A stretch of 64,000 bases of DNA from Anaerolineae bacterium (lineage in GTDB: Bacteria; Chloroflexota; Anaerolineae; JAAYZQ01). Location: contig DAOTXL010000077.1 of NCBI GenBank assembly GCA_034435455.1, positions 9,344-73,343 of the forward strand, read 5' to 3'. Under the pieces are notes generated by a model, which saw only the letters and a program-made list of their open reading frames with translations, made no database searches and was not told the origin of the DNA. Each line of letters starts with the position of its first letter. Position 1 is the first letter of the stretch. Positions 1-64,000 of this stretch are shown here, in pieces. The position numbers and the translations under genes are program-made.

Positions 1-724
1 CCCCCATCGCCTCGCAAACCCGCGCCATTTCGTTGGCAAAGGCAATGTTCACGTCGCGGTAAGCGTTCTCCATCGTCTTGGCCAGTTCGGCGGCCAGCAC
101 GCTGGTGGGCGTGATCTCCCGGCGGACGATGGTCTTGTACAGTTCCACGGCCCGCCTCGTGCTTTCTTCGTTGATGCCACCCACCACCCGGGGAAAGTCG
201 GTGATATATTGCAGCAGTTTGCCGGGCATCACCCGTTCGTAGGAAAAGGCCAGGTAGAAATCTTCGCCGGCTTTCAGGCCCGATCCCTCTTCCAGGATCG
301 GTTTGACCACCTGTTCGGTGGTGCCGGGGGCCACGGTGGATTCGATGACCACCAGCGTGCCCGGCTGCAGGTGTTGAGCGGCCTGGGCACTGACCGTGCG
401 CAGGCTCAGGTACTCGGGGATGCGGTTGGTATCGGTCGGTGTCTGCACGTCAATCAGGATGACGTCCGCCTGTCTGCACACCGTAAAGTCATCGGTCACG
501 TGGAAGCTCTTTTTCTCCAGGACGACACGGGCGATCAGTTCGTCCATGCCCGGTTCGTCCCCCTCGAACGGGTTTTTGCCGCCGTTAATCCAGTCGATCT
601 TCCAGCCCGACCGGCGGGAGCGCCGCTGGATGCCGATCACGGTGTGGCCCGGCACGTCGGCCAGGAGTGCTGCTGCCGGGATGCCAACATAACCCATCCC
701 AATAACCACGATAGTGCGTTGCAT
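1..724 (-). CDS. Nucleotide-sugar dehydrogenase (UDP-glucose/GDP-mannose dehydrogenase family, WecC/WbpA-like); 3' end runs off the window
   Basis: Not in the ORF track. Manual translation from ATG at 724: MQRTIVVIGMGYVGIPAAALLAD (GxGxxG Rossmann), DVILIDVQTP, LVVIESTVAPGTT, NIAFANE; SD AAGGGGAAG. Confidence 0.88.
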   Translation of the reverse strand, partial: MQRTIVVIGMGYVGIPAAALLADVPGHTVIGIQRRSRRSGWKIDWINGGKNPFEGDEPGMDELIARVVLEKKSFHVTDDFTVCRQADVILIDVQTPTDTNRIPEYLSLRTVSAQAAQHLQPGTLVVIESTVAPGTTEQVVKPILEEGSGLKAGEDFYLAFSYERVMPGKLLQYITDFPRVVGGINEESTRRAVELYKTIVRREITPTSVLAAELAKTMENAYRDVNIAFANEMARVCEAMG

Positions 725-734
725 CTTCCCCTTC

Positions 735-778
735 TAACCTCCAATTTCTAATCTTTAATCTCTAATTTAACCCGATTC
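735..778. repeat. AT-rich heptamer-like tandem repeat (TAATCTC-type) overlapping the hdrB 3' end
   Basis: Plus strand reads ...ccaatttctaatctttaatctctaatttaacc, with ~7-nt periodicity in an otherwise GC-rich context. Confidence 0.45.
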
Positions 779-1635
779 ATCCTCAACCCCAACTCATCGG
801 GCGTGAAACCCAAAGCCAGCCCCAGCAATTGCGGGTAATAGAGCACCGGCAGGCGGTAGGTCACGCCAAACTGGCGCTCGATGCTGCGTTGATTGATCTC
901 GTACATGATGTCGCAGAAAGGGCAGATGAGGATCAGGCCATCGGCCCCGGCGATGTGGACATGTTCCAGCTTGCTGTGGGCGATGGCCAGGGCCGTTTCC
1001 GGGTCAATGGCCAGGATGCCGCCGCCGCAACATTCCCCCTCTTCTTCATAGGGCACCAGCCGGGCGCCGGTAGCCTCAATCAGGTCGCCCAGGGTGTGGG
1101 GGTTCTCCGGATCGTCGAACCGGCCGTGGAGGTGGGCCGGCTTGAGATAGTGGCAGCCATAATGGGCGGCGAAGCCGTACGATGAGAGATCGATCCCTTT
1201 CCCTTCGCTCCGGGCGAGCGCCACCATCTGGCGCAGCCGCTCCGGGCCGACCTCTTCGTAGAGGATGCGGGCGTAATGGCGTACCCGCACCGTGCCCTCG
1301 TAGCGGCGGCCGGTCGTCTCGGCCAGCAGGGCGTTGACGCGGGCCCGCAGCGCCTGGTCATGCCGGAGGCGATAATCCGCTTCCAACAGGGTGCCGGTGC
1401 AGGCGCTGCACAGCGCACACACCTCCAGCCCTCGCTCCTCGGCCAGGGCCAGGTTGTTGGCTGCCATCAGCAGGGCCGCCTCCCACTGGAGCGGTTTGGT
1501 CGGATAGCCGCAACAGGTAAAGCCTTCCACGTCCACGAACTCCAGGCCCAGCCGTTCCGCCGTCCGTCGGGCGGCCAGCTCGTAGTTCATGGCCCGTACC
1601 GGCACGGTGCAACCCAGGTATAGTGCGAATTTCAT
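748..1635 (-). CDS. hdrB: Heterodisulfide reductase subunit B (two CCG domains)
   Basis: YLGCTVP, TCCG, CSAC, HYGCH, ECCGGG, CPFC and LPVLYYPQLLGLALG motifs. Confidence 0.93.
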   Translation of the reverse strand: MKFALYLGCTVPVRAMNYELAARRTAERLGLEFVDVEGFTCCGYPTKPLQWEAALLMAANNLALAEERGLEVCALCSACTGTLLEADYRLRHDQALRARVNALLAETTGRRYEGTVRVRHYARILYEEVGPERLRQMVALARSEGKGIDLSSYGFAAHYGCHYLKPAHLHGRFDDPENPHTLGDLIEATGARLVPYEEEGECCGGGILAIDPETALAIAHSKLEHVHIAGADGLILICPFCDIMYEINQRSIERQFGVTYRLPVLYYPQLLGLALGFTPDELGLRMNRVKLEIKD

Positions 1636-2135
1636 GCTTCTTCCGCCTCTTTCACCACACCACAGCGGACCAGGATGCGTCGCACGTCGTCGGCCTGTTC
1701 CTGGATCGGCGGCAGGCCCTGTTCTGCCCGGCGCTCGTTCTCAAAGGCGGTGATCTCGTACAGCCGGCCATGGTCGCGCAGCAGGCCTGCCTGTTGGAGG
1801 AAGGCCGGCGGCACATACCCCTGGCGCACGGCAATGTTGCGGATGGCGTTCATCAGCTCCGGGATGTGCACATCCTGGGGACAGCGTTCGTAGCAGGTGT
1901 AGCAGGTCGAGCACAGCCACACAAACTCGCTGCTCAGGACCTCCTGGCGCATGCCCAGCAGGGCCATGCGCACGATGCGCCGGGGGTTGTATTTTTCCGT
2001 CCGTCCGGCCACCGGGCAGCCGGCCACGCAGGTGCCGCACGAGAAGCAGCGCAAAAAGCGCTCCCCGCCCGGTTCGGCGGCGATCTCGGCCCGGAAGCCG
2101 GGGTCCAGGCGGCCCACGTCTATCATCTCAGGCAT
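1632..2135 (-). CDS. hdrC: Heterodisulfide reductase subunit C (2x[4Fe-4S])
   Basis: CFSCGTCVAGCP and WLCSTCYTCYERCPQ; ATGA overlap with hdrB. Confidence 0.93.
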   Translation of the reverse strand: MPEMIDVGRLDPGFRAEIAAEPGGERFLRCFSCGTCVAGCPVAGRTEKYNPRRIVRMALLGMRQEVLSSEFVWLCSTCYTCYERCPQDVHIPELMNAIRNIAVRQGYVPPAFLQQAGLLRDHGRLYEITAFENERRAEQGLPPIQEQADDVRRILVRCGVVKEAEEA

Positions 2136-2159
2136 CGGCCCCGCTCCTACCCGTCCACT

Positions 2160-3293
2160 CTATCCCTTTACGGCCTGGCCGATCCAGCCGATCAGATCGC
2201 GAACCTCCACCGAGCGGTCGGCCTCCAGGTCCCGCGCGGCGCAGGTCAGGTGGATCTGGCACTTGGGGCAGGTGGTCAGCATCACCTGGGCGCCCGTCTC
2301 CCGCGCCTGGCGCAGCTTTTCCTGCTGGATCAGTTTGGAACAGCCGCTGCAATTGACCCACGCCGTCGAGCCGCAGCACATGGCGCGCTCGCGGTTGTCT
2401 TCCATCTCGGCCAGCTCGAGGCCCGGCACACCGGCCAGGACCTGGCGGGGCGGTTCGTACACCTTCAGGTAGCGGCCCAGACGGCAGGGGTCGTGATAGG
2501 TCACGCGGCCGGGCAGTGGTTCCAGGGTCAGGTCGCCCCCGGCCATCTTGTCGGCCAGCAGTTCGGTCAGGTGCAGCATCTCGAAAGGCAACTGGCCCAC
2601 AAAGGCCGGGTATTCGTTCTTGAAGGCGTTGTAGCATTCGGCACAGGTAAAGATCACCTTCCGGGCCCCGCCGGCCCGGATCGTTTCGACATTCAGCTCT
2701 GCCAGCCGCCGGAAGCTGGCCAGGTCCCCGGCCAGCAACAGGTCGGCGCCGCAGCACCGTTCGGCGTTGCTGACGATGGGGGCGATCCCGACCCGGTTCA
2801 GCAACCGCACGGCGCTGCGGGCAATGGCCAGGGCCTGGACCCCCAGGTCGGCAAAGATGACGTCGAAAAAGGGCAGGCAGCCCACAAAATAAAAGTACTC
2901 CCCGTTCTCCACCACCTCCATGTCGGCGGTCAGCCAGTCGGTGCGGTTCTGGTGGACGTTCATCGTCTGGATGCGCATCACTTCCTGCAGGATGCCGTTG
3001 TGGGCATAGATGCCCCGCTCGCCGGCCTGGAACGCCTCGGCCCGCATTTCGATGATGAACCGGGCGAAATCCACATGGGAGGGGCAGCGGGCGCTGCACA
3101 ACCCGCAGGTCATGCACATCCACAGATGGGGGTCGGCCATGACCGCCGTGGCCTCGCCGCCGACCACCCGCTCGACGATGCGGCGGGGCGAATAGTCGGG
3201 GTCCACCCAGGCCAGCGGGCAACTGCCGGTACACTTGCCACAGTCCAGGCACAGATAGGCCCGGGTCCGTTGGATGATCGCTTGAAAGTTCAT
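2160..3293 (-). CDS. hdrD: HdrD/GlcF-like Fe-S oxidoreductase (2x[4Fe-4S] plus two CCG domains)
   Basis: CLDCGKCTGSCP, CMTCGLCSARCP, YFVGC, RCCG, CAEC, YHDPCRLGR, MCCG, TCPKC. Confidence 0.82.
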   Translation of the reverse strand: MNFQAIIQRTRAYLCLDCGKCTGSCPLAWVDPDYSPRRIVERVVGGEATAVMADPHLWMCMTCGLCSARCPSHVDFARFIIEMRAEAFQAGERGIYAHNGILQEVMRIQTMNVHQNRTDWLTADMEVVENGEYFYFVGCLPFFDVIFADLGVQALAIARSAVRLLNRVGIAPIVSNAERCCGADLLLAGDLASFRRLAELNVETIRAGGARKVIFTCAECYNAFKNEYPAFVGQLPFEMLHLTELLADKMAGGDLTLEPLPGRVTYHDPCRLGRYLKVYEPPRQVLAGVPGLELAEMEDNRERAMCCGSTAWVNCSGCSKLIQQEKLRQARETGAQVMLTTCPKCQIHLTCAARDLEADRSVEVRDLIGWIGQAVKG

Positions 3294-3419
3294 GGCGAGA
3301 ACAATTCCCCTTTGACAAAATCGTATGGCTGTGATAGTGAGAACCGGAATTGGCTCCGGTAGAGCCTTCCCCCTCGTTGCGGAGACAAGCCTCCGGGATC
3401 CCCACTCCTTTTTTAGGGC

Positions 3420-3926
3420 CTATCCGAAGACCTGGGGGGCAGGCTCCCCGGCCTGCCCGGACGGCCTGGAAAGGCCATCCCACCCATTTTCGGGTAGGTT
3501 CTTATCGGACCCTGGTTTCAACAGCAGCGGATTTGCTCCTGCCTGTTTGATCTGCGCCGTAAACTCGGTCACCACCTGAGCGAAGCGGGCCCCCTCCGCT
3601 GCCGAGATCCACTCCAGGCGCAGCCGGCCCGGGTCTATGCCCAGCAGGGCCATCAGGGAGCGGGCCAGTTCGACGTTGCGCACCGCCTTTTCGTTGCCCG
3701 AGAGGTAATGACAGTCGCCCGGATGGCAGCCGGTGACCAGCACGCCATCGGCGCCGGCCCCCAACGCTTCCAGGATGAACAGGGGGCTGACCCGCCCGGA
3801 GCACATCACCCGGATGACGCGCGTGGTGGGCGGGTATTGGATGCGGCTCACCCCGGCCAGGTCGGCGCCGGCGTAGGAGCACCAGTTGCAGGCAAAGACT
3901 ATAATTTTCGGTTGAAACTCATCCAT
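3420..3926 (-). CDS. mvhD: MvhD/HdrA-associated [2Fe-2S] subunit, copy 1, with a repeat-derived C-terminal extension
   Basis: FACNWCSYAGADLAG, RVMCSGRV, GCHPGDCHY, RLRLEWISAAEG. Confidence 0.93.
   Translation of the reverse strand: MDEFQPKIIVFACNWCSYAGADLAGVSRIQYPPTTRVIRVMCSGRVSPLFILEALGAGADGVLVTGCHPGDCHYLSGNEKAVRNVELARSLMALLGIDPGRLRLEWISAAEGARFAQVVTEFTAQIKQAGANPLLLKPGSDKNLPENGWDGLSRPSGQAGEPAPQVFG
3437..3483. repeat. REP-like double hairpin inside the mvhD 3' end
   Basis: gggcaggc-tccccg-gcctgccc followed by ggacggcc-tggaa-aggccatcc-cac; translated as the non-conserved tail GWDGLSRPSGQAGEPAP. Confidence 0.6.
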
Positions 3927-5699
3927 TTACACCCCCATCGCCGCCTGGATCATGGCCGTCACCTGCCGGCTGGTAAAGTGGGCTGCCTGCATGGCGCAGG
4001 TGGGGCAGACGACGGCGCAGGCCCCGCACCCCTTGCACAGCACCGGGTTCACCCGCGCCACGGTCCGGCCGGCGGGTCGGTTGGTCAGCCGGAAGAAAAC
4101 AGTCTCTGGCAGCGGGAGCTCCACAAACTCGATGGCGCCAAACTCACAGACATCGGCGCAGCGCCGGCAACCCCGGCACAGAGATTCATCCACGTGGGAG
4201 ACCGCCCCCGGGGCGCGGACCTGCTCTTTCGAGAGGACCGTCGCCGCCCGGGCCGCCGCGCCCAGGGCCTGGCCGATGGCCTCCTCCAGGTGGGCCGGCC
4301 AGTGGGCGCTGCCGCACAAAAAGATCCCATCGGTGGCAAAATCCAGCGGACGGAGCTTGACATGGGCCTCCAGGAAAAAGCCATACTCGTCCACCGGCAC
4401 CTTGAGGAGCTGGGCCAGCTCGCGGGCGCCTGGGGCCGGCACCGGCGGCGTCGAGAGCACCAGCAGGTCGTAGGGGATGCTCAGCCGGGCCCCCAGCAGT
4501 TCGTCGTAGACGACCACCCGCCCGGCCGCCACCTGCGGCGGGTCCTGGGGCGTGTAGCGCGTAAAGAGGACGCCCAGGTCGCGCGCCCGCCCGTAATAGT
4601 CCTCGAAGTAGGTGCCGTGTACCTCGATGTCGCGGTAAAGCACATAGACTTCGGCCTGTGGGTTGCGCTCCTTGAGCAACATGGCGTTCTTGATCGCCGT
4701 CAGGCAGCAGATGCGCCCGCAATAGGCGTGCGTCTCGTCGCGGGCGCCCACACATTGAATCATGACCAGGTGGGAGATAGGATATGGGATCTTGCCGGCA
4801 GCCAGCCGCTGCTCGAGTTCCTGCTGGGTGATGACGCGCGGGTCGTCGCCGTAGCCGTAACGGCCCACCGGCTTGAATTCCTGGGCCCCGGTGGCGACCA
4901 GGATGACGCCGGCCGGCACCGGCAGGCTCACTTCCCGGCCGAACTGCCGGGTGCGCACCAGCAGGGTAAAGTTGCCGATATACCCCTGCACCTCCTGCAC
5001 CTCTGCCGAGGTCAGGACCTCGATGCGCGGTTCGTCGCGCACCCCGGCCACGTGGCGCTCGACCAGCTCCCGGGCGTGGGCCATGGTGGGATACAATCTG
5101 TCGAGGTGGCGCAGCACCCCCCCCAGTTCCGGCTCCCGTTCGATGAGGGTCACGGCAAAGCCACGGCGGGCCAGGCTCAGGGCGGCCGTCATGCCGGCCA
5201 CCCCCCCGCCGAGGACCGCAGCCGTCGGCTGAACCGGCAGCCTGGCCTCCTCCAGAGGCTCCAGCAGGGCGGCCCTGGCCACGCCCATGCGGATCAGGTC
5301 TTGGGCTTTCTGAGTGGCCTGCTCGCCGTCGCGCATGTGTACCCACGAACATTGGTCCCGGATGTTGACGAACTCGAACAGATAGCGGTTGAGGCCGGCC
5401 TCCTCGCAGGTCGCCTGGAACAGCGGCTCGTGGGTGCGCGGTGTGCAGGAAGCGACCACCACCCGGTTCAGATTGTGGGTGGCGATGGCAGAGCGGATCT
5501 CGGCCAGCCCGGCGTCGGAGCAGGTAAACAGGCTGTCGCCGGCCCAGACGACGCCGGGCAGCGCCCGCGCCGACTCGACCAGGGCCGGCACGTCCAGATA
5601 GCCGGCGATGTTGTGCCCGCAGTGGCAGACAAATACCCCAATGCGCGGGGCTTGCCTTCCGGGTGCCTGTGCTTCCTCCGGCCTTGAGCTACGAAACAT
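3927..5699 (-). CDS. hdrA: HdrA-family flavoprotein, C-terminal module (Cys-rich N-domain, FAD domain, C-terminal 2x[4Fe-4S])
   Basis: IGVFVCHCG, VVVASCTPRTHEPLF, FVNIRDQCSWVH, VLGGGVAG, YCGRICCLTAIKNA, CRGCRRCADVC, CKGCGACAVVCP. Confidence 0.9.
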   Translation of the reverse strand: MFRSSRPEEAQAPGRQAPRIGVFVCHCGHNIAGYLDVPALVESARALPGVVWAGDSLFTCSDAGLAEIRSAIATHNLNRVVVASCTPRTHEPLFQATCEEAGLNRYLFEFVNIRDQCSWVHMRDGEQATQKAQDLIRMGVARAALLEPLEEARLPVQPTAAVLGGGVAGMTAALSLARRGFAVTLIEREPELGGVLRHLDRLYPTMAHARELVERHVAGVRDEPRIEVLTSAEVQEVQGYIGNFTLLVRTRQFGREVSLPVPAGVILVATGAQEFKPVGRYGYGDDPRVITQQELEQRLAAGKIPYPISHLVMIQCVGARDETHAYCGRICCLTAIKNAMLLKERNPQAEVYVLYRDIEVHGTYFEDYYGRARDLGVLFTRYTPQDPPQVAAGRVVVYDELLGARLSIPYDLLVLSTPPVPAPGARELAQLLKVPVDEYGFFLEAHVKLRPLDFATDGIFLCGSAHWPAHLEEAIGQALGAAARAATVLSKEQVRAPGAVSHVDESLCRGCRRCADVCEFGAIEFVELPLPETVFFRLTNRPAGRTVARVNPVLCKGCGACAVVCPTCAMQAAHFTSRQVTAMIQAAMGV

Positions 5700-5705
5700 G
5701 GGTGG

Positions 5706-7001
5706 TCATCCTCTCCCCTCAAGGCCCAGCGCCATTTCGGCCGCCCGCGCTGCGGCGGCGCTGGCCTGGGCCACCGACTGGGGAATATCGGCCGGCCCCA
5801 GACAACAGCCACAGGCCACGATGCCGGGCCGGCTGGTGTCGGTCGGGGCGAAGGGGTCCACGCGGACAAAGCCGAACTCGTCCAGCTCGATGCCCAGCAC
5901 GGCGGCCAGTTGTGGGGCATCGTGGCGCGGCACCAGGCTGGTGGCCAGCACGGCCAGGTCCACCGTCATCCGCTGCGGGCGCGAGGTGGCCGCATCCTCA
6001 TACCTGACCACCGGGTTGTGGTTGTCGTCCTCCAGGATCTGGGCCACCCGCCCGTGGATAAAAGTGACGCCAAAATCACGCCGGGCCCGGTCCATGTACT
6101 CCCGGAACCCTTTGCCCGAACCCCTCAAATCGGTATAGAATATGTAGGAACGTGTCTCAGGATCGTGCTCCCAGGCCAGCACCGCCTCTTTGGTCGAGTG
6201 GACGCAGCACACCGTTGAGCAGTAGCGGTTGTGGCGCACATGCCGCGAACCGGTGCACTGCACAAAGCCGAGGGTCCTGGCCGGTCGTCCGTCGGAGGGG
6301 CGCAGCAGTTGGCCGCCGGTTGGCCCCGCGGCGCTGATGAGCCGCTCGTACTCCAGGGCGGTGATGACGTTGGGATAGCGTCGATAGCCGTACTGGCTCA
6401 GAGGGGTCGGATCGTAAAAGTCGTAGCCGGTGGCGACGACGAGGGCCCCTACCTCCAGCGTCAGTTCCCGATCCTGCTGCTCGAACCGGATCGCCCCGGC
6501 CGGGCATACCTTCTGACACAGGCCACATTTGCCCCGGAGCAGATAGGTGCATTGCTCCGGGTCAATGGTCATTACCAGCGGCACCGCCTGGGGGAAATAG
6601 AGATAGATCGCCCGGCGCTGGCTCAATCCCAGGTTGAAGGCATCGGGCACCGGACGGGGGCATTTGAGGGCGCACTCGCCGCAGCCGGTACACCGCTCCT
6701 CGTCCACATAGCGGGCATGTTTGAGCACCTGCACCTGAAACGCCCCGGCCTGGCCCGTCACGGCCCGGACTTCAGAACAGGTATGCAGCACCACGTTCGG
6801 ATGGCGGGCGCAATCCACCATCTTGGGCGACAGGATGCAGGTCGAGCAGTCGTTGGTGGGGAAGGTCTTGTCGAGTTGTGCCATCCGCCCGCCGATGCTG
6901 GGCAGGCGTTCCACCAGGTGGACGCGCAGCCCCTGTTCGGCCAGGTCCAGCGCTGCCTGGATGCCGGCGATCCCCCCGCCGAGGACGAGAACTTGTTTCA
7001 C
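5706..7001 (-). CDS. hdrA: HdrA-family flavoprotein, N-terminal module (FAD domain with inserted ferredoxin)
   Basis: VLGGGIAGIQAALDLA, GGRMAQLDKTFPTNDCSTCIL, CTGCGECALKCP, CGLCQKVCP, ITALEYERL, YCSTVCCVHSTKEA. Confidence 0.9.
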   Translation of the reverse strand: MKQVLVLGGGIAGIQAALDLAEQGLRVHLVERLPSIGGRMAQLDKTFPTNDCSTCILSPKMVDCARHPNVVLHTCSEVRAVTGQAGAFQVQVLKHARYVDEERCTGCGECALKCPRPVPDAFNLGLSQRRAIYLYFPQAVPLVMTIDPEQCTYLLRGKCGLCQKVCPAGAIRFEQQDRELTLEVGALVVATGYDFYDPTPLSQYGYRRYPNVITALEYERLISAAGPTGGQLLRPSDGRPARTLGFVQCTGSRHVRHNRYCSTVCCVHSTKEAVLAWEHDPETRSYIFYTDLRGSGKGFREYMDRARRDFGVTFIHGRVAQILEDDNHNPVVRYEDAATSRPQRMTVDLAVLATSLVPRHDAPQLAAVLGIELDEFGFVRVDPFAPTDTSRPGIVACGCCLGPADIPQSVAQASAAAARAAEMALGLEGRG

Positions 7002-7393
7002 CGCGCCCTCTCCTCTTGCTGCCTGACAAACCGCCGCACCGCCTCGATCAGCGCCGGCCCCTCCCCCACACGCACCTGATAGAACGCCAGTTGTTCCTCC
7101 CGGAACCCCAGCAGTCCGGCCAGCCGACGCACCTCCTCGAACAGCTCCTCCGCCCGGCGGCTGCCGAACTCATAGTGGCACTCCTCCGGTGGGCAACCGA
7201 CCAGCATCACCCCATCGGCCCCCTTCTGAAAGGCCTGGAGGATGGTGCTGGTTCCGACCTGCCCCAGGCAATCCACTTTCAGCGGCCGGACCCCGGCCGG
7301 GTAGGAGAGGTGTTGTTTCCCCGCCTCTTGCAGGCTTTGGTGGGCGTTCCAATTGCAGGTAAAGATGACGACTCGCGGCTCCGATTCCGCCAT
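6998..7393 (-). CDS. mvhD: MvhD-like [2Fe-2S] subunit, copy 2 (divergent), 131 aa
   Basis: Real start is the ATG at 7393 inside track ORF 6998..8167 (MAESEPRVVIFTCNWN...DCLGQV...GCPPEECHY); Cys13/42/67/72 spacing is retained; SD GGAGGGAAAC. Confidence 0.85.
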   Translation of the reverse strand: MAESEPRVVIFTCNWNAHQSLQEAGKQHLSYPAGVRPLKVDCLGQVGTSTILQAFQKGADGVMLVGCPPEECHYEFGSRRAEELFEEVRRLAGLLGFREEQLAFYQVRVGEGPALIEAVRRFVRQQEERAR

Positions 7394-7416
7394 GTTTCCC
7401 TCCTGCCTCCTGCCCC

Positions 7417-10400
7417 TCACGCCAGGATCGCTTCCAGCATCGCTTCGATCTGGGCGCCGGTTGGATGGCCGGTGAGGATGGCTCCGGCCGGGCAGCGGGT
7501 AGCGCACACCCCCCCGCCGCGACAGATCGCCGGATCGATCCAGGCTATCCGCTTTTCCCCTTCGCCCTGGAGCTGGATGGCGCCGAATTCGCACACCTGC
7601 TCGCAGTCGCCACAGCCACGACAGCGGTCCGGGTCCACCACGGCTGCCATCGCTTCGGGCCAGACATGCTCCTGGCCCAGCCAGGCAGCCGCCCGCGCTG
7701 CGGCGGCCATGCCGGCGATCATGGGATCGACCGTCGGGTCGCAGATAAAGATGCCGGGCCGGTGGGTGTCGGCGCAGCCCCATTCCCCGTGGACGCGGGG
7801 ATGCCGCCCTGGCGTGTCGAACGCGGCGTTGATCTGGGCGTGCTCCTCGGCGTTGCGGGGGGCCAGGACCAGGGCCGAACCCTTCCACAGCGTCGCCCCA
7901 TTGTGCATGACGGTAAAGTGGCCGGGCGTCTGCCGGATCTGCCGGGGGACGGTCTTGAGCCGCAGCGCCTGGATGCGCTGTGCTGAAAGTGCTCCCTGGC
8001 AGATGGTTGCCGCCGGTCCGCTGCCCACAATCAGCACCGTTTTTTCCAGGGGCAGGGAGACGCGCGGCCGCACGACCGACAGCCGCGTTTTGGCCACGGC
8101 CGCCGCGATCATGGCCGAGGCGGTGGCGGTGGCGGCGGCCGGATCGTCGTCGTGGGCCCAGGCGCACTGTTCGCGGATGTTGACGAACTCGAACAGGGGG
8201 TTGCCCCGGTCAAAATGCCGGCCTAGCAGGTTATCTTTGCAGCGCACCCGCTGGTAGGTGCAGCTATAGCACACCTGGTCCACGGCGCAGCAGGAACAGG
8301 CAGCCAGCACCACCCGGTTCAGGTTCTGGTCGGCCACGGCCTGGTAGATGGCATCGGCGGCCTCGGGCGAACAGGATTGGGCCAGCACCTGGCTGTAGAC
8401 CACCCCCTGCCAGGTCCGTGCCTGGGCCTCCACCGCCGCCGTATCCACAATGTCCGAAATCTGGCCGTTGCACCGGCAGATGAACACGCCGATGCGCGCG
8501 GCACCCGCGGCGCTGACCAGCGGTGCCGGGCCGGTGGCAGGCCGTCGCCCGGCAAAGAGGTCCATCATCGCTCGCGCTGCGGCTGCCGATCCGGCCAGGG
8601 GGTCGTCCGGCTCTACCTGGTAGATCCCTTCTCCGGTTGCAAGGGGCAAGTTGTGAGTTACAAGGGGCAAGTTACCTTTTGCCTCTTGTCCCCTGCCCCT
8701 TGCCTCCTCTGCCAGGATGATGGCCCCCACCTCCAGCCGCTCGAAGCGTTCCTGCTGGTTGTGGACAATGGCCTTGGGCTCGCATACCGCCTCGCAGGCC
8801 AGGCACTCGGAGCAGGGCCCGCACATCAGGCAGCGCCGGGCCTCGGCTATGGCGGTCTCGGCGTCGTAGCCCAGCTCCACCTCGGCGTGACTGTGCAGGC
8901 GGCGGGCCATGGGAATGGTGGGGGCGGGGTGGCGGGGCACGGGGGTCAGTTCCTCACGGGTCAGCTCTCGCCGGGCGATGGGCATCTCTCGGGCCGAGAC
9001 CGAGAGCTCGACGGGCGGGATTCCCCGCAGGTAGGCGTCAATGCCGGCGGCTGCCTGCCGGGCAGAGCCGATGGCGTCAATGACCGACACCGGTTGGGTG
9101 ATGGCATCGCCGCCGGCGAACACCCCGGGGCGGTTGGTCATATACGACACCCGGTCCACATTGAAGGTGCCCTCGCGGGTGATGGCAAAGCCGTGCCCTT
9201 CCCCCAGGAACGACAGGTCAGGGGACTGGCCGATGGCCGGCACGACCATGTCAATCTCCAGGGTGAACTCGCTGCCGGCAATGGGCACCGGGCGGCGCCG
9301 GCCGGTGTGATCCGGTTCACCCGGTTTCATGCGCACGCACTCCAGGGCTACCACCCGTCCCTGTTCGTTGCCCAGGATGCGCACCGGAGCGACCAGGAAT
9401 TCGATGGGGACCCCTTCCCGTTCGGCCTCTTCGATCTCCTCGGGCAGGGCCGGCATCTCGGCCCGGGTGCGGCGGTAGAGCACCCGTACATGGTCCACCC
9501 CCAGCCGCTTGAGGGAGCGGGCCACATCCATGGCGGTGTTGCCTCCGCCGATGATCGCCACCCGGGTGGACACCCCTCCCAGCAGATAGCTCAACACCCT
9601 CATCTGCCAGTGCGGATCGTCGGTCTGGTGGGAGAGGTTGATCGCCTTCAGCAGTTCGATGCCGGCGACCACCCCTCGCAGCTCTTCGCCGGGGATGCGC
9701 AGTTTGTGGTCCCGGTGCGCTCCCACGCCGATGAACACCGCCTGGTACCCCATTGCGAACAGGTCGTCCAGGGTGTATTGGCCGTTTGGGCCGATGGGCG
9801 TATTGAGGCGGATCTCCACTCCCAGCCGTTCGATCCGTTCCACCTCGCGCCGGATCACGTCGCGGGGCAGCCGATAGGAGGGGATGCCCACGGCCATCAT
9901 GCCGCCGACCACCGGCAGCGCTTCAAAGACCGTCACCCGATAGCCCTTGCGGGCCAGATCGTCGGCCACGGCCAGGCCGGCCGGCCCGGCGCCGACTATG
10001 GCTACTCGCTGCGCTCCGGCTTCTGGCGGGGTCGTGGGCGGTGGGCACTCCGCCCCTTCTTCTTCCTGCCACTCCCAATCGGCGACAAACCGCTTCAGCA
10101 GGCGGATGGCCACCGCCTCGTCCACCTCGGCGCGGCGGCAGTTGAGCTCGCAGGGGTGGGTGCAGATGCGCCCGCAGATGCCGGGGAAGGGAATGGCCTG
10201 GCGGATCAGGTTCAGGGCCTCCTGGAACCGGCCCTGAGCGATGAGGGCGATGTAGCCCTGGACGTGGATGCCCGCCGGACAGGTGTTGGAGCATGGCGCC
10301 TTGCCCAATTTGTCAATGACCGCACAGCCGGGTTGTGCGCCTTCAAACAGATAAATAGCCTTGTGATCGGTGCCCGGTACCGTCACCGGGCAGACTTTCA

Positions 10401-10710
10401 GGCACTCCTTACAGGCGGTGCATTTGGTCAGGTCCACATAGCGGGGATGTTGGCGCAGCTCGACCTGAAAGCGCCCGGCCTCCCCCTCGGCGCGGTTGAG
10501 GCGCGTGTTGGTCCACAGGGTAATGTTGGGGTGCCTGGCCACCTCCAGCCACCGGGCATTGAGCAGGTGGCGAGGCACTGTAGTCGCGCCGCCGTTGCCC
10601 AGGAAGGGCGAAGGCTCGACCAGGTGGACCTCAATCCCGGAGTTGGCCAGGTCCAGGGCTGCCTGAATGCCGGCAACGCTGCCGCCGATGACAAGTGCAC
10701 CTTTGCTCAC
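7417..10710 (-). CDS. HdrL-like protein: degenerate HdrA scaffold with an inserted NfnB/GltD-type NAD(P)H:Fe-S/FAD module
   Basis: GGSVAGIQAALDLA, RYVDLTKCTACKEC, APCSNTCPAG, CGRICTHPCELNC, VGAGPAG, GGGNTAMDVAR, YRRTR, EARRCLMCGPCSEC, IGVFICRC, FVNIREQCAWAH, C-terminal ferredoxin. Confidence 0.85.
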   Translation of the reverse strand: MSKGALVIGGSVAGIQAALDLANSGIEVHLVEPSPFLGNGGATTVPRHLLNARWLEVARHPNITLWTNTRLNRAEGEAGRFQVELRQHPRYVDLTKCTACKECLKVCPVTVPGTDHKAIYLFEGAQPGCAVIDKLGKAPCSNTCPAGIHVQGYIALIAQGRFQEALNLIRQAIPFPGICGRICTHPCELNCRRAEVDEAVAIRLLKRFVADWEWQEEEGAECPPPTTPPEAGAQRVAIVGAGPAGLAVADDLARKGYRVTVFEALPVVGGMMAVGIPSYRLPRDVIRREVERIERLGVEIRLNTPIGPNGQYTLDDLFAMGYQAVFIGVGAHRDHKLRIPGEELRGVVAGIELLKAINLSHQTDDPHWQMRVLSYLLGGVSTRVAIIGGGNTAMDVARSLKRLGVDHVRVLYRRTRAEMPALPEEIEEAEREGVPIEFLVAPVRILGNEQGRVVALECVRMKPGEPDHTGRRRPVPIAGSEFTLEIDMVVPAIGQSPDLSFLGEGHGFAITREGTFNVDRVSYMTNRPGVFAGGDAITQPVSVIDAIGSARQAAAGIDAYLRGIPPVELSVSAREMPIARRELTREELTPVPRHPAPTIPMARRLHSHAEVELGYDAETAIAEARRCLMCGPCSECLACEAVCEPKAIVHNQQERFERLEVGAIILAEEARGRGQEAKGNLPLVTHNLPLATGEGIYQVEPDDPLAGSAAAARAMMDLFAGRRPATGPAPLVSAAGAARIGVFICRCNGQISDIVDTAAVEAQARTWQGVVYSQVLAQSCSPEAADAIYQAVADQNLNRVVLAACSCCAVDQVCYSCTYQRVRCKDNLLGRHFDRGNPLFEFVNIREQCAWAHDDDPAAATATASAMIAAAVAKTRLSVVRPRVSLPLEKTVLIVGSGPAATICQGALSAQRIQALRLKTVPRQIRQTPGHFTVMHNGATLWKGSALVLAPRNAEEHAQINAAFDTPGRHPRVHGEWGCADTHRPGIFICDPTVDPMIAGMAAAARAAAWLGQEHVWPEAMAAVVDPDRCRGCGDCEQVCEFGAIQLQGEGEKRIAWIDPAICRGGGVCATRCPAGAILTGHPTGAQIEAMLEAILA
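8637..8710. repeat. Inverted heptamer array (CAAGGGG/CCCCTTG type) translated in frame within the HdrL-like gene
   Basis: TTGCAAG GGGCAAG TTGTGAG TTACAAG GGGCAAG TTACCTT TTGCCTC TTGTCCC CTGCCCC TTGCCTC; encodes RGRGQEAKGNLPLVTHNLPLAT. Confidence 0.6.
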
Positions 10711-12281
10711 GTTCTCCCTCTACTTGCCTCTTGTCTCCCTCTCTCGTAGCCGACCTCGAGCGCTTTTATGTTCAGGTCGACCGTTTTGGCCGGCACCGAC
10801 TCGGCTACGGCCTGGCGCATCGCCTCCTTGCTCACTGCGCCGACGATGGCCGTCCAGAAACCGAGCATCACCGTGTTGGCGACGCGGTTGTTGCCCATCT
10901 CCTCGGCGATGCGGGTGGCCGGGAGGCCATAGGTGGTGATGTCCCGGCGATGGTCATCGGGCAGGGTCACCAGGCCGTTGTCAATCAGCAGCGTGCCGCC
11001 GGGGGCCAGCGTCGGGACATATTTGCTGTAGGCTCCCTGCGACATGATGATCATGCTGGTAGGCCGGATCAGGTGGGGGTGGTGGATCGGGTCGCTGGAG
11101 AGGACCACCTGCGATCCGGCAGCACCGCCCCGTGCCTCCGGGCCATAGCTCTGGGTGAAACAGGCCTCTAACCCATCGTAGAGGGCTGCCGCCTGGCCGA
11201 TGATCTTGCCGGCGCTGATAATCCCCTGGCCGCCGAACCCGCCCAATTGCACCTCGGTGCGGGGCACATAGTCGGTCCGCGGCGGCAGGTGGGGCCGCTC
11301 GTCCAGCGCCTTCTTTTCGGCCTGCCACCACTTTTCCCCTCGGGCTGCCAGAGCGTCGAGGGCTTGCTGCAGGTCCGGGCGGGGGTTATCCAGGAACTTG
11401 CCCTCGACGATCTCGACGATCTCGCCCTTTTCGTTCACCTTCACGTCGGCATCTTTGGGGTGGGTGCCGTGGGCGGTCCGGCCCACTTTTTGGTAATACT
11501 TCATCATCTCCAGGCCGCGCCGGCCCAGCCTTTCGGGGTCCAGCCCCCGGCCTTCCGGGTTCCAGCGGGCATAGGCTGTGGAGCAGGGGGCGATGACCTC
11601 GACGAAGCTAAAGCCGGGGTGGGCCAGGGCCTCGCGCAGGGTCCACTCCAACTGCCGGGCGTGGAGCACGGTCCAGCGGGCCACGAACGACGCGCCGCTG
11701 GCTGCCGCCAGGTAGGGCAGGTTGAAGGGGTATTCAAAGTTGCCATATTGGGTCGTTACCGCCCGGGCCTCATGGGGCGTGGTCGGCCCTACCTGGCCAC
11801 CGGTCATGCCGTAGTTAAAGTTGTTGACGCAGACCACCGTGATCTCCAGGTTGCGCCGGGCGGCGTGGATAAAGTGATTGCCGCCGATGCCGGCGATGTC
11901 GCCGTCGCCGGAGAGGACGACCACCTTGAGCTCCGGGTTGGCCAGCTTCAGGCCGGTGGCGAAAGGCAGGGCCCGGCCGTGAGTGGTGTGGAACGAGTCC
12001 AGCCGTACATAGCCGGCAATGCGCCCCGTGCAGCCGATGCCCGATACGACGGCCACCTTGTCCAGGTCCCACCCTTTGTTCTTTTCCAGCCATTGCAACG
12101 CGCCGATAAAGGTGGTCAGGGCGGTGCCCAGGCCGCACCCCTGGCACCAGATGTGGGGCAGCCGCTCGCCGCGCAACAGCTCGTCCATCGGGTGCAACCC
12201 GGTCACCCAGTCGCTCTGGTCGGGCGGCTCGTAGCCCAGCATTCTCAGTCGTTCGCTGCGGTGCATCTCTTCTTCGGGCAT
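10707..12281 (-). CDS. korB: 2-oxoacid:ferredoxin oxidoreductase beta-gamma fusion (KorB-KorC/OorBC)
   Basis: N-half: PHIWCQGCG, VVSGIGC, HGRALPFATG, SGDGD, NNFNYGMTGGQ (TPP binding). C-half: GGFGGQG, SYGPEARGG, NTVMLG (gamma subunit). Confidence 0.9.
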   Translation of the reverse strand: MPEEEMHRSERLRMLGYEPPDQSDWVTGLHPMDELLRGERLPHIWCQGCGLGTALTTFIGALQWLEKNKGWDLDKVAVVSGIGCTGRIAGYVRLDSFHTTHGRALPFATGLKLANPELKVVVLSGDGDIAGIGGNHFIHAARRNLEITVVCVNNFNYGMTGGQVGPTTPHEARAVTTQYGNFEYPFNLPYLAAASGASFVARWTVLHARQLEWTLREALAHPGFSFVEVIAPCSTAYARWNPEGRGLDPERLGRRGLEMMKYYQKVGRTAHGTHPKDADVKVNEKGEIVEIVEGKFLDNPRPDLQQALDALAARGEKWWQAEKKALDERPHLPPRTDYVPRTEVQLGGFGGQGIISAGKIIGQAAALYDGLEACFTQSYGPEARGGAAGSQVVLSSDPIHHPHLIRPTSMIIMSQGAYSKYVPTLAPGGTLLIDNGLVTLPDDHRRDITTYGLPATRIAEEMGNNRVANTVMLGFWTAIVGAVSKEAMRQAVAESVPAKTVDLNIKALEVGYERGRQEASRGRT

Positions 12282-12286
12282 GGTCC

Positions 12287-13570
12287 TTACTCCTCGGCTG
12301 CTGCCACGGCGCTGACCTTTTGGGAAGGGGATCGTCCGTCAGGTGCCCGCACCTGGTCGGGGGAGATCCTGCCGGCCGCCAGGCGGATGACGTCGAGGAC
12401 ATGGTGCGGTTCCAGGATGTCGCCCCCGGCCCGGTTGGCGCCGAACACCAACGCCTGGCCGGCGGCGCAGCGTTCCACTTCGCGGACGATCTGGCCCATG
12501 TTGATCTCCGGCACCACAAAGGCGCGGATGCCTTTGGCCAGTTGCCGGATGCGCTCTTCGGGGAAGGGCCAGACGGTGATCAGCCGCAGGTAGCCCACGC
12601 GGAGGCCCTCCTCCCTGGCCTGTTCGATGGGCCACAGGGAGGTCCGCGCCGAGATGCCGTAGGACACCACCACCACTTCGGCGTCGGCCAGGTAGCGCTC
12701 CTCCACCTGGATGATCTCGGCCCGGTGGGCGCGGATCTTGTTCACCAGCCGCCGGACATTCCATTCGTGGGCCTGGGCGTTCATCACCGGATAGCCCCGC
12801 TCGTCGTGGGTCAGGCCGGTGACATGGATGCGATACCCTTCGCCGGCGATGGTCATGGGCGAGATGTAGCCGTCGCCGTTGCCGGCCGGGTTATCGCGGA
12901 AGATGCGAAAATGGTCGGGGGGCACATCTCCCCGGAGCACCACCGGGCGGTTGACGATTTCGACCTCTTCCGGTGGGGGGATGACCACCTTTTCGGTCAT
13001 ATGGCCCACTTCGGCGTCGCTCATCACCAGCACCGGGACGCGGTATTTTTCCGACAGGTTAAAGGCGCGGATGGTCAGGTCGAACATCTCCTGGGGGGAG
13101 ACGGGCGACAGGGCGATGATCTCATAGTCGCCGTGGGAACCCCAGCGGGCCTGCATCATGTCCTGCTGCCCCACCAGGGTCGGCAGCCCGGTAGAGGGGC
13201 CGCCGCGCTGGACGTTGACCAGCACGCAGGGGGTCTCCAGCATGATGCCCAGGCCCAGGTTTTCCATCATCAGCGAAAAGCCGGGGCCGCTGGTGGCGGT
13301 CATGGCCTTGGCCCCGGCCCACGATGCCCCCAGGATGGCGTTCATCGAGGCCAGCTCATCCTCCATCTGGATATAGACGCCGCCTACCTGGGGCAACCGG
13401 ACCGACATCCGCTCGGCGATCTCGGTTGCCGGGGTGATGGGGTAGCCGGCGAAGAAGCGGCAGCCGGCCAGGATGGCCCCCTCGGCGCAGGCGTGGTCCC
13501 CCAGCATGAAATGTTCGCCGGTCAGCAACCCTTTTGTCGGTTTTGCGGCCAATTCTCCTGGTTTGATCAT
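12287..13570 (-). CDS. korA: 2-oxoacid (2-oxoglutarate):ferredoxin oxidoreductase alpha subunit
   Basis: GCRFFAGYPITPATEI, QMEDE, ATSGPGFSLM, VNVQRGGPSTGLPT, VPEINMGQ. Confidence 0.92.
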   Translation of the reverse strand: MIKPGELAAKPTKGLLTGEHFMLGDHACAEGAILAGCRFFAGYPITPATEIAERMSVRLPQVGGVYIQMEDELASMNAILGASWAGAKAMTATSGPGFSLMMENLGLGIMLETPCVLVNVQRGGPSTGLPTLVGQQDMMQARWGSHGDYEIIALSPVSPQEMFDLTIRAFNLSEKYRVPVLVMSDAEVGHMTEKVVIPPPEEVEIVNRPVVLRGDVPPDHFRIFRDNPAGNGDGYISPMTIAGEGYRIHVTGLTHDERGYPVMNAQAHEWNVRRLVNKIRAHRAEIIQVEERYLADAEVVVVSYGISARTSLWPIEQAREEGLRVGYLRLITVWPFPEERIRQLAKGIRAFVVPEINMGQIVREVERCAAGQALVFGANRAGGDILEPHHVLDVIRLAAGRISPDQVRAPDGRSPSQKVSAVAAAEE

Positions 13571-13875
13571 CGTTCCCCCTCGGCTTTGTGGATCGGCTCG
13601 ATCTTGTCAGGAGGATGCATGCCGCCGTTTTCCACATAGATGGCGAAATCGGGGCACAGCAGGGCACACAGGCCGCAGTTCACGCACCCGGAACCGTCGG
13701 TGATCTCCGGCGGGTGATACCCTTTGGTGTTGGTCTGTTTGGACATGACCAGCACCCCCCGCGGGCAGAACTCGACGCAGAAGCCGCAGCCTTTGCACCG
13801 TTCCTCGATGATCTGGACGATCCCATGCGGTATGCGGACGCGATCGCGGTCCAGTGGTTGTCTCCAGTAGGTCAC
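13567..13875 (-). CDS. korD: 2-oxoacid oxidoreductase delta subunit (2x[4Fe-4S] ferredoxin)
   Basis: CKGCGFCVEFCP and CVNCGLCALLCPDFAI; DABC gene order. Confidence 0.88.
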   Translation of the reverse strand: MTYWRQPLDRDRVRIPHGIVQIIEERCKGCGFCVEFCPRGVLVMSKQTNTKGYHPPEITDGSGCVNCGLCALLCPDFAIYVENGGMHPPDKIEPIHKAEGER

Positions 13876-13889
13876 ACTCCCTCCTTGGT

Positions 13890-13975
13890 AAGCGGCAAGT
13901 GGCAGGTGGCAGGTGGATTTCTTGTTGCCTGCTGCCTGTCCTGAGCCATGCCCTGAGCCTTGTGCTGAGCCAGGA
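13890..13975. repeat. Intergenic heptamer hairpin (GTGGCAG/CTGCCTG) plus CTGAGCC direct repeats
   Basis: gcaagtggcaggtggcaggtgg ... ttgcctgctgcctgtc, then ctgagcc three times. Confidence 0.5.
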
Positions 13976-14053
13976 TTTCAGCAAGTTCCATCGAGCCGCC
14001 GGAGCAAAAGTCGAAGGGGTAGCCGAAGGGCTTGTTCCTGGCTGCTTGCCGCT

Positions 14054-14920
14054 TCAAACCAGTTGTGCCACCAGGTCGGCGATCTGTCCTGGATGGCTGG
14101 CCACCCGCACTCCGACCGCGGCAAAGGCGGCGATCTTTTCGGCTGCCGTACCTTCTCCGCCCTCGATAATGGCGCCGGCATGTCCCATCCGCTTGCCGGG
14201 TGGAGCGGTCTGCCCGGCGATAAAGGCGGTCACCGGTTTGGTCATATAGTGGGCGATAAACTCGGCTGCCCGCTGTTCGTCCGTGCCGCCGATCTCGCCG
14301 ATGAGCACCACCTGTTCGGTCTGCGGGTCCTCTTCGAACAGCCGCAGCACGTCAATAAAGTCGGTGCCGACGATCGGGTCGCCGCCGATGCCAATGGCCG
14401 TGGATTGGCCCAGGCCGTGGGCCGTCAGGGCGTAGACCACCTCGTAGGTCAGGGTGCCGCTGCGTGACACCACGCCAACGGGGCCGGGGGTGTGGATATG
14501 GCCGGGCATGATCCCCACTTTGGCTTCGCCAGGGGTGATGATGCCGGGGCAGTTCGGCCCGATCAGGCGGGTCTCGGTGCGGTCCAGGTAGGCACGCACC
14601 CGGATCATGTCCAGGACCGGGATGCCTTCGGTGATGCATACCACCACCCGGATGCCGACGTCGGCAGCCTCCAGGATGGCATCGGGGGCAAAGCGGGCGG
14701 GGACGTAGATGATGGAGGTATTGGCGCCGGTGGCTTCCACTGCCTCTCGGACCGTGTCGAATACCGGCACGCCGGCCACCCAGCCGCCGCCTTTGCCGGG
14801 CGAGGTACCGGCCACCACGTTGGTGCCATAGTCGATCATCTGCCGGGTATGGAACTCTCCCTCCCGACCGGTAATGCCCTGTACCAGCAGGCGTGTGTCT
14901 TTGTTGACCAGAATGCTCAT
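14054..14920 (-). CDS. sucD: Succinyl-CoA synthetase alpha subunit
   Basis: [37 protein letters not shown] (phospho-His). Confidence 0.97.
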
Positions 14921-14954
14921 TTCTATCCCCTTCTTGTTCCAGGCCGGGCGGGTC

Positions 14955-16091
<1,137 letters not shown>

Positions 16092-16276
16092 TTCTCCCTC
16101 CTCCGCTCAGGGTCCGGCAGCGGGGCGGATGGCCGGGCCGGGCGGCCAGACAACAGGGAGCCAGGCGCACTCCCGACCCCGACCGGCCGGGGGTCGAGGG
16201 GAGATGGCTGGCTCCTCTTGCCTGACCTGGCTTCCTCTTTCACGCCCATCGCCCCATTGCGCGTTTGACGGGGGAT

Positions 16277-16305
16277 ATTATAGCACGCTGTGGCGGGGGA
16301 GGCAA
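16277..16305 (-). promoter_or_regulatory. Sigma70-type promoter of the suc-kor-hdr operon
   Basis: TTGCCT-N17-TATAAT with extended-10 TG. Confidence 0.65.
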
Positions 16306-16405
16306 AATCAGGGAACAGATTGGGTCTATCCTGCGGGGACTTGCACCTGGGCTCCCTAACTTGTTGAGGGGTATCAAAAACAGGCCTGGTATTGCAAGTT
16401 CACTT

Positions 16406-17146
16406 TCATTTGCGGGCGATCAGACCGATATCCTCTCCCAACCGCAGGGGCATGAAAGGGTATCCGATCTGAAACTGAAGCAAGGCTGGCAAAAGAAAAA
16501 AAAGACGTTGTATAACTGTTGGAAAAAGGGGCAAATAGGGCGCATCCCACAATCCATCGCTGAAAACCGTGGCCACGTATAAGCCGGCAGCTTCGATCTG
16601 CTCGATCCATTCTTGAGGCGTGAGAAGCGATATGTGCCCTGGATCGCGGAAGCCGAACCAATTTTGCCCTTTCCAACGTCGAGAGATACATTCGGTATTC
16701 GGCATAAAGCAGAGCAAGACCCCTCGGGGCTTGAGCAGGCGTGCGCAGTGGGCCAGCGTCATCGCCGGCTGAGCCAGATGTTCCAGAACGTGAGCAGCCA
16801 GGATCACGTCAAACGAAGCTGGAGCAAAGGCAGACAGGTTGTGAGCGTCCATCTGCACGATATGGGAGCGGGTGGTAGCCTGGCGAGCCACCTCGACAGC
16901 ATAGCCGGAGATATCTATGCCATAGGTTTCGAAATCTCGCTCCAGGAGGCGCAGGGTGCGCCCCAGGCCACAGCCGATCTCCAGGAGCCGACCGCCCGGT
17001 TGATAGCGGCGGAGCAGGCGAGCAACGAAGCGACCGGCCCACCATTCGTAGCTGAGAGGACCCTGTCTGGCCAGCCGCGCCTGGAAGTAGTGATAGCTGG
17101 CGTCATATTGTTCTGCTGCATTGTCATGCCAGGTATTATCAGCCAT
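16406..17146 (-). CDS. Class I SAM-dependent methyltransferase
   Basis: LLEIGCGLG, YGIDIS, FDVILAAHVLEHL, LLKPRG. Confidence 0.88.
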   Translation of the reverse strand: MADNTWHDNAAEQYDASYHYFQARLARQGPLSYEWWAGRFVARLLRRYQPGGRLLEIGCGLGRTLRLLERDFETYGIDISGYAVEVARQATTRSHIVQMDAHNLSAFAPASFDVILAAHVLEHLAQPAMTLAHCARLLKPRGVLLCFMPNTECISRRWKGQNWFGFRDPGHISLLTPQEWIEQIEAAGLYVATVFSDGLWDAPYLPLFPTVIQRLFFLLPALLQFQIGYPFMPLRLGEDIGLIARK

Positions 17147-17157
17147 GAAGTCGGAGG

Positions 17158-18441
17158 TCAGGGGTGGCCCTTACCCAGCAGGGGGAGAAAAATCTGACCA
17201 TGCGGATTCTGCACGCAAGCTTTGCACGTGAAATAGATGTCACGGTTATCCAAGAGGGGAGAGGGTTCCTCCCAGGCCAGGTACACAGCCTCGTTACCGA
17301 CTAACAGGTCCAGATTACGGCTCAAACGAGTGGAATTATGGACCTCTTCCGGAGCAAACCAGCCTGTTCCATCCCCTGTGCTGTAATACAGGGCAGCTTC
17401 GGTAACTTCTCCGTCCATCAGAATGGCTGCACTCCAGGCCAGATGTAAGGTATTGGAAACATCAGCTCTCAATCCGATGTCGAAGATGCTCTCGTTTGGG
17501 ACTTGCCTGGTGATTGCTGTATAAGGCGACCAGGTATTGTTTGCCAGCACACGTTCCCAGACCGCCGATCTCTTTGATTCTGTCGAGTAGGGGCTGTCCG
17601 GGTCACACCAGACAAAGTGCAGGCGCCCCTGTTTATCGAAGGCCATGTCAAGATCGGAAGCTACGCTGGAGGTGTAGGACACATTGTAGGAGGCCGTCCA
17701 TCCTGAACCGTCGTTGAACAGGTAGTAGGCGTCGTAGAAATAAGGATCATAGCCGATCCAGGAGCTGTTGGGCCCATAGGCTGCGGCGTGAAGGTGGTTC
17801 TGGTCGTCCACGAGCACCCGAGCCAGGTTGACCCCTAAACTGTAATCCCATGCTGTCAAGGGGGACCAGGCGCCATCGTGGAATTCCGCATAACGATAAC
17901 CGCCGTTCCAGACTACGAACAGCAGGACGTGGTCTGATTTTGGGGTAAGGACCAGGCCATACGCGCCAGGGGTGAACGACGGATTGTGATCCAGAACCTC
18001 CTCCGCCTGCCAGGCATTGTCTCGCCACTGGCGGTACATCAGGTCGCTGCCTTCGTCAGGGGCACCAAGTGCTCGGGCGTAGCGGCGGGTCCAGACCAGG
18101 TGCCCCAGGCCATACTGATCAAAGAGCAAGACTGCCCCGCTGTCTGACCAGTCAAACTGTGACAGATTTTCGATGGCAGTCCACTCCCCTGTGCCCGGGT
18201 CTCTGCGCCTGGTCAGGATCTCCTCATTGCCTGGCCCTTCATCCACCCATACAGCATGGAGGGTAAGCGTGGCATCTTGGGCCAACTGAACCGCTTTCGA
18301 TGTTGCCGGGCTCGACGACAGGTTCTGCGCCGGCGCCCAGCCCGCCGAACCGGTCGCCACGACCAGGCCATACGCCAATATGACAGGTAACAAAATCCAG
18401 GGCAGGACCTTCTGTCCCGATTTCATTTTTGGAGCCTTCAC
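17158..18441 (-). CDS. Exported beta-propeller/BNR-like protein with a C-terminal FLPLL tail
   Basis: Hydrophobic N-terminal segment; repeated D-x-x-G-x-x-H-x-x-W units; ends GQIFLPLLGKGHP. Start could be the ATG at 18426. Confidence 0.6.
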   Translation of the reverse strand: MKAPKMKSGQKVLPWILLPVILAYGLVVATGSAGWAPAQNLSSSPATSKAVQLAQDATLTLHAVWVDEGPGNEEILTRRRDPGTGEWTAIENLSQFDWSDSGAVLLFDQYGLGHLVWTRRYARALGAPDEGSDLMYRQWRDNAWQAEEVLDHNPSFTPGAYGLVLTPKSDHVLLFVVWNGGYRYAEFHDGAWSPLTAWDYSLGVNLARVLVDDQNHLHAAAYGPNSSWIGYDPYFYDAYYLFNDGSGWTASYNVSYTSSVASDLDMAFDKQGRLHFVWCDPDSPYSTESKRSAVWERVLANNTWSPYTAITRQVPNESIFDIGLRADVSNTLHLAWSAAILMDGEVTEAALYYSTGDGTGWFAPEEVHNSTRLSRNLDLLVGNEAVYLAWEEPSPLLDNRDIYFTCKACVQNPHGQIFLPLLGKGHP

Positions 18442-18529
18442 GGCTTGCCTGATCTGACAACCAGAAAGAAGCGAAGGGCCACTGAGACCCCCAGTGGCCC
18501 TTCCAGAGACAGTTCGTCAGTCGTTTGGT

Positions 18530-20023
18530 TTAATAATTGAAGCCGTTGTACACCTGGCCGACGTCGCCGATGTTGCCCAACTCGTAGCCGCGCTCGTTGA
18601 CGATAGCGCTGAGCTTCATGCCCGCAGTACCAACGACCGTGACACTACCAGTCCAGCGGTCAGGATAGGAGGCCGAGACACTACCGCAGGAACTGGTGTT
18701 GCAGCCGGTCAGAGTCTGGGCCGGGCAGGTCGGATCGGCGGCGCAGCCGGGCGGCCACTGGAACAGATTCACGCTCGCGCCAGCGCCCAGGGTGTAACCG
18801 GTGATGTCAAAGTCGATGCTGCCGGTGCCAGGTGTGCCAATAAAGTGGATGTCAACCGTGCCGGCCGCGCCGTCGTTCTTGACGGCAAAACCGGTGCTCA
18901 CCCCCCAGTAGTTGCGGGCTACAAAGGGCAGGCTCAGGTTAGCCGTCGTGCCATCGGCGTAGATGCCGCTGTAGGTCATGGCCACTGCGCCAGGAAAGTC
19001 GCGCTGACTGACAATGGACGTCCCGCTGCCGGTGGTAAAGTCCACCGTGCCGTAATACAGAACATTGTTGCTCAGAGCTGTCAGGTCCTTGACGAACAGG
19101 GCTTTCGATTCCCACTGGTTCAGGGTAAAGGGCTCGGTGTGGACCAGGGTGCTATCCGGCGCGTAGATCAGGATGTTGCCAGCAGTACCGTCCTGCGAGG
19201 CGATCACTTGAATGCCGGTCCAGTAATTGTAATAGTTCTTCATCAGGCCAGGCAGGCTGCTAGCCGCGTCGGCCGGGATCTTGTCGACTGCCACAGCGTC
19301 AAAGGTGAGCAAAGCACCAGGGACGTTGCCACCCGCGGGCTTCTGATTGATCGTACCAGCCAGCGGCGCACCGTCCTGCGAGGTGGCAATGGCCACACCC
19401 ATCCAGTTGGCCGGCAGATCGGTGTCGGTCGCCATGTCATAGTAGTAGGACGAGTAGGCCTTGATCGTGACATTGCTGAGGGTCTTACCCAGGGTGCTGG
19501 GCGGAACACCGTTCACCGAGCCATAGAACTCGATATCTACCACCGTATCCGTCGCCCCGGCGTTCTGGATGGCAAAGTCGCCGGTAAAGCCATAGACGTT
19601 GGAGCTAAAGATACCGGGCAGGATCAACGGATTGCCGACCCTGGAATCTGGGGTGCCGACGTAGGCACCCGAGGCATAGTTAGGAAGCGGCTCAGCGATA
19701 TTAGCAATCACGGCAATCGGGCCAGTCGACTCGATCACCACCGAGCCTTGCCAGCTCGTGAGGCTTCCATCGTTGCCGATGCAGTCCGAGGTGGGGCTGC
19801 CCGCACCCTGGTAGAAGGCTTTAGAACCACCAACCGGAATATTGTGCGGTCCTTCCTGGCATTGCACTGTGCCGTTCAGGTTGTAGTAGTAGACGGTGAC
19901 GTCCACAGCCGCAGTGTCCAGGTTCTGGATCTGGAAGCCGGTGGTCCGGGGGCCACCAGCCATGGCCACACTGACCAGGCTGACTACGAGTACCAGTGCG
20001 ATTAGAACGCTAACCTTTTTCAT
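18530..20023 (-). CDS. Secreted S-layer-like protein, paralogue B (four ~110-aa beta repeats)
   Basis: Sec signal MKKVSVLIALVLVVSLVSVAMA; Gly/Thr/Asn/Tyr-rich repeats LP..F.IQN.G...V.I..Y; ends YNGFNY; near-consensus promoter. Confidence 0.65.
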   Translation of the reverse strand: MKKVSVLIALVLVVSLVSVAMAGGPRTTGFQIQNLDTAAVDVTVYYYNLNGTVQCQEGPHNIPVGGSKAFYQGAGSPTSDCIGNDGSLTSWQGSVVIESTGPIAVIANIAEPLPNYASGAYVGTPDSRVGNPLILPGIFSSNVYGFTGDFAIQNAGATDTVVDIEFYGSVNGVPPSTLGKTLSNVTIKAYSSYYYDMATDTDLPANWMGVAIATSQDGAPLAGTINQKPAGGNVPGALLTFDAVAVDKIPADAASSLPGLMKNYYNYWTGIQVIASQDGTAGNILIYAPDSTLVHTEPFTLNQWESKALFVKDLTALSNNVLYYGTVDFTTGSGTSIVSQRDFPGAVAMTYSGIYADGTTANLSLPFVARNYWGVSTGFAVKNDGAAGTVDIHFIGTPGTGSIDFDITGYTLGAGASVNLFQWPPGCAADPTCPAQTLTGCNTSSCGSVSASYPDRWTGSVTVVGTAGMKLSAIVNERGYELGNIGDVGQVYNGFNY

Positions 20024-20167
20024 TTCGAAACGCTCCTCCCAAGATTGTTAGTTTGATGAACAGAATTCCTACGTCTGGATCTTCATCACACAATACTGAA
20101 CTGATATGGTCTTCCTCCTTTCATTGGCTCAAATTGAGCAGTCACAACATTACAATTCACAGTCTCT

Positions 20168-20196
20168 AGTATACGAGGAGGGAACTAGAAAGTCAA
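20168..20196 (-). promoter_or_regulatory. Near-consensus promoter of S-layer-like paralogue B
   Basis: TTGACT-N17-TATACT. Confidence 0.7.
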
Positions 20197-20204
20197 TAAC
20201 CCGT

Positions 20205-20233
20205 TTGGAGTGTTTTGGCCGCTGTGCTATAGT
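20205..20233 (+). promoter_or_regulatory. Divergent plus-strand promoter-like sequence
   Basis: TTGGAG-N17-TATAGT with extended-10 TG; no plus-strand gene follows. Confidence 0.4.
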
Positions 20234-20319
20234 TTGGGGAGAAAAAGCATAACCCATATGGGTTATCAGGGGGGGAGAGAGGTAAATAAGAGCCCATCCG
20301 AGAAACTGGGCGGGACGTC

Positions 20320-20353
20320 ATCCTGCCGCAGGTTCTAGAACCTGCGGCAGGAT
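20320..20353. repeat. Perfect 34-bp palindrome (REP-like or bidirectional terminator)
   Basis: atcctgccgcaggttct|agaacctgcggcaggat; the same CCGCAGGTT/AACCTGCGG core recurs at 48970..49051. Confidence 0.75.
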
Positions 20354-20469
20354 TTGAAGGTGAGGGCTGGAGCTGGCGACTTTGCCGCCAGCCCCAGCCT
20401 CTCCTAATAAGGGCTATCACACCTGCCAGTAACTCTCTTTGAGACCGGGAGGATATGAGCAAGGGCAGT

Positions 20470-21969
20470 CTAATAATTGAAGGCGTTGTAGACCAGGCCC
20501 AGATCCCCGTTGACCGGTACCTCGTAGCCGCGCTCGTTGACGATAGAGCTGAGCGCCATACCTGCGCTGCCTTCCACCCGTACACTGCCGGTCCATTTCT
20601 CAGTGTAGGCAGCAGGATAGCTGCCGCAGCTCGCAGTCGTGCAGCCAGCGATATTGGGATGGACGGCGGCGCAGACTGGATCGACAGCACAGCCTGGCGG
20701 CCACTGAAACAGGTTCAGCGATTCCCCTGTGCCAAGCGCATAGCCGATGATCTGAAAGTCTCCACTGCCAGTCCCAGGGGTGCCCTCGAAGTAGATATTA
20801 ATGGTGCCGGCCGCACCGTCGTTCTTGACGGCAAAGCCGGTGCTCACCCCCCAAAAATTGCGAGCGACGAAGGGCAGACTGAGATTGGCGGTTGTACTCT
20901 CGGCAAAGATGCCACTGTAACCCAGGCCCGATGTGCCGGGAAAGTCCCGCTGGCTACCGATGGCTGCGCCCTTGCCCGACATGAACTCCACAGTGCCATA
21001 GTAGAGCACATCGTCCGACAGGCCTGGTAATTCACTGACAAACAAGGCTTTCGATTCCCACTGATCCAGGTCGAAGGGCTCGGTATGCATCAGCACACCG
21101 CCGGGCGCATAGATCTTGATGTTGCCGGTGGTATTGTTCTCCGTGGCGATGACCTGGACACCGGTCCAGTAGTTGTAGTAATCCTTCATCAAGCCTGGCA
21201 GGCTGCTATTGGCATTGGCCGGGATCTTGTCCGCTGCCACGGCATCAAAGGTGAACAGGGCGCCGGCCACGCCACCTGCTGGCCGTTGGTTCACTGTGCC
21301 CGCCAGCGGCGCACCGTTCCGTGGGATGACGACGGCTACGCCAATCCAGTTCACCGGCAGGTCGGTATCAATCTCCATGTCATAGTAAAAGGAAGCGTTT
21401 TTCTCGATCACCTGACCGGTGATCTCTTTTGTCGTGCAGTCACTGGGCGGAACCCCGTCCACTGAGCCGCAGAACATGATGTCTACAGTGGTGCTCACGC
21501 CCCCCGCGTTCTGGATCACAAAATCGGAGGTGAAGCCATAGGTGTGAGAACTGAGCAACCCAGGCAGGATCAGTGGCTGGCCGACCCGGATATCCGGCGT
21601 GCCGTTGTAGGCACCAGCGGCGTACTCTGTCTCCTCGCGGAGGTTGGCGATCACTGCCAGTGGCTGGTCGGTTTCGATCACTGCTGAACCCAGCCAGGAG
21701 ACAAGGCTTGTGTCTCTGCCAATGCAATCGGCGATGGGACTGGTCTCCCACCCCTGGAAGAATGACTTGGAGCCACCGACGGGGATGCTATGTGGCCCTT
21801 CCGTGCACTGAAGTGAGCCGTCGGTATTGTAGTAATAGATAGTCACCTCAGCCGGTCCGGTACCTAAATTCTGGATCTGGAAGCCGGTGTTGCGTGGGCC
21901 AGCGGCCAGAGCTACGCTCGCCAGACAGATGATCAGCACACAAACGATCATAAATCCAGCCTTTTTCAT
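20470..21969 (-). CDS. Secreted S-layer-like protein, paralogue A
   Basis: Colinear and strongly similar to 18530..20023 (GFQIQNL, SLPGLMK.YYNYWTG, NLSLPFVARN.WGVSTGFAVKNDG, ends YNAFNY). Confidence 0.65.
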   Translation of the reverse strand: MKKAGFMIVCVLIICLASVALAAGPRNTGFQIQNLGTGPAEVTIYYYNTDGSLQCTEGPHSIPVGGSKSFFQGWETSPIADCIGRDTSLVSWLGSAVIETDQPLAVIANLREETEYAAGAYNGTPDIRVGQPLILPGLLSSHTYGFTSDFVIQNAGGVSTTVDIMFCGSVDGVPPSDCTTKEITGQVIEKNASFYYDMEIDTDLPVNWIGVAVVIPRNGAPLAGTVNQRPAGGVAGALFTFDAVAADKIPANANSSLPGLMKDYYNYWTGVQVIATENNTTGNIKIYAPGGVLMHTEPFDLDQWESKALFVSELPGLSDDVLYYGTVEFMSGKGAAIGSQRDFPGTSGLGYSGIFAESTTANLSLPFVARNFWGVSTGFAVKNDGAAGTINIYFEGTPGTGSGDFQIIGYALGTGESLNLFQWPPGCAVDPVCAAVHPNIAGCTTASCGSYPAAYTEKWTGSVRVEGSAGMALSSIVNERGYEVPVNGDLGLVYNAFNY

Positions 21970-22107
21970 CCTATCCTCCTATTTCATACGATATTCCAAA
22001 AATTCGCCGTTTAATGACGGCCCTCCTCCCCAGCCTCGGTGATGATGGCGTAGTAGTGTACCAAACAGTGAGTAACTGACAGGAATTACGCAATAGACAG
22101 CATTCTC

Positions 22108-22169
22108 ACCACAAAGACACGAAGGCAAAGATTTCCTGGTGATCCTTTGTGTCCTGGTGCCTTTGTGGT
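22108..22169. repeat. REP-like palindrome (ACCACAAAG...CTTTGTGGT)
   Basis: accacaaagacacgaaggc ... tttgtgtcctggtgcctttgtggt, imperfect inverted repeat in the paralogue A leader. Confidence 0.6.
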
Positions 22170-22314
22170 AAGCCTGCCGGGTCAACTGCACGACTCCTGA
22201 CACTTGAGCCAACAAGGTTGGTCGCAGATTGGCTAAGAGTTTCTACAGCGCAAGGCCGTAACGAAACGATCTGCCTCTCAGGAGTAGCTCGATGGTCAGT
22301 CAGTGTCAGAAACA

Positions 22315-22343
22315 AGTATATACAATCGGGGCAGTAGAGTCAA
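22315..22343 (-). promoter_or_regulatory. Near-consensus promoter of S-layer-like paralogue A
   Basis: TTGACT-N17-TATACT, the same hexamers as at 20168..20196; implies a ~340-nt 5' UTR. Confidence 0.65.
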
Positions 22344-22379
22344 TCATCCCTTGGGAGTATTTGGGGGCTGATTTGCCGG

Positions 22380-23324
22380 CTACAACAGGAGGAAAAGGGT
22401 CAGGCCGATCAGTTCAGCGGTTAACAACCACAGCCGCGAGGCCAGCGCCGCCACGGCGCCCACCGGTCCAGGCAACAACCAACTGAGCATCAAGGCCAGT
22501 GTGGCTTCACGCACGCCCAGGCCGCTGGGCGCCAGCAGCGCCAGGAAACCGATGGTGTGAGCCAGGTTGACCATGCCAACCAGCACCGGCCACAGGTAGA
22601 ACGGCACCGGGTAGAGAGCACGCACGAAAAAAAAGAAGGCGCTGCCGCCGACAATGGCTCCAGCGACGTAACCGGCCAACACGGCCAACAGCCAGCGCGG
22701 CTGAAGGTCTGGCGGCGGCAGGTCTGTTTTGCCCTGCAAGCGCGCCACCCAGCCCATCATCCGCCGCAGGACGGCCGGATGGAGCAGTAGCAGCCCAACC
22801 GGCAGCACCAGCAGCGCCCAGTAAAACGGCGCGGCCTGGGCCAGCCAGAAGGGCAAGGATAGCAGGAATACCAGCACCTGGGCCAGCAAGCTCAAGACCG
22901 TCTCCAGCACCAACCCCAGAGCGGTCTGTCTGGGCGGCACACCCTGTCCGGCAAAAAGATAGATGCGGCTGAAATAGTTCCACACGCTGCCAGGCAGATA
23001 GCGGCTGAGCTGCGAGGTGTACCACAGCCGCACCGAGATGCGCCAGCCCATCTCGGCGCGGAGCACATCCTGCACGATGCGCCACCAGAAAAAAGCGGGG
23101 AAAAAGAAGGTGGGCACGATGAGGGCCAGCGATAGGGCCAGGTAGACAGGATCGAAGGTAAACTGATGGGCCGCCACCTGTTGCCAGTGGACGTACAGGT
23201 AGCGAACCAGGCAGGCCAGCAGCAGTAGACTGAACAGGTAGCCGATGAGCGAGCGATGTTTCCTGATCCGGCTCAGGACAGCATGGGCGTGGGTCGCCAG
23301 CCCAAGGCGTTCGAGCCAGGTCAT
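22380..23324 (-). CDS. Lysylphosphatidylglycerol-synthase-TM/AglD2-like membrane protein (putative glycolipid flippase)
   Basis: Start at ATG 23324 (ATGA overlap); ~8 TM helices; SQLSRYLPGSVW and APSGLGVREA motifs. Confidence 0.8.
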   Translation of the reverse strand: MTWLERLGLATHAHAVLSRIRKHRSLIGYLFSLLLLACLVRYLYVHWQQVAAHQFTFDPVYLALSLALIVPTFFFPAFFWWRIVQDVLRAEMGWRISVRLWYTSQLSRYLPGSVWNYFSRIYLFAGQGVPPRQTALGLVLETVLSLLAQVLVFLLSLPFWLAQAAPFYWALLVLPVGLLLLHPAVLRRMMGWVARLQGKTDLPPPDLQPRWLLAVLAGYVAGAIVGGSAFFFFVRALYPVPFYLWPVLVGMVNLAHTIGFLALLAPSGLGVREATLALMLSWLLPGPVGAVAALASRLWLLTAELIGLTLFLLL

Positions 23325-24118
23325 GTTCGCCCACCTGCCGGCCAGGCCAGGGCGAACAGGTCGTTGCATAGCATCCACTTGAAGGGGTAGAGGGCACACA
23401 GCCAATCCGCAATGGCACCCAGGCGGCCGTGCTGCCCGGCGTAGGGTTGCACGTTGGTTGCCCAAACCCGTGCCCGGAACCCGGCCCGGCGCAGGCTGGC
23501 CCGCAGGCTGAGCACATCCTGCTCGTTGACGTGCATGGCGGTGTGGTACGTGAATCGTTCGCGCGGATTGGCCGGGAGCTTCTGGCCGTTCAGCCGTTGC
23601 AGCAGCCGGTACAGCGGATAGCCAAAGCGATAATACCAGCGGTTGGGCATAGTGTGGATCAACAACCGCCCGTCTGGCTTGAGCACACGCCGGGCCTCGG
23701 CCAGGGCGCAGTTCAGCTCCCAGGGATGCAGGTGCTCCACCAGGTCGAGCATCAGCACCCGGTCGAAGCGAGCAGTGGCATAGGGCAGGGCTTTGGCCTC
23801 ACCACGTTGGATGTGGACTACATCGCCCAGGCCATTGGTAATGGCCGCCTGGCGGGCAATGCTTACCGCCGCCGCCGAAAAATCGAGCCCCCAGGCACGC
23901 ACCCCTCGTCCCGCGCCCCAGACCAGCACCTCGCCCCGGCCGCAGCCCAGGTCGAGCACCGTCTGATCAGGATGCACGTTAGCCAGATCCCAGGCAGCCT
24001 GCAACCGGGCCGAGATACCGGCGCCAGCCGAGGCTGTGAACTCGTCATACCCCTCGCAGGTTTCAAAATAGGCCGCGTCGTACAGCGTCGAGGGGACTGG
24101 CTGTGGCTCGCCCTTCAA
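23321..24118 (-). CDS. Class I SAM-dependent methyltransferase
   Basis: VLDLGCGRGE, GLDFS, FDRVLMLDLVEHL, VLKPDG. Confidence 0.88.
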   Translation of the reverse strand: MKGEPQPVPSTLYDAAYFETCEGYDEFTASAGAGISARLQAAWDLANVHPDQTVLDLGCGRGEVLVWGAGRGVRAWGLDFSAAAVSIARQAAITNGLGDVVHIQRGEAKALPYATARFDRVLMLDLVEHLHPWELNCALAEARRVLKPDGRLLIHTMPNRWYYRFGYPLYRLLQRLNGQKLPANPRERFTYHTAMHVNEQDVLSLRASLRRAGFRARVWATNVQPYAGQHGRLGAIADWLCALYPFKWMLCNDLFALAWPAGGRT

Positions 24119-24720
24119 CTGGCGTCTCCGTGGGGATCACTTTCCTTCAGGAATTGCTGGAGCGAGGCCCGCGCCCCCGACCACTCGATGCGGTGCCCTT
24201 CCCAGTCGGGAAAATGCCAGTAGCGGGTGCGGCCGTCGTTCCGGGCCAGGTCACGCTCCATGCGCGCCAGGTAACGCTCCCGCAGCTCCTCCACTGTCAT
24301 GACCACGCGGGCCGGTACGCCCATGACGACGGTGCCCGGCGGCACGTCCTTGGTCACCAACGAGCAGGCACCCACCAGCGCCCCGGCGCCAACCGTCACG
24401 CCGCAGAGAATGGTCGAGCGGTGGCCGATGACGCAGCCCTCCTTCAGCGTCACCTTGGAGAAACGCACCGGCACGCCGTGGCCGGGACTGGCCAGCATCA
24501 CCGAGGCGTCGTGCAGGATGATGTGCGTCTGCTCGCCGATCTGCACCCGGTCCTCGATCTCCAGATAGCGGGCGAATTTGCGCTCGATGGTCACCCGGTC
24601 GCCGACCCACACCTGCCGGCCGATTTTGGCCCCGCGCCAGCGCAGGGGCGCTAACCGTAGGGCCATCTTGAGGCGCAGCCAGAGAGCACGCAAGGAATAG
24701 AGAATCCGTTTCATCGTCAT
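24115..24720 (-). CDS. Hexapeptide-repeat (LbH) O-acyltransferase
   Basis: GAKIGRQVWVG, VTLKEGCVIGHRSTILCGVTVGAGALVGACSLVTKDVP...GVPARV. Confidence 0.88.
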   Translation of the reverse strand: MTMKRILYSLRALWLRLKMALRLAPLRWRGAKIGRQVWVGDRVTIERKFARYLEIEDRVQIGEQTHIILHDASVMLASPGHGVPVRFSKVTLKEGCVIGHRSTILCGVTVGAGALVGACSLVTKDVPPGTVVMGVPARVVMTVEELRERYLARMERDLARNDGRTRYWHFPDWEGHRIEWSGARASLQQFLKESDPHGDAS

Positions 24721-24756
24721 TTACCTCGTCGTGGTGGGGCAAGTTGGCAACCTGCC

Positions 24757-26202
24757 CTATGCCAGCACGCTGGACAGCTTGCGTTTGAGCAGCAATAGAA
24801 ACCGCCGCCAGTAAAAGCCGGCGCGTGGCGGCGGCAGCAGGATGCGCCGGCTGGTGGTCAGCTCCGAGCTGAGCATCCCCAGGGCAAAATAGAGTTTGTT
24901 CAACGGCAGTTTAAATAGCCAGGGCGCAATGGGCAGCAGCCACGGCGCTTTGACCACGACGTTGAACAGGTGGCTCAGGTTCTCCACCTGCCGCCGCTCG
25001 CCCGGTTCCATCTTGATGACCGTCTCGTGGAACAGGGTCAGCGGGATGTCGTCCACCGTCGTGCCGATCAACCCCCGCTCCTCGGCAAAGCGGCGGATCT
25101 GGGTGCCGGGGTAGGGTTGCAACAGCCCCGCCGACGAGGCGTAGGGTTTGAGCGCCACGTTCAGGCGTAACGTCTCCAGGTCGGCAGCCAGGTTGCCGGT
25201 GGGGATGCCCACGATGTTAGAGGTGTAGAGCAGGATGCCATGCCGCCGCACGATCTCGGCCGCTTCGACGATCTGCTCGGTGCTCATGTTGCGCTTGAGC
25301 ACCTCGTTTCGCAGGCGTGGGTCAGCCGTTTCCACGCCCATTGTCACCGAATGGCAGCCTGCTTCTCGCAGCAGGCGGATCAGGTCGTCGGTCACCAGGT
25401 TGGCCCGCACGTTGGCCGAGAACTTGAGGCCCACCTCACGGGCAAAACGCGGCGCAAACTCCTCGATCCAGGATTGCATGACAATAAAGGTGTCGTCCAC
25501 GAAATTGATGAACGTCGTGCCCTCGGCCTTAAGTGCCGCCGCCTCGGCGACGACGTTGTCCACGCTGCGGCGCCGCACCTTGCGCCAGGCGTGGCCATAA
25601 ATATCCATGTAGGCGTGGTTGAAACAGTAGGTGCAATCGTAGGGGCAGCCCCGGCCAGTAATCACGGTGTGCATGGTGCGGAAGCGGCGATAGGCCTTCA
25701 GGTACTCCGACAGCCCACGGTCGGGGAAAGGCAGGCGGTCCAGGTCATGGATCAGCGGCCGGGGCGGGTTCTTGTAGACCTGCCCGTCCTGGCGGATCCA
25801 CCAGTTGGCCACGCCAGTTACCGGCTGCCCTGCCTCCAGCCGCTCCACCAGCTCCAGCAGCGCCTCCTCCCCCTCGCCGATGCACACGCCGTCCACTGCC
25901 TCTTCCTCCTCGATGAGCTGCGGGAAAAAGGTGGCGTGCGGCCCGCCACAGGCGGCGAAAAAGTTCATCTGCTGCTTCAACCGGCGGTTTAAGGCCAGTT
26001 GCTCCTGATGCCAGCCGGTGAGCATGTTGTAACCGATCAGGCGCGGCCGGTACTCGCCGGCAATGGCTGCTACATTCTCCTCAGCGATGGAGGCCAGGCG
26101 CACCTGGTGGCCGGCCCCCTTGAGCACTGCCGACAGATATTCCACACCTAACGGTTCCGTCCGGGCGTCGCTGATGACGAATAGAATCCTCATCTCACTC
26201 AT
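24757..26202 (-). CDS. Cobalamin-binding radical SAM enzyme (class B methyltransferase-like)
   Basis: Start MSEMRILF at 26202; EPLGVEYLSAVL, GGPHAT, IGEGE, TGRGCPYDCTYC, FVDDTF, MGVET. Confidence 0.88.
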   Translation of the reverse strand: MSEMRILFVISDARTEPLGVEYLSAVLKGAGHQVRLASIAEENVAAIAGEYRPRLIGYNMLTGWHQEQLALNRRLKQQMNFFAACGGPHATFFPQLIEEEEAVDGVCIGEGEEALLELVERLEAGQPVTGVANWWIRQDGQVYKNPPRPLIHDLDRLPFPDRGLSEYLKAYRRFRTMHTVITGRGCPYDCTYCFNHAYMDIYGHAWRKVRRRSVDNVVAEAAALKAEGTTFINFVDDTFIVMQSWIEEFAPRFAREVGLKFSANVRANLVTDDLIRLLREAGCHSVTMGVETADPRLRNEVLKRNMSTEQIVEAAEIVRRHGILLYTSNIVGIPTGNLAADLETLRLNVALKPYASSAGLLQPYPGTQIRRFAEERGLIGTTVDDIPLTLFHETVIKMEPGERRQVENLSHLFNVVVKAPWLLPIAPWLFKLPLNKLYFALGMLSSELTTSRRILLPPPRAGFYWRRFLLLLKRKLSSVLA

Positions 26203-27791
26203 CCAACCTTCCCAGTTTTTGGGCCCAGGTGCAACGCACCAGCAAGCCAGCCAACCAGCCGCTGCGCCTCGTCCAGCCGCAGCGCCAGCACGACCGCCCC
26301 GTAGACCGCCCCGGCGGCGGCCAAAGCCAGGCCCAGCACCGTCCCTTGGGCCAGCAGTCCGGCACCGGCCGGTCGTGGCTCCAACAGCCTGGCCACCAGC
26401 TGGCCGGCCAGCGCCGCCGCCAGCGCCCCGGCGACGATCTTGAACAGATCGCGTCCCAGGCAGCCCGGCTCCAGCCCTTCGATCCGGCGCAGCAACAGGC
26501 CCCAAACCAGCAAACAGGTGACCCACGCCGCCAGCGACGTGCCCAGTGTCAGGCCAGACACACCTAACGCTGGCCCCAGCAGAGCATCGAGGGCAGCGTT
26601 CAGGCCCAACCCGCCGGCCAGGATGATCACCGGCGGCCACACCTCGCGCCGGGCGAAAAGGGCATAGAGCGCCACGTACAGCAGCGCCCAGGCCACTAAG
26701 GCGGGCATCAGGCCGAGCAATGCCCCGGCCACGGCAGCTGTCTGCTCCGGGCCAAAGCGGCCTCGTTGCAGCACGGCGCGGATGATGTTTTCGCGCAGGG
26801 CCAGCGCCCCGGCAGCCAGCGGCAGCACGGTCATGGCCACTGTGGTCAGGACCGTCCGCAGTCGTGCGGCGAACTCTGCCCAACGGCCCAGCGCCGCCAG
26901 GTCGGACAACGCCGGAAAAGCGGCCGTCGCCGCCGACAGGGCGAAGGTGCTGACGATCAGCTTGTCGAAATCGGCAGCGTATTCCAGCACCGAAACGCTG
27001 CCGGCGGGCAGGTAGGAGGCGAACAAGCGATCAACCATGATGTTGACCTGCACGGTGACGACGGCCAGGGTCATGCCCAACAGCAGCTCGCCGCTGCGCC
27101 ACACGCCTGTCTCGCGTAGGTCAAGCACAGGTTGGTAGTGGGGCTGCACACCGCGCAGGGCGATGATCTGCACCGCCAGGGCCACCACCCCGCCCAGCAG
27201 CGTGCCCCAGGCCACAGCGTAGACCCCGATCCGCTGCTGCAGCAACAACACCGTGCTCAGCAGTGCCAGGCTGCCCAGGACGTAGGCCAGGTTGGGCAGG
27301 AAAAAACGCCGGAAGAAATAGAGCACGCTCTTGACCATGGCCGAGGCGCTGGCCAGACCGACTATCGGCAACTGCACAAGCAGCAGCGAAACGGCCAGGC
27401 GGTGGGTCTCGACGTCGAAACCGGGGGCCAGGGCGATGACAAGCGGCCCGGCGGCCAGCGCACCGGCGATCACAATGACCAGGGCGAGCAACACCGTAGC
27501 GTTGCCTAGCGAGCTGGCCACGTGCCAGGCTTGTGCCTCCTCGCCGCGTGCGTAATATTCGCTGAAGAGGGGCACAAAGACCAGGCTCAGCGAGCCGGCG
27601 GTCAGCATGTTAATGACCACATTAGGTACCGAGACTGACACCAGGTAGGCGTCCAGAGCACTGCTGGTGCCGAAAAGGTAGGCCAGCAGCGCCTGCTGGA
27701 ACACACCCAGCGCCTTGAGTGTCAGACTCAAAGCCAGCAGAATGGCTGTCGCGCCGTAAAAGTCAGCCCGGCCAAGCTTTTGGGCGCTCAT
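26199..27791 (-). CDS. murJ: MurJ/MviN-family (MOP) lipid-linked glycan flippase
   Basis: LAYLFGTSSALDAY, LAPGFD, QVNIMVDRLFASYLPAGSVSVLEYA, AAFPALS; ~14 TM helices. Confidence 0.82.
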   Translation of the reverse strand: MSAQKLGRADFYGATAILLALSLTLKALGVFQQALLAYLFGTSSALDAYLVSVSVPNVVINMLTAGSLSLVFVPLFSEYYARGEEAQAWHVASSLGNATVLLALVIVIAGALAAGPLVIALAPGFDVETHRLAVSLLLVQLPIVGLASASAMVKSVLYFFRRFFLPNLAYVLGSLALLSTVLLLQQRIGVYAVAWGTLLGGVVALAVQIIALRGVQPHYQPVLDLRETGVWRSGELLLGMTLAVVTVQVNIMVDRLFASYLPAGSVSVLEYAADFDKLIVSTFALSAATAAFPALSDLAALGRWAEFAARLRTVLTTVAMTVLPLAAGALALRENIIRAVLQRGRFGPEQTAAVAGALLGLMPALVAWALLYVALYALFARREVWPPVIILAGGLGLNAALDALLGPALGVSGLTLGTSLAAWVTCLLVWGLLLRRIEGLEPGCLGRDLFKIVAGALAAALAGQLVARLLEPRPAGAGLLAQGTVLGLALAAAGAVYGAVVLALRLDEAQRLVGWLAGALHLGPKTGKVG

Positions 27792-29818
27792 AGCGCGTTC
27801 TGTTCAACCGGTAGCCATGCCGGCTCGACTTTGACCACCAGCGGTAAAAAGTGGCAGGCTGTCCCCCTTTCCCCGCGCACCGTCACCGAGCGCAGCAGCG
27901 GCGTGGCCTGGTGGTCGGCCGGACCGTGGAGCGTCACCCGGTAACGGATGTAGACCGAGGTCATCGTCGTCAGGCCGGCCTGGTTATCGCCGTCTGTGCT
28001 GCTGGCCACCACCAACAGCCACGCTGACCAGGTCTGGCCGTCGTCGCTGGTGGCCACTTCCAGAGCCAGGTCGGTGCCGCCGGGCAGGGCCACATCCCAC
28101 TCGACAGCGGTCCAGGTGTGGGTCGCGCCGCCAAAGGCCACCGAGGTCAATTGCCCTTGGGCGGGGTAGATGTGGGGGATGGTCAGCGATTCGTCGGGAG
28201 CGAGGGCGCCGCCAGGATTAGGCCGGGCATAGGTCGTGCCAAACGCGGCGCTGGCCGCATTCCGGGTGCCGCCCACGGCCACACTGCCATAGCCCCCCAG
28301 AGTGGGCAAACCCTGGCGGTTGGCTTCGCTGTAACCGCCCGGCCCGCCCCAATAGACGTAGGAATCAATCTGGAAATTGTTCAGACTGTCCAGCAGGTTG
28401 CCAAAGACAATGTCGGGATAGCCGTCGTAATTCAGGTCTTCCACCGAGTTGCCGACGGCCCCCAAGGTGGGCAGCTCGCTGCGGTTAGCCGGGCTAAAAC
28501 CAGAAGCGCTGTTCCAGTAGATATAGCTGGTGGGATGGCGATAGTTGCTGAAGACGATATCCGGGTAGCCGTCGCCATTCAGGTCGGCCACCGAGTTGGC
28601 CGTGGCCCGGTTGGTAGGCAATTCAGTGCGGTTGCCCCGGCCAAAACCAGCGGGGCTTCCCCAGAAGATATAGCTGTTCACCGCCGTCTGGCCAGCGTTG
28701 TCGCGGCTGTTGCTGAACACGATGTCCAGCCAGCCATCGCTGTTAACGTCGGCCACGGTATTATCGGTGGCGCCGAGGGTGGGCAGGCCGGTGCGTCGCT
28801 CGCTGCTAAACCCTTCCTCTCCACCCCAGTAGACGTAACTGTCCTGCTCATAGTAGCCCTCCGTGTTGCGATGATTGCTGAACACAATGTCTAGCCAGCC
28901 ATCCTGGTTCAGGTCGGCCACCGAATTGGCGTAGGTGCCGATGGTGTCCAGGGTGGCGCGGTTGGCCGGGTCAAAGCCGCTGGCGCTGCCCCAGTAGATC
29001 CAGCTATACTCCACGAAATGGGTATCGTCCTGGTAGTGATTGCCAACGACGATGTCCAGCCAGCCGTCGTTGTTCAGGTCGGCCACGGAGGTGATGCCAC
29101 AGCCCTGGGTGGGCAGGTCGGCCCGGCGAGCGGGGCTATAGCCGTCAGCAGCACCCCAGTAGATCCAGGCTGGCACACTATAGTCACGGGCGTCGTTGTG
29201 CAGGTTGGCAAAGAGCAGGTCCAGGTAGCCGTCGTAGTTCAGGTCGGCCACAGAGACACTGCGAGCGCCCAGGGTAGGCAGGCCGGTCCGCCGGCCGGTC
29301 GAAAAGCCGTCGGCGCTGCCCCAGTAGATGTAGCTATCAATCTCGTAGCTGGTGTTGTCGAAGTAGTTGACCAGGATCAGGTCCAGGTAGCCATCCTGGT
29401 TCAGGTCGTCGTAAGGCGCGGCCGAGGGCAGGGTGAAGCCCAGTCGCAGCCCGCCTGCCTGCCGGGTGTCTACACCCCGGGCGACGGCGTAGCTGCCCGG
29501 CGCACTCCAGTCATCCTGGCGGTAGACAGTCTCGGCGCGTGGGATGTGGGTCGGCGTGTGGCTGGGCGGCAGGGTAGGCGACAAGGTGGCGGTGTTAACG
29601 ACCTGGATCGGGGCGTGGGTCTCGGTTGGCAGGGTAGCAGAGCTGGGGGCCTGGGTGAGTGTCGGCGTAGCCTGGAACTGGTCGGCGGCCAGGGTCGGTG
29701 GCGGAGGCGGTGTGGTGGCGATGACCGTTAGCTGCCGGGGCAGGGGCGGCCGACAGCCAGCCAGGGCCAGGAGCAAAAGCAGGCTAACGAACCGTTGGGT
29801 GAAAGACGGGCAGCTCAC
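27788..29818 (-). CDS. Lipoprotein with a Pro/Thr-rich linker, seven FG-GAP/VCBS repeats and a C-terminal FLPLV tail
   Basis: Lipobox LALAGC; seven (A/E/D)D(L/V)NxDG(Y/W)xD repeats each followed by SYxYW(G/N); ends HFLPLVVK... Confidence 0.85.
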   Translation of the reverse strand: MSCPSFTQRFVSLLLLLALAGCRPPLPRQLTVIATTPPPPPTLAADQFQATPTLTQAPSSATLPTETHAPIQVVNTATLSPTLPPSHTPTHIPRAETVYRQDDWSAPGSYAVARGVDTRQAGGLRLGFTLPSAAPYDDLNQDGYLDLILVNYFDNTSYEIDSYIYWGSADGFSTGRRTGLPTLGARSVSVADLNYDGYLDLLFANLHNDARDYSVPAWIYWGAADGYSPARRADLPTQGCGITSVADLNNDGWLDIVVGNHYQDDTHFVEYSWIYWGSASGFDPANRATLDTIGTYANSVADLNQDGWLDIVFSNHRNTEGYYEQDSYVYWGGEEGFSSERRTGLPTLGATDNTVADVNSDGWLDIVFSNSRDNAGQTAVNSYIFWGSPAGFGRGNRTELPTNRATANSVADLNGDGYPDIVFSNYRHPTSYIYWNSASGFSPANRSELPTLGAVGNSVEDLNYDGYPDIVFGNLLDSLNNFQIDSYVYWGGPGGYSEANRQGLPTLGGYGSVAVGGTRNAASAAFGTTYARPNPGGALAPDESLTIPHIYPAQGQLTSVAFGGATHTWTAVEWDVALPGGTDLALEVATSDDGQTWSAWLLVVASSTDGDNQAGLTTMTSVYIRYRVTLHGPADHQATPLLRSVTVRGERGTACHFLPLVVKVEPAWLPVEQNAL

Positions 29819-30942
29819 CCTTCTACTACCTCCTGATAAACGGTCAAGGTCTCCTGGGCCGTGCGTTCCCAGGAGAAGCGGGCGGCCTGGGCCAGGCCCC
29901 GTGCCCGCAGTTCCTCGGCCAGGCCCGGCTCGACGAGCAATTGCCGTATCGCCTCGGCCAGGGCGCCCGCGTCGGCAGGATCGTCCACCAGCAGCGCGGC
30001 GTCGCCCGTGGCCTCGGGGATAGCGCTGCAGTTGGTCGCCACTACCGGCGTGCCGCAGGCCATCGCCTCCAGCGGCACCAGCCCAAAGCCCTCGTGCAAT
30101 GAGGGATAGACCAGCAGGTCGGCGGCGCTGTAGAGCAGCGGCAGGTCGTCGGCCGGCAGGTAGCCAGTAAAGTGGACACAGCCCTCCAGGTCCAGCCTGG
30201 CGACCAGGGTTTCCAGCGCCGCCCGGTCGTCGCTGGTACGGAACGGCGGGCCGGTCAACACCAGATGATGGGGCAGCCCGACCTCGGCGCGCAGGCGGTG
30301 CAGAGCTTTGAGCGCCGCCGGCAGGTTCTTCTTGCGAGCGGTCAGGCCCACATACAACAGGAATCTGGCGGGCAGGCCATATTTGCTCCGGATCGCCGCC
30401 AACGCCGCCGGGTCCCGCCGGGGGAAAAAGCGCGGCTCCGGGGCCAGGTAGACGACGGTTACCTTCTCGCCAGGCACCCCCAGGCGGTCCATCAGATCCT
30501 GGCAGGTATTATACGAGATGGCGATGATTTTGTCAACGGTCTGCAAAAGGCGCGGCTGGACATTTCGCCAGTACCACACGTCCCAGGGCGGATAGAAGTG
30601 GGGCAGGGCCAGGATGGTCACGTCGAAGATGGTGATGACTGAGGGGCAGGGCGCGCTGAATACACCTAGCGCTCGCGCAAAGTGCACCAGGTCGGCCCCT
30701 TCCTGGCGCAGCAGGCGGGGCAGCCGGGCCTGGGCCCAGAGGCGCATCAGCATGCGGCGGCGGATGGGCACCACGGCCTGCCGAAAATTAGGGAACTCGT
30801 CCAATTCCGGCTGGCACTCCTCGACGACGACCAGGTATCGGTTCTTGGCGTCGAGCCGGCCCAGGGCGGTGAGGGTGGTAAGGGTAGCCGTCCGTGCCCC
30901 GCCGGGCCGGGCGATGCCCAAGGCATCCACTACAATTTTCAC
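29815..30942 (-). CDS. Glycosyltransferase family 4
   Basis: RKKNL, YPSLHEGFGLVPLEAMACGTPVV, FSWERTAQET. Confidence 0.92.
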   Translation of the reverse strand: MKIVVDALGIARPGGARTATLTTLTALGRLDAKNRYLVVVEECQPELDEFPNFRQAVVPIRRRMLMRLWAQARLPRLLRQEGADLVHFARALGVFSAPCPSVITIFDVTILALPHFYPPWDVWYWRNVQPRLLQTVDKIIAISYNTCQDLMDRLGVPGEKVTVVYLAPEPRFFPRRDPAALAAIRSKYGLPARFLLYVGLTARKKNLPAALKALHRLRAEVGLPHHLVLTGPPFRTSDDRAALETLVARLDLEGCVHFTGYLPADDLPLLYSAADLLVYPSLHEGFGLVPLEAMACGTPVVATNCSAIPEATGDAALLVDDPADAGALAEAIRQLLVEPGLAEELRARGLAQAARFSWERTAQETLTVYQEVVEG

Positions 30943-32072
30943 GATGGTGCCAATTCCTCCAGTACAGCGCGTACACGACGGCCTATGGCGGCGGGTGTAA
31001 AGTGCTGGCGGTAATGGGCCAGCCCGGCCGTGCCGAGCCGGATGCGCAACTCTGGGTTGGCTTTCAGAGCCCGCAGTGCAGCGGCGAGGGCCTCCGGGTC
31101 GGCGGCGGGACAGAGGTAGGCGGTCTCGCCGTGGCGAACCACCTCACGGTTGGCGGGGGTATCGGCGGTGAGCACCGGCAAGCCCAAGGCCAGTCCCTCG
31201 TAAACCTTGTTGGACACAGCGTGTTGCGCCTGGGGCGTTTTACCAAAGTTCCCCAGACACACATCGGCGGCATGCAAGTGATGCACCAACTCTTCCTTCT
31301 CCATCCAGCCCAGAAAGGTTACGTTGGGCAGGCTCAGGTCGACGGCGAGTTGTTGGGCCGCGGCCTTGCCCTCGCCCTCGCCGATGAATTCAAAGGCAAA
31401 TGCTGGATCATCGGTCAGCAGGGCAGCAGCGCGCAGGATATACTCGACGCCAGCGGTAGGGATGTATTTGCCGTGGTAGATGACGCGAAAGGGGCGCTCA
31501 GCGGGCCGTCTTGGGCCGCCGGGTTGGAAGAAGTGGTCGTCGGCGCCAATGGGTACCAGGGCAAAGTGACCCTCCGTCAGGCCATATAGCTCACAAAAAT
31601 AAGCGATGTGAGCCTGCGTGTCAAGCAACACCCGGTCAGCCAGGCGGCAGGCAGTGCGCTCCAGGGTGTAGACCAGCCGCGCCTTCAACGAGCCGGACCG
31701 GGCCAGCTTGCGTTCGTGGACGATGCTGTTGTAGACCGACAGGTAGGCATCCAACAGCAGGGGCCGCCGCGAGAAGCGGGTCAGTAGCCAGGCGGGATAG
31801 ATGTCGAGCAGGCCAGCATAACCAACAAGCACGGCGTCGTGAGGGCCAAGACAGGCATAATCGCGGGCCAGGGCCAGGTAGGTGCCCATCAGCCTGCCCA
31901 AGAAGCCGATTTGCTTCCAACCGCCGGCGGCCCTGGCGATCTTGTCGGCGGTGCCATGCCACAGCGTCCGGTGACACTCGACCACCTCGACGCCGTTCTG
32001 GCGCAGCCCTTCGATGATGATGCAATTCCGGGCATAGTCCCGGTCGTAGGTGCCGAAGTAACAAACTCGCAA
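30939..32072 (-). CDS. Glycosyltransferase family 4
   Basis: YHGKYIPTAGVEYIL, ADVCLGNFG, SNKVYEGLALGLPVLT. Confidence 0.88.
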   Translation of the reverse strand: MRVCYFGTYDRDYARNCIIIEGLRQNGVEVVECHRTLWHGTADKIARAAGGWKQIGFLGRLMGTYLALARDYACLGPHDAVLVGYAGLLDIYPAWLLTRFSRRPLLLDAYLSVYNSIVHERKLARSGSLKARLVYTLERTACRLADRVLLDTQAHIAYFCELYGLTEGHFALVPIGADDHFFQPGGPRRPAERPFRVIYHGKYIPTAGVEYILRAAALLTDDPAFAFEFIGEGEGKAAAQQLAVDLSLPNVTFLGWMEKEELVHHLHAADVCLGNFGKTPQAQHAVSNKVYEGLALGLPVLTADTPANREVVRHGETAYLCPAADPEALAAALRALKANPELRIRLGTAGLAHYRQHFTPAAIGRRVRAVLEELAPS

Positions 32073-32081
32073 GGACAGGCC

Positions 32082-33125
32082 TCAGTACTGTCGGTGGCAG
32101 CACCGTCCGCAATCGGAAAAGATGCCTTGGCGGGCCAGCTCGTTGCAAAAGTCACGGAAGCGGCGGTTGTTCCACACCTGGCGGAAAGAGCCGCTTTTGG
32201 TCTTGACATTATCCACTACAAAACCCCGGCAGGGGGTCACGTTGCCCAACATGTCCACCCGCACCACGTACCAGGGAAAGACGCATTTGCGGTTGAGCTC
32301 ATCCTCGCTGCCCTGGTAGTAGGTGCGCAGCTTTTTGTCGCTCATACGGGGATAGAAAGTAAGGGGCAGCCCGGCAGCTTGGGCCTGCTGTTTCAAGACG
32401 GGGATGTCGGCCAGAAGGCGATCCACATCCAAAGCCGCTTTGTCTTGGCGATTACAGTCGGAGAAGATCAGATGCTGAAAGCTCAGCGAATCCGCGCCAG
32501 CCGTCCGGGCGAGGGGGATCATCGCCGCCAGGTGGGGCAGGCTCTGCGGCGTGATGACGGTGTTAATAGTGATGGCTGGCTTATTCGCCCCCTGGGTCTG
32601 CCGGGCAGCGACCAGGGCCCGGATGCCGGCGACGGCCCGCGCGTGGGCGCCCGGCACACCGCGCATCTCATCATGGATCTGCGGCGGACCGTCAATGGAG
32701 ACGTGGATACGATCCAGGCCCAGGCGCACCAGCTCTGCGGCGTGACGCTCCAGCAGCAGGCCGTTGGTCGTCAGCGAGCAGTTGAACCCGCGCTCCTTGA
32801 TGTAGGCCAGCAGCGGCACGAAATCGTGGCGCAGCAACGGTTCACCGCCGATGAGGTGGATGAACGGCTTGACGCGAAAAGAGACAGCCAGGTCGTCTAG
32901 CACACCTTTGAGGTCATTGAGTGTCAACTCGGGCGTGCCGCCCTCCCGCTGCTCCACCTGGACGCACATGGCACAACGCATGTTGCAGCGGATGGTCAGG
33001 GCCAGGACGATACCCAGCGGGAAGGGACTCCATCCGCCCAGGCGCTGGATCAGGTTGGGAATGCCCAAGCTCTGGAGGTTTTCGATAGCTTTCAGGTTGA
33101 TTCTTTGCAGAAATCCAAGGGCCAA
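32082..33125 (-). CDS. Radical SAM enzyme with a SPASM/Twitch domain (BtrN-like)
   Basis: CNMRCAMC, GGEPLL, TTNG, VSIDG, C-terminal CVFPW...GNVTPC...CGRCC. Confidence 0.88.
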   Translation of the reverse strand: MALGFLQRINLKAIENLQSLGIPNLIQRLGGWSPFPLGIVLALTIRCNMRCAMCVQVEQREGGTPELTLNDLKGVLDDLAVSFRVKPFIHLIGGEPLLRHDFVPLLAYIKERGFNCSLTTNGLLLERHAAELVRLGLDRIHVSIDGPPQIHDEMRGVPGAHARAVAGIRALVAARQTQGANKPAITINTVITPQSLPHLAAMIPLARTAGADSLSFQHLIFSDCNRQDKAALDVDRLLADIPVLKQQAQAAGLPLTFYPRMSDKKLRTYYQGSEDELNRKCVFPWYVVRVDMLGNVTPCRGFVVDNVKTKSGSFRQVWNNRRFRDFCNELARQGIFSDCGRCCHRQY

Positions 33126-33152
33126 AGTTACACCCGGTGCACAAGCAGCCCG

Positions 33153-34043
33153 CTAGTCCACACGCCGGTGCTGGGTCACGATCAGGTCGGCCAGCAAGCC
33201 GTTCATAAAGACCATGAAGGCCAGGACCAGGATGATGACAGTGGACTCGCGGACGCGCGGGTAAAAAGCAATAAAGAGATCGTGGATCAGCTTGGCAAAG
33301 CCGAACAAAAAGATGACGACACTCATGGGCAAAAAGATTTTGAGCGGATTAAAATACATCACCGTCCGCACGACCTGGACCAGATAGTTGTAGGTGTCCT
33401 TCAGGGGGTGGAACTTGGATTGGCCGATGCGTGGATAATAGTCAATGGGCACAAAGACAACGGCGTAGCCATTGCTCATAAAGGTAAGGGTGATGGTGCT
33501 CACCCAGGAGTGGGTGGTGGGCAGGAGGTTCAGGTAACGCATGGCGATGTCCCGCCGAAAAGCACGGAACCCTGAATTGAGATCCGGGATGGACACACCG
33601 GTCAGATAGGAGGCCAGCCAGCGGATAAAAGCCTTGGTCGGCGTGCGCAGCCACCGGAGCGTGCCCGTCTCCCGCCGTCGGGCACCGATGACCATGTCAC
33701 AACCTTGCTCCTCCAACACCGCCACCAGGCGGGGCATCTCCTGATTGGGATAGGTGCCGTCGGCATCGGTCATGACGATCACCTCGCCACGGGCCGCTTT
33801 CAGGCCGGTGGTCCGCGCTGCCCCTGTCCCCCGGTTGACCGGATGCTGGATCAGCCGCACCCCCTCCCACCGACGCACGATCTCGGCGCTGCCGTCGGTG
33901 GAGCCATCATCTACGACAATGATCTCATAGGGCCGGCCGCTCTGCTCCATTGCCGCCGTGATCCGTTCCAACTCGGCACCGATGGCCTGCTCCTCGTTGT
34001 ACATCGGAATGACGATGCTGATCAAAGTGGTGGATTCGGTCAA
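33153..34043 (-). CDS. GT2 polyprenol-phosphate glycosyltransferase (DPM1/GtrB-like) with two C-terminal TM helices
   Basis: SIVIPMYNEE, VVDDGSTD, MTDADGTY, DLNSGFRAF. Confidence 0.9.
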   Translation of the reverse strand: MTESTTLISIVIPMYNEEQAIGAELERITAAMEQSGRPYEIIVVDDGSTDGSAEIVRRWEGVRLIQHPVNRGTGAARTTGLKAARGEVIVMTDADGTYPNQEMPRLVAVLEEQGCDMVIGARRRETGTLRWLRTPTKAFIRWLASYLTGVSIPDLNSGFRAFRRDIAMRYLNLLPTTHSWVSTITLTFMSNGYAVVFVPIDYYPRIGQSKFHPLKDTYNYLVQVVRTVMYFNPLKIFLPMSVVIFLFGFAKLIHDLFIAFYPRVRESTVIILVLAFMVFMNGLLADLIVTQHRRVD

Positions 34044-34087
34044 ACTGCCCTCCGGTTGAGCCCGCTTCTGGAGCGGACGCTGGCTGG

Positions 34088-34116
34088 ATTATAATCGAGA
34101 AGCACCGGATTTGCAA
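34088..34116 (-). promoter_or_regulatory. Sigma70-type promoter
   Basis: TTGCAA-N17-TATAAT upstream of the GT2 gene. Confidence 0.65.
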
Positions 34117-34323
34117 CCCGGCTCGGGGCGGGGGCCGAGATGCAAAGCCCCCGCCCTTTCTGGCAAGGCTTCTCTGGGAAAGACGGACGGGACTCAGTCG
34201 CTGCCGGGGTGGCTCCTGCCCCCCCGCTGCCCCTGGTCTCGTTGACCATGACCCCTTCCTCCCGCCCGGCAAAGGACCGGTTTGTGCCGACGGGCGATCT
34301 GGCCGGACCTCCAAGATGGCGGC

Positions 34324-35037
34324 CTATCGGATCGCCCGCGCCGTTTGCAGCAGAAACAGGGTCAAAACCAGGGCATAGATCAGCGCCAGACCCACGTAGA
34401 ACCCCTTGACGCCGAGCAGGTAGGGCCGACCCTCGGCCAGGCGGGTCAGCAGCAGGTCGGCTTTATCTCGCGTTCTAAGGGTGTAAAAGGAGTGAAACTG
34501 CAGGTCGCCGGCCACCGCTTCGCCGTTCAGACAGGCGCTGGCTCCGTCCAGGGTGGCACCGGGGCTGTAGCGGACGGCGATAGCGTCTCCCGGCACAGAA
34601 TCGGCCGATTCCAGATAGAAATAAAAGGTCTGCCCCTTCGAGTTGCGCAACGGCGGGAACTCGAACCGATAAGGCACGCCGGTTTGTACCTCCTCGGTGC
34701 TCAACTGCGCAGTCCACAGGTCGTCGGCGGCGGCCGGATCGGTTTTCAGGTGAAAGGTGATCGGGTGCGGGCTCCTGGCCGTGGCCCGGTCGAGCGTAAC
34801 TTCGATGCGGTACAGGCCCGGCAAGGGAGCCGTGAACCGCTGGCCCACCTGCGTATCCCCGGCCACCTCCGCCGACAGGCCCTCCCCTACCGGGTTGCCC
34901 CACGGAGGGACCACCAGGCGGTCCAGCGACGTTTTGACCACAACGGCCATGGCCGCCAACCACACGGCCAGCAAGACCACGACCACCAGGCAGCGTCGGG
35001 TCACGGGTTTGTCCGACGGCGATAGAGGGTCAGCCAT
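34324..35037 (-). CDS. Hypothetical membrane protein (two TM helices flanking an extracellular beta domain)
   Basis: Start MADPLSPSDK at 35037 inside track ORF 34324..35916; VGQRFTAP..GL..IEV..YRFEFPP domain homologous to the N-terminus of 36944..39442. Confidence 0.65.
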   Translation of the reverse strand: MADPLSPSDKPVTRRCLVVVVLLAVWLAAMAVVVKTSLDRLVVPPWGNPVGEGLSAEVAGDTQVGQRFTAPLPGLYRIEVTLDRATARSPHPITFHLKTDPAAADDLWTAQLSTEEVQTGVPYRFEFPPLRNSKGQTFYFYLESADSVPGDAIAVRYSPGATLDGASACLNGEAVAGDLQFHSFYTLRTRDKADLLLTRLAEGRPYLLGVKGFYVGLALIYALVLTLFLLQTARAIR

Positions 35038-36509
35038 AGGGAATCCTGATCTGCAAACTGACGCACCGGCAGATAAGCCGCCTGGAACCAGTCGCTCTCT
35101 GCCGGATAGGAGAAACCGTTGCCGTGAAGTACCACATAGTCGGGCCGGTAATTTTGAATGGCCCAGGCCGCCGATTCCTGGTAGGTGCTGTCGGCGGTGA
35201 AGCGGCGGGCCACCTCCGGCTGGATCAGTCCGGCAAAGTCTACCATGGGCCGTTGGGCATAGTAGCCGATGATGCCCACCTCCAGCGCCCCGACCGTGGC
35301 CTGGGGTGGCGTGTTGACGGCCAGCCATCGGCCGATCTCGCGGTAGGGCCCCAGTCGGGGGTCCGAGCGCCAGGCAGCCCCCAACGTGCCGCTCAGCAAC
35401 GGCGCCAGCAGGCCGATCAGCAACAGGCCCGTCAGGCCGGTGGACAACGTCTGGGGCGCTCGGAGCCGGAGTATCAGGCGGAGCAGGGCTACCGCCCCCT
35501 CGGCCACCAACACGACAAAGGCGGGGACCAGGGGGGCGTAGTACCAGAAATAGCGGCTGACGCCCAGGAGGGTATAGGCCAGGAAGTAGAGAGCGGTCCA
35601 CAGCAGCAGCAGCGCCCAATGGCGGTCTTTTACCGCCACCCGCGCCAACCCGACCACCGCCAGGGCCCCGTGCAGGCGGTAAAGCGGCTGGCGGCCCAAC
35701 CCTCGCACCAGATCCACAAAGCCGGCCCCAAAGCGGGTGCTGATCGCCATCTGCCCTTGTTGCTGTTTGACAAGCAAGGTGACCGGCCACGGCGCACCGA
35801 AATAGAGCCACAGGCCACCGTACCAGGCCCCCACCAGAACGATATAGAGGGCTACCGGCGCCCACGGCATCGCGAGGTGGCATTCTGCCCGGCCGCCGGC
35901 CCGGAGGCAGCGCCACAGGTGATAGAGGGCCAGCGCCACGGCGGCGAGCAGGCCATCGGGCCGGACCATCGCCGCCAGGGCCAGGGCGACGGCCGCCAGG
36001 CTCAGGCGGGAACGGTCGTAGGCGGAGAATCCGGCCATGATGAGCAGCAGGTACAGGCCGATCTCGGCGCCCAGGGTGGTGAGCAGCAGGGGGAAAAGGC
36101 TCAACAGCAGAGCGGCGATCATCCCCGTGGCTTTCTGTCCCCGGCGCAGCGCCCAGGCCAGGAGGAGGGTGGCACTTCCCAGCACAGAGGCAGCACTCAG
36201 GGCGTTGCTGAGGGCAGGAAGGCCCCGGCCGGAGGGGTCAGGCCAGAGGTAGCCCAGGCCGGCCAGCAGGATGGCGTATAACGGGGCTGTCGTGCTGAGC
36301 GTCCGCTGCCCGACGTTGTACACAAATCCGTGGCCGGCCAACAGGTTCCGGGCGTAGCGAAAGGTGATATAGGGGTCATCATAGCCCCATCGCCCCAGGA
36401 ATGAGATCAACCCGGCCAGGGTCAATATCCCCAGGGTGATGCCGGTCATCGCCTGCCAACGGTCCAGTCTCTGAGCGGTAGCAATTTCCTGTTTGTCGGA
36501 TGGCTGCAT
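35001..36509 (-). CDS. GT-C-fold membrane glycosyltransferase (ArnT/PMT/Aft-like)
   Basis: First loop GYDDPYITFRYARNLLAGHGFVYN; MVRPDG; ~12 TM helices; C-terminal ALEVGIIGYY..DFAGLI. Confidence 0.75.
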   Translation of the reverse strand: MQPSDKQEIATAQRLDRWQAMTGITLGILTLAGLISFLGRWGYDDPYITFRYARNLLAGHGFVYNVGQRTLSTTAPLYAILLAGLGYLWPDPSGRGLPALSNALSAASVLGSATLLLAWALRRGQKATGMIAALLLSLFPLLLTTLGAEIGLYLLLIMAGFSAYDRSRLSLAAVALALAAMVRPDGLLAAVALALYHLWRCLRAGGRAECHLAMPWAPVALYIVLVGAWYGGLWLYFGAPWPVTLLVKQQQGQMAISTRFGAGFVDLVRGLGRQPLYRLHGALAVVGLARVAVKDRHWALLLLWTALYFLAYTLLGVSRYFWYYAPLVPAFVVLVAEGAVALLRLILRLRAPQTLSTGLTGLLLIGLLAPLLSGTLGAAWRSDPRLGPYREIGRWLAVNTPPQATVGALEVGIIGYYAQRPMVDFAGLIQPEVARRFTADSTYQESAAWAIQNYRPDYVVLHGNGFSYPAESDWFQAAYLPVRQFADQDSLWLTLYRRRTNP

Positions 36510-36566
36510 GGGAGATTTTTCACTGCGCCCGGCCTGGGTGGGACCCCCTGGATCAGAGTTCATTTA

Positions 36567-36671
36567 TTAGCCATTTCCCTGACGGATAGTGGGTTCAACC
36601 GGAATGCGCGTACCACGGATCACCGGTTTGCCCAGCATGACCGCAGGATTGATTTCGATACGGTCTATCAA
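36567..36671 (-). pseudogene. Truncated DUF433-family (antitoxin-like) gene remnant, 34 codons
   Basis: TTG start; MIDRIEINPAVMLGKPVIRGTRIPVE matches the DUF433 N-terminal signature and then stops after 8 more codons. Confidence 0.75.
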
Positions 36672-36726
36672 GGTTGGAGACGTATTTCCACCCCCTCAAA
36701 TTCTCGATCTGGCTATTCTGCCGGAG

Positions 36727-36756
36727 ATTGTAGCATAGCCCATTCCATCCTGTCAA
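36727..36756 (-). promoter_or_regulatory. Sigma70-type promoter upstream of the DUF433 remnant and GT-C gene
   Basis: TTGACA-N18-TACAAT with extended TG. Confidence 0.65.
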
Positions 36757-36943
36757 GCCGTTCGTCCCGACAGATGGCGGCCAGGGGAGGGCGGAGAGCA
36801 AAGATGAGCACGCCCTCGCGGTCATAGACCGGTTCGTACAATGGGCATCCTTAACAGGGGGCGGTTGAGTGCCCGGTACAGCATGGGGGTATCATGCGCA
36901 ATCCCCCCCGATACGGAGATACGGGCCAGGATCAGCGCGATCT

Positions 36944-45962: not shown

Positions 45963-46730
45963 TCAGGAGGCTGTCGGTTTGCGCAAGAGGAATAGATCCT
46001 GGCTGGGATTTCCCCTGGCGCCTTCTGGAATGAAATCTACCACATTCCATCCCCGGGCCAGTTTCTCACGCACATATTGTTCAGGGTGAAATGCAGCGCA
46101 CATATTGGTCCCTGCGTATTCTTCACCGAGGATGACGAGGCGACCAAGCCGGAATTGCTCCTGCTCTTGGGGTGGCAGAATGTTGAGATAGTGTTCGCCG
46201 TGGACGGTGATCAGAAGGTAACCACCCGGCCTGAGTATCCTGAACAACTCGCCGATCCAAAAAAACTGCTGCTCTTCCGTCAGATGGGTAAAGACTGACA
46301 GGGCGTAAATAAAACCGAATTTGTTGTCCGCGTAATCCAGCCTACCACACAACTCATTTGTCTGAAAATGGGCAAAAGGCAGTTCGACCCGGCACCAGTT
46401 GATCAGCCTGAGGTTGTAGTCTGTGCCGTATAACTCGACCTCCTGTAACGATTTCCAATGGCGCATGATCCGCCCACAACCGCAACCAAAGTCGAGGATG
46501 GGGCTGACGTCGGCCAGGCTCAGGCCGTGCTTTTGCAGGATGTCGAGGATACTTTGAGCACCCCAGGCTCCCGCCTTCAGGAACCAGGAAACATCCTCCG
46601 AGCCGGCAGCCAGGAAGATCAATTCGGCCGGGGGGATGGGCAGATTGCCCTGCATCCGATTCCACGCCCGCAGGGCAAAATTCCGTACCTCGGATCGCGG
46701 CGACAATTTTCTCACTGTTTCACTCTCCAT
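45963..46730 (-). CDS. Class I SAM-dependent methyltransferase
   Basis: ILDFGCGCGR, YALSVFTHL, ILRPGG, QDLFLLRK. Confidence 0.9.
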   Translation of the reverse strand: MESETVRKLSPRSEVRNFALRAWNRMQGNLPIPPAELIFLAAGSEDVSWFLKAGAWGAQSILDILQKHGLSLADVSPILDFGCGCGRIMRHWKSLQEVELYGTDYNLRLINWCRVELPFAHFQTNELCGRLDYADNKFGFIYALSVFTHLTEEQQFFWIGELFRILRPGGYLLITVHGEHYLNILPPQEQEQFRLGRLVILGEEYAGTNMCAAFHPEQYVREKLARGWNVVDFIPEGARGNPSQDLFLLRKPTAS

Positions 46731-47963
46731 CTAAGAGATTGCCTGTTCATACGCTTCCCGGAACCGGGCCACGGCCACATCCCAGGTGTATCGTTCCAGC
46801 ACCTTTTCCCGCCCCCGCCGCGCCAGCCGCTCGCGGAGCGCCTCATCGGTCAGCAGCTCCAGGATCGCGCTGGCCAACTGCGGCACATCCCCGTAGGGCA
46901 CCAGCAGGCCGTCCTCCCACTCGTCTATCACGGTGGGGATGGCCCCGCTGCGGCAGCCGACTACCGGCTTGCCGGCCGCCCAGGCCTCGATGAAGGTGAT
47001 GCCAAACGATTCGTGGCCTGAGGGTGAGACAAAAATATCGCAGGCGGCGAAAATCTCGGCCTTTTCCGCCTCGCTAAAGTTGGGGATGAGCTGAATGCGG
47101 TCCCGTTCCTGCGGCGAAAAGGTCTCCAGCACGCGGTCCAGGTGCGGCGAATAGGTCGTCCGCCCCCCGGCGACGATGAGCCTGGCCTCCGGCATCTGCC
47201 GCCACACCAGGCGCATGGCGTGATATAGCCCGTCAATCCCCTTGTGCGCCGCCTGCTGGCCGATGAAGGCGATCACCGGCGCGTCCTCCCAGCCCAGCGC
47301 GCGGCGCAGCGCGCTCCCGTCGGCGGTTTGGAACGGCTGCGGGTCCACGCCGGGCGAGGCGATCCGCACCCGGTCGGCGGGAAAGCCTCTGGAAACGACC
47401 CAATCTCGCTCGAATGGCGTGTAGGCGATGTAGATGTCGCAGAGGGCGATGGCCTTGTAGATGATCGGCCGGTCGTAGCTCCAGCGGTCGCCGGGGTGGA
47501 GCGCCCCGCAAAAGACCAGCGGCAGACGGTTGAACCGTTTGCCCACGGCAGCATAGTACATGTGCAGCAGCGGAAAGGCCGAGGCGACCAGTACGTCGGC
47601 CTGAGCGCGACAAATGGCCCGGAACATCGGCCAGGAGATGGGGCCGTGGTACAGGGTGCGCAGCAGGTCGTTGAACGGCCAGTTGTGGCGAAAGGCGGTA
47701 GATTGCAGCCGCACCAGATACGGCGCCAGGCGGTTATTGACCGGGAAGCGGCGGATGCGGACCCCGTTCAACTCCTCATCCTCACGGATGGGAATGGCCG
47801 GCTCGACCGGGTCCACGAAAAAGCCGGGATTGTAGCCGTTGGTCGTGTAGACGGTCACCCGGTCGCCATAGCGGGAAACCAACCCCTCCGAGATGCGCTG
47901 GAAGAGGAACTCGGTGCCGCCGATGGCCGGATAGTAGCCGTGAACCACGTGCAAAACATTCAT
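46731..47963 (-). CDS. Glycosyltransferase family 4
   Basis: YYPAIGGTE, HKG, SPSGHESFGITFIEAWAAG; paralogous to 40789..42087. Confidence 0.92.
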   Translation of the reverse strand: MNVLHVVHGYYPAIGGTEFLFQRISEGLVSRYGDRVTVYTTNGYNPGFFVDPVEPAIPIREDEELNGVRIRRFPVNNRLAPYLVRLQSTAFRHNWPFNDLLRTLYHGPISWPMFRAICRAQADVLVASAFPLLHMYYAAVGKRFNRLPLVFCGALHPGDRWSYDRPIIYKAIALCDIYIAYTPFERDWVVSRGFPADRVRIASPGVDPQPFQTADGSALRRALGWEDAPVIAFIGQQAAHKGIDGLYHAMRLVWRQMPEARLIVAGGRTTYSPHLDRVLETFSPQERDRIQLIPNFSEAEKAEIFAACDIFVSPSGHESFGITFIEAWAAGKPVVGCRSGAIPTVIDEWEDGLLVPYGDVPQLASAILELLTDEALRERLARRGREKVLERYTWDVAVARFREAYEQAIS

Positions 47964-48017
47964 GGCACAGGATTTAAGTTTCTGTGATCTGTTTCTCCAG
48001 GGCAGGATGCCTCGACA

Positions 48018-48040
48018 ATGTTAAATTAACATAAATTATA
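48018..48040 (-). promoter_or_regulatory. -10 box with an adjacent perfect inverted repeat (operator-like)
   Basis: TATAAT at 48035..48040; ATGTTAA-A-TTAACAT at 48018..48032. Confidence 0.4.
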
Positions 48041-48049
48041 GACGGGGCG

Positions 48050-48145
48050 GACCTCACCCCATCCCCCAACCCCCTGGCCCTCTCCTCCGAATTCCGAATT
48101 CGGAATTCCGAATTCGGAAGGGGGCCAGGGGGTAGGGGTGAGGTC
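48050..48145. repeat. 96-bp palindromic element of the same family as 38748..38810, with a TCCGAAT heptamer core
   Basis: Terminal inverted repeats gacctcacccc/ggggtgaggtc; cccctggccc/gggccagggg; central tccgaattccgaattcggaattccgaattcgga. Confidence 0.8.
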
Positions 48146-48169
48146 GAATCGAACATGGTCGAGATACTC

Positions 48170-48943
48170 CTACAGATGGAACTTGCGCAGGGCCGTGTCC
48201 AGCTCCTCGGCCGTGCCGATGTCCAGGTACTGGCCATCGGCAAAATAGAGGCCATACACCGCCAGGCCCTGCCGCAGGGCCTCACCAAACACCTCCGACA
48301 GGACCACTTCGCGCTCCTCATGGGCAATCTGCGCCAAAAAGTCGTGCATCAGCCCGGTGAAGCGGCTGCCCCAGCAACAGATGCCCCAGGTGTTATACAG
48401 GTCGGTCTGACGGGGTTTGTCTATATTGTAGAGGACACGGCCCTCCTCATCCAGTTTGACCGGGCTGAATTTCCAGGGTGTGTCGGTGTCAAAGATGCCG
48501 AGCGTCAGGTCGGCCTGCCGGGCGCGGTGGTAAGCCACCAGCCGGACAAAGGCATCCCGTGGCTCGACGATGGTGTCGGGCATGCCAAAGATGACCGTCT
48601 CGCCCCGCAGCCAGGGATAGGCCAGGTCCAGGGCGAACGGCATCCCGCGCAGCACGTCCTGGTAGAGGTAGGCCACGTTGGTGCCAAAGCGCCGGCCCGC
48701 GCCGTAGTAGCGCATGATATCCTGCTTGTTCTCCCCCAGGACAATAAAGATCCGCCGCGCACCGGCGGTCACCATCTGCTCAAACAGATATTGGCTGATG
48801 ACCTTGGGACGGCGTTCCACCTTCCCTCTGACCTGGAAATCCTGATAGCCTACCGGGAACAGCTCTTTTGGGCAGGGGAAGGGGGCCAGCCGGGTGCCCT
48901 GGCCGGCGGCCGGGATGAGGCCCACAATGTCACTCATCTTCAC
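48170..48943 (-). CDS. Sugar-1-phosphate nucleotidyltransferase (RmlA-like)
   Basis: GLIPAAGQGTRL..PKEL, YLYQ..GMPFAL, FGMPDT, YLDIGT. Confidence 0.88.
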   Translation of the reverse strand: MKMSDIVGLIPAAGQGTRLAPFPCPKELFPVGYQDFQVRGKVERRPKVISQYLFEQMVTAGARRIFIVLGENKQDIMRYYGAGRRFGTNVAYLYQDVLRGMPFALDLAYPWLRGETVIFGMPDTIVEPRDAFVRLVAYHRARQADLTLGIFDTDTPWKFSPVKLDEEGRVLYNIDKPRQTDLYNTWGICCWGSRFTGLMHDFLAQIAHEEREVVLSEVFGEALRQGLAVYGLYFADGQYLDIGTAEELDTALRKFHL

Positions 48944-48969
48944 TCCTCATATACTATCTGCTCGTAACT

Positions 48970-49051
48970 ACCCTCCCGCAGGTTACAACAAGGCGAGCCG
49001 CTCATTGCAGCGCACTTTTACGCGGAGATTGCGCCCAAACCTGCGGGGGGT
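48970..49051. repeat. REP-like inverted repeat
   Basis: accctcccgcaggtt ... aacctgcggggggt. Confidence 0.55.
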
Positions 49052-49065
49052 CGGCAGTTACTCCG

Positions 49066-50373
49066 CTACAGCGCAAAGGGAATCTCCGGGTTGAACATCT
49101 CGCCAAACAATTCCCGGATGCCGAACAGTTCCATCAGCCTTTGCTGCGTCCACCGGTATTGCGGCGTATCGAAACAGACGTCGAAGCTCAGTGCCTGCAC
49201 GGTGGTAAAGATCTCCAGGTCGCTGCGGCGGCGGCGCGCCTGGATGGCGGCCCGCTTCTCCAGCATCGCGCTCCAATTCTCTATGGCGTCATTCATGGCT
49301 GCCAGGCAGGCCTGTTGCTGCCAGAAGGGGGGTTGCCGTGTCACCGCCGCCTCGGTCGGCAGAAACTGGCTGAGGGGCTGCCCCCGCCGCCGGGCCAGCT
49401 CTTCCCGGACCTTGCGCGCCAGCGCCGCCGGCCCGCCGGTGCGCAGGGTGCGCCATGCTTCGCCCAGGTAGTAGCGCGTGTCGTAGCGAACCGGCGGTGG
49501 GGCGGGTGTCTGCTCAGCTTCCGGGCCAAAGCGGCTGCGGTCCATCTCCAGGCCGGCCATCTCGCCCAGCAAATAGGCCCGTTTGAACTGCAACAGCAGC
49601 GCCAGCGGCAGCACCCGCTCCAGGTAGCGATCCTCGTAGTTCTTGAGGATCGTGTACAGGGCATTCCGCTCATAGAGGTAGTGCAGCCGGGCCTGAGGTT
49701 GTTGGGAAAAGGCGCCATAGTGGACATGGTAGCAGAGCGATTGGGGGGCCAGGATCACCTTATAGCCCAGGATCCACAGCCGCCAGCCCAGGTCAATGTC
49801 GTCAAAGTAGGCGACAAAATCCTCGTCAAAGCCGCCGATTTCCAGGAAAAGCTGCCTGTGAATGAGCATCGCCCCCCCAATCGGCCCCAGGATGTAGCGC
49901 ACCTGGTCATAGGCGGTCAGGTCAGGTTCGTGGTAACCGGCAGCCCGGCCGTGGCCCAGGAACGAGACCAGCAGCCCGGCGAAATCCAGGGCCTGCCCGT
50001 CCCAGGTCAGCACTTTGGAGGCTGCACAGGCGATGTCCGGTTCATCGCCCAATGCCTCCACCAGGGCAGTTAACCAGTGGGGTTCGACGCGCATGTCCTG
50101 GTTGAGAAAGGCCACAAATTCGCTGTCGCATTGGGCGGCTGCCCGGTTGTTGCCGCCGCAAAAGCCATAGTTGCGGTCCAGGCGGATGATGCGCACCTGG
50201 GGGAACCGTTCCTGCACATAGGCCACCGAGTCGTCAGTCGAGGCGTTGTCGGCCAGCACCAGCTCCAGGCGCTCTGCCGGGTAGTCGAGCCGGGAGAGGG
50301 AGGCGAAACAGTCCTCCATGTACTGCCGGCCATTGTAGTTCAACACAACGACACTGACGGTCGGATAATCCAT
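49066..50373 (-). CDS. Glycosyltransferase family 2 (WbbL/rhamnosyltransferase-like)
   Basis: SVVVLNYNG, DNASTDDS, NYGFCGGNN, FLNQD, GGFDEDFVAYFDDIDLGWR. Confidence 0.9.
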   Translation of the reverse strand: MDYPTVSVVVLNYNGRQYMEDCFASLSRLDYPAERLELVLADNASTDDSVAYVQERFPQVRIIRLDRNYGFCGGNNRAAAQCDSEFVAFLNQDMRVEPHWLTALVEALGDEPDIACAASKVLTWDGQALDFAGLLVSFLGHGRAAGYHEPDLTAYDQVRYILGPIGGAMLIHRQLFLEIGGFDEDFVAYFDDIDLGWRLWILGYKVILAPQSLCYHVHYGAFSQQPQARLHYLYERNALYTILKNYEDRYLERVLPLALLLQFKRAYLLGEMAGLEMDRSRFGPEAEQTPAPPPVRYDTRYYLGEAWRTLRTGGPAALARKVREELARRRGQPLSQFLPTEAAVTRQPPFWQQQACLAAMNDAIENWSAMLEKRAAIQARRRRSDLEIFTTVQALSFDVCFDTPQYRWTQQRLMELFGIRELFGEMFNPEIPFAL

Positions 50374-50374
50374 G

Positions 50375-52000
50375 CTAGATTGCCAGCCTCCAGCGCAAGT
50401 ATCGCCCCACCTCGCTCACCATGGCCCTGACGCCCTGCCGGCTGAGGAGTTGCCAGGCTTTGGCCGGCAGTTTGTGGAGCGGAGTCGGCGGGGGCGGTTC
50501 CTGAAGTGCCCCTGGGCCGAGCACCAGGTCAATCTCGCGCTGCGGGTCCAGGCGCGGCTGCCGGCAGAAATCGAGCAAGGGCGCGATCGGTTCAAACGGT
50601 TCGGTGGGGGTCAGCACCATCCAGCCCTCATCGCCCATATCCAGGATGCCATCCACCGGCCCTGACCAGGGCCGGGCCGATCCACCGGCCGGTGGCGCGG
50701 CCAGCAGGATGGGGCGCGGCCAGTCTTTCAGAAATTCGCAACGGTCGAATGCTTCAGCCCCGGCGATGATCAGCTCGGCGGCCCGGCAAGCGGCGAGCAG
50801 CATCTCCTCGTCGTCTCCGTCCAGGGGGAGCCGGTGCACCTGGCCCACGGCCTCCAGGGCGCGGATCATGGCCTGGTGGCAGGGCGACTCTTCCGCCAGC
50901 AGGGCGATCCGCCGGCGGATGGGCAGCGGGGCAATCGCCGGGGAGTGGCCATACATCCCGCGCACGTTGTCCAGGGTCAGCGCCGGGGAACCGTCGTGCA
51001 GCATGGGGCCAGGGCCGGGCGGCTCCCAGGCGGGGAGCTGTCTCCTGCGGCGGGGCGGTCGGCCTGGCCATCTGTCGGTCCCTTCGGCCCGCGCAGGCCA
51101 CGGCCCCCAGGCCAGCGCCTGATGGGCGGCCAGGAAGCGGTATCCTCGCTGCCGTGCCCGGCAGCACCATTCTGCCCCAACCCGATCCAGGTCGTCGTCC
51201 CCGGTCGGCAGGCCCACCTGGAGCAGGGCTGCCCGCCGGAACAGCCCGGCGGCCAGGCTGACCGCCGGCACCGGCTGCCAGCGTTGCCCAAACTGTCCCA
51301 CGTCCAGATGGCCGGCGTAGGGGTTGTGGGGCCACAGGCCGATGCCAATAACAAGGGTCGGCCACAGTTGCCACATGACGCGCGGCGCCACCGCCCCAAT
51401 ACTGCCCCGCATGGTCAGCGTCCGGGCCAGCCCGTCCAGGCAACCGGATCCCAGGCGGAACCGGGAATCGAGCAGCAGGATGACCGGCGCCTCGGTGCGG
51501 TCCAATTCTTCCGCCAGGGCCGGTACCAGAGCGTCGGACCGGCACTGAATCAGGCGAACCGGCAGGTTGTCAGGCGGGAGGAAGGGAGTAGCCAGGACAG
51601 TAACCTGGGCCGGCGGCGTTTCCTCCTGCTGCCAGACCGAAGCCAGGCAGGCATCCAGGTCGGCCTGGGCATGTCGGTGGAGGATGATGGCAGCTACCGT
51701 GAGCCCAGAGGCCGGAGAAGATCGGCTGTCGGGCCGATCTACGGCCACGGGCGCTCCACCCGACAGCAGTCCGGCCCGCTGCAAGACGCCCAGGGTACAG
51801 GCGGCCAGGTAGGTCGAGATATGGGCCGCCTGGGCCACCTCTGCCACCGTTCGCCACCTGGCTGCCGACCAGGTGGCGGCGACTACCGGGTCGAGGGCAA
51901 TGCCGATCGGATCGCCTGGCAGGTGCAGTTTCAGCCAGCCGTCGGGCCGGGTGTTGGGGACCAGGCCATCTCGCTGCCGGTACAGGGCCAGATCGGGCAT
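50375..52000 (-). CDS. PqqD/RRE-like domain, degenerate GT2 and collapsed GT4-like remnant
   Basis: Likely start MPDLAL at 52000; the GT2 metal-binding motif is degenerate (LLLDSRF); paralogous to 52015..53541; PLLDFCRQPR mirrors the neighbouring GT4s. Confidence 0.65.
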   Translation of the reverse strand: MPDLALYRQRDGLVPNTRPDGWLKLHLPGDPIGIALDPVVAATWSAARWRTVAEVAQAAHISTYLAACTLGVLQRAGLLSGGAPVAVDRPDSRSSPASGLTVAAIILHRHAQADLDACLASVWQQEETPPAQVTVLATPFLPPDNLPVRLIQCRSDALVPALAEELDRTEAPVILLLDSRFRLGSGCLDGLARTLTMRGSIGAVAPRVMWQLWPTLVIGIGLWPHNPYAGHLDVGQFGQRWQPVPAVSLAAGLFRRAALLQVGLPTGDDDLDRVGAEWCCRARQRGYRFLAAHQALAWGPWPARAEGTDRWPGRPPRRRRQLPAWEPPGPGPMLHDGSPALTLDNVRGMYGHSPAIAPLPIRRRIALLAEESPCHQAMIRALEAVGQVHRLPLDGDDEEMLLAACRAAELIIAGAEAFDRCEFLKDWPRPILLAAPPAGGSARPWSGPVDGILDMGDEGWMVLTPTEPFEPIAPLLDFCRQPRLDPQREIDLVLGPGALQEPPPPTPLHKLPAKAWQLLSRQGVRAMVSEVGRYLRWRLAI

Positions 52001-52014
52001 GGTTTCACCGGCTC

Positions 52015-53541
52015 TTATCGGGGAGAAATGCGCCATAGGAAGTAGTTCCGTATTTCGGTTGCCAGTCCGCGCAGCCCCTTCTCGCAGAGGGTTTGCCACG
52101 CCCGCCGCCCCAGGTAGGAGAGCGAAGCCGGGGGAGGGCCGGCGTCAGGGGCCAGGTCCTCGGCGGTCGGGGGCGATTCTGGCCGGAAAGTTTCCAGATG
52201 GAGGTAGTGACCACGGATAAACAGCGCGGCGATGACCGGATACTGGCCGTACATGGCCGGCCGCGGCGCGTTTGCCGTCAGGGCCAGGGCCGCGTCGTCG
52301 GAAAAGGGAGGGCGGCGCAGCCGCCGGGTCCGCCACCGGGCAGCCGTGGCCCGGGGCAGGGCCCGCAGCCACCTGCCCCAACTCCGGCGAAAGGTGGTTG
52401 CTACCCCCGGCATCCCCTGCCGTCTGGCCCACAGATAACCGCCGAAATCGCGCTGCAGGTAGGACCACAAAAGACGGCTGGCCAGCCGGAAATCCAGGTT
52501 CTTCCAGGCAAACCATGGGCGGCTGTAGGTGACCAATCCCAGCTTGAAAGTAGAGGCCATGGTGCTGACGGTGGCGGTGAACTTGTGATAGACCACGGCC
52601 CGGGGGGCGGCGACCACATCGTAGCCACGCAGCCGGGCACGGAAGCACCAATCGGTGTCGGCAAAGTAGATGAAAAATTCGGGGTCCATACCGCCGATCT
52701 CCTGGACGACCGAGCGGCGCAACATCGCCGCGCCAAAACAGGCGGTGAAGACCTGGTCGGTGTCGTCGAACTGGCCGACATCCAGGTAGCCGATAAAGTT
52801 ATCGTGCGAGTTGCCATCGGGGTGAAGCGAGTTGCCCATTGAATTGAAAAAGTGGCGCATGTAGTAGAGCTTCATCTTGGGAGCCGCAGCGGCGATCCGC
52901 TCCGAGCGGAGCATCACCCGCACACACTCGGCCACACAGTCCGGTTCCATTTCGGTGTCCTCGTTCACCAGAAACAGAAATTCGCCCCGAGCCTGTTCCA
53001 TAGCCAGGTTGTTGGCTTCGGCAAAGCCCATAGGCCGAGGGGTGGTGAGGATCTTGACCTGGGGAAAGTGCTGCCGGGTGAACGCCGCCGAATCGTCGGT
53101 CGTCTGGTTGTCCACCAGGATGATCTCCAGGTTGGGATAGGTTTGGGCCAGCACCGAGGGCAGACAGGTCTCCAGGTGTACGCGGGCCTGGCGGCTGGCC
53201 AGGATGATGATGGACACGAGGGGAAAGGGCCACAAATCCGAGATATCGTTCGCCAGCCTGGGGGCCGGTGGAGGCAGGGGCAGAGAGGGGATGAGCACCC
53301 CGGCGCGGGCCAGGACTTTGGCGGTGCACTCGACAAAGGCGGCCGACAGGCCTGTCTCGGCCGTCAGGGTCGAGATCACCTCCGCAGTCGGGCGACCGTC
53401 AAACGCCGACCAGACGCGGTACACCGGTTCGTCGCAGGCCAGCCCCCAGCCGGCGGCGTCGCTCAGGATCCAGAAGGTGCCGTCGTTGTGGGGCCGGTAA
53501 TTGTCGTTCTGCGTATAGCAAGGGTCCAGGGGATCGGCCAT
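52015..53541 (-). CDS. GT2 glycosyltransferase with an N-terminal PqqD/RRE-like domain
   Basis: VDNQTTDDS, GFAEANN, FLVNED, YFADTDWCFR; the first ~85 aa show a 3-strand/3-helix pattern ending KVLARAGVL. Confidence 0.82.
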   Translation of the reverse strand: MADPLDPCYTQNDNYRPHNDGTFWILSDAAGWGLACDEPVYRVWSAFDGRPTAEVISTLTAETGLSAAFVECTAKVLARAGVLIPSLPLPPPAPRLANDISDLWPFPLVSIIILASRQARVHLETCLPSVLAQTYPNLEIILVDNQTTDDSAAFTRQHFPQVKILTTPRPMGFAEANNLAMEQARGEFLFLVNEDTEMEPDCVAECVRVMLRSERIAAAAPKMKLYYMRHFFNSMGNSLHPDGNSHDNFIGYLDVGQFDDTDQVFTACFGAAMLRRSVVQEIGGMDPEFFIYFADTDWCFRARLRGYDVVAAPRAVVYHKFTATVSTMASTFKLGLVTYSRPWFAWKNLDFRLASRLLWSYLQRDFGGYLWARRQGMPGVATTFRRSWGRWLRALPRATAARWRTRRLRRPPFSDDAALALTANAPRPAMYGQYPVIAALFIRGHYLHLETFRPESPPTAEDLAPDAGPPPASLSYLGRRAWQTLCEKGLRGLATEIRNYFLWRISPR

Positions 53542-53543
53542 GC

Positions 53544-55064
53544 TTACCTCAGGGGCGTTCCTTTCAGGATGTGGCGCAGGCCGTTCATCAGGCGCATTAC
53601 CCGCCCCTGCTCGATCTGCTGCAAAGTCTGCCGCAGCTGTTCTGTCTCTGCCTGCCAGGTCTGGGCTTCTGCCTGCCAGGCGTGGATTTCTGCCTGCAGG
53701 CGTTCTTTTTCCGTTTCCAGGGCGGCGACACGGCCCTCCCGGTCGCGCACCACACTAGCCAGGTAGGCCAGCCGCTCGTCGCGGGCAGCCAGGTCGCGGC
53801 GCAGGGCGTTGATGTGGCTGATGAGCTTCAAGGCCGGCAGCGTTTGCCGGCCGCTCCGGGCCCGTTGCCGGTCGGCGGCAGGGCGCGGCTCCCGACAGAA
53901 GGCCAGAAGCGGCTGCATCGTCACTTCCCAGCGCAACTGCGGGGTAATGGCGTCAAAGCGCGTCTGGAACCCGGCACGAGGGAGATCGGCGCCCTCCAGG
54001 ATGGCAGCGGCCACACCGTCCACATCTTCATAGTCCACCACCCAGCCCAGATGGTGCCGGGCGATCAGATCGGCCAACACGTCGCCACGGGTGACAATCG
54101 TCGGCAGGCCGGCCCACAGGTGGTCCAGCAGCCGGGTGCGGAAGGAAAAGTGGGTCTCCAGGTGGGCAAAGTGCAGGCTGACACCGGCGTCGGCCTCCAG
54201 CAGATAGTTTTGCCGCTCTTCGTAGGGCGTCCAGTCTTTGAAAAAGACGCTCTTCTCATACAGGCCCAGTTCCCGGCTCAGGGCCACCGCCTGCTCGGCC
54301 ATCGCCATCGGCTCTACCTCCGGGTTGGGATGGCGGATGCCAAGGAACACCAGCTTCACGTCGTCGCGCAGGGCCGAGACGCGGGCCATCGCCCGGATGA
54401 GGGTCAGGGGGTCGAACCAGTTATAGATCCCGCCGGCCCACAGGAGCACATGGTCGGTGGCGGCGATGCCGGGGTGCACCCCCTTGAGCACGGTGTGGAT
54501 GTGTTTTGGGGGGGTATCGGGCAGGCCAAAGGCCACCACGTCAATCAGCCGTCGCAGGGTCGGATCGTCGTCATAGGTCAGGGGGTTGATGCGGTCCAGG
54601 GCGTTGAGCCAGCCCAGCCAGTAGTCGCGCTGCCGCTCACTGGCGCACAGGAAAAAGTCGCCCCACAACAGCAGATCGGTGAGGGCATCGAGGATGTCAT
54701 CGTGACGGCAATGGCGTTCGGCCTCGGACCGGTCGGCCAGCAGCGGCAGGCTCTCCAGCAGAAACGGGTCATAGAGGTCCACGACCAGCGGAGCAGCCAC
54801 CGCCGACAGGAAGGGGAACCGCCACAGTGTGTAGGTGGACAGGATGATCACGTCACCGGCTGCCGCCAGTCCTTTGAGCTTTTCTGCATCGTACTGAACC
54901 AGATCAAAACCGTCGGGTGCCAGCGATGTGGGAAAGGGAGTGGCCAGCATCACAGTGGCCTGGCGGCTCAGGACACGGGCGAACTCCCAACAGCGGATGG
55001 CCGGGCCGGCCATGTTTTCGTCCACCACGTCGTGGGTGATGATCAGGATTTGGCGTTGGCTCAT
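53544..55064 (-). CDS. GT4-type glycosyltransferase with a C-terminal coiled coil
   Basis: Start MSQRQILII at 55064; AGPAIRCWE, WAGGIYNWFDPLT, ETHFSFRTRLLDHLWAGLP; ~75-aa heptad tail ending GRVMRLMNGLR. Confidence 0.85.
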   Translation of the reverse strand: MSQRQILIITHDVVDENMAGPAIRCWEFARVLSRQATVMLATPFPTSLAPDGFDLVQYDAEKLKGLAAAGDVIILSTYTLWRFPFLSAVAAPLVVDLYDPFLLESLPLLADRSEAERHCRHDDILDALTDLLLWGDFFLCASERQRDYWLGWLNALDRINPLTYDDDPTLRRLIDVVAFGLPDTPPKHIHTVLKGVHPGIAATDHVLLWAGGIYNWFDPLTLIRAMARVSALRDDVKLVFLGIRHPNPEVEPMAMAEQAVALSRELGLYEKSVFFKDWTPYEERQNYLLEADAGVSLHFAHLETHFSFRTRLLDHLWAGLPTIVTRGDVLADLIARHHLGWVVDYEDVDGVAAAILEGADLPRAGFQTRFDAITPQLRWEVTMQPLLAFCREPRPAADRQRARSGRQTLPALKLISHINALRRDLAARDERLAYLASVVRDREGRVAALETEKERLQAEIHAWQAEAQTWQAETEQLRQTLQQIEQGRVMRLMNGLRHILKGTPLR

Positions 55065-56560
55065 CTTTTCCCCCTTAACCGGCGGACGAGCCGCTGTGTG
55101 CCGGTCAGCAGGCGCATCCCCCGGCCGTTCAGAGCTGCCTGGAGTTGTGCTTCGCACTGCTGCCACCGGGCGGTCATATCGTCCAGCCGGGCCTGCAATT
55201 CATCCGCCCACTGGGCGGTCCGGGCGTGTTCGGCGGCCAGGGCGTCGCGCTGAACGGCGATGGCAGCCAGCTGACGCCTGGCATGGGCCAGATCAGAGGC
55301 CAGGTGGTCTTTCTCCGCCTGCTGCCAACGTTCGGCGAAGGTACTCGCCGCATCGCCGGCGCGCCACGGCCGGCGGCAATAGTGCAGCAGCGGCCCGGCC
55401 ACCCGCTCCCAGGTGAAGCGCTCCGCCACCCGGCGGAAGGCGGCCCGGCGAGAGGCGCGGGCATCCGGCTCGTCCAACAGGGCCTGAAGGGCGCTGGCCA
55501 GGGCCTCGGCATTGCCAGGCTCTACCAGGTATCCCAGGCCGTGGGCTGCCACCTGGTCGCCCAGCACGTCGCCGTGGGCGGCGACGATGGGCAGCCCGGC
55601 CCAAATGTAGTCGAGCAGCCGGGTGCGGAAGGCAAAGCGCGTCTCCAGATTGGCCGGATGGAACGACAACCCCACGTCGGCCTCCAGCAAACAGGCCCCC
55701 CAGCGCTCCGGCGGCTGCCACGGGGCGAAGAAAATGTGGCGGCCCAGCAGCCCCAGCCCGGCGGCCAGTTCCCTGACCCGGCCGACCATTGCCGGCTGAG
55801 GCCGGTCCGCCTGGAAGAAAACCAGCCGGGCAGTGGGCTGACGGGTTATCACCTGCTTCATGGCCTGCACCGGCGTCAACGGGTCCAGCCAGTCCCACAG
55901 CCCCCCTCCCCAGATGATGGTCCGGTCGCCGGGGGCGATGCCGGGCAGTACCCCCTTGAGCACCGGCCCGGCGGGCTGCGGTGGCTCGGCGGGCAGGCCA
56001 AAGGGCACCACGTCGATCAGCCGGCGCAGGTCGGTGCCATCGTAGGTGTCGGGGTTGATGCGGCCCAGCGCCGCCAGCGCCCCCAGCCAGTAATCGCGTT
56101 GCCGCTCGCTGGCGCACAGAAAAAAGTCGCCCAGCCGCAACTGCTCGGCGAGCAGCGCCTGGTACTCCCAGTACAGCCAGCGGCCCACCGCGCCGCCCCG
56201 GTCCATCTCCAACACCTCCAGAATGACCGGATCGTACAGATCGGCCACCAGGTAGTGTTGCCCGGCGACCAGCCGCCCGGCCAGGCGCGGCTGCTTCTGC
56301 AGGGCCGGCCCCTGGACGACGACGACCTGGTGGGTGGCCAGCAGGGCTTCTGGGTCGGCCTCGTCGCCCTTCTGGACGGCAAAAGCGGGGTGCGTGGGGC
56401 CGGGCCGGGCAGCTTCGGCCGGCTGATCGCCGTCGCCCGGCAGCAGCAGCGTGACCTGGTGCTCGGCGCTGAGCACGCGGGCCAGCTCCCAGTAGCGGAT
56501 GGCCGGGCCGGTTCGCTGCTGGCCGATGGGGACCGGTGCAACCAGCAACACCGAAGTCAT
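55061..56560 (-). CDS. GT4-type glycosyltransferase with a C-terminal coiled coil (paralogue of 53544..55064)
   Basis: Start MTSVLLVAP at 56560; GPAIRYWE, WGGGLWDWLDPLT, ETRFAFRTRLLDYIWAGLP; tail ending GRGMRLLTGTQR. Confidence 0.85.
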   Translation of the reverse strand: MTSVLLVAPVPIGQQRTGPAIRYWELARVLSAEHQVTLLLPGDGDQPAEAARPGPTHPAFAVQKGDEADPEALLATHQVVVVQGPALQKQPRLAGRLVAGQHYLVADLYDPVILEVLEMDRGGAVGRWLYWEYQALLAEQLRLGDFFLCASERQRDYWLGALAALGRINPDTYDGTDLRRLIDVVPFGLPAEPPQPAGPVLKGVLPGIAPGDRTIIWGGGLWDWLDPLTPVQAMKQVITRQPTARLVFFQADRPQPAMVGRVRELAAGLGLLGRHIFFAPWQPPERWGACLLEADVGLSFHPANLETRFAFRTRLLDYIWAGLPIVAAHGDVLGDQVAAHGLGYLVEPGNAEALASALQALLDEPDARASRRAAFRRVAERFTWERVAGPLLHYCRRPWRAGDAASTFAERWQQAEKDHLASDLAHARRQLAAIAVQRDALAAEHARTAQWADELQARLDDMTARWQQCEAQLQAALNGRGMRLLTGTQRLVRRLRGKR

Positions 56561-57885
56561 GCGCCGCCCGCCGCCGTTGGAGGAGGGGGGACAAAGCCGG
56601 TCGGCCCCGGCTGCCACACGGCCGGGATGAGCACACTGCCGTACTTTTCCCGCACCCCCCCGCCGGGTTGCACATGAAAGGTATAGGCCTGATGGTGATA
56701 GTCGTAAGGGTGTGACCCTTCATAGTCGTTCAGTGAGGCCGACAGGAGGTAGCTGCCCTCCAGAAGTGGCAGGCTTTCCACGATGTAGTCCAGATAACCT
56801 TCCCCTTCAATGGCCGCGATCTCCAGGCCGGAAAAGAGGGTGTTTGGACCGTTGATCTGAAAGCCGCTGACGTGGTACAGGGCCAACCCAAACTGAGGCC
56901 GTTCGATCCGCTCCCTGGCCAGAAAGTGGATGCGCACCACGAAGGGCCGACCAGTGTGGAAAATGCGTCGCTCCCGCCCTTGATCGTCCAGAAGTTGCAC
57001 GCGCACGATCTCGGCCTCCAGCGACCCCCAACGCCGAAATGCCCCGTTGCCGACCTCCGCCGGGCATTCGTCGGGCAGTCGGGCAGGGTGGAGCCAGTGT
57101 TTGCTCTCCCGTTGGGCGGTTTCGATCCGGAGCAGGTCCTGTTCCTCATCGGCCAGGGTGTGGGCCAAATACTGCTCCAACACCTGCTCCACCGGGCCGT
57201 CGGCCTGAACCTGGCCCTCCTCCAGCCAGAGGGCCCGGTCGCACAGGGTGCGCACCTGGTCCAGAGCATGGGTGACGAGGAGGATCGTCACCCCCTGCCG
57301 TTTCATCTGGCTGATCTTGTCCAGGCAGCGGCGTTGAAAAGCCTGGTCCCCCACCGCCAGCACCTCGTCCACCAGCAGGATTTCCGGGTCGGTGTGGATG
57401 GCAACGGAGAAGCCCAGCCGCACGTACATGCCGGAAGAGTAGTGCTTCACCGGTACGTCTATAAATCGCTCCAGTTCGGCAAAACCGATGATGTCGTCCA
57501 GGCAGCGGCGGATCTCGGCCCGGCTCAGGCCCAGGATCGAGCCGTTGAGGTAGATGTTCTCCCGCCCGCTCAGGTCGGGGTGGAAACCGGCCCCCAGCTC
57601 CAGGAGTGCGCCCACCCGGCCGCCCACGGTGATGGTGCCGGAAGAGGGCTCGATGATGCGGCACAGCAACTTGAGCAGGGTGCTCTTGCCCGCGCCGTTG
57701 GCCCCGATGATGCCGACCACCTGCCCCCGCCCGACCTCAAAGCTCACATCCCGCAGCGCCCAATACTCCTCCCTGGAGGTGTACTTGAGTTGAGCAAAAT
57801 GCAAGAACAGCTCCTGGAACGAGCGGGGCCGTTCGTGGTGGAGGATGAACTTTTTGGAAACATGGTCAAGGCCGATCACGGTCAT
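56557..57885 (-). CDS. wzt: Polysaccharide ABC exporter ATPase Wzt with a C-terminal carbohydrate-binding domain
   Basis: Start MTVIGLDHVSK at 57885; GANGAGKSTLL, LELGAGFHP, YSSGM, LLVDEVLAVGD; Wzt_C-like tail (GYLDYIVESLPLLEGSY). Confidence 0.9.
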   Translation of the reverse strand: MTVIGLDHVSKKFILHHERPRSFQELFLHFAQLKYTSREEYWALRDVSFEVGRGQVVGIIGANGAGKSTLLKLLCRIIEPSSGTITVGGRVGALLELGAGFHPDLSGRENIYLNGSILGLSRAEIRRCLDDIIGFAELERFIDVPVKHYSSGMYVRLGFSVAIHTDPEILLVDEVLAVGDQAFQRRCLDKISQMKRQGVTILLVTHALDQVRTLCDRALWLEEGQVQADGPVEQVLEQYLAHTLADEEQDLLRIETAQRESKHWLHPARLPDECPAEVGNGAFRRWGSLEAEIVRVQLLDDQGRERRIFHTGRPFVVRIHFLARERIERPQFGLALYHVSGFQINGPNTLFSGLEIAAIEGEGYLDYIVESLPLLEGSYLLSASLNDYEGSHPYDYHHQAYTFHVQPGGGVREKYGSVLIPAVWQPGPTGFVPPPPTAAGGA

Positions 57886-58185
57886 CGCTCTTTCCGCCCT
57901 CCTTGTGGCAACAGCCGCAGGCTGTGCGGGGACAGGGGAGCGGGGATACAGGGGCAGGCCGCGTCCCGACCAGGGCACCCCCTGCCCTCCAGAAAATAAG
58001 GTCGGCCTCAGACCGCCCGCTCCGGGAGCAAGATCGCTTTGTCCCCGGTGGCGGCGCCGGCCGCTCCCCTGAGGTTTTGACCGTACCCACCAGGGCGATC
58101 CCCCACCCGGCCCGTCGGCCCACGACGGGCAGGAAATGCCCGGTAGCCAGCCACCCACGAACGAATCTGGCTTTCACAACCGGCA

Positions 58186-58214
58186 ATTATAGCACCCTTG
58201 CCGCTACTTTCCAA
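58186..58214 (-). promoter_or_regulatory. Promoter of the wzt-GT operon
   Basis: TTGGAA-N17-TATAAT with extended TG; implies a ~295-nt leader. Confidence 0.55.
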
Positions 58215-58317
58215 ATGCTCGCCACCCCGGGTACTCGAAGCAGAACCGGCACCTGCCCTCACCCTGCCCCGGCCTTTCCAGGCCCGGCCCGGGGTGCTTT
58301 GCCGCCTCGAACACCTG

Positions 58318-59505
58318 CTATACGGCAAGCCACCCCCCCCGCGCAAAGAGCAGCTGGCTACCGCAACCCTTTGTGGCCAGCACGCGGCCGTTGGCGAAAT
58401 AGGCAAAGTCGAACGCCGTCAAGTCGCCGGCCCGGGCACCGGGGATCGGCATCAGCCGGGCGGTGATGGGCTTGTCCAGGCGCAGGGCCAACGCCGCCAC
58501 GTCCAGCAGGATGCCGGCCAACTCCTCCATACTCACATCGCCGGGCAGGGGCAGCGTGTCCAGCCCGGTACCGCACACCGCCGAGTAGAGGAGCAGGTCG
58601 TTGATGCCGAACAGGCCCTCGCGGCTACGGGCGGCCAGGGTGGCATCCTCCAGCAGCGGCAACATCAGGCCGCTAAAGCCGCAGCGGGGAAAGCTGGCCC
58701 GGCGCAGGCAGTCGGTGAGGAGCGAAGCGGCGAACAGGGTGCCCGGTGCGCCAAACCGCTCCACCCCCAGACGCTCTACCGCCGCGCCGATGCTGCGCAT
58801 CTCTTCAGGAAAGGGGGCCAGCGAAAAGTCAATCCCAACAAAGCGGATGCGGTGGCGGGCGGCCAGGGGGCGGATCAGGGCTGCGATCTGCCCCGCTGCC
58901 GATTCCACCGCTGTGATCAGCCGGGATCGGGCTTCCTCCAGCGACCCGGCCTGGGAGAAGGCAGCCACGGCCAGGTCGGCCGACTCGGTGGCGACCGCCA
59001 GGGCCGGCGGTCCGCCGTCGTGGTAGGCTGCCGGGAAAAAGGGGGCGTGCGGTCCGACGTTGGCCAGCATCGCCAGCCGCAGGTTGCCAAACCCCTGTTC
59101 GGTGGTGTGAGCGATCTCGTGAACGATTTGCGCCGTGCGCCGGATGGCCGCCAGGTGCAGGCCCTGGCCCCGCCATGCCGTCAGCACGGCAGCAAAAACG
59201 CCCTCGGTGGCGCGGATGAGGTCGGGGATGAGGTCCAGCCGCGAAAGGTCGGCGTCGGGGGCATCGGCCAGGAGCGGCCCCAGCGAGAGATAATCAAAAC
59301 CGGCATCCCGGCACTGCGGCCACAGGTCGGCGGCCAGGCGCAGGGGGTCGCCCGGCAGGTGAGAGAGGGGCTGCGTCGCCAGGCGGGTGGTTTGCACTGG
59401 CAGGCCTGCCTCTTCCAGGGCGGCGCGGACCTGGCCGACCGGCTGGCCGGCCCGGCGAATCGAATCGCCGACGTTGACAAAACCGGTCACCGAGCGGATC
59501 TTCAT
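58318..59505 (-). CDS. DUF711-family protein
   Basis: MKIRSVTGF, GFGNLRLA, PFFPAAYH, GIDFSLAP, CGFSGLMLP.LED, YSAVCGTGLDTLPLPG, KP.TARLMP. Confidence 0.82.
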   Translation of the reverse strand: MKIRSVTGFVNVGDSIRRAGQPVGQVRAALEEAGLPVQTTRLATQPLSHLPGDPLRLAADLWPQCRDAGFDYLSLGPLLADAPDADLSRLDLIPDLIRATEGVFAAVLTAWRGQGLHLAAIRRTAQIVHEIAHTTEQGFGNLRLAMLANVGPHAPFFPAAYHDGGPPALAVATESADLAVAAFSQAGSLEEARSRLITAVESAAGQIAALIRPLAARHRIRFVGIDFSLAPFPEEMRSIGAAVERLGVERFGAPGTLFAASLLTDCLRRASFPRCGFSGLMLPLLEDATLAARSREGLFGINDLLLYSAVCGTGLDTLPLPGDVSMEELAGILLDVAALALRLDKPITARLMPIPGARAGDLTAFDFAYFANGRVLATKGCGSQLLFARGGWLAV

Positions 59506-59525
59506 GGCTTTACCCTCTCCGGCCA

Positions 59526-60329
59526 TCACCGGCAGCGGTCTTGTGCAGATGGTCTGGTAGCTTTCCCTCGCCGCTGCCGCGCCGCCTCGAACAGGAGGAC
59601 CGTCGCGGCCATCGCAGCGTTGAGCGATTCCGCCCCACCGGCCATCGGGATACGCACCCGGCCGGTGGCCAGGGCGGCTGCCTCTTTCCCGGCCCCGGCG
59701 GCTTCTCCCCCCACGATGAGCGCCGAAGGGGCCGTCCAGTCCACGGCATCGTAGGCCACTTCACCGCCGGCATCGGCCAGCCACACGGCACATCCGGCTA
59801 CCCGGTCGGCGATGGCCGTCCACTCCAGATCGAACACCGGCAGGCGCAGGTGTGCCCCCATCGCCCCGCGTACCACTTTGGGGTTGTAGCGGTCTACCGT
59901 GCCGGGAGCCAGCAGCACCTGCCCCACGCCGGCCGCTTCCGCCGAACGGAGGATGGTACCCAGGTTGCCGGGGTCGCGCACCTGATCCAGGACCAGGATC
60001 AGCCCCGGCCGGGCGGGGACCTCCACAAAGGGGATGACGGCCAGCACCCCCTGAGGCGTCTGCGTATCGGCGCAGGCGGCCAACACCGCCTCACTGACGG
60101 CCAGAGCCCCTTCCTCGGCCCGGGCCAGCACAGGCAGCAGGCGCCGGCCGGCAGGTGTGGCGGCCCAATCTGGGGTGTACAAGACGAGAGCGGGCTTGAT
60201 GCCCGCCCTCACCACCTCGTCAGCCAGCCGCGTGCCCTCAACAACAAAACGGCCCTCTCGTCGGCGGACCCGCCGCCGGGCGAGGGACCGGACGTACTTG
60301 ACCCGTTCGTTCTGACCGCTGGTGATCAT
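59526..60329 (-). CDS. TrmH/SpoU-family RNA 2'-O-methyltransferase
   Basis: MITS.QN..VK, VRDPGNLGTILRSA, IVGGE..G, IPMAGGAESLNAA. Confidence 0.93.
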   Translation of the reverse strand: MITSGQNERVKYVRSLARRRVRRREGRFVVEGTRLADEVVRAGIKPALVLYTPDWAATPAGRRLLPVLARAEEGALAVSEAVLAACADTQTPQGVLAVIPFVEVPARPGLILVLDQVRDPGNLGTILRSAEAAGVGQVLLAPGTVDRYNPKVVRGAMGAHLRLPVFDLEWTAIADRVAGCAVWLADAGGEVAYDAVDWTAPSALIVGGEAAGAGKEAAALATGRVRIPMAGGAESLNAAMAATVLLFEAARQRRGKATRPSAQDRCR

Positions 60330-60384
60330 AGCCGCAAGGGGGCAGGGGGTCAGGGAGTAGGGTCTTCCCTGCTCCTTTGCTCTC

Positions 60385-60735
60385 TTACCGACCCTTCACG
60401 ATGGCAACCAGCCGGGAAAAGGTCGCCTGGTCGCGCACGGCCATATCGGCCAGGATCTTGCGGTCCAGGGCGACGCCGGCCTTTTGCAGGCCGTGCATGA
60501 ACCGGCTGTAGGACATCCCTTCCTGACGGGCAGCGGCGTTGATGCGGGCAATCCACAGGCGGCGGAAATCGCGCTTCCGGTCGCGCCGATCGCGATAGGC
60601 ATACCACAGCGACTTCATCATCGCCTCGTTGCCCCGTCGCCACAGGCGATGCTTGCCCCCTATCTGACCCTTGGTGAATTTGAGAACCTTGTTATGGCGT
60701 CGTCGGGTCCGGGGACCCCCTTTTACTCTTGGCAC
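60385..60735 (-). CDS. rplT: 50S ribosomal protein L20
   Basis: [44 protein letters not shown]. Confidence 0.98.
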
Positions 60736-60747
60736 CTTCCTACTCCT

Positions 60748-60957
60748 CTATTGGTTTTTGAGATATGGGGCCAGGCGGCGCAGCCGTCTTTTGGCACCGG
60801 CGGACGTGACTTCGATCATTTCGTCGAACAGCCGCTTGACGCGTTTGGTTTTCATGCGTCGCCGGTGGCTCTTGCCGATCTTGGTCCGCATCAATTTGCC
60901 CGATCCGGTGTACTGGAACCGTTTGGCGGCAGCTTTGTGCGTCTTGAGTTTGGGCAT
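60748..60957 (-). CDS. rpmI: 50S ribosomal protein L35
   Basis: [19 protein letters not shown]...LAPY. Confidence 0.97.
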
Positions 60958-61058
60958 CGATCCTCCTTAACAAAACGATTGCCCCGGCTCGGGGCAAAGG
61001 TAGACAGCAATCCTATCCTCTGAACTGCACAGAAAGACAGAGTATGACCCCCAACCGT

Positions 61059-61580
61059 TCACTTGCCCCGCGTGTTGGGAGCCATAATCATCAACATCGT
61101 TCGTCCCTCGAAACTCGGCGCCTGTTCGATGGTGCCGATATCCGCCAGCTGGCTGGCAAAAAAGTCGAACTGCTTCTTGGCGACATCTATGTTATAGATC
61201 TCTCGACCCCTGAAGCGCATCCGGACTTTGACCTTCGCCCCGGTTTCCAGAAAGGAACGCGCCTGGCGCAACTTGAAGGCGATGTCATGCTCACCGGTTT
61301 TGGGCCGCAGTTGAACCTCTTTGACCTCGATCTCCTTCCTGGCTTTACGGGCCTCCCGTTCGCGCTTGGCCCGCTCGTACTGGTACTTGCCAAAGTCCAT
61401 CAGCTTGGCTACGGGGGGATCGGCCTGGGGAGCGACCTCCACCAGGTCCAGTTCCCGTTCTTCGGCCAGACGAAGGGCTTCCCGACGCGGCAGGATTCCC
61501 AGTTGCTTGCCATCCGAATCAATGACTCGCAACTGTGGAGCCCGAATTTCCTCATTGACGCGGGTTCTATCTCTGCTGAT
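61059..61580 (-). CDS. infC: Translation initiation factor IF-3 with a non-canonical ATC start
   Basis: SD GGAGGAG then ATC AGC AGA GAT AGA ACC CGC GTC AAT GAG GAA ATT CGG, in frame with the track ORF; conserved N..IR...RVI..G, DYGK-like DFGKYQYE, KVK..MRFRGRE. Confidence 0.9.
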   Translation of the reverse strand: MSRDRTRVNEEIRAPQLRVIDSDGKQLGILPRREALRLAEERELDLVEVAPQADPPVAKLMDFGKYQYERAKREREARKARKEIEVKEVQLRPKTGEHDIAFKLRQARSFLETGAKVKVRMRFRGREIYNIDVAKKQFDFFASQLADIGTIEQAPSFEGRTMLMIMAPNTRGK

Positions 61581-61633
61581 CTCTACTCCTCCCCTATGCC
61601 AGGGGCCCTCGCCGGCTCCTGGGACGTGGGTAC

Positions 61634-61662
61634 ATTATACCTTAAAAGTGCAGGCCGGTCAA
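61634..61662 (-). promoter_or_regulatory. Promoter of infC-rpmI-rplT
   Basis: TTGACC-N17-TATAAT. Confidence 0.7.
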
Positions 61663-61725
61663 ATGGAGGATAAGACAAGTAAAGCCGCAAGTGTGGAGGC
61701 GGTGCTGGCACCTGAACGCCGGCGC

Positions 61726-61765
61726 GGTGCCAGGCACTTGCGAAGGGCCAAGAGTGCCTGGCACC
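61726..61765. repeat. REP-like or terminator hairpin after thrS
   Basis: Perfect 13-bp stem ggtgccaggcact/agtgcctggcacc. Confidence 0.65.
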
Positions 61766-61782
61766 TGAAAGCTCCTGCCCTG

Positions 61783-63585
61783 CTACAGGTTGCGTCGTTC
61801 GGCGATGGCCGCCTGGACCATGGCGATAAAGTCGGCCAGCGGCCGGGCCCCCAGGTCCTGGCCGTTGCGCAGCCGCACTGCCACCGCCCCGCCCTCCATC
61901 TCCCGGTCGCCGATGATCAGCATATAGGGCACCTTCTCCAGTTGGGCGTTGCGGATCTTGGCCTGCATCCGGTCGCCGGAATCATCCACCTCCACCCGCA
62001 GGCGGGCGGCCTTGAGCTGGGCCGCCACCTGATGGGCATAGGCGTTGTGCCGGTCGGCGATGGGGATGACCCTGGCCTGGACCGGTGCCAGCCAGACCGG
62101 GAACGCGCCCGCATAGTGCTCCACCAGGACGCCGAAGAATCGCTCCAGGCTGCCCAGCAGCGCCCGATGGACCATGTACGGCCGGCGCTCCTGACCATCC
62201 CGGTCCCGGAAGGTCAGGTCAAACCGCTCCGGCAGGTTAAAGTCGAACTGGATGGTCGTGCACTGCCAGGGCCTTCCCAAAGCGTCCTTGATCTTGATGT
62301 CAATCTTGGGCCCGTAAAAGACCGCCTCACCCTCCATCCGCTTGTAGGGCAGCCCCCGCAGTTCCAGCGCTTTGATCAGGGAACCCTCCGCCTGCTGCCA
62401 CATCTCATCGCTCCCGGCGTACTTGTCCGGCGTCTGGGGGTCCCGCACGCTCAGTTCTATCTGGAACTGCTCAAACCCGAAATCCCGCAACAGGTTCAGG
62501 CTAAAGTCCAGGACGCCCAGGATCTCGTCCTCTACCTGCTCCGGCGTGCAAAAGATGTGGGCGTCGTCCTGGGTGAAGCCACGGACGCGCAGCAGGCCAT
62601 GGAGGACGCCGCTTCGCTCGTAGCGGTAGACCGTCCCCAATTCCGCCCAGCGCAGGGGGAGGTCGCGGTAAGAATGGGTGCGGCTCTTGTAGATGAGGAT
62701 GTGGAAAGGACAGTTCATCGGCTTGATATAGTATTCCAGCCCGTCCACATCCATCGGGGCATACATGCTCTCTTGATAAAAGCTGAGGTGGCCAGACCGT
62801 TCCCACAGTTGGGCCCGGCCGATGTGAGGGCTGTAGACGATCTCATAGCCGCCCTCCTGATGACGGGCACGCCAGTGATCCTCGATGATCTGGCGGATCC
62901 GCCCCCCTTTGGGGTGCCAGTAAGCCAGGCCCGCGCCCCCCTCTTCGTGAAAACTGATCAGGTCCAGCTCCTTGATCAGCCGGCGGTGGTCACGCCGTTC
63001 CACCTCCTCCCGCCAGGCCAGGAACTCGGCCAGTTCCGCTGCCGTCTCCCAGACCGTGCCATAGATGCGTTGGAGCATCGGCTGGTTTTCATCGCCGCGC
63101 CAGTAGGCGCCGGCCACGTTCAGCAGCTTGAAGGCATCCGGCGGAATCTGCCCCGTCCGTTCCAGGTGAGGCCCCCGGCACAGGTCGGTAAAGTTGTGGT
63201 GCGTATAGATGGACAGGCTGGTCACCGGTTCGGCGCCGGCCTCGCCGTGCTCATCCTCCTGACCGGCCACCAGCCGCTCGATCTGGTCGAGTTTGTAGGG
63301 CTGGTTGCCAAAGATCGCCCGTGCCTCCTCTACGCTGACATCGCGATGGAGAAAGGGATAATCCCCCTTGATGATCTCTTTCATCCGCGCCTCGATCTCG
63401 CCCAGGTCCTCGGGCATCAGCGGCCGGGGCAGGTCGAAATCGTAGTAAAAGCCGTTCTCGATGGGCGGGCCGAAGGCCAGCTTGCCCTCCGGGAAGATCT
63501 GCAGCACCGCCTCGGCCATGACATGGGCTGTGGAATGCCGCAGTTTATGCAGTTGTTCATCCTCATTGCTTTTTTCTGATACCAT
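61783..63585 (-). CDS. thrS: Threonyl-tRNA synthetase (short N-terminus)
   Basis: RHSTAHVMA, DLCRGPH, RDHRRL, KPMNCP, RVRGFTQDDAH, YGPKID, HRALLGSLERF. Confidence 0.98.
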   Translation of the reverse strand: MVSEKSNEDEQLHKLRHSTAHVMAEAVLQIFPEGKLAFGPPIENGFYYDFDLPRPLMPEDLGEIEARMKEIIKGDYPFLHRDVSVEEARAIFGNQPYKLDQIERLVAGQEDEHGEAGAEPVTSLSIYTHHNFTDLCRGPHLERTGQIPPDAFKLLNVAGAYWRGDENQPMLQRIYGTVWETAAELAEFLAWREEVERRDHRRLIKELDLISFHEEGGAGLAYWHPKGGRIRQIIEDHWRARHQEGGYEIVYSPHIGRAQLWERSGHLSFYQESMYAPMDVDGLEYYIKPMNCPFHILIYKSRTHSYRDLPLRWAELGTVYRYERSGVLHGLLRVRGFTQDDAHIFCTPEQVEDEILGVLDFSLNLLRDFGFEQFQIELSVRDPQTPDKYAGSDEMWQQAEGSLIKALELRGLPYKRMEGEAVFYGPKIDIKIKDALGRPWQCTTIQFDFNLPERFDLTFRDRDGQERRPYMVHRALLGSLERFFGVLVEHYAGAFPVWLAPVQARVIPIADRHNAYAHQVAAQLKAARLRVEVDDSGDRMQAKIRNAQLEKVPYMLIIGDREMEGGAVAVRLRNGQDLGARPLADFIAMVQAAIAERRNL

Positions 63586-63619
63586 GATTTACCTCCTCTC
63601 TTGAAAATAAACGGCGGAC

Positions 63620-63673
63620 GGCAGGGGCAGGGCTTGCCCCTGCCCCGTGGGCAGCCGCGAGGGCTGCCCCTAC
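63620..63673. repeat. GTAG-type REP doublet between the T-box terminator and the thrS start
   Basis: ggggcagggcttgcccctgcccc and gggcagccgcgagggctgcccctac (reads GTAGGGGCAGCC... on the minus strand). Confidence 0.7.
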
Positions 63674-63679
63674 TCAGGC

Positions 63680-63713
63680 AAACAAAAAACCTCTCGCCCA
63701 AGGGGCGAGAGGT
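63680..63713 (-). terminator. Intrinsic terminator of the T-box leader
   Basis: 11-bp stem acctctcgccc/gggcgagaggt followed by TTTTTTGTTT on the minus strand. Confidence 0.88.
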
Positions 63714-63935
63714 CAACTCCCGCGGTTCCACCCAAATTCGACGGTGGAGAGGCAGGCCCTCCACCCTCCTTGTGGGGCTGGATAACGGGTGCCACCCGGT
63801 GCTCCTTACTCGGATCGATCCTTTCCGGAGCCGGCTCACAGGGGGTTTTCCCCGGAGCCCTTGCTGGGGGAGCTTTCAGCCGCTGACTCCCCCTCTCTGA
63901 AGCGGTCTCTCCGGGTACTCGTCCTGGTCATCGCC
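63684..63935 (-). promoter_or_regulatory. T-box riboswitch (Thr)
   Basis: T-box AATTTGGGTGGAACCGCGGG; stem I with AGAGAG and GCTGAAAG elements; specifier GAAA-ACC (63844..63846); upstream of thrS. Confidence 0.9.
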
Positions 63936-63949
63936 TTTTTGTATTCGGT

Positions 63950-64000
63950 TGGTGGGCGGTACAGGACTTGAACCTGTGCCCTCCACGATGTCAACGTGGC
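63950..64000 (-). tRNA. tRNA-Val(GAC), 3' two-thirds (5' end outside the window)
   Basis: Anticodon arm CCACG-TTGACAT-CGTGG; T-arm ACAGG-TTCAAGT-CCTGT; encoded ACCA end. Confidence 0.93.

Follow-up and report, generated by a model that had tools for sequence, protein, structure and literature searches.

HdrL was first defined in Desulfobacterium autotrophicum (Strittmatter 2009, PMC2702500) as a large HdrA-related protein fused to an NAD(P)H-binding domain resembling the small subunit of glutamate synthase, its gene being followed by mvhD. In HdrA, a Sec197/Cys pair sits between the FAD and cluster A3 (PMC13518236), and residues K409 and E356 have been proposed as markers of the bifurcating type (PMC12054007). 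The FAD of NfnB is the proven bifurcation site in NfnAB (PMC10482914), whereas in Stn and NfnABC (Bfu-type Nfn) the insertion-type module takes in electrons from NADPH without bifurcating them (PMC10482914, PMC11829005). For the kor-flx-hdr clusters, genome-based work has proposed that an Flx-Hdr complex supplies OGOR (PMC6315080). The 'HdrAL/POR' cluster Sfum_0012-0018 of Syntrophobacter fumaroxidans has gone undetected in published proteomes (PMC5947623).

The protein described here, P0001 (1097 aa), is encoded at 7417..10710 of the window, the 64,000-nucleotide stretch of Anaerolineae DNA that was analysed; all the genes and features located below lie on the minus strand. P0001 is HdrA-related and large, is fused to a domain of the glutamate-synthase-small-subunit type, and its gene is followed by mvhD (MvhD1, 6998..7393), as in the original definition of HdrL. 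It belongs to a conserved, widespread and hitherto undescribed class, termed here short HdrL. By sequence, this class is a variant of the known HdrL kind, the D. autotrophicum proteins HdrL1-3 being represented in the comparison by proxies, namely long-class homologues of Desulfobacteraceae and other Desulfobacterota.

Domain architecture of the short HdrL

The GTG start codon overlaps the stop codon of the preceding oxidoreductase gene by 4 nt (GTGA), and the MSKGAL... start is shared by the homologues. The product is one chain made of two HdrA-derived halves, a pseudo-dimer in which half 1 comprises a core and an inserted ferredoxin, and half 2 an N-domain, a core and a C-terminal ferredoxin. 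Residues 1-135, 631-667, 738-902 and 952-1093 match HdrA (5odc/8rvu) positions 143-298, 291-327, 4-156 and 499-647, respectively. Residues 137-563 match NfnB/GltD modules, and this module splits the inserted-ferredoxin domain between HdrA ~298 and 291-327. The preliminary description had likened the domain order to that of the HdrA pair encoded downstream, and the likeness holds: P0002 corresponds to HdrA 145-562 and P0003 to HdrA 1-243 and 325-653.

The chain opens with the Rossmann stub of module 1 (GGSVAG; residues 1-92, 10435..10710), in which the DKTFPTxDCxxC loop is shortened by about 8 residues. The first half of the inserted-ferredoxin domain (93-136, 10303..10434) carries the motif C97-x2-C100-x2-C103-x3-C107-P, with four Cys that never vary among 33 short-class and 18 long-class sequences. 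After the NfnB/GltD-type module (137-563, 9022..10302), a linker and the second half of this ferredoxin (564-667, 8710..9021) bring six further invariant Cys (C627, C630, C633, C636, C639 and C643) and an LEVGAIILA strand. What is left of the C-terminal part of flavin domain 1 (668-737, 8500..8709), where some 173 HdrA residues are gone, is the least conserved region: members of the class are on average 23% identical here in pairwise comparison. The HdrA N-terminal domain (738-880, 8071..8499) has cluster ligands at C745, C747, C780, C805 and C849. It also contains a class-specific Cys-rich insert, CSCCAVDQVCYSCTYQRVRC (805-824, 8239..8298), a putative extra Fe-S site. C807, C808, C814 and C817 of this insert occur in 33/33 short-class and 0/18 long-class sequences, and the class has thus gained an invariant five-Cys element. 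The stub of module 2 (GSGPAA; 889-1015, 7666..8046), with about 195 flavin-domain residues gone, is modelled by AF2 with a pLDDT of 73-91 in a beta-alpha-beta plus meander topology; confidence in the AF2 models of the short HdrL is modest (pLDDT 67 and 72). In the C-terminal 2x[4Fe-4S] ferredoxin domain (1020-1085, 7456..7653), the second motif reads CRGGGVCATRCP, its second Cys being replaced by Gly. This is the single exception among the cluster Cys of the N-domain and both ferredoxins, all otherwise kept in P0001.

The inserted module has every feature of the NfnB/GltD type: an FAD Rossmann motif (GAGPAG, 240-245), an NADPH Rossmann motif (GGGNTAMDVAR, 388-398, of the GxGxxA form) with YRRTR (412-416) inside YRRTRAEMPA (412-421), the Fer4_20 Fe-S ligands (C140, C144, C183, C187, C191 and E188), and the FAD-pocket Arg R280 in a YRLP motif. 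It matches 9bov_A, 9n5u_A, 8oh5_C, 4ylf_B and 5jca_L (E 2e-113 to 3e-93), and its AF2 model superposes on 4ylf_B and 5jca_L with target-normalised TM scores of 0.73-0.74, so that the completeness asserted for it earlier is borne out. The motifs, common to NADPH-using structures, suggest a preference for NADPH. The insertion-type modules score higher (9bov_A 384 bits, 8oh5_C 351 bits) than free NfnB (327 bits), and the alignment to them extends through their RCLxCG-C tail.

Loss of the HdrA flavin sites

The losses were sized with MAFFT against the long paralogue of the same genome, P0332 (1525 aa). P0001 shows a gap of ~8 aa at the DKTFPTNDCAMC loop, lacks 173 aa of flavin domain 1 (P0332 740-912), and lacks 40+19+136 aa (195 aa) of flavin domain 2 (P0332 1138-1348); most of both FAD C-halves is therefore missing, as had been noted. 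Motif searches of P0001 found neither DKTFPTxDC nor the CxxCC cluster motif, of which both flavin-domain copies are gone, again in agreement with the preliminary description. The position of the DKTFPTxDC(x2)C/U loop reads GGATTVPRHLL. In both modules, the equivalents of E356 and K409 fall in segments that have been deleted; P0002, P0003 and P0332 keep them. The flavin motifs are intact in the same-genome controls P0332 (long HdrL), P0333 (double HdrA) and P0334.

What remains of the Rossmann folds is eroded. The middle Gly of GxGxxG in module 1 is found in 7/33 short-class rows versus 17/17 aligned long-class rows. The GSGPAA of module 2 (GxGxxA) is a mild change in itself, yet in the clade of P0001 beta-2 does not end in an acidic residue and GG or ATG motifs are absent, which upholds the erosion first reported for this second site. 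Many relatives do retain an acidic residue after beta-2, and some nucleotide binding by the module 2 stub may persist. The stubs are the least conserved parts of the protein (23-37% mean pairwise identity, where the NfnB module and the Fe-S domains reach 42-55%). P0001 thus has no complete thioredoxin-reductase-like FAD domain with GxGxxG of the kind found in bifurcating HdrA. With the HdrA flavin-site elements gone and a complete NfnB-type module kept, the term pseudo-HdrA scaffold is apt.

Distribution of the short and long classes

Members of the short class, mainly Chloroflexota, are 34-97% identical to P0001 and share every feature, the losses and the insert alike. The best 120 homologues are all of this type (54-97% identity), and the top 150 include at least 26 short-class and at least 17 long-class cluster representatives. 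Long-class proteins, found in Desulfobacterota, Acidobacteriota, Bacillota and others, have retained the flavin motifs, with DKTFPTxDC once and CxxCC twice (17 representatives plus P0332); a further 80 named genomes, mostly Desulfobacterota, gave near-full-length matches to the long form. The asymmetric design had been presented as unlike canonical HdrL. The contrast stands with respect to the long class; the deletions, however, are not special to this genome, homologues throughout the short class (34-97% identity) having the same ones.

P0001 could be taken for a decaying, non-functional copy of a long HdrL, considering its large deletions relative to the long paralogue. This idea is practically untenable, and the conservation data effectively refute it: the gene has an undamaged reading frame, thousands of sequences between 34% and 97% identity have the same architecture, the Fe-S ligands are all invariant, a class-specific insert was gained and the synteny is fixed.

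Gene neighbourhood

Immediately upstream of the short HdrL gene, in every locus with upstream sequence, lies a 2-oxoacid:ferredoxin oxidoreductase (OFOR), represented in the window by delta (13567-13875), alpha (12287-13570) and a beta-gamma fusion (10707-12281), together 10707..13875. The succinyl-CoA synthetase genes next to it (14054..16091; beta 14955-16091, alpha 14054-14920) point to an OFOR of the 2-oxoglutarate type. MvhD, in the window an HdrL-associated type with CNWN instead of CNWC, directly follows the short HdrL gene in every locus with sequence past it. An HdrD-like protein with Fer4 and two CCG domains (2160..3293) is the conserved disulfide-reductase partner, and the order OFOR, short HdrL, MvhD, HdrD was the same in every locus examined.

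In the window, this order is interrupted at 3420..7001 by a subclade-specific insertion encoding HdrA' (5706-7001), HdrA'' (3927-5699) and MvhD2 (3420-3926). Flavin-site motifs are kept in all three. HdrC (1632-2135) and HdrB (748-1635) are likewise subclade-specific additions. The HdrA pair, MvhD2 and HdrCB occur only in the window and in locus L004 (78% identity); neither L022 (73% identity) nor any more distant locus has them.

The flavin-bearing HdrA that is conserved is encoded instead by a Sec-HdrA-MvhD fusion gene, located here just beyond the window. It lies downstream on the same strand in 11/11 Anaerolineae loci with enough sequence, and directly after HdrD in the most distant loci (34-43% identity). 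An orthologue is present in 15/15 short-HdrL genomes and in 25 genomes in total, of 121 of the taxonomic class; this co-occurrence is phylogenetically nested, and shared ancestry could partly account for it. HdrD and the fusion gene may not be co-transcribed, because unrelated genes, a UDP-glucose dehydrogenase and a two-component system, separate them in many Anaerolineae loci.

OFOR, MvhD, HdrD and the Sec-HdrA-MvhD fusion are thus the conserved partners of the short HdrL. This qualifies the suggestion that it works with the catalytic HdrA next to it: the conserved neighbourhood favours a flavin-bearing HdrA, but the adjacent pair is confined to two loci. A literal HdrA:HdrL heterodimer is unlikely from the sequence, because HdrL already holds both halves of an HdrA pseudo-dimer.

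Proposed function and alternative explanations

The reading preferred here, with somewhat less than even confidence, is that the short HdrL, with its one flavin, serves as NADP(H) input and as Fe-S conduit, linking NADP(H) and the OFOR to a flavin-bearing HdrA/HdrD core. Its predicted cofactors are about 7-8 Fe-S clusters and a single flavin, the FAD of the NfnB module. Of HdrA, the low-potential Fe-S conduit would survive, without the flavin that bifurcates and without the first cluster on the high-potential side, so that the protein would amount to a non-bifurcating NADP(H) dehydrogenase joined to a polyferredoxin-like wire. Functionally it would be comparable to FlxABCD, or to the pairing of Mvh/Fdh input module and polyferredoxin in the Hdr complexes of methanogens. 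Together with its own MvhD, it would give NADP(H), and the OFOR of 2-oxoglutarate type with which it is translationally coupled, a connection to HdrA and HdrD, the HdrA being the conserved Sec-HdrA-MvhD fusion and, in the subclade of the window, also HdrA'/HdrA''. Bifurcation or confurcation would take place at the FAD of this partner HdrA, with the net reaction 2 NADPH + R-S-S-R + succinyl-CoA + CO2 <-> 2 NADP+ + 2 RSH + 2-oxoglutarate + CoA. A bolder version, regarded as rather unlikely, assembles OFOR, short HdrL, MvhD, HdrD and Sec-HdrA-MvhD into a single hard-wired super-complex, which would be for bacteria what the Hdr-Vhu/Fdh-Fwd(Fmd) assemblies are for methanogens. The flavin-less HdrL would there be NADPH port and polyferredoxin at once, and its Cys-rich insert would hold a new cluster replacing the lost flavin and Cys/Sec relay. 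Electrons bifurcated by HdrA would pass, without free ferredoxin, to the TPP-dependent reductive carboxylation of succinyl-CoA, an NADPH-driven synthesis of 2-oxoglutarate, or the process would run in reverse.

The linkage of HdrD, always tight with HdrL-MvhD and not with HdrA, would fit a self-contained HdrL-MvhD-HdrD enzyme as well, the main competitor of the preferred reading. The NfnB-type FAD would then be the bifurcating flavin, as in NfnAB/NfnSL, and the loss of the HdrA flavins would reflect a relocated bifurcation site. Low-potential electrons would reach OFOR or ferredoxin through the two [4Fe-4S] clusters of the module and the wire derived from HdrA, and the [2Fe-2S] cluster of MvhD, acting as that of NfnA, would open the high-potential branch ending in HdrD. 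The three genes always adjoin and often overlap, natural HdrL-MvhD fusions occur (P0105, P0117), R280 and all FAD/NADPH motifs are invariant, the HdrA parts left are exactly the low-potential conduit, and bifurcation by the NfnB FAD has a precedent in NfnAB (PMC10482914). The arrangement is nevertheless considered unlikely: the module is nearer to the Stn/NfnABC insertion types, which lost bifurcation (PMC10482914, PMC11829005), than to free NfnB, the conserved Arg fits bifurcating and non-bifurcating types equally, the two being told apart by the geometry of this residue (PMC10482914), no second acceptor beside the FAD is demonstrable, and the bifurcation-competent Sec-HdrA-MvhD conserved alongside would be superfluous.

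Energy coupling might be dispensed with altogether, if OFOR electrons flowed downhill through HdrL to NADP+, and optionally to a disulfide through MvhD/HdrD, in a 2-oxoglutarate:NADP+ oxidoreductase system. The translational coupling of OFOR and HdrL and the single predicted flavin agree with such a sink, and the upstream SucCD would suit an oxidative conversion of 2-oxoglutarate to succinate with ATP formation in fermentative Anaerolineae. It is decidedly unlikely all the same, for it leaves the strict conservation of MvhD, HdrD and Sec-HdrA-MvhD with HdrL unexplained, and an uncontrolled drain to a high-potential disulfide would waste low-potential electrons. It is very improbable that FAD or some other ligand containing ADP still binds to the Rossmann stubs, the HdrA flavin sites being then remodelled and not lost. 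G9, G14, G896 and G898 are nearly invariant, module 2 retains GxGxxA, E32 occurs in 19/33 short-class sequences and the stubs are modelled as folded, with high pLDDT. In addition, the modelled C-terminal half retrieves HdrA chains first (E about 1e-14) and thioredoxin-reductase chains second, among them the 191-residue 4ccr_D (target-normalised TM 0.44). Against this, the middle Gly of GxGxxG is gone in 26/33 sequences, the ATG and GD-type motifs are lost, the surroundings of the isoalloxazine (E356, K409, the CxxCC cluster and the Cys/Sec loop) are deleted, and no part of the protein evolves faster than the stubs.

Comparison with known systems

The closest relatives are the long HdrL homologues (~1470-1530 aa) of Syntrophaceae, Smithella, Desulfobacteraceae, Acidobacteriota, Bacillota and others. 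They share the HdrA core, the NfnB-like module within the inserted-ferredoxin domain, the HdrA N-domain, the second core and the C-terminal ferredoxin, as well as the ferredoxin-type Cys and the adjacent mvhD gene. They differ by their full flavin domains, with DKTFPTxDC once and CxxCC..K twice, and by an N-domain free of the Cys-rich insert; relative to them, the short form has the insert and is without about 376 flavin-domain residues. In the same genome, the long HdrL is accompanied by a double HdrA, MvhD and a gene resembling the MetF C-terminus, with no OFOR beside it.

In Type III HdrA, including HdrA9-11 of ANME-1, an NfnB-like module of ~500 aa breaks the inserted-ferredoxin domain in the same manner (PMC9012536, PMC12054007). 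These proteins, however, are single HdrA units that start with the N-domain and have an intact flavin domain with K409 and E356 conserved; CxxCC is found in the representatives P0154 and P0158, the latter of which has DKTFPTxDC too. P0001 shares the module insertion and has no functional flavin domain with K409 and E356. The best sequence matches of the module, StnC (8oh5) and the NfnA subunit of NfnABC (9bov, 9n5u), are of the insertion type with the RCLxCG-C tail and hold FAD, NADPH and two [4Fe-4S] clusters, but they reside in a NuoG/Fdh-like scaffold with a HydBC-like bifurcating partner, where the short HdrL has an HdrA-like scaffold and an HdrA partner.

The 'HdrAL/POR' cluster of S. fumaroxidans combines, by name, HdrA, HdrL and a pyruvate/2-oxoacid:ferredoxin oxidoreductase (PMC5947623). 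In its proposed role, the short HdrL would come close to FlxABCD-HdrABC, in which an NAD(P)H-oxidising Fe-S module and an MvhD-like adaptor lead to an HdrA core tied to 2-oxoglutarate:ferredoxin oxidoreductase. The FlxABC proteins are nevertheless unrelated to it, its own input being a degenerate HdrA pseudo-dimer with an NfnB module, and FlxABCD uses NADH where the motifs of the short HdrL suggest NADPH.

Anatomy of a short HdrL devoid of HdrA flavin sites

The ORF at 7417-10710 on the minus strand of the window encodes a short-class HdrL of 1097 aa, P0001, whose parts were mapped by matches to solved structures. Residues 1-135 correspond to HdrA 143-298 (start of the Rossmann fold, beta-meander and first ferredoxin motif of the inserted domain), residues 137-563 form an NfnB/GltD-type module, residues 631-667 correspond to HdrA 291-327 (second ferredoxin motif and next core strand), residues 738-902 to HdrA 4-156 (N-terminal domain and start of the second Rossmann fold) and residues 952-1093 to HdrA 499-647 (end of the flavin domain and C-terminal ferredoxin). 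This order parallels, as stated in the preliminary description, that of the downstream pair HdrA' (P0002, 5706-7001, spanning HdrA 145-562) and HdrA'' (P0003, 3927-5699, spanning HdrA 1-243 and 325-653), except that the NfnB module is missing from the pair.

The reported absence of the DKTFPTxDC and CxxCC motifs and of most of the flavin domains was borne out. Neither motif was found in P0001 by motif search; DKTFPT(N/L/H)DC and (Y)CSxxCC..K are kept by all three controls from the same genome, namely the long HdrL P0332 (1525 aa), the double HdrA without NfnB module P0333 (1038 aa) and the "module 1 plus NfnB" protein P0334 (918 aa). In a MAFFT alignment with P0332 and other long forms, about 8 residues are gone from P0001 at the DKTFPTNDCAMC loop, flavin domain 1 is interrupted by one 173-residue gap and flavin domain 2 by gaps of 40, 19 and 136 residues. 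The N-domain gains 10 residues, CSCCAVDQVCYSCTYQRVRC, at a place where the long forms carry C(T/S)PRTHEPxF. The deleted loop is the one bearing the Cys/Sec197 pair, which sits between the FAD and the N-domain cluster A3 in a recent structure (PMC13518236), and the equivalents of E356 and K409, both proposed as marks of bifurcating HdrA (PMC12054007), fall inside deleted segments.

Ligand sets for seven [4Fe-4S]-type sites can be counted in P0001. [quoted passage not shown] The Cys insert is a putative further, new cluster site. The last ferredoxin motif, at residues 1063-1073 (window 7492-7524, minus strand), reads CRGGGVCATRCP; its second Cys is changed to G, D or E (CxG[G/D/E]GxC) in relatives of at least 71% identity, and CxGCGxC is the form seen in more distant HdrL proteins, short and long. 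The changed motif suggests a terminal cluster that may be [3Fe-4S] or non-Cys-ligated.

The AF2 models are of moderate quality. That of whole P0001, built on a 40-sequence alignment, reached only a pLDDT of 66.9 and a pTM of 0.42, with poor Fe-S regions, and a fold search with it matched NfnB, GltD and DPD only. A model of residues 620-1097 matched HdrA chains with an E-value of ~1e-14 and a TM of only 0.26, a low value because subdomains are missing; it is useful only as a confirmation of HdrA ancestry.

The NfnB module

The claim that this module is complete stands. It matches 9bov_A, 9n5u_A, 8oh5_C, 4ylf_B and 5jca_L with E-values of 2e-113 to 3e-93, and the AF2 model superposes on NfnB structures with target-normalised TM values of 0.73-0.74. 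GAGPAG (residues 240-245), GGGNTAMDVAR (388-398), YRRTRAEMPA (412-421), R280 of the YRLP motif and all the Cys/Glu ligands of Fer4_20 are present and invariant across the family. From these motifs, P0001 is predicted to prefer NADPH. The Arg of YRLP was considered as a marker of bifurcation and rejected, being kept in bifurcating and non-bifurcating modules alike. In some short and some long HdrL proteins (P0143, P0162, P0137, P0150 and P0210), the alignment shows the YRRTRxEMPA segment of the NADPH Rossmann fold replaced, for example by ACLExxxxMPG or VSWTVPEELTA, so that nucleotide preference may vary between subgroups.

Short and long HdrL are distinct classes

The best 120 homologues of P0001 are 54-97% identical to it and mostly 1050-1160 aa long with the same architecture, some being fused to MvhD (1225-1240 aa); those that are named belong to Anaerolineae and other Chloroflexota. 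Searched exhaustively, 1.84 billion cluster representatives yielded 26,987 matches, and typing the best 150 of them by motifs produced four groups. The short class (at least 26 representatives, Dehalococcoidia included) lacks DKTFPTxDC and CxxCC and always has the Cys-rich insert, the regular expression for which undercounts the class, as in the missed P0193 (CACCSLDFVC). The long class (17 representatives of 1404-1532 aa from Syntrophaceae/Syntrophobacterales, Armatimonadota, WOR-3 and Synergistaceae) has no insert and carries CxxCC twice in 17 of 17 proteins and DKTFPTxDC once in 15 of 17, the exceptions being one N-truncated sequence and one variant. The third group consists of single HdrAs with an NfnB insert, of the ANME-1 HdrA9-11 type (PMC9012536), and the fourth of "module 1 plus NfnB" proteins. 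P0136 is intermediate: it is full-length, with a module 1 that has lost the Cys motifs and the insert already present. A scan of species genomes with the DKTFPT motif among its search patterns returned at least 80 near-full-length long-form loci, in Syntrophorhabdus, Smithella, Desulfobacteraceae, Desulfosarcina, Desulfococcus, Desulfarculus, Acidobacteriota, Bacillota, Chloroflexota and others.

When 33 short and 18 long sequences were aligned, C807, C808, C814 and C817 were found in 33/33 short and 0/18 long proteins, and the middle Gly of the module-1 GxGxxG in 7/33 short proteins and in all 17 aligned long rows; the ferredoxin-type and N-domain Cys are invariant in both classes. The design had been described as unlike canonical HdrL. 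This holds against the long HdrL proteins typical of sulfate reducers and syntrophs, which do not share the deletions, and fails within the short class, all of which shares them. The preliminary observation is confirmed and its interpretation partly supported; P0001 belongs to a flavin-less short class of HdrL. No description of such a class was found in the HdrL, HdrAL and HdrA-NfnB literature searched.

Since short and long HdrL occur in the same genomes, they are paralogues with different jobs. In the source genome, the long HdrL forms a block with a double HdrA and MvhD, in the order double HdrA - MvhD - long HdrL, next to a MetF-C-terminal-like gene (G000:C16, L006:2638-10758), and the "module 1 plus NfnB" protein is followed by an HdrD-like gene, HdrA and EtfB/EtfA (G000:C118, L007:155-8742). 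NfnB-bearing HdrA paralogues thus keep three different partner sets in one genome.

Conserved gene neighbourhood

P0001 belongs to a co-directional block that encodes, in order, succinyl-CoA synthetase beta and alpha, the delta, alpha and fused beta-gamma subunits of a 2-oxoacid:ferredoxin oxidoreductase (OFOR, 10707-13875), P0001, MvhD1 (6998-7393), HdrA', HdrA'', MvhD2 (3420-3926), an HdrD-like Fer4+2xCCG protein (2160-3293), HdrC, HdrB and UDP-glucose dehydrogenase, all on the minus strand. The GTG start of P0001 shares a GTGA overlap with the stop codon of OFOR beta-gamma (10707-12281). This beta-gamma fusion is also seen in L001, L003, L005 and L009; beta and gamma are called as separate genes in the P0210 locus, L025 and L026, and in L010 and L012-L019 the tblastn match is in two pieces. 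In MvhD1, CNWN replaces CNWC, which removes one of five usual Cys; the same change in the HdrL-fused MvhD domains of P0105 and P0117 suggests a dedicated subtype. In many loci from Anaerolineae, a UDP-glucose/GDP-mannose dehydrogenase gene with 72-90% identity comes directly 3' of HdrD or HdrB and runs in the same direction (2-724, minus strand, in the window; also L001, L003, L004, L009, L020 and L021).

The window proteins were mapped by tblastn onto 17 loci (HdrL identity 45-78%), and four further loci with gene calls were compared. The order OFOR - short HdrL - MvhD - HdrD is found in all 17+4 loci, usually with SucCD ahead. In one distant locus (L026:6765-9960), two extra genes between OFOR and the short HdrL encode a 570-aa NfnB-like protein and a 486-aa ferredoxin-domain protein, which may represent a split second HdrL-like unit. 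Among the loci mapped, L004 (78% identity) alone shares with the window the HdrA'-HdrA''-MvhD2 block and HdrC-HdrB, which are absent from L022 (73% identity). The adjacent "catalytic HdrA" proposed as partner is consequently a late, subclade-specific insertion. L022 has the Cys change in the last ferredoxin motif of HdrL, which must therefore predate this insertion. Together, HdrA' and HdrA'' (3927-7001, minus strand) reproduce the fused double HdrA P0333, with DKTFPTNDC in the first half only and DRLYPTMAH in the second, like module 2 of long HdrL; the asymmetry is therefore built into all double HdrAs, beyond HdrL alone.

The HdrA that is conserved is a different protein, a selenocysteine-type fusion of HdrA and MvhD (Sec-HdrA-MvhD) whose gene has an in-frame TGA where Sec197 is expected (LDK(V/T)YPxxxCSIU) and is split by gene callers into fragments of ~200 and ~650 aa. 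In 11/11 Anaerolineae loci with enough sequence, it is encoded on the strand of HdrD, 0.5-5 kb farther downstream, and in the most distant short-class loci (34-43% identity) directly 3' of HdrD. The copy of the source genome, P0335, is located ~1.6 kb before the window start on the minus strand (G000:C77:5149-7767; L008:2147-4768); its TGA falls at LDKVYPDIECSIU, it ends in a Cys4 zinc-ribbon-like tail, and orthologues with the same TGA exist in L001 and L025. Co-occurrence was scored on this specific orthologue, since "any HdrA" tells nothing in genomes so rich in Hdr paralogues. Of 121 genomes of the class, 25 have the P0335 orthologue, among them 15/15 of those with a short HdrL. The idea of an HdrL working without any HdrA had come from L003 and L005, which apparently held HdrL-MvhD-HdrD only. 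It was dropped when tblastn and more distant loci placed Sec-HdrA-MvhD downstream nearly everywhere; gene calling had cut the fusion in two at its TGA codon, and it had been overlooked for that reason. Judging from gene order, the short HdrL would be physically associated with OFOR or HdrA.

Proposed role and alternatives

In methanogen HdrA, the low-potential route runs through the cluster of the N-domain and those of the two ferredoxin domains, inserted and C-terminal, and the CxxCC cluster opens the high-potential route to HdrC and HdrB (PMC13518236). The short HdrL would have retained the low-potential set and lost the FAD, the Cys/Sec relay and the CxxCC cluster. Its NfnB module comes closest to insertion-type modules, namely those of StnC and of NfnA in NfnABC (Bfu-type Nfn), with which it has an RCLxCG-C tail in common and which are non-bifurcating NADPH inputs (PMC10482914, PMC11829005). 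With MvhD, the short HdrL would constitute an NADP(H) port and Fe-S conduit connecting NADP(H) and the co-translated OFOR to HdrD and to a flavin-bearing HdrA, presumably Sec-HdrA-MvhD and, in the source genome, HdrA'/HdrA'' as well; the FAD of that HdrA would be the site of bifurcation. This most economical reading is held tentatively, with slightly less than an even chance of being right.

Alternatively, the NfnB FAD, which is the single complete flavin site of P0001, might itself bifurcate, with the [2Fe-2S] of MvhD in the role of NfnA; this is rather unlikely. A plain OFOR-to-NADP+/disulfide sink devoid of energy coupling is improbable. Flavin-domain stubs that were remodelled and still bind a nucleotide are more doubtful again: these stubs are the least conserved parts of the short class (mean pairwise identity 23-37%, versus 42-55% for the Fe-S and NfnB parts). 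A decaying gene deserves hardly any credence, the pseudogene reading of P0001 having been rejected on conservation.

HdrA is the paradigm of flavin-based electron-bifurcating proteins. Short HdrL proteins form a large and conserved family whose HdrA scaffold outlasted the deletion of both flavin sites. They have gained a new Cys cluster motif, bear an NADPH module of the NfnB type and are coupled to OFOR at the level of translation. At present they are annotated as "FAD-dependent oxidoreductase", "glutamate synthase beta-like" or "HdrA-like", and they should not be taken for bifurcating HdrAs. If the role of port and conduit is true, they show that bifurcating enzymes can be recycled into electron-input and wire modules, provide a one-flavin test case for bifurcation by an NfnB-like FAD in a fusion protein, and may offer the abundant anaerobes of the Chloroflexota a route by which NADPH and a thiol/disulfide couple are tied to 2-oxoglutarate/CO2 chemistry.

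Genomes had earlier led to the proposal of an Flx-Hdr complex that would feed OGOR (PMC6315080), and a putative "HdrAL/POR" cluster has been named in S. fumaroxidans (PMC5947623). As an NADP(H) port and Fe-S conduit, the short HdrL and its MvhD would be functionally like FlxABCD, or like an Mvh/Fdh input module with polyferredoxin.

Follow-up and report, generated by a model that had tools for sequence, protein, structure and literature searches.

PqqD/RRE-fold domains on a glycosyltransferase and its degenerate paralogue in an ABC-type glycan locus: a possible docking module

RRE domains serve as a class-independent flag for gene clusters of peptide natural products. The described proteins closest to the domains of this study are TbiB1 (5V1V/5V1U) and PqqD (5SXY; PF05402), which have the same fold and the same order of secondary-structure elements. 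ABC-transporter-dependent assembly of O-polysaccharides and S-layer glycans is exemplified by E. coli O9a, using WbdA/WbdD with Wzm/Wzt, and by the slg clusters of Geobacillus; to our knowledge, no glycosyltransferase (GT) of these characterised systems carries an RRE-fold domain. A pair of an active and an inactive glycosyltransferase is formed by GtfA-GtfB in the glycosylation of streptococcal serine-rich-repeat adhesins. Fusions of an RRE with a glycosyltransferase domain (PF00535) have been catalogued by RRE-Finder as uncharacterised proteins (PMC7470986, 2020; PMC12710340, 2025). GT-A, one of the proteins analysed here, has the same domain combination, and since such fusions are listed in these papers the RRE-GT2 architecture as such is not undescribed, contrary to the suggestion of a first-pass annotation of the sequence. 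While the authors of the catalogue saw possible new RiPP clusters in these fusions, the family reported here resides in Wzt- or Wzx-type polysaccharide loci without a precursor. It represents a clean case of a bona fide RRE fold in polysaccharide synthases and, for genome mining, a source of false positives that is invisible to the PF05402 model.

In this study, we analysed a stretch of 64,000 nt from an Anaerolineae bacterium (the window), in which two abutting genes on the minus strand, GT-A and GT-B, encode proteins with such an N-terminal domain. The features of these genes and of their neighbours are as follows:

52015..53541, minus strand: GT-A, 508 aa
53272..53541, minus strand: N-terminal PqqD/RRE-fold domain of GT-A, aa 1-90 (AlphaFold2, Foldseek and profile matches)
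52558..53223, minus strand: GT2 catalytic domain of GT-A, aa 107-328 (PF00535, 80.8 bits)
52204..52266, minus strand: proline-rich C-terminal motif of GT-A, aa 426-446, PRPAMYGQYPVIAALFIRGHY
52018..52122, minus strand: C-terminal cationic amphipathic helix of GT-A, aa 474-508
start 52000, end 50375, minus strand: GT-B, 541 aa (enclosing ORF 50375..52099)
51749..52000, minus strand: N-terminal PqqD/RRE-like domain of GT-B, aa 1-84 (HMM and hhalign, kept in GT-B orthologues)
51101..51703, minus strand: degenerate GT2-like domain of GT-B, ~aa 100-300 (homology to GT-A, orthologue alignment)
50951..51016, minus strand: copy of the proline-rich motif in GT-B, aa 329-350, GPGPMLHDGSPALTLDNVRGMY
50378..50488, minus strand: C-terminal cationic amphipathic helix of GT-B, aa 505-541
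49066..50373, minus strand: GT-C, canonical GT2 of the same subfamily (PF00535, 86.5 bits)
53544..55064, minus strand: GT4cc2, GT4-like glycosyltransferase with C-terminal coiled coil (PF13692/PF00534 and coiled-coil matches)
55061..56560, minus strand: GT4cc1, GT4-like coiled-coil paralogue with 39% identity to GT4cc2
56557..57885 (to 58158 at widest), minus strand: Wzt (PF00005; PF14524 Wzt_C, 96 bits)

Both GT-A and GT-B are genuine genes. The start of GT-B was placed at 52000 and not at 52099 because of the orthologue alignment and of database cluster P0124 (541 aa, MPDLALYRQ...), and the previously annotated extent of its N-domain (51761..52000) is consistent with this start. The operon is tight, with core genes overlapping, abutting or lying at most 14 nt apart, and only 2 nt separate the stop codon of GT4cc2 from the start of GT-A. 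Wzt is an ABC-transporter ATPase with a C-terminal glycan-cap-binding domain; its Wzt_C domain, the GT4 proteins, methyltransferases and a sulfotransferase bear out the earlier assignment as an ABC-type glycan locus. Neither a Wzm permease nor an initiating phosphoglycosyl transferase was found among the ORFs of the window that were scanned, which include several membrane-sized ORFs without a Pfam match. Likenesses to E. coli O9a and the Geobacillus slg clusters are the Wzt with cap-binding C-domain, a multi-GT polymerase, methyl- or sulfate-modifying enzymes as likely terminators, a coiled-coil-bearing enzyme and peripheral membrane helices; the difference is that two paralogues, one of them a probable pseudo-enzyme, carry an RRE here.

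The first ~85-90 aa of GT-A and of GT-B genuinely belong to the PqqD/RRE fold, GT-B by homology. For GT-A, the predicted succession of three strands (16-19, 24-27, 33-36) and three helices (38-46, 52-63, 67-80) was recovered in an AlphaFold2 model (N-domain pLDDT 95.1), with one extra N-terminal strand (aa 8-11). In a Foldseek search against the PDB, a check suggested together with the original annotation, solved RREs made up almost all of the best 37 matches and ranked above any regulator. The top match was TbiB1 (E 6.9e-5, TM 0.67-0.69), and the PbtF RRE, TigE, LynD, TruD, PqqD (5sxy), MibB, ThcOx, MccB, CteB, McbB, TbtB and SuiB were also among these 37. One non-RiPP enzyme, the Rv2067c methyltransferase, occurred among the Foldseek matches as well. 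TbiB1 was likewise the best single-domain match when the N-domain profile was compared with PDB sequences (in register, E 0.017), and among 1.84e9 representative proteins the profile reached P0149 (E 2e-4), a true PqqD (PF05402 E 1.1e-17; TIGR03859 64.6 bits, cut-off 46). The homology to PqqD is visible only in these two matches of the family's own profile and not with curated models, as Pfam PF05402 and the NCBIfam PqqD models matched neither the isolated N-domains (E<=10) nor the whole proteins (E<=1). Besides lying below these models, the domain differs from TbiB1 and PqqD in its fusion to the N-terminus of a GT2, in the extra strand, in the lack of a co-encoded leader peptide, lasso cyclase/protease or PQQ genes, and in that its peptide binding is putative.

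For the N-domain of GT-B, an HMM built from GT-A orthologues only gave 22.6 bits over the full domain (per-sequence p ~4e-9), and the hhalign profile-profile comparison with GT-A gave a probability of 99.5% (E 3e-23). A profile of GT-B-type N-domains returned from PDB sequences only insignificant winged-helix regulators (PapI-like, ArsR; E 0.09-0.8). The motif W..(D)GR/WR.T.AEV...C...L.RAG.L, by which the domains had originally been noticed, was found in both proteins and is conserved across ~52 GT-A orthologues, in which Y9, G33, D37, W44, V76, L77, R79, A80, G81 and L83 are near-invariant. Since conserved residues such as W44, D48-G49, T52, L77, G81 and L83 are generic determinants of the PqqD fold, they do not by themselves prove a functional cleft. 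A strand following helix 3 (aa 83-85) was considered as a pseudo-ligand of the cleft and rejected, since its pairing partner is more likely to be strand 48-51, in ordinary winged-helix style.

The first-pass annotation had described two tandem GT2 proteins, which holds for GT-A but only in part for GT-B. GT-A, in which aa 109-328 match PF00535, contains the motifs VDNQTTDDS, a DxD-equivalent N193-E-D195 and ADTDW (D295/D297). Across 54 sequences, residues D144, N193/D195 and D295/D297 show little or no variation. Its GT2 domain matched GT-A-fold structures in the PDB, namely polypeptide GalNAc-transferases (ppGalNAc-Ts), PmHS2 and WrtF. GT-B, in contrast, had no significant GT2 match in Pfam and was recognised as GT2-like only by its alignment with GT-A (aa 7-303, 27% identity, E ~2e-17). 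Where GT-A has NED and DTDW, GT-B reads LLLDSR and GAEW, the latter not being conserved among orthologues, and it lacks the VDN.S.D motif. Judged from these sequence features, GT-B is probably an inactive GT2, i.e. a homologue of GT-A without the catalytic acids, which nevertheless keeps the RRE, the proline-rich motif and the amphipathic tail. GT-C shares 31% identity with the GT2 domain of GT-A, and searches for the N-domain and for the proline-rich motif gave no match in GT-C.

The proline-rich motif, with the consensus PPxM/LxxGxPxL(T/A)xxx(I/V)RxxY near the C-terminus, was present in all 19 RRE-bearing ORFs of two sets of loci, including a distant low-GC relative; 14 were detected by HMM and five by eye (GT-B of L003 and L004, L006/P0057, GT-A of L015, and L017). 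The motif HMM matched none of 370 other stop-to-stop ORFs of the related loci and none of ~2170 ORFs from 78 loci with related GT2s, which served as negative control set. As all carriers belong to one family, the co-occurrence of motif and N-domain is confounded by common descent. In the full-length model of GT-A (pTM 0.86), which positions the RRE with confidence, the motif contributes a strand (434-437) with a local pLDDT of ~90, which could equally pack on GT2-specific hairpins (aa 231-247). The motif did not fit the lasso-type YxxP register. Downstream of it, GT-A and GT-B share the tail helix (39% identity over 38 aa, E 3e-6), which in GT-A is modelled at 474-505 (hydrophobic moment 0.55, net charge +5) and in GT-B has a hydrophobic moment of 0.57 and a net charge of +6. 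The pattern PTPL..LP.KAW..L...G......E...Y.RW is kept in all GT-B orthologues. Cationic amphipathic C-terminal helices in all four proteins are consistent with a peripheral membrane complex.

The family comprises 38 clusters (50% identity), is phylogenetically structured and mostly of Chloroflexota type, and all members that were found lie in polysaccharide loci. The envelope-glycan machinery of Chloroflexota has been poorly studied. Genes of the conserved core have the order Wzt, coiled-coil GT4, RRE-GT2, (RRE-pseudoGT2), GT2. In five orthologous loci the series coiled-coil GT4, RRE-GT2, (GT-B), GT2 is kept, with the coiled-coil GT4 next to RRE-GT2 in all five and Wzt directly upstream of the module in four (L001, L003, L004 and L014); the core is followed by an NTP-transferase, a GT4, a methyltransferase or a sulfotransferase. 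The RRE is also kept where GT-B is absent (L014), where a Wzx-type flippase replaces Wzt (L005), and where the GT4 forms part of the same polypeptide (P0058, P0057 and long GT-B forms); in P0058, the catalytic part of GT4cc2 lies behind the RRE-GT2 module (48% identity, E 7e-118). Four distant relatives adjoin Wzx or Wzm/Wzt, GTs and methyltransferases, and in one of them (L017) RRE-GT2 has a WecA-like phosphoglycosyl transferase (PF00953) as its immediate neighbour, with Wzm also present. In a metagenome scan of 80 loci, the N-domain was found only in L016 and L017, and a search of genome contigs with GT-A gave only unrelated GT2-domain matches (Bacteroidota and others).

The neighbours of the RRE proteins are GTs, Wzt, NTP-transferase, methyltransferases and sulfotransferases, and at none of 10 loci did a conserved short ORF, a protease or an enzyme of a RiPP class adjoin the module. 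The absence of an evident RiPP precursor, already remarked in the first-pass annotation, was thus corroborated: gaps within the core do not exceed 14 nt, and the recommended survey for short ORFs in the intergenic gaps of nine related loci yielded none that is conserved. Two candidates within the window were rejected. The short ORF 45883..46050 overlaps the start of a methyltransferase gene and is not conserved, and a radical SAM/SPASM gene (32082..33125), considered as an RRE-linked RiPP maturase, lies 17 kb away and is absent from all orthologous loci. The ppGalNAc-T matches were likewise discarded as a sign of peptide acceptors; with a TM of only ~0.43 and polysaccharide synthases alongside, they reflect the generic GT-A fold.

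Since nothing nearby resembles a peptide-antibiotic pathway, the domain has probably been re-used as a docking piece. Specifically, we propose with moderate confidence that the RRE fold was co-opted for docking within a lipid-linked glycan synthase and that its favoured ligand is the C-terminal motif. GT-A, as active GT2, and GT-B, as a catalytically dead paralogue keeping RRE, motif and amphipathic tail, would work on the cytoplasmic side of the membrane, in a pathway whose lipid-linked glycan is exported by Wzt(ABC), and may form one synthase complex with the adjacent coiled-coil GT4 proteins. The RRE would provide this complex with an integral module for peptide docking and would not be a reader of RiPP leaders. 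As it persists without GT-B, with the GT4 fused and without Wzt, its only constant partner is the protein itself or a paralogue, and the most likely ligand would be PPxM/LxxGxPxL(T/A)xxx(I/V)RxxY. This motif would dock onto beta3/alpha3 as an extra strand, either in cis or from one subunit to another between GT-A and GT-B, and such binding would hold the architecture in place or act as a gate of the active site. We infer both peptide binding and the identity of the peptide; proline-containing motifs such as [Y/W]xxPx[L/V/I/F/A] are among the known ligands of RREs (PMC13381572), and binding of a Pro-rich peptide by an RRE has been described (PMC12710340). For glycobiology, the family points to an unrecognised putative protein-peptide docking element with a pseudo-glycosyltransferase partner, which could bear on the assembly or gating of multi-enzyme glycan polymerases.

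Docking between different proteins, with the RRE clamping a tail or loop of a coiled-coil GT4, GT-C, Wzt or Wzm and thereby ordering the enzymes, comes closest to the assembly line envisaged in the first annotation. The comparative data fit it: the genes overlap or abut, the GT4cc fusion indicates in Rosetta-stone manner that GT4cc and RRE-GT2 act together, and the coiled coils suggest an ordered complex. We regard it as unlikely all the same, because there is no universal partner, the RRE being kept with the GT4 fused, GT-B missing or a Wzx-type locus, because the search for an extended peptide conserved in the partners identified none, and because the partner tails are helical and amphipathic whereas RREs bind extended strands. 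Unlikely too is a structural relic, i.e. a domain of winged-helix/RRE shape that serves packing or dimerisation and has lost peptide binding like the vestigial or inactive RREs recognised in some RiPP enzymes. The conserved residues are indeed fold determinants, Rv2067c is a non-RiPP match, and the pTM of 0.86 suggests a domain packed on the enzyme; against a relic speak the strong conservation of the entire domain among widely divergent members, its retention in GT-B, a pseudo-enzyme, and its strict co-occurrence with the proline-rich motif.

The other option of the first-pass annotation, that the RRE aims glycosylation at specific proteins or peptides, agrees with the canonical function of the fold, with ppGalNAc-Ts being the closest PDB folds of the GT2 domain (E ~1e-13), with the treatment of RRE-GT fusions as candidate RiPP enzymes in the literature and with the fact that ~40% of catalogued RREs are not beside known RiPP genes. 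A separately encoded substrate (e.g. an S-layer or envelope protein or a distant precursor) would be presented to the GT2, and this would amount to a new glycosylation logic. The neighbourhoods of the 10 loci, the remote and unconserved radical SAM/SPASM gene and the low TM of the ppGalNAc-T matches lend it no support; all relatives found lie in lipid-linked, Wzt- or Wzx-type polysaccharide loci, one beside a WecA-like initiator, and the RRE is kept even in the dead GT-B, so that we consider this reading decidedly improbable. Still less probable is a peptide-primed polysaccharide, for which the RREs would select a peptide or protein acceptor or primer encoded elsewhere in the genome, the glycan being begun on a cytoplasmic ribosomal peptide, or passed to it, before export by Wzt; it would combine leader-guided RiPP logic with assembly of the O-antigen type. 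Finally, RREs and winged-helix regulators are related in structure, and the GT-B-only profile weakly touched PapI-like and ArsR proteins (E 0.09-0.8), as would be expected for a DNA-binding HTH on a moonlighting enzyme. We give this hardly any credence, as those matches are not significant, the domain has a three-strand N-terminal sheet, Foldseek ranks RREs above any regulator, and both proteins bear membrane-type amphipathic tails.

Under the preferred docking within the synthase, GT-B would resemble the inactive member of GtfA-GtfB, a dead paralogue kept beside the active enzyme for binding or scaffolding; this is a functional analogy only, GtfA-GtfB having the GT-B fold and the enzymes here the GT-A fold. 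A further likeness concerns MftF, the mycofactocin GT2 (NCBIfam TIGR03965), which was the top NCBIfam match of GT-C (113 bits) and the second of GT-A (50 bits). Since these scores are far below the cut-off of 280 bits, neither protein is an MftF, and mycofactocin genes are lacking here. The TIGR03965 model has ~73 N-terminal positions before the GT2 core, and one family member (P0144) aligns with it from position 34.

The two neighbouring proteins GT-A and GT-B, which the first-pass annotation had described as tandem GT2 proteins beginning with PqqD/RRE-like domains (RRE, RiPP recognition element) inside an ABC-type glycan locus, are best classed as a case of the RRE fold co-opted by glycan synthases. 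The observation of these N-terminal domains (N-domains) was real and correctly spotted. The genes from Wzt to the nucleotidyltransferase are:

56557..57885, minus strand, Wzt (ABC ATPase with Wzt_C)
55061..56560, minus strand, GT4cc1, a GT4-like paralogue with a C-terminal coiled coil
53544..55064, minus strand, GT4cc2, a second GT4-like paralogue with a C-terminal coiled coil
52015..53541, minus strand, GT-A (508 aa)
50375..52000, minus strand, GT-B (541 aa)
49066..50373, minus strand, GT-C, a plain GT2
48170..48943, minus strand, sugar nucleotidyltransferase, assigned from sequence and position

From Wzt to GT-C, stop and start codons overlap or lie 1–14 nt apart. This tight minus-strand operon also holds a GT4, two methyltransferases, a sulfotransferase, further GT4s and a DUF6541 membrane protein. 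The nucleotidyltransferase (48170..48943) is the counterpart of a PF00483 NTP-transferase gene in three related loci (L001, L014, L015). GT-B starts with the ATG at 52000 and not with the GTG upstream, and the same start is used by the orthologues and the database protein cluster P0124. The Wzt ORF extends over 56557..58158 with a long, implausible N-terminal extension; the true start is probably M92, near 57885. GT4cc1 and GT4cc2 share 39% identity, each with a C-terminal coiled coil of ~70 aa followed by a terminal cationic amphipathic helix, and this tandem arrangement is reminiscent of the coiled-coil 'ruler' enzymes known from ABC-dependent O-antigen systems. A gene for the ABC-2 permease Wzm was found beside Wzt neither in the window nor in four orthologous loci.

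The N-domain of GT-A was modelled with AlphaFold2 from an alignment of 37 N-domains (pLDDT 95.1). It consists of an extra N-terminal strand, strands 16–19, 24–27 and 33–36, and helices 38–46, 52–63 and 67–80. In a Foldseek search against the PDB, the first 37 matches were almost exclusively solved RREs, including TbiB1 with leader (E 6.9e-5; TM 0.67/0.69), the PbtF RRE, TigE, LynD, TruD, PqqD, MibB, ThcOx, MccB, CteB, McbB, TbtB and SuiB; that the domain is a DNA-binding HTH is highly improbable. The N-domain profile also matched TbiB1 in register among 177,635 PDB sequences (E 0.017), and when 1.84 billion representative proteins were searched exhaustively, it reached a 91-aa protein (E 2e-4) that is itself a genuine PqqD (PF05402, E 1e-17; TIGR03859 above cut-off). 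Structure and profile homology both place the GT-A N-domain in the RRE/PqqD fold class, though below the curated family models: the PqqD models of Pfam and NCBIfam detected neither N-domain. For GT-B, an HMM built from GT-A orthologues only gave 22.6 bits end to end (per-sequence p ~4e-9) and hhalign 99.5% against the GT-A N-domain, while its own profile had no significant PDB match; judged by these profile comparisons, the two N-domains are homologous.

The GT2 domain of GT-A is complete (PF00535, 80.8 bits), and D144, N193/D195 and D295/D297 are invariant. The full-length model (pLDDT 88.9; pTM 0.86) has ppGalNAc-Ts, heparosan synthase 2 and WrtF, all generic GT-A-fold enzymes, among its nearest solved structures. 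GT-B can be aligned with GT-A, but it has lost the acids that bind nucleotide and metal as well as the catalytic one, with LLLDSR in place of N-E-D and an unconserved GAEW in place of DTDW, and the Pfam GT2 model found no match. Orthologues of 760–840 aa carry an extra GT4-like domain, which is absent from the window GT-B and some others; the window protein has this C-terminal domain deleted but still carries the tail and the final segment, PLLDFCRQPR.... Since catalytic acids, Pfam match and GT4-like domain are all missing, the window GT-B is most probably a partner protein without catalytic activity, a putative pseudo-glycosyltransferase. Both proteins end in a cationic amphipathic helix and share a proline-rich C-terminal motif, PRPAMYGQYPVIAALFIRGHY in GT-A (aa 426–446) and GPGPMLHDGSPALTLDNVRGMY in GT-B (aa 329–350).

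The N-domain family is very small, with 38 clusters at 50% identity (E<=1e-3), and nearly all matches form the N-terminus of GT2 or GT2-like proteins of 416–860 aa or their fragments. Source names, displayed for a few relatives, read just 'GT2 family glycosyltransferase'. GT-A has ~52 full-length orthologues in metagenomes, those named being Anaerolineae or Chloroflexi MAGs, and residues 1–90 are as conserved among them as the catalytic domain. The order coiled-coil GT4, RRE-GT2, GT2 is kept in five orthologous loci, with Wzt directly upstream in four and GT-B inserted in four. Four distant relatives (N-domain identity 17–31%) likewise lie within polysaccharide loci, accompanied by a Wzx-type flippase (L005), Wzt (L006), or GTs and methyltransferases (L007). 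The fourth, L017 from a low-GC organism, encodes at 4822..12159 Wzm, Wzt, a 998-aa methyltransferase-GT2-GT4 protein and an RRE-GT2 (443 aa), directly followed by a WecA-like phosphoglycosyl transferase (PF00953); this compact textbook locus would be a good minimal system experimentally. In the relative P0058, the catalytic part of the coiled-coil GT4 is fused behind an RRE-GT2 module (48% identity, E 7e-118), and P0057 and the long forms of GT-B show more distant versions of this fusion. Such a Rosetta-stone fusion is an indication that RRE-GT2 and GT4 may act together.

The pathway is most likely a cytoplasmic-face assembly of a lipid-linked, ABC-exported glycan, because Wzt has a cap-binding domain, methyltransferases that are likely capping enzymes and a sulfotransferase are present, all four enzymes bear amphipathic membrane helices, and a WecA-like initiator stands beside one member. 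The sulfotransferase and two methyltransferases are grouped at 43537..46730 (minus strand) and probably act as the chain-end capping enzymes that the C-domain of Wzt reads. In the product of 44656..45804, the final ~80 aa resemble out-of-frame sequence, so a frameshift is possible there.

RREs are known for binding extended peptides. No radical-SAM enzyme, protease or cyclodehydratase accompanied the RRE-GT2 in the compared loci, and no conserved short ORF was found among intergenic short ORFs of nine loci. With neither precursor nor class enzyme, the system does not qualify as a RiPP cluster under the available tests. Within the glycan super-locus, a radical SAM/SPASM protein (32082..33125, minus strand) lies between a GT2 (33153..34043) and a GT1 (30939..32072), and a B12-binding radical SAM protein is encoded at 24757..26883; neither gene is conserved alongside the RRE-GT2 module, and their products may serve sugar modification or peptide maturation. 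It appears improbable that the RRE recognises a peptide or protein substrate encoded away from the locus, and there is a small chance that RRE-GT2 marks peptide-directed glycosylation, which, if true, would be far more novel.

The RRE domain is retained where GT-B is missing, where a GT4 is covalently attached and under a different export system; therefore, the one partner that it always has must be its own protein or the paralogue. Docking of a different partner in the complex is unlikely, and slightly more so is a relic kept for structure or dimerisation with no peptide bound. The proline-rich motif was present in 19 of 19 N-domain-bearing ORFs from two locus sets: its HMM recovered 14 (13/17 and 1/2), and five were read by eye (L003 GT-B, L004 GT-B, L006/P0057, the L015 GT-A orthologue and L017). 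The HMM had no match in 370 other stop-to-stop ORFs of related loci, nor in ~2170 ORFs of 78 metagenomic loci with related GT2 domains lacking the N-domain. As the sole other family-specific, extended, proline-containing element, the motif is the favoured RRE ligand, a tentative assignment; the co-occurrence could be explained by shared ancestry alone. Intra-complex docking, rather than a RiPP function, has about an even chance of being the role of the RRE. The domain would clamp the motif either in cis or between the subunits of a GT-A/GT-B dimer or a homodimer, thereby organising or gating the glycan synthase, and the dead GT-B would be a scaffold assembled from the same interaction parts.

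Fusions of RRE and GT (PF00535) were already noted, as uncharacterised, by both RRE-Finder papers (PMC7470986, PMC12710340), and the bare architecture is therefore not new. Nothing was found in the literature on their setting in Wzt-type polysaccharide loci, on paired active and dead RRE-GT2 paralogues, or on an accompanying C-terminal motif. The family calls for caution in RRE-based genome mining and offers a lead into the assembly of Chloroflexota envelope-glycan synthases.

Elsewhere in the window, a MurJ-like flippase together with an FG-GAP repeat protein of 676 aa at 26199..29818 (minus strand), inside the glycan region, suggest a second, flippase-dependent glycan route alongside the ABC-dependent one. 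GC content drops to 0.555–0.60 at 16001..22000 and 44001..46000 (~0.65 elsewhere), and several ORFs of 330–500 aa at 17158..23517 have no Pfam match; these could be envelope genes that were acquired laterally or evolve fast. The region 748..16091 is an energy-metabolism block unrelated to the RRE-GT2 finding, with heterodisulfide-reductase/Mvh-delta-like proteins, large FAD/FeS oxidoreductases, 2-oxoacid:ferredoxin oxidoreductase and succinyl-CoA synthetase.
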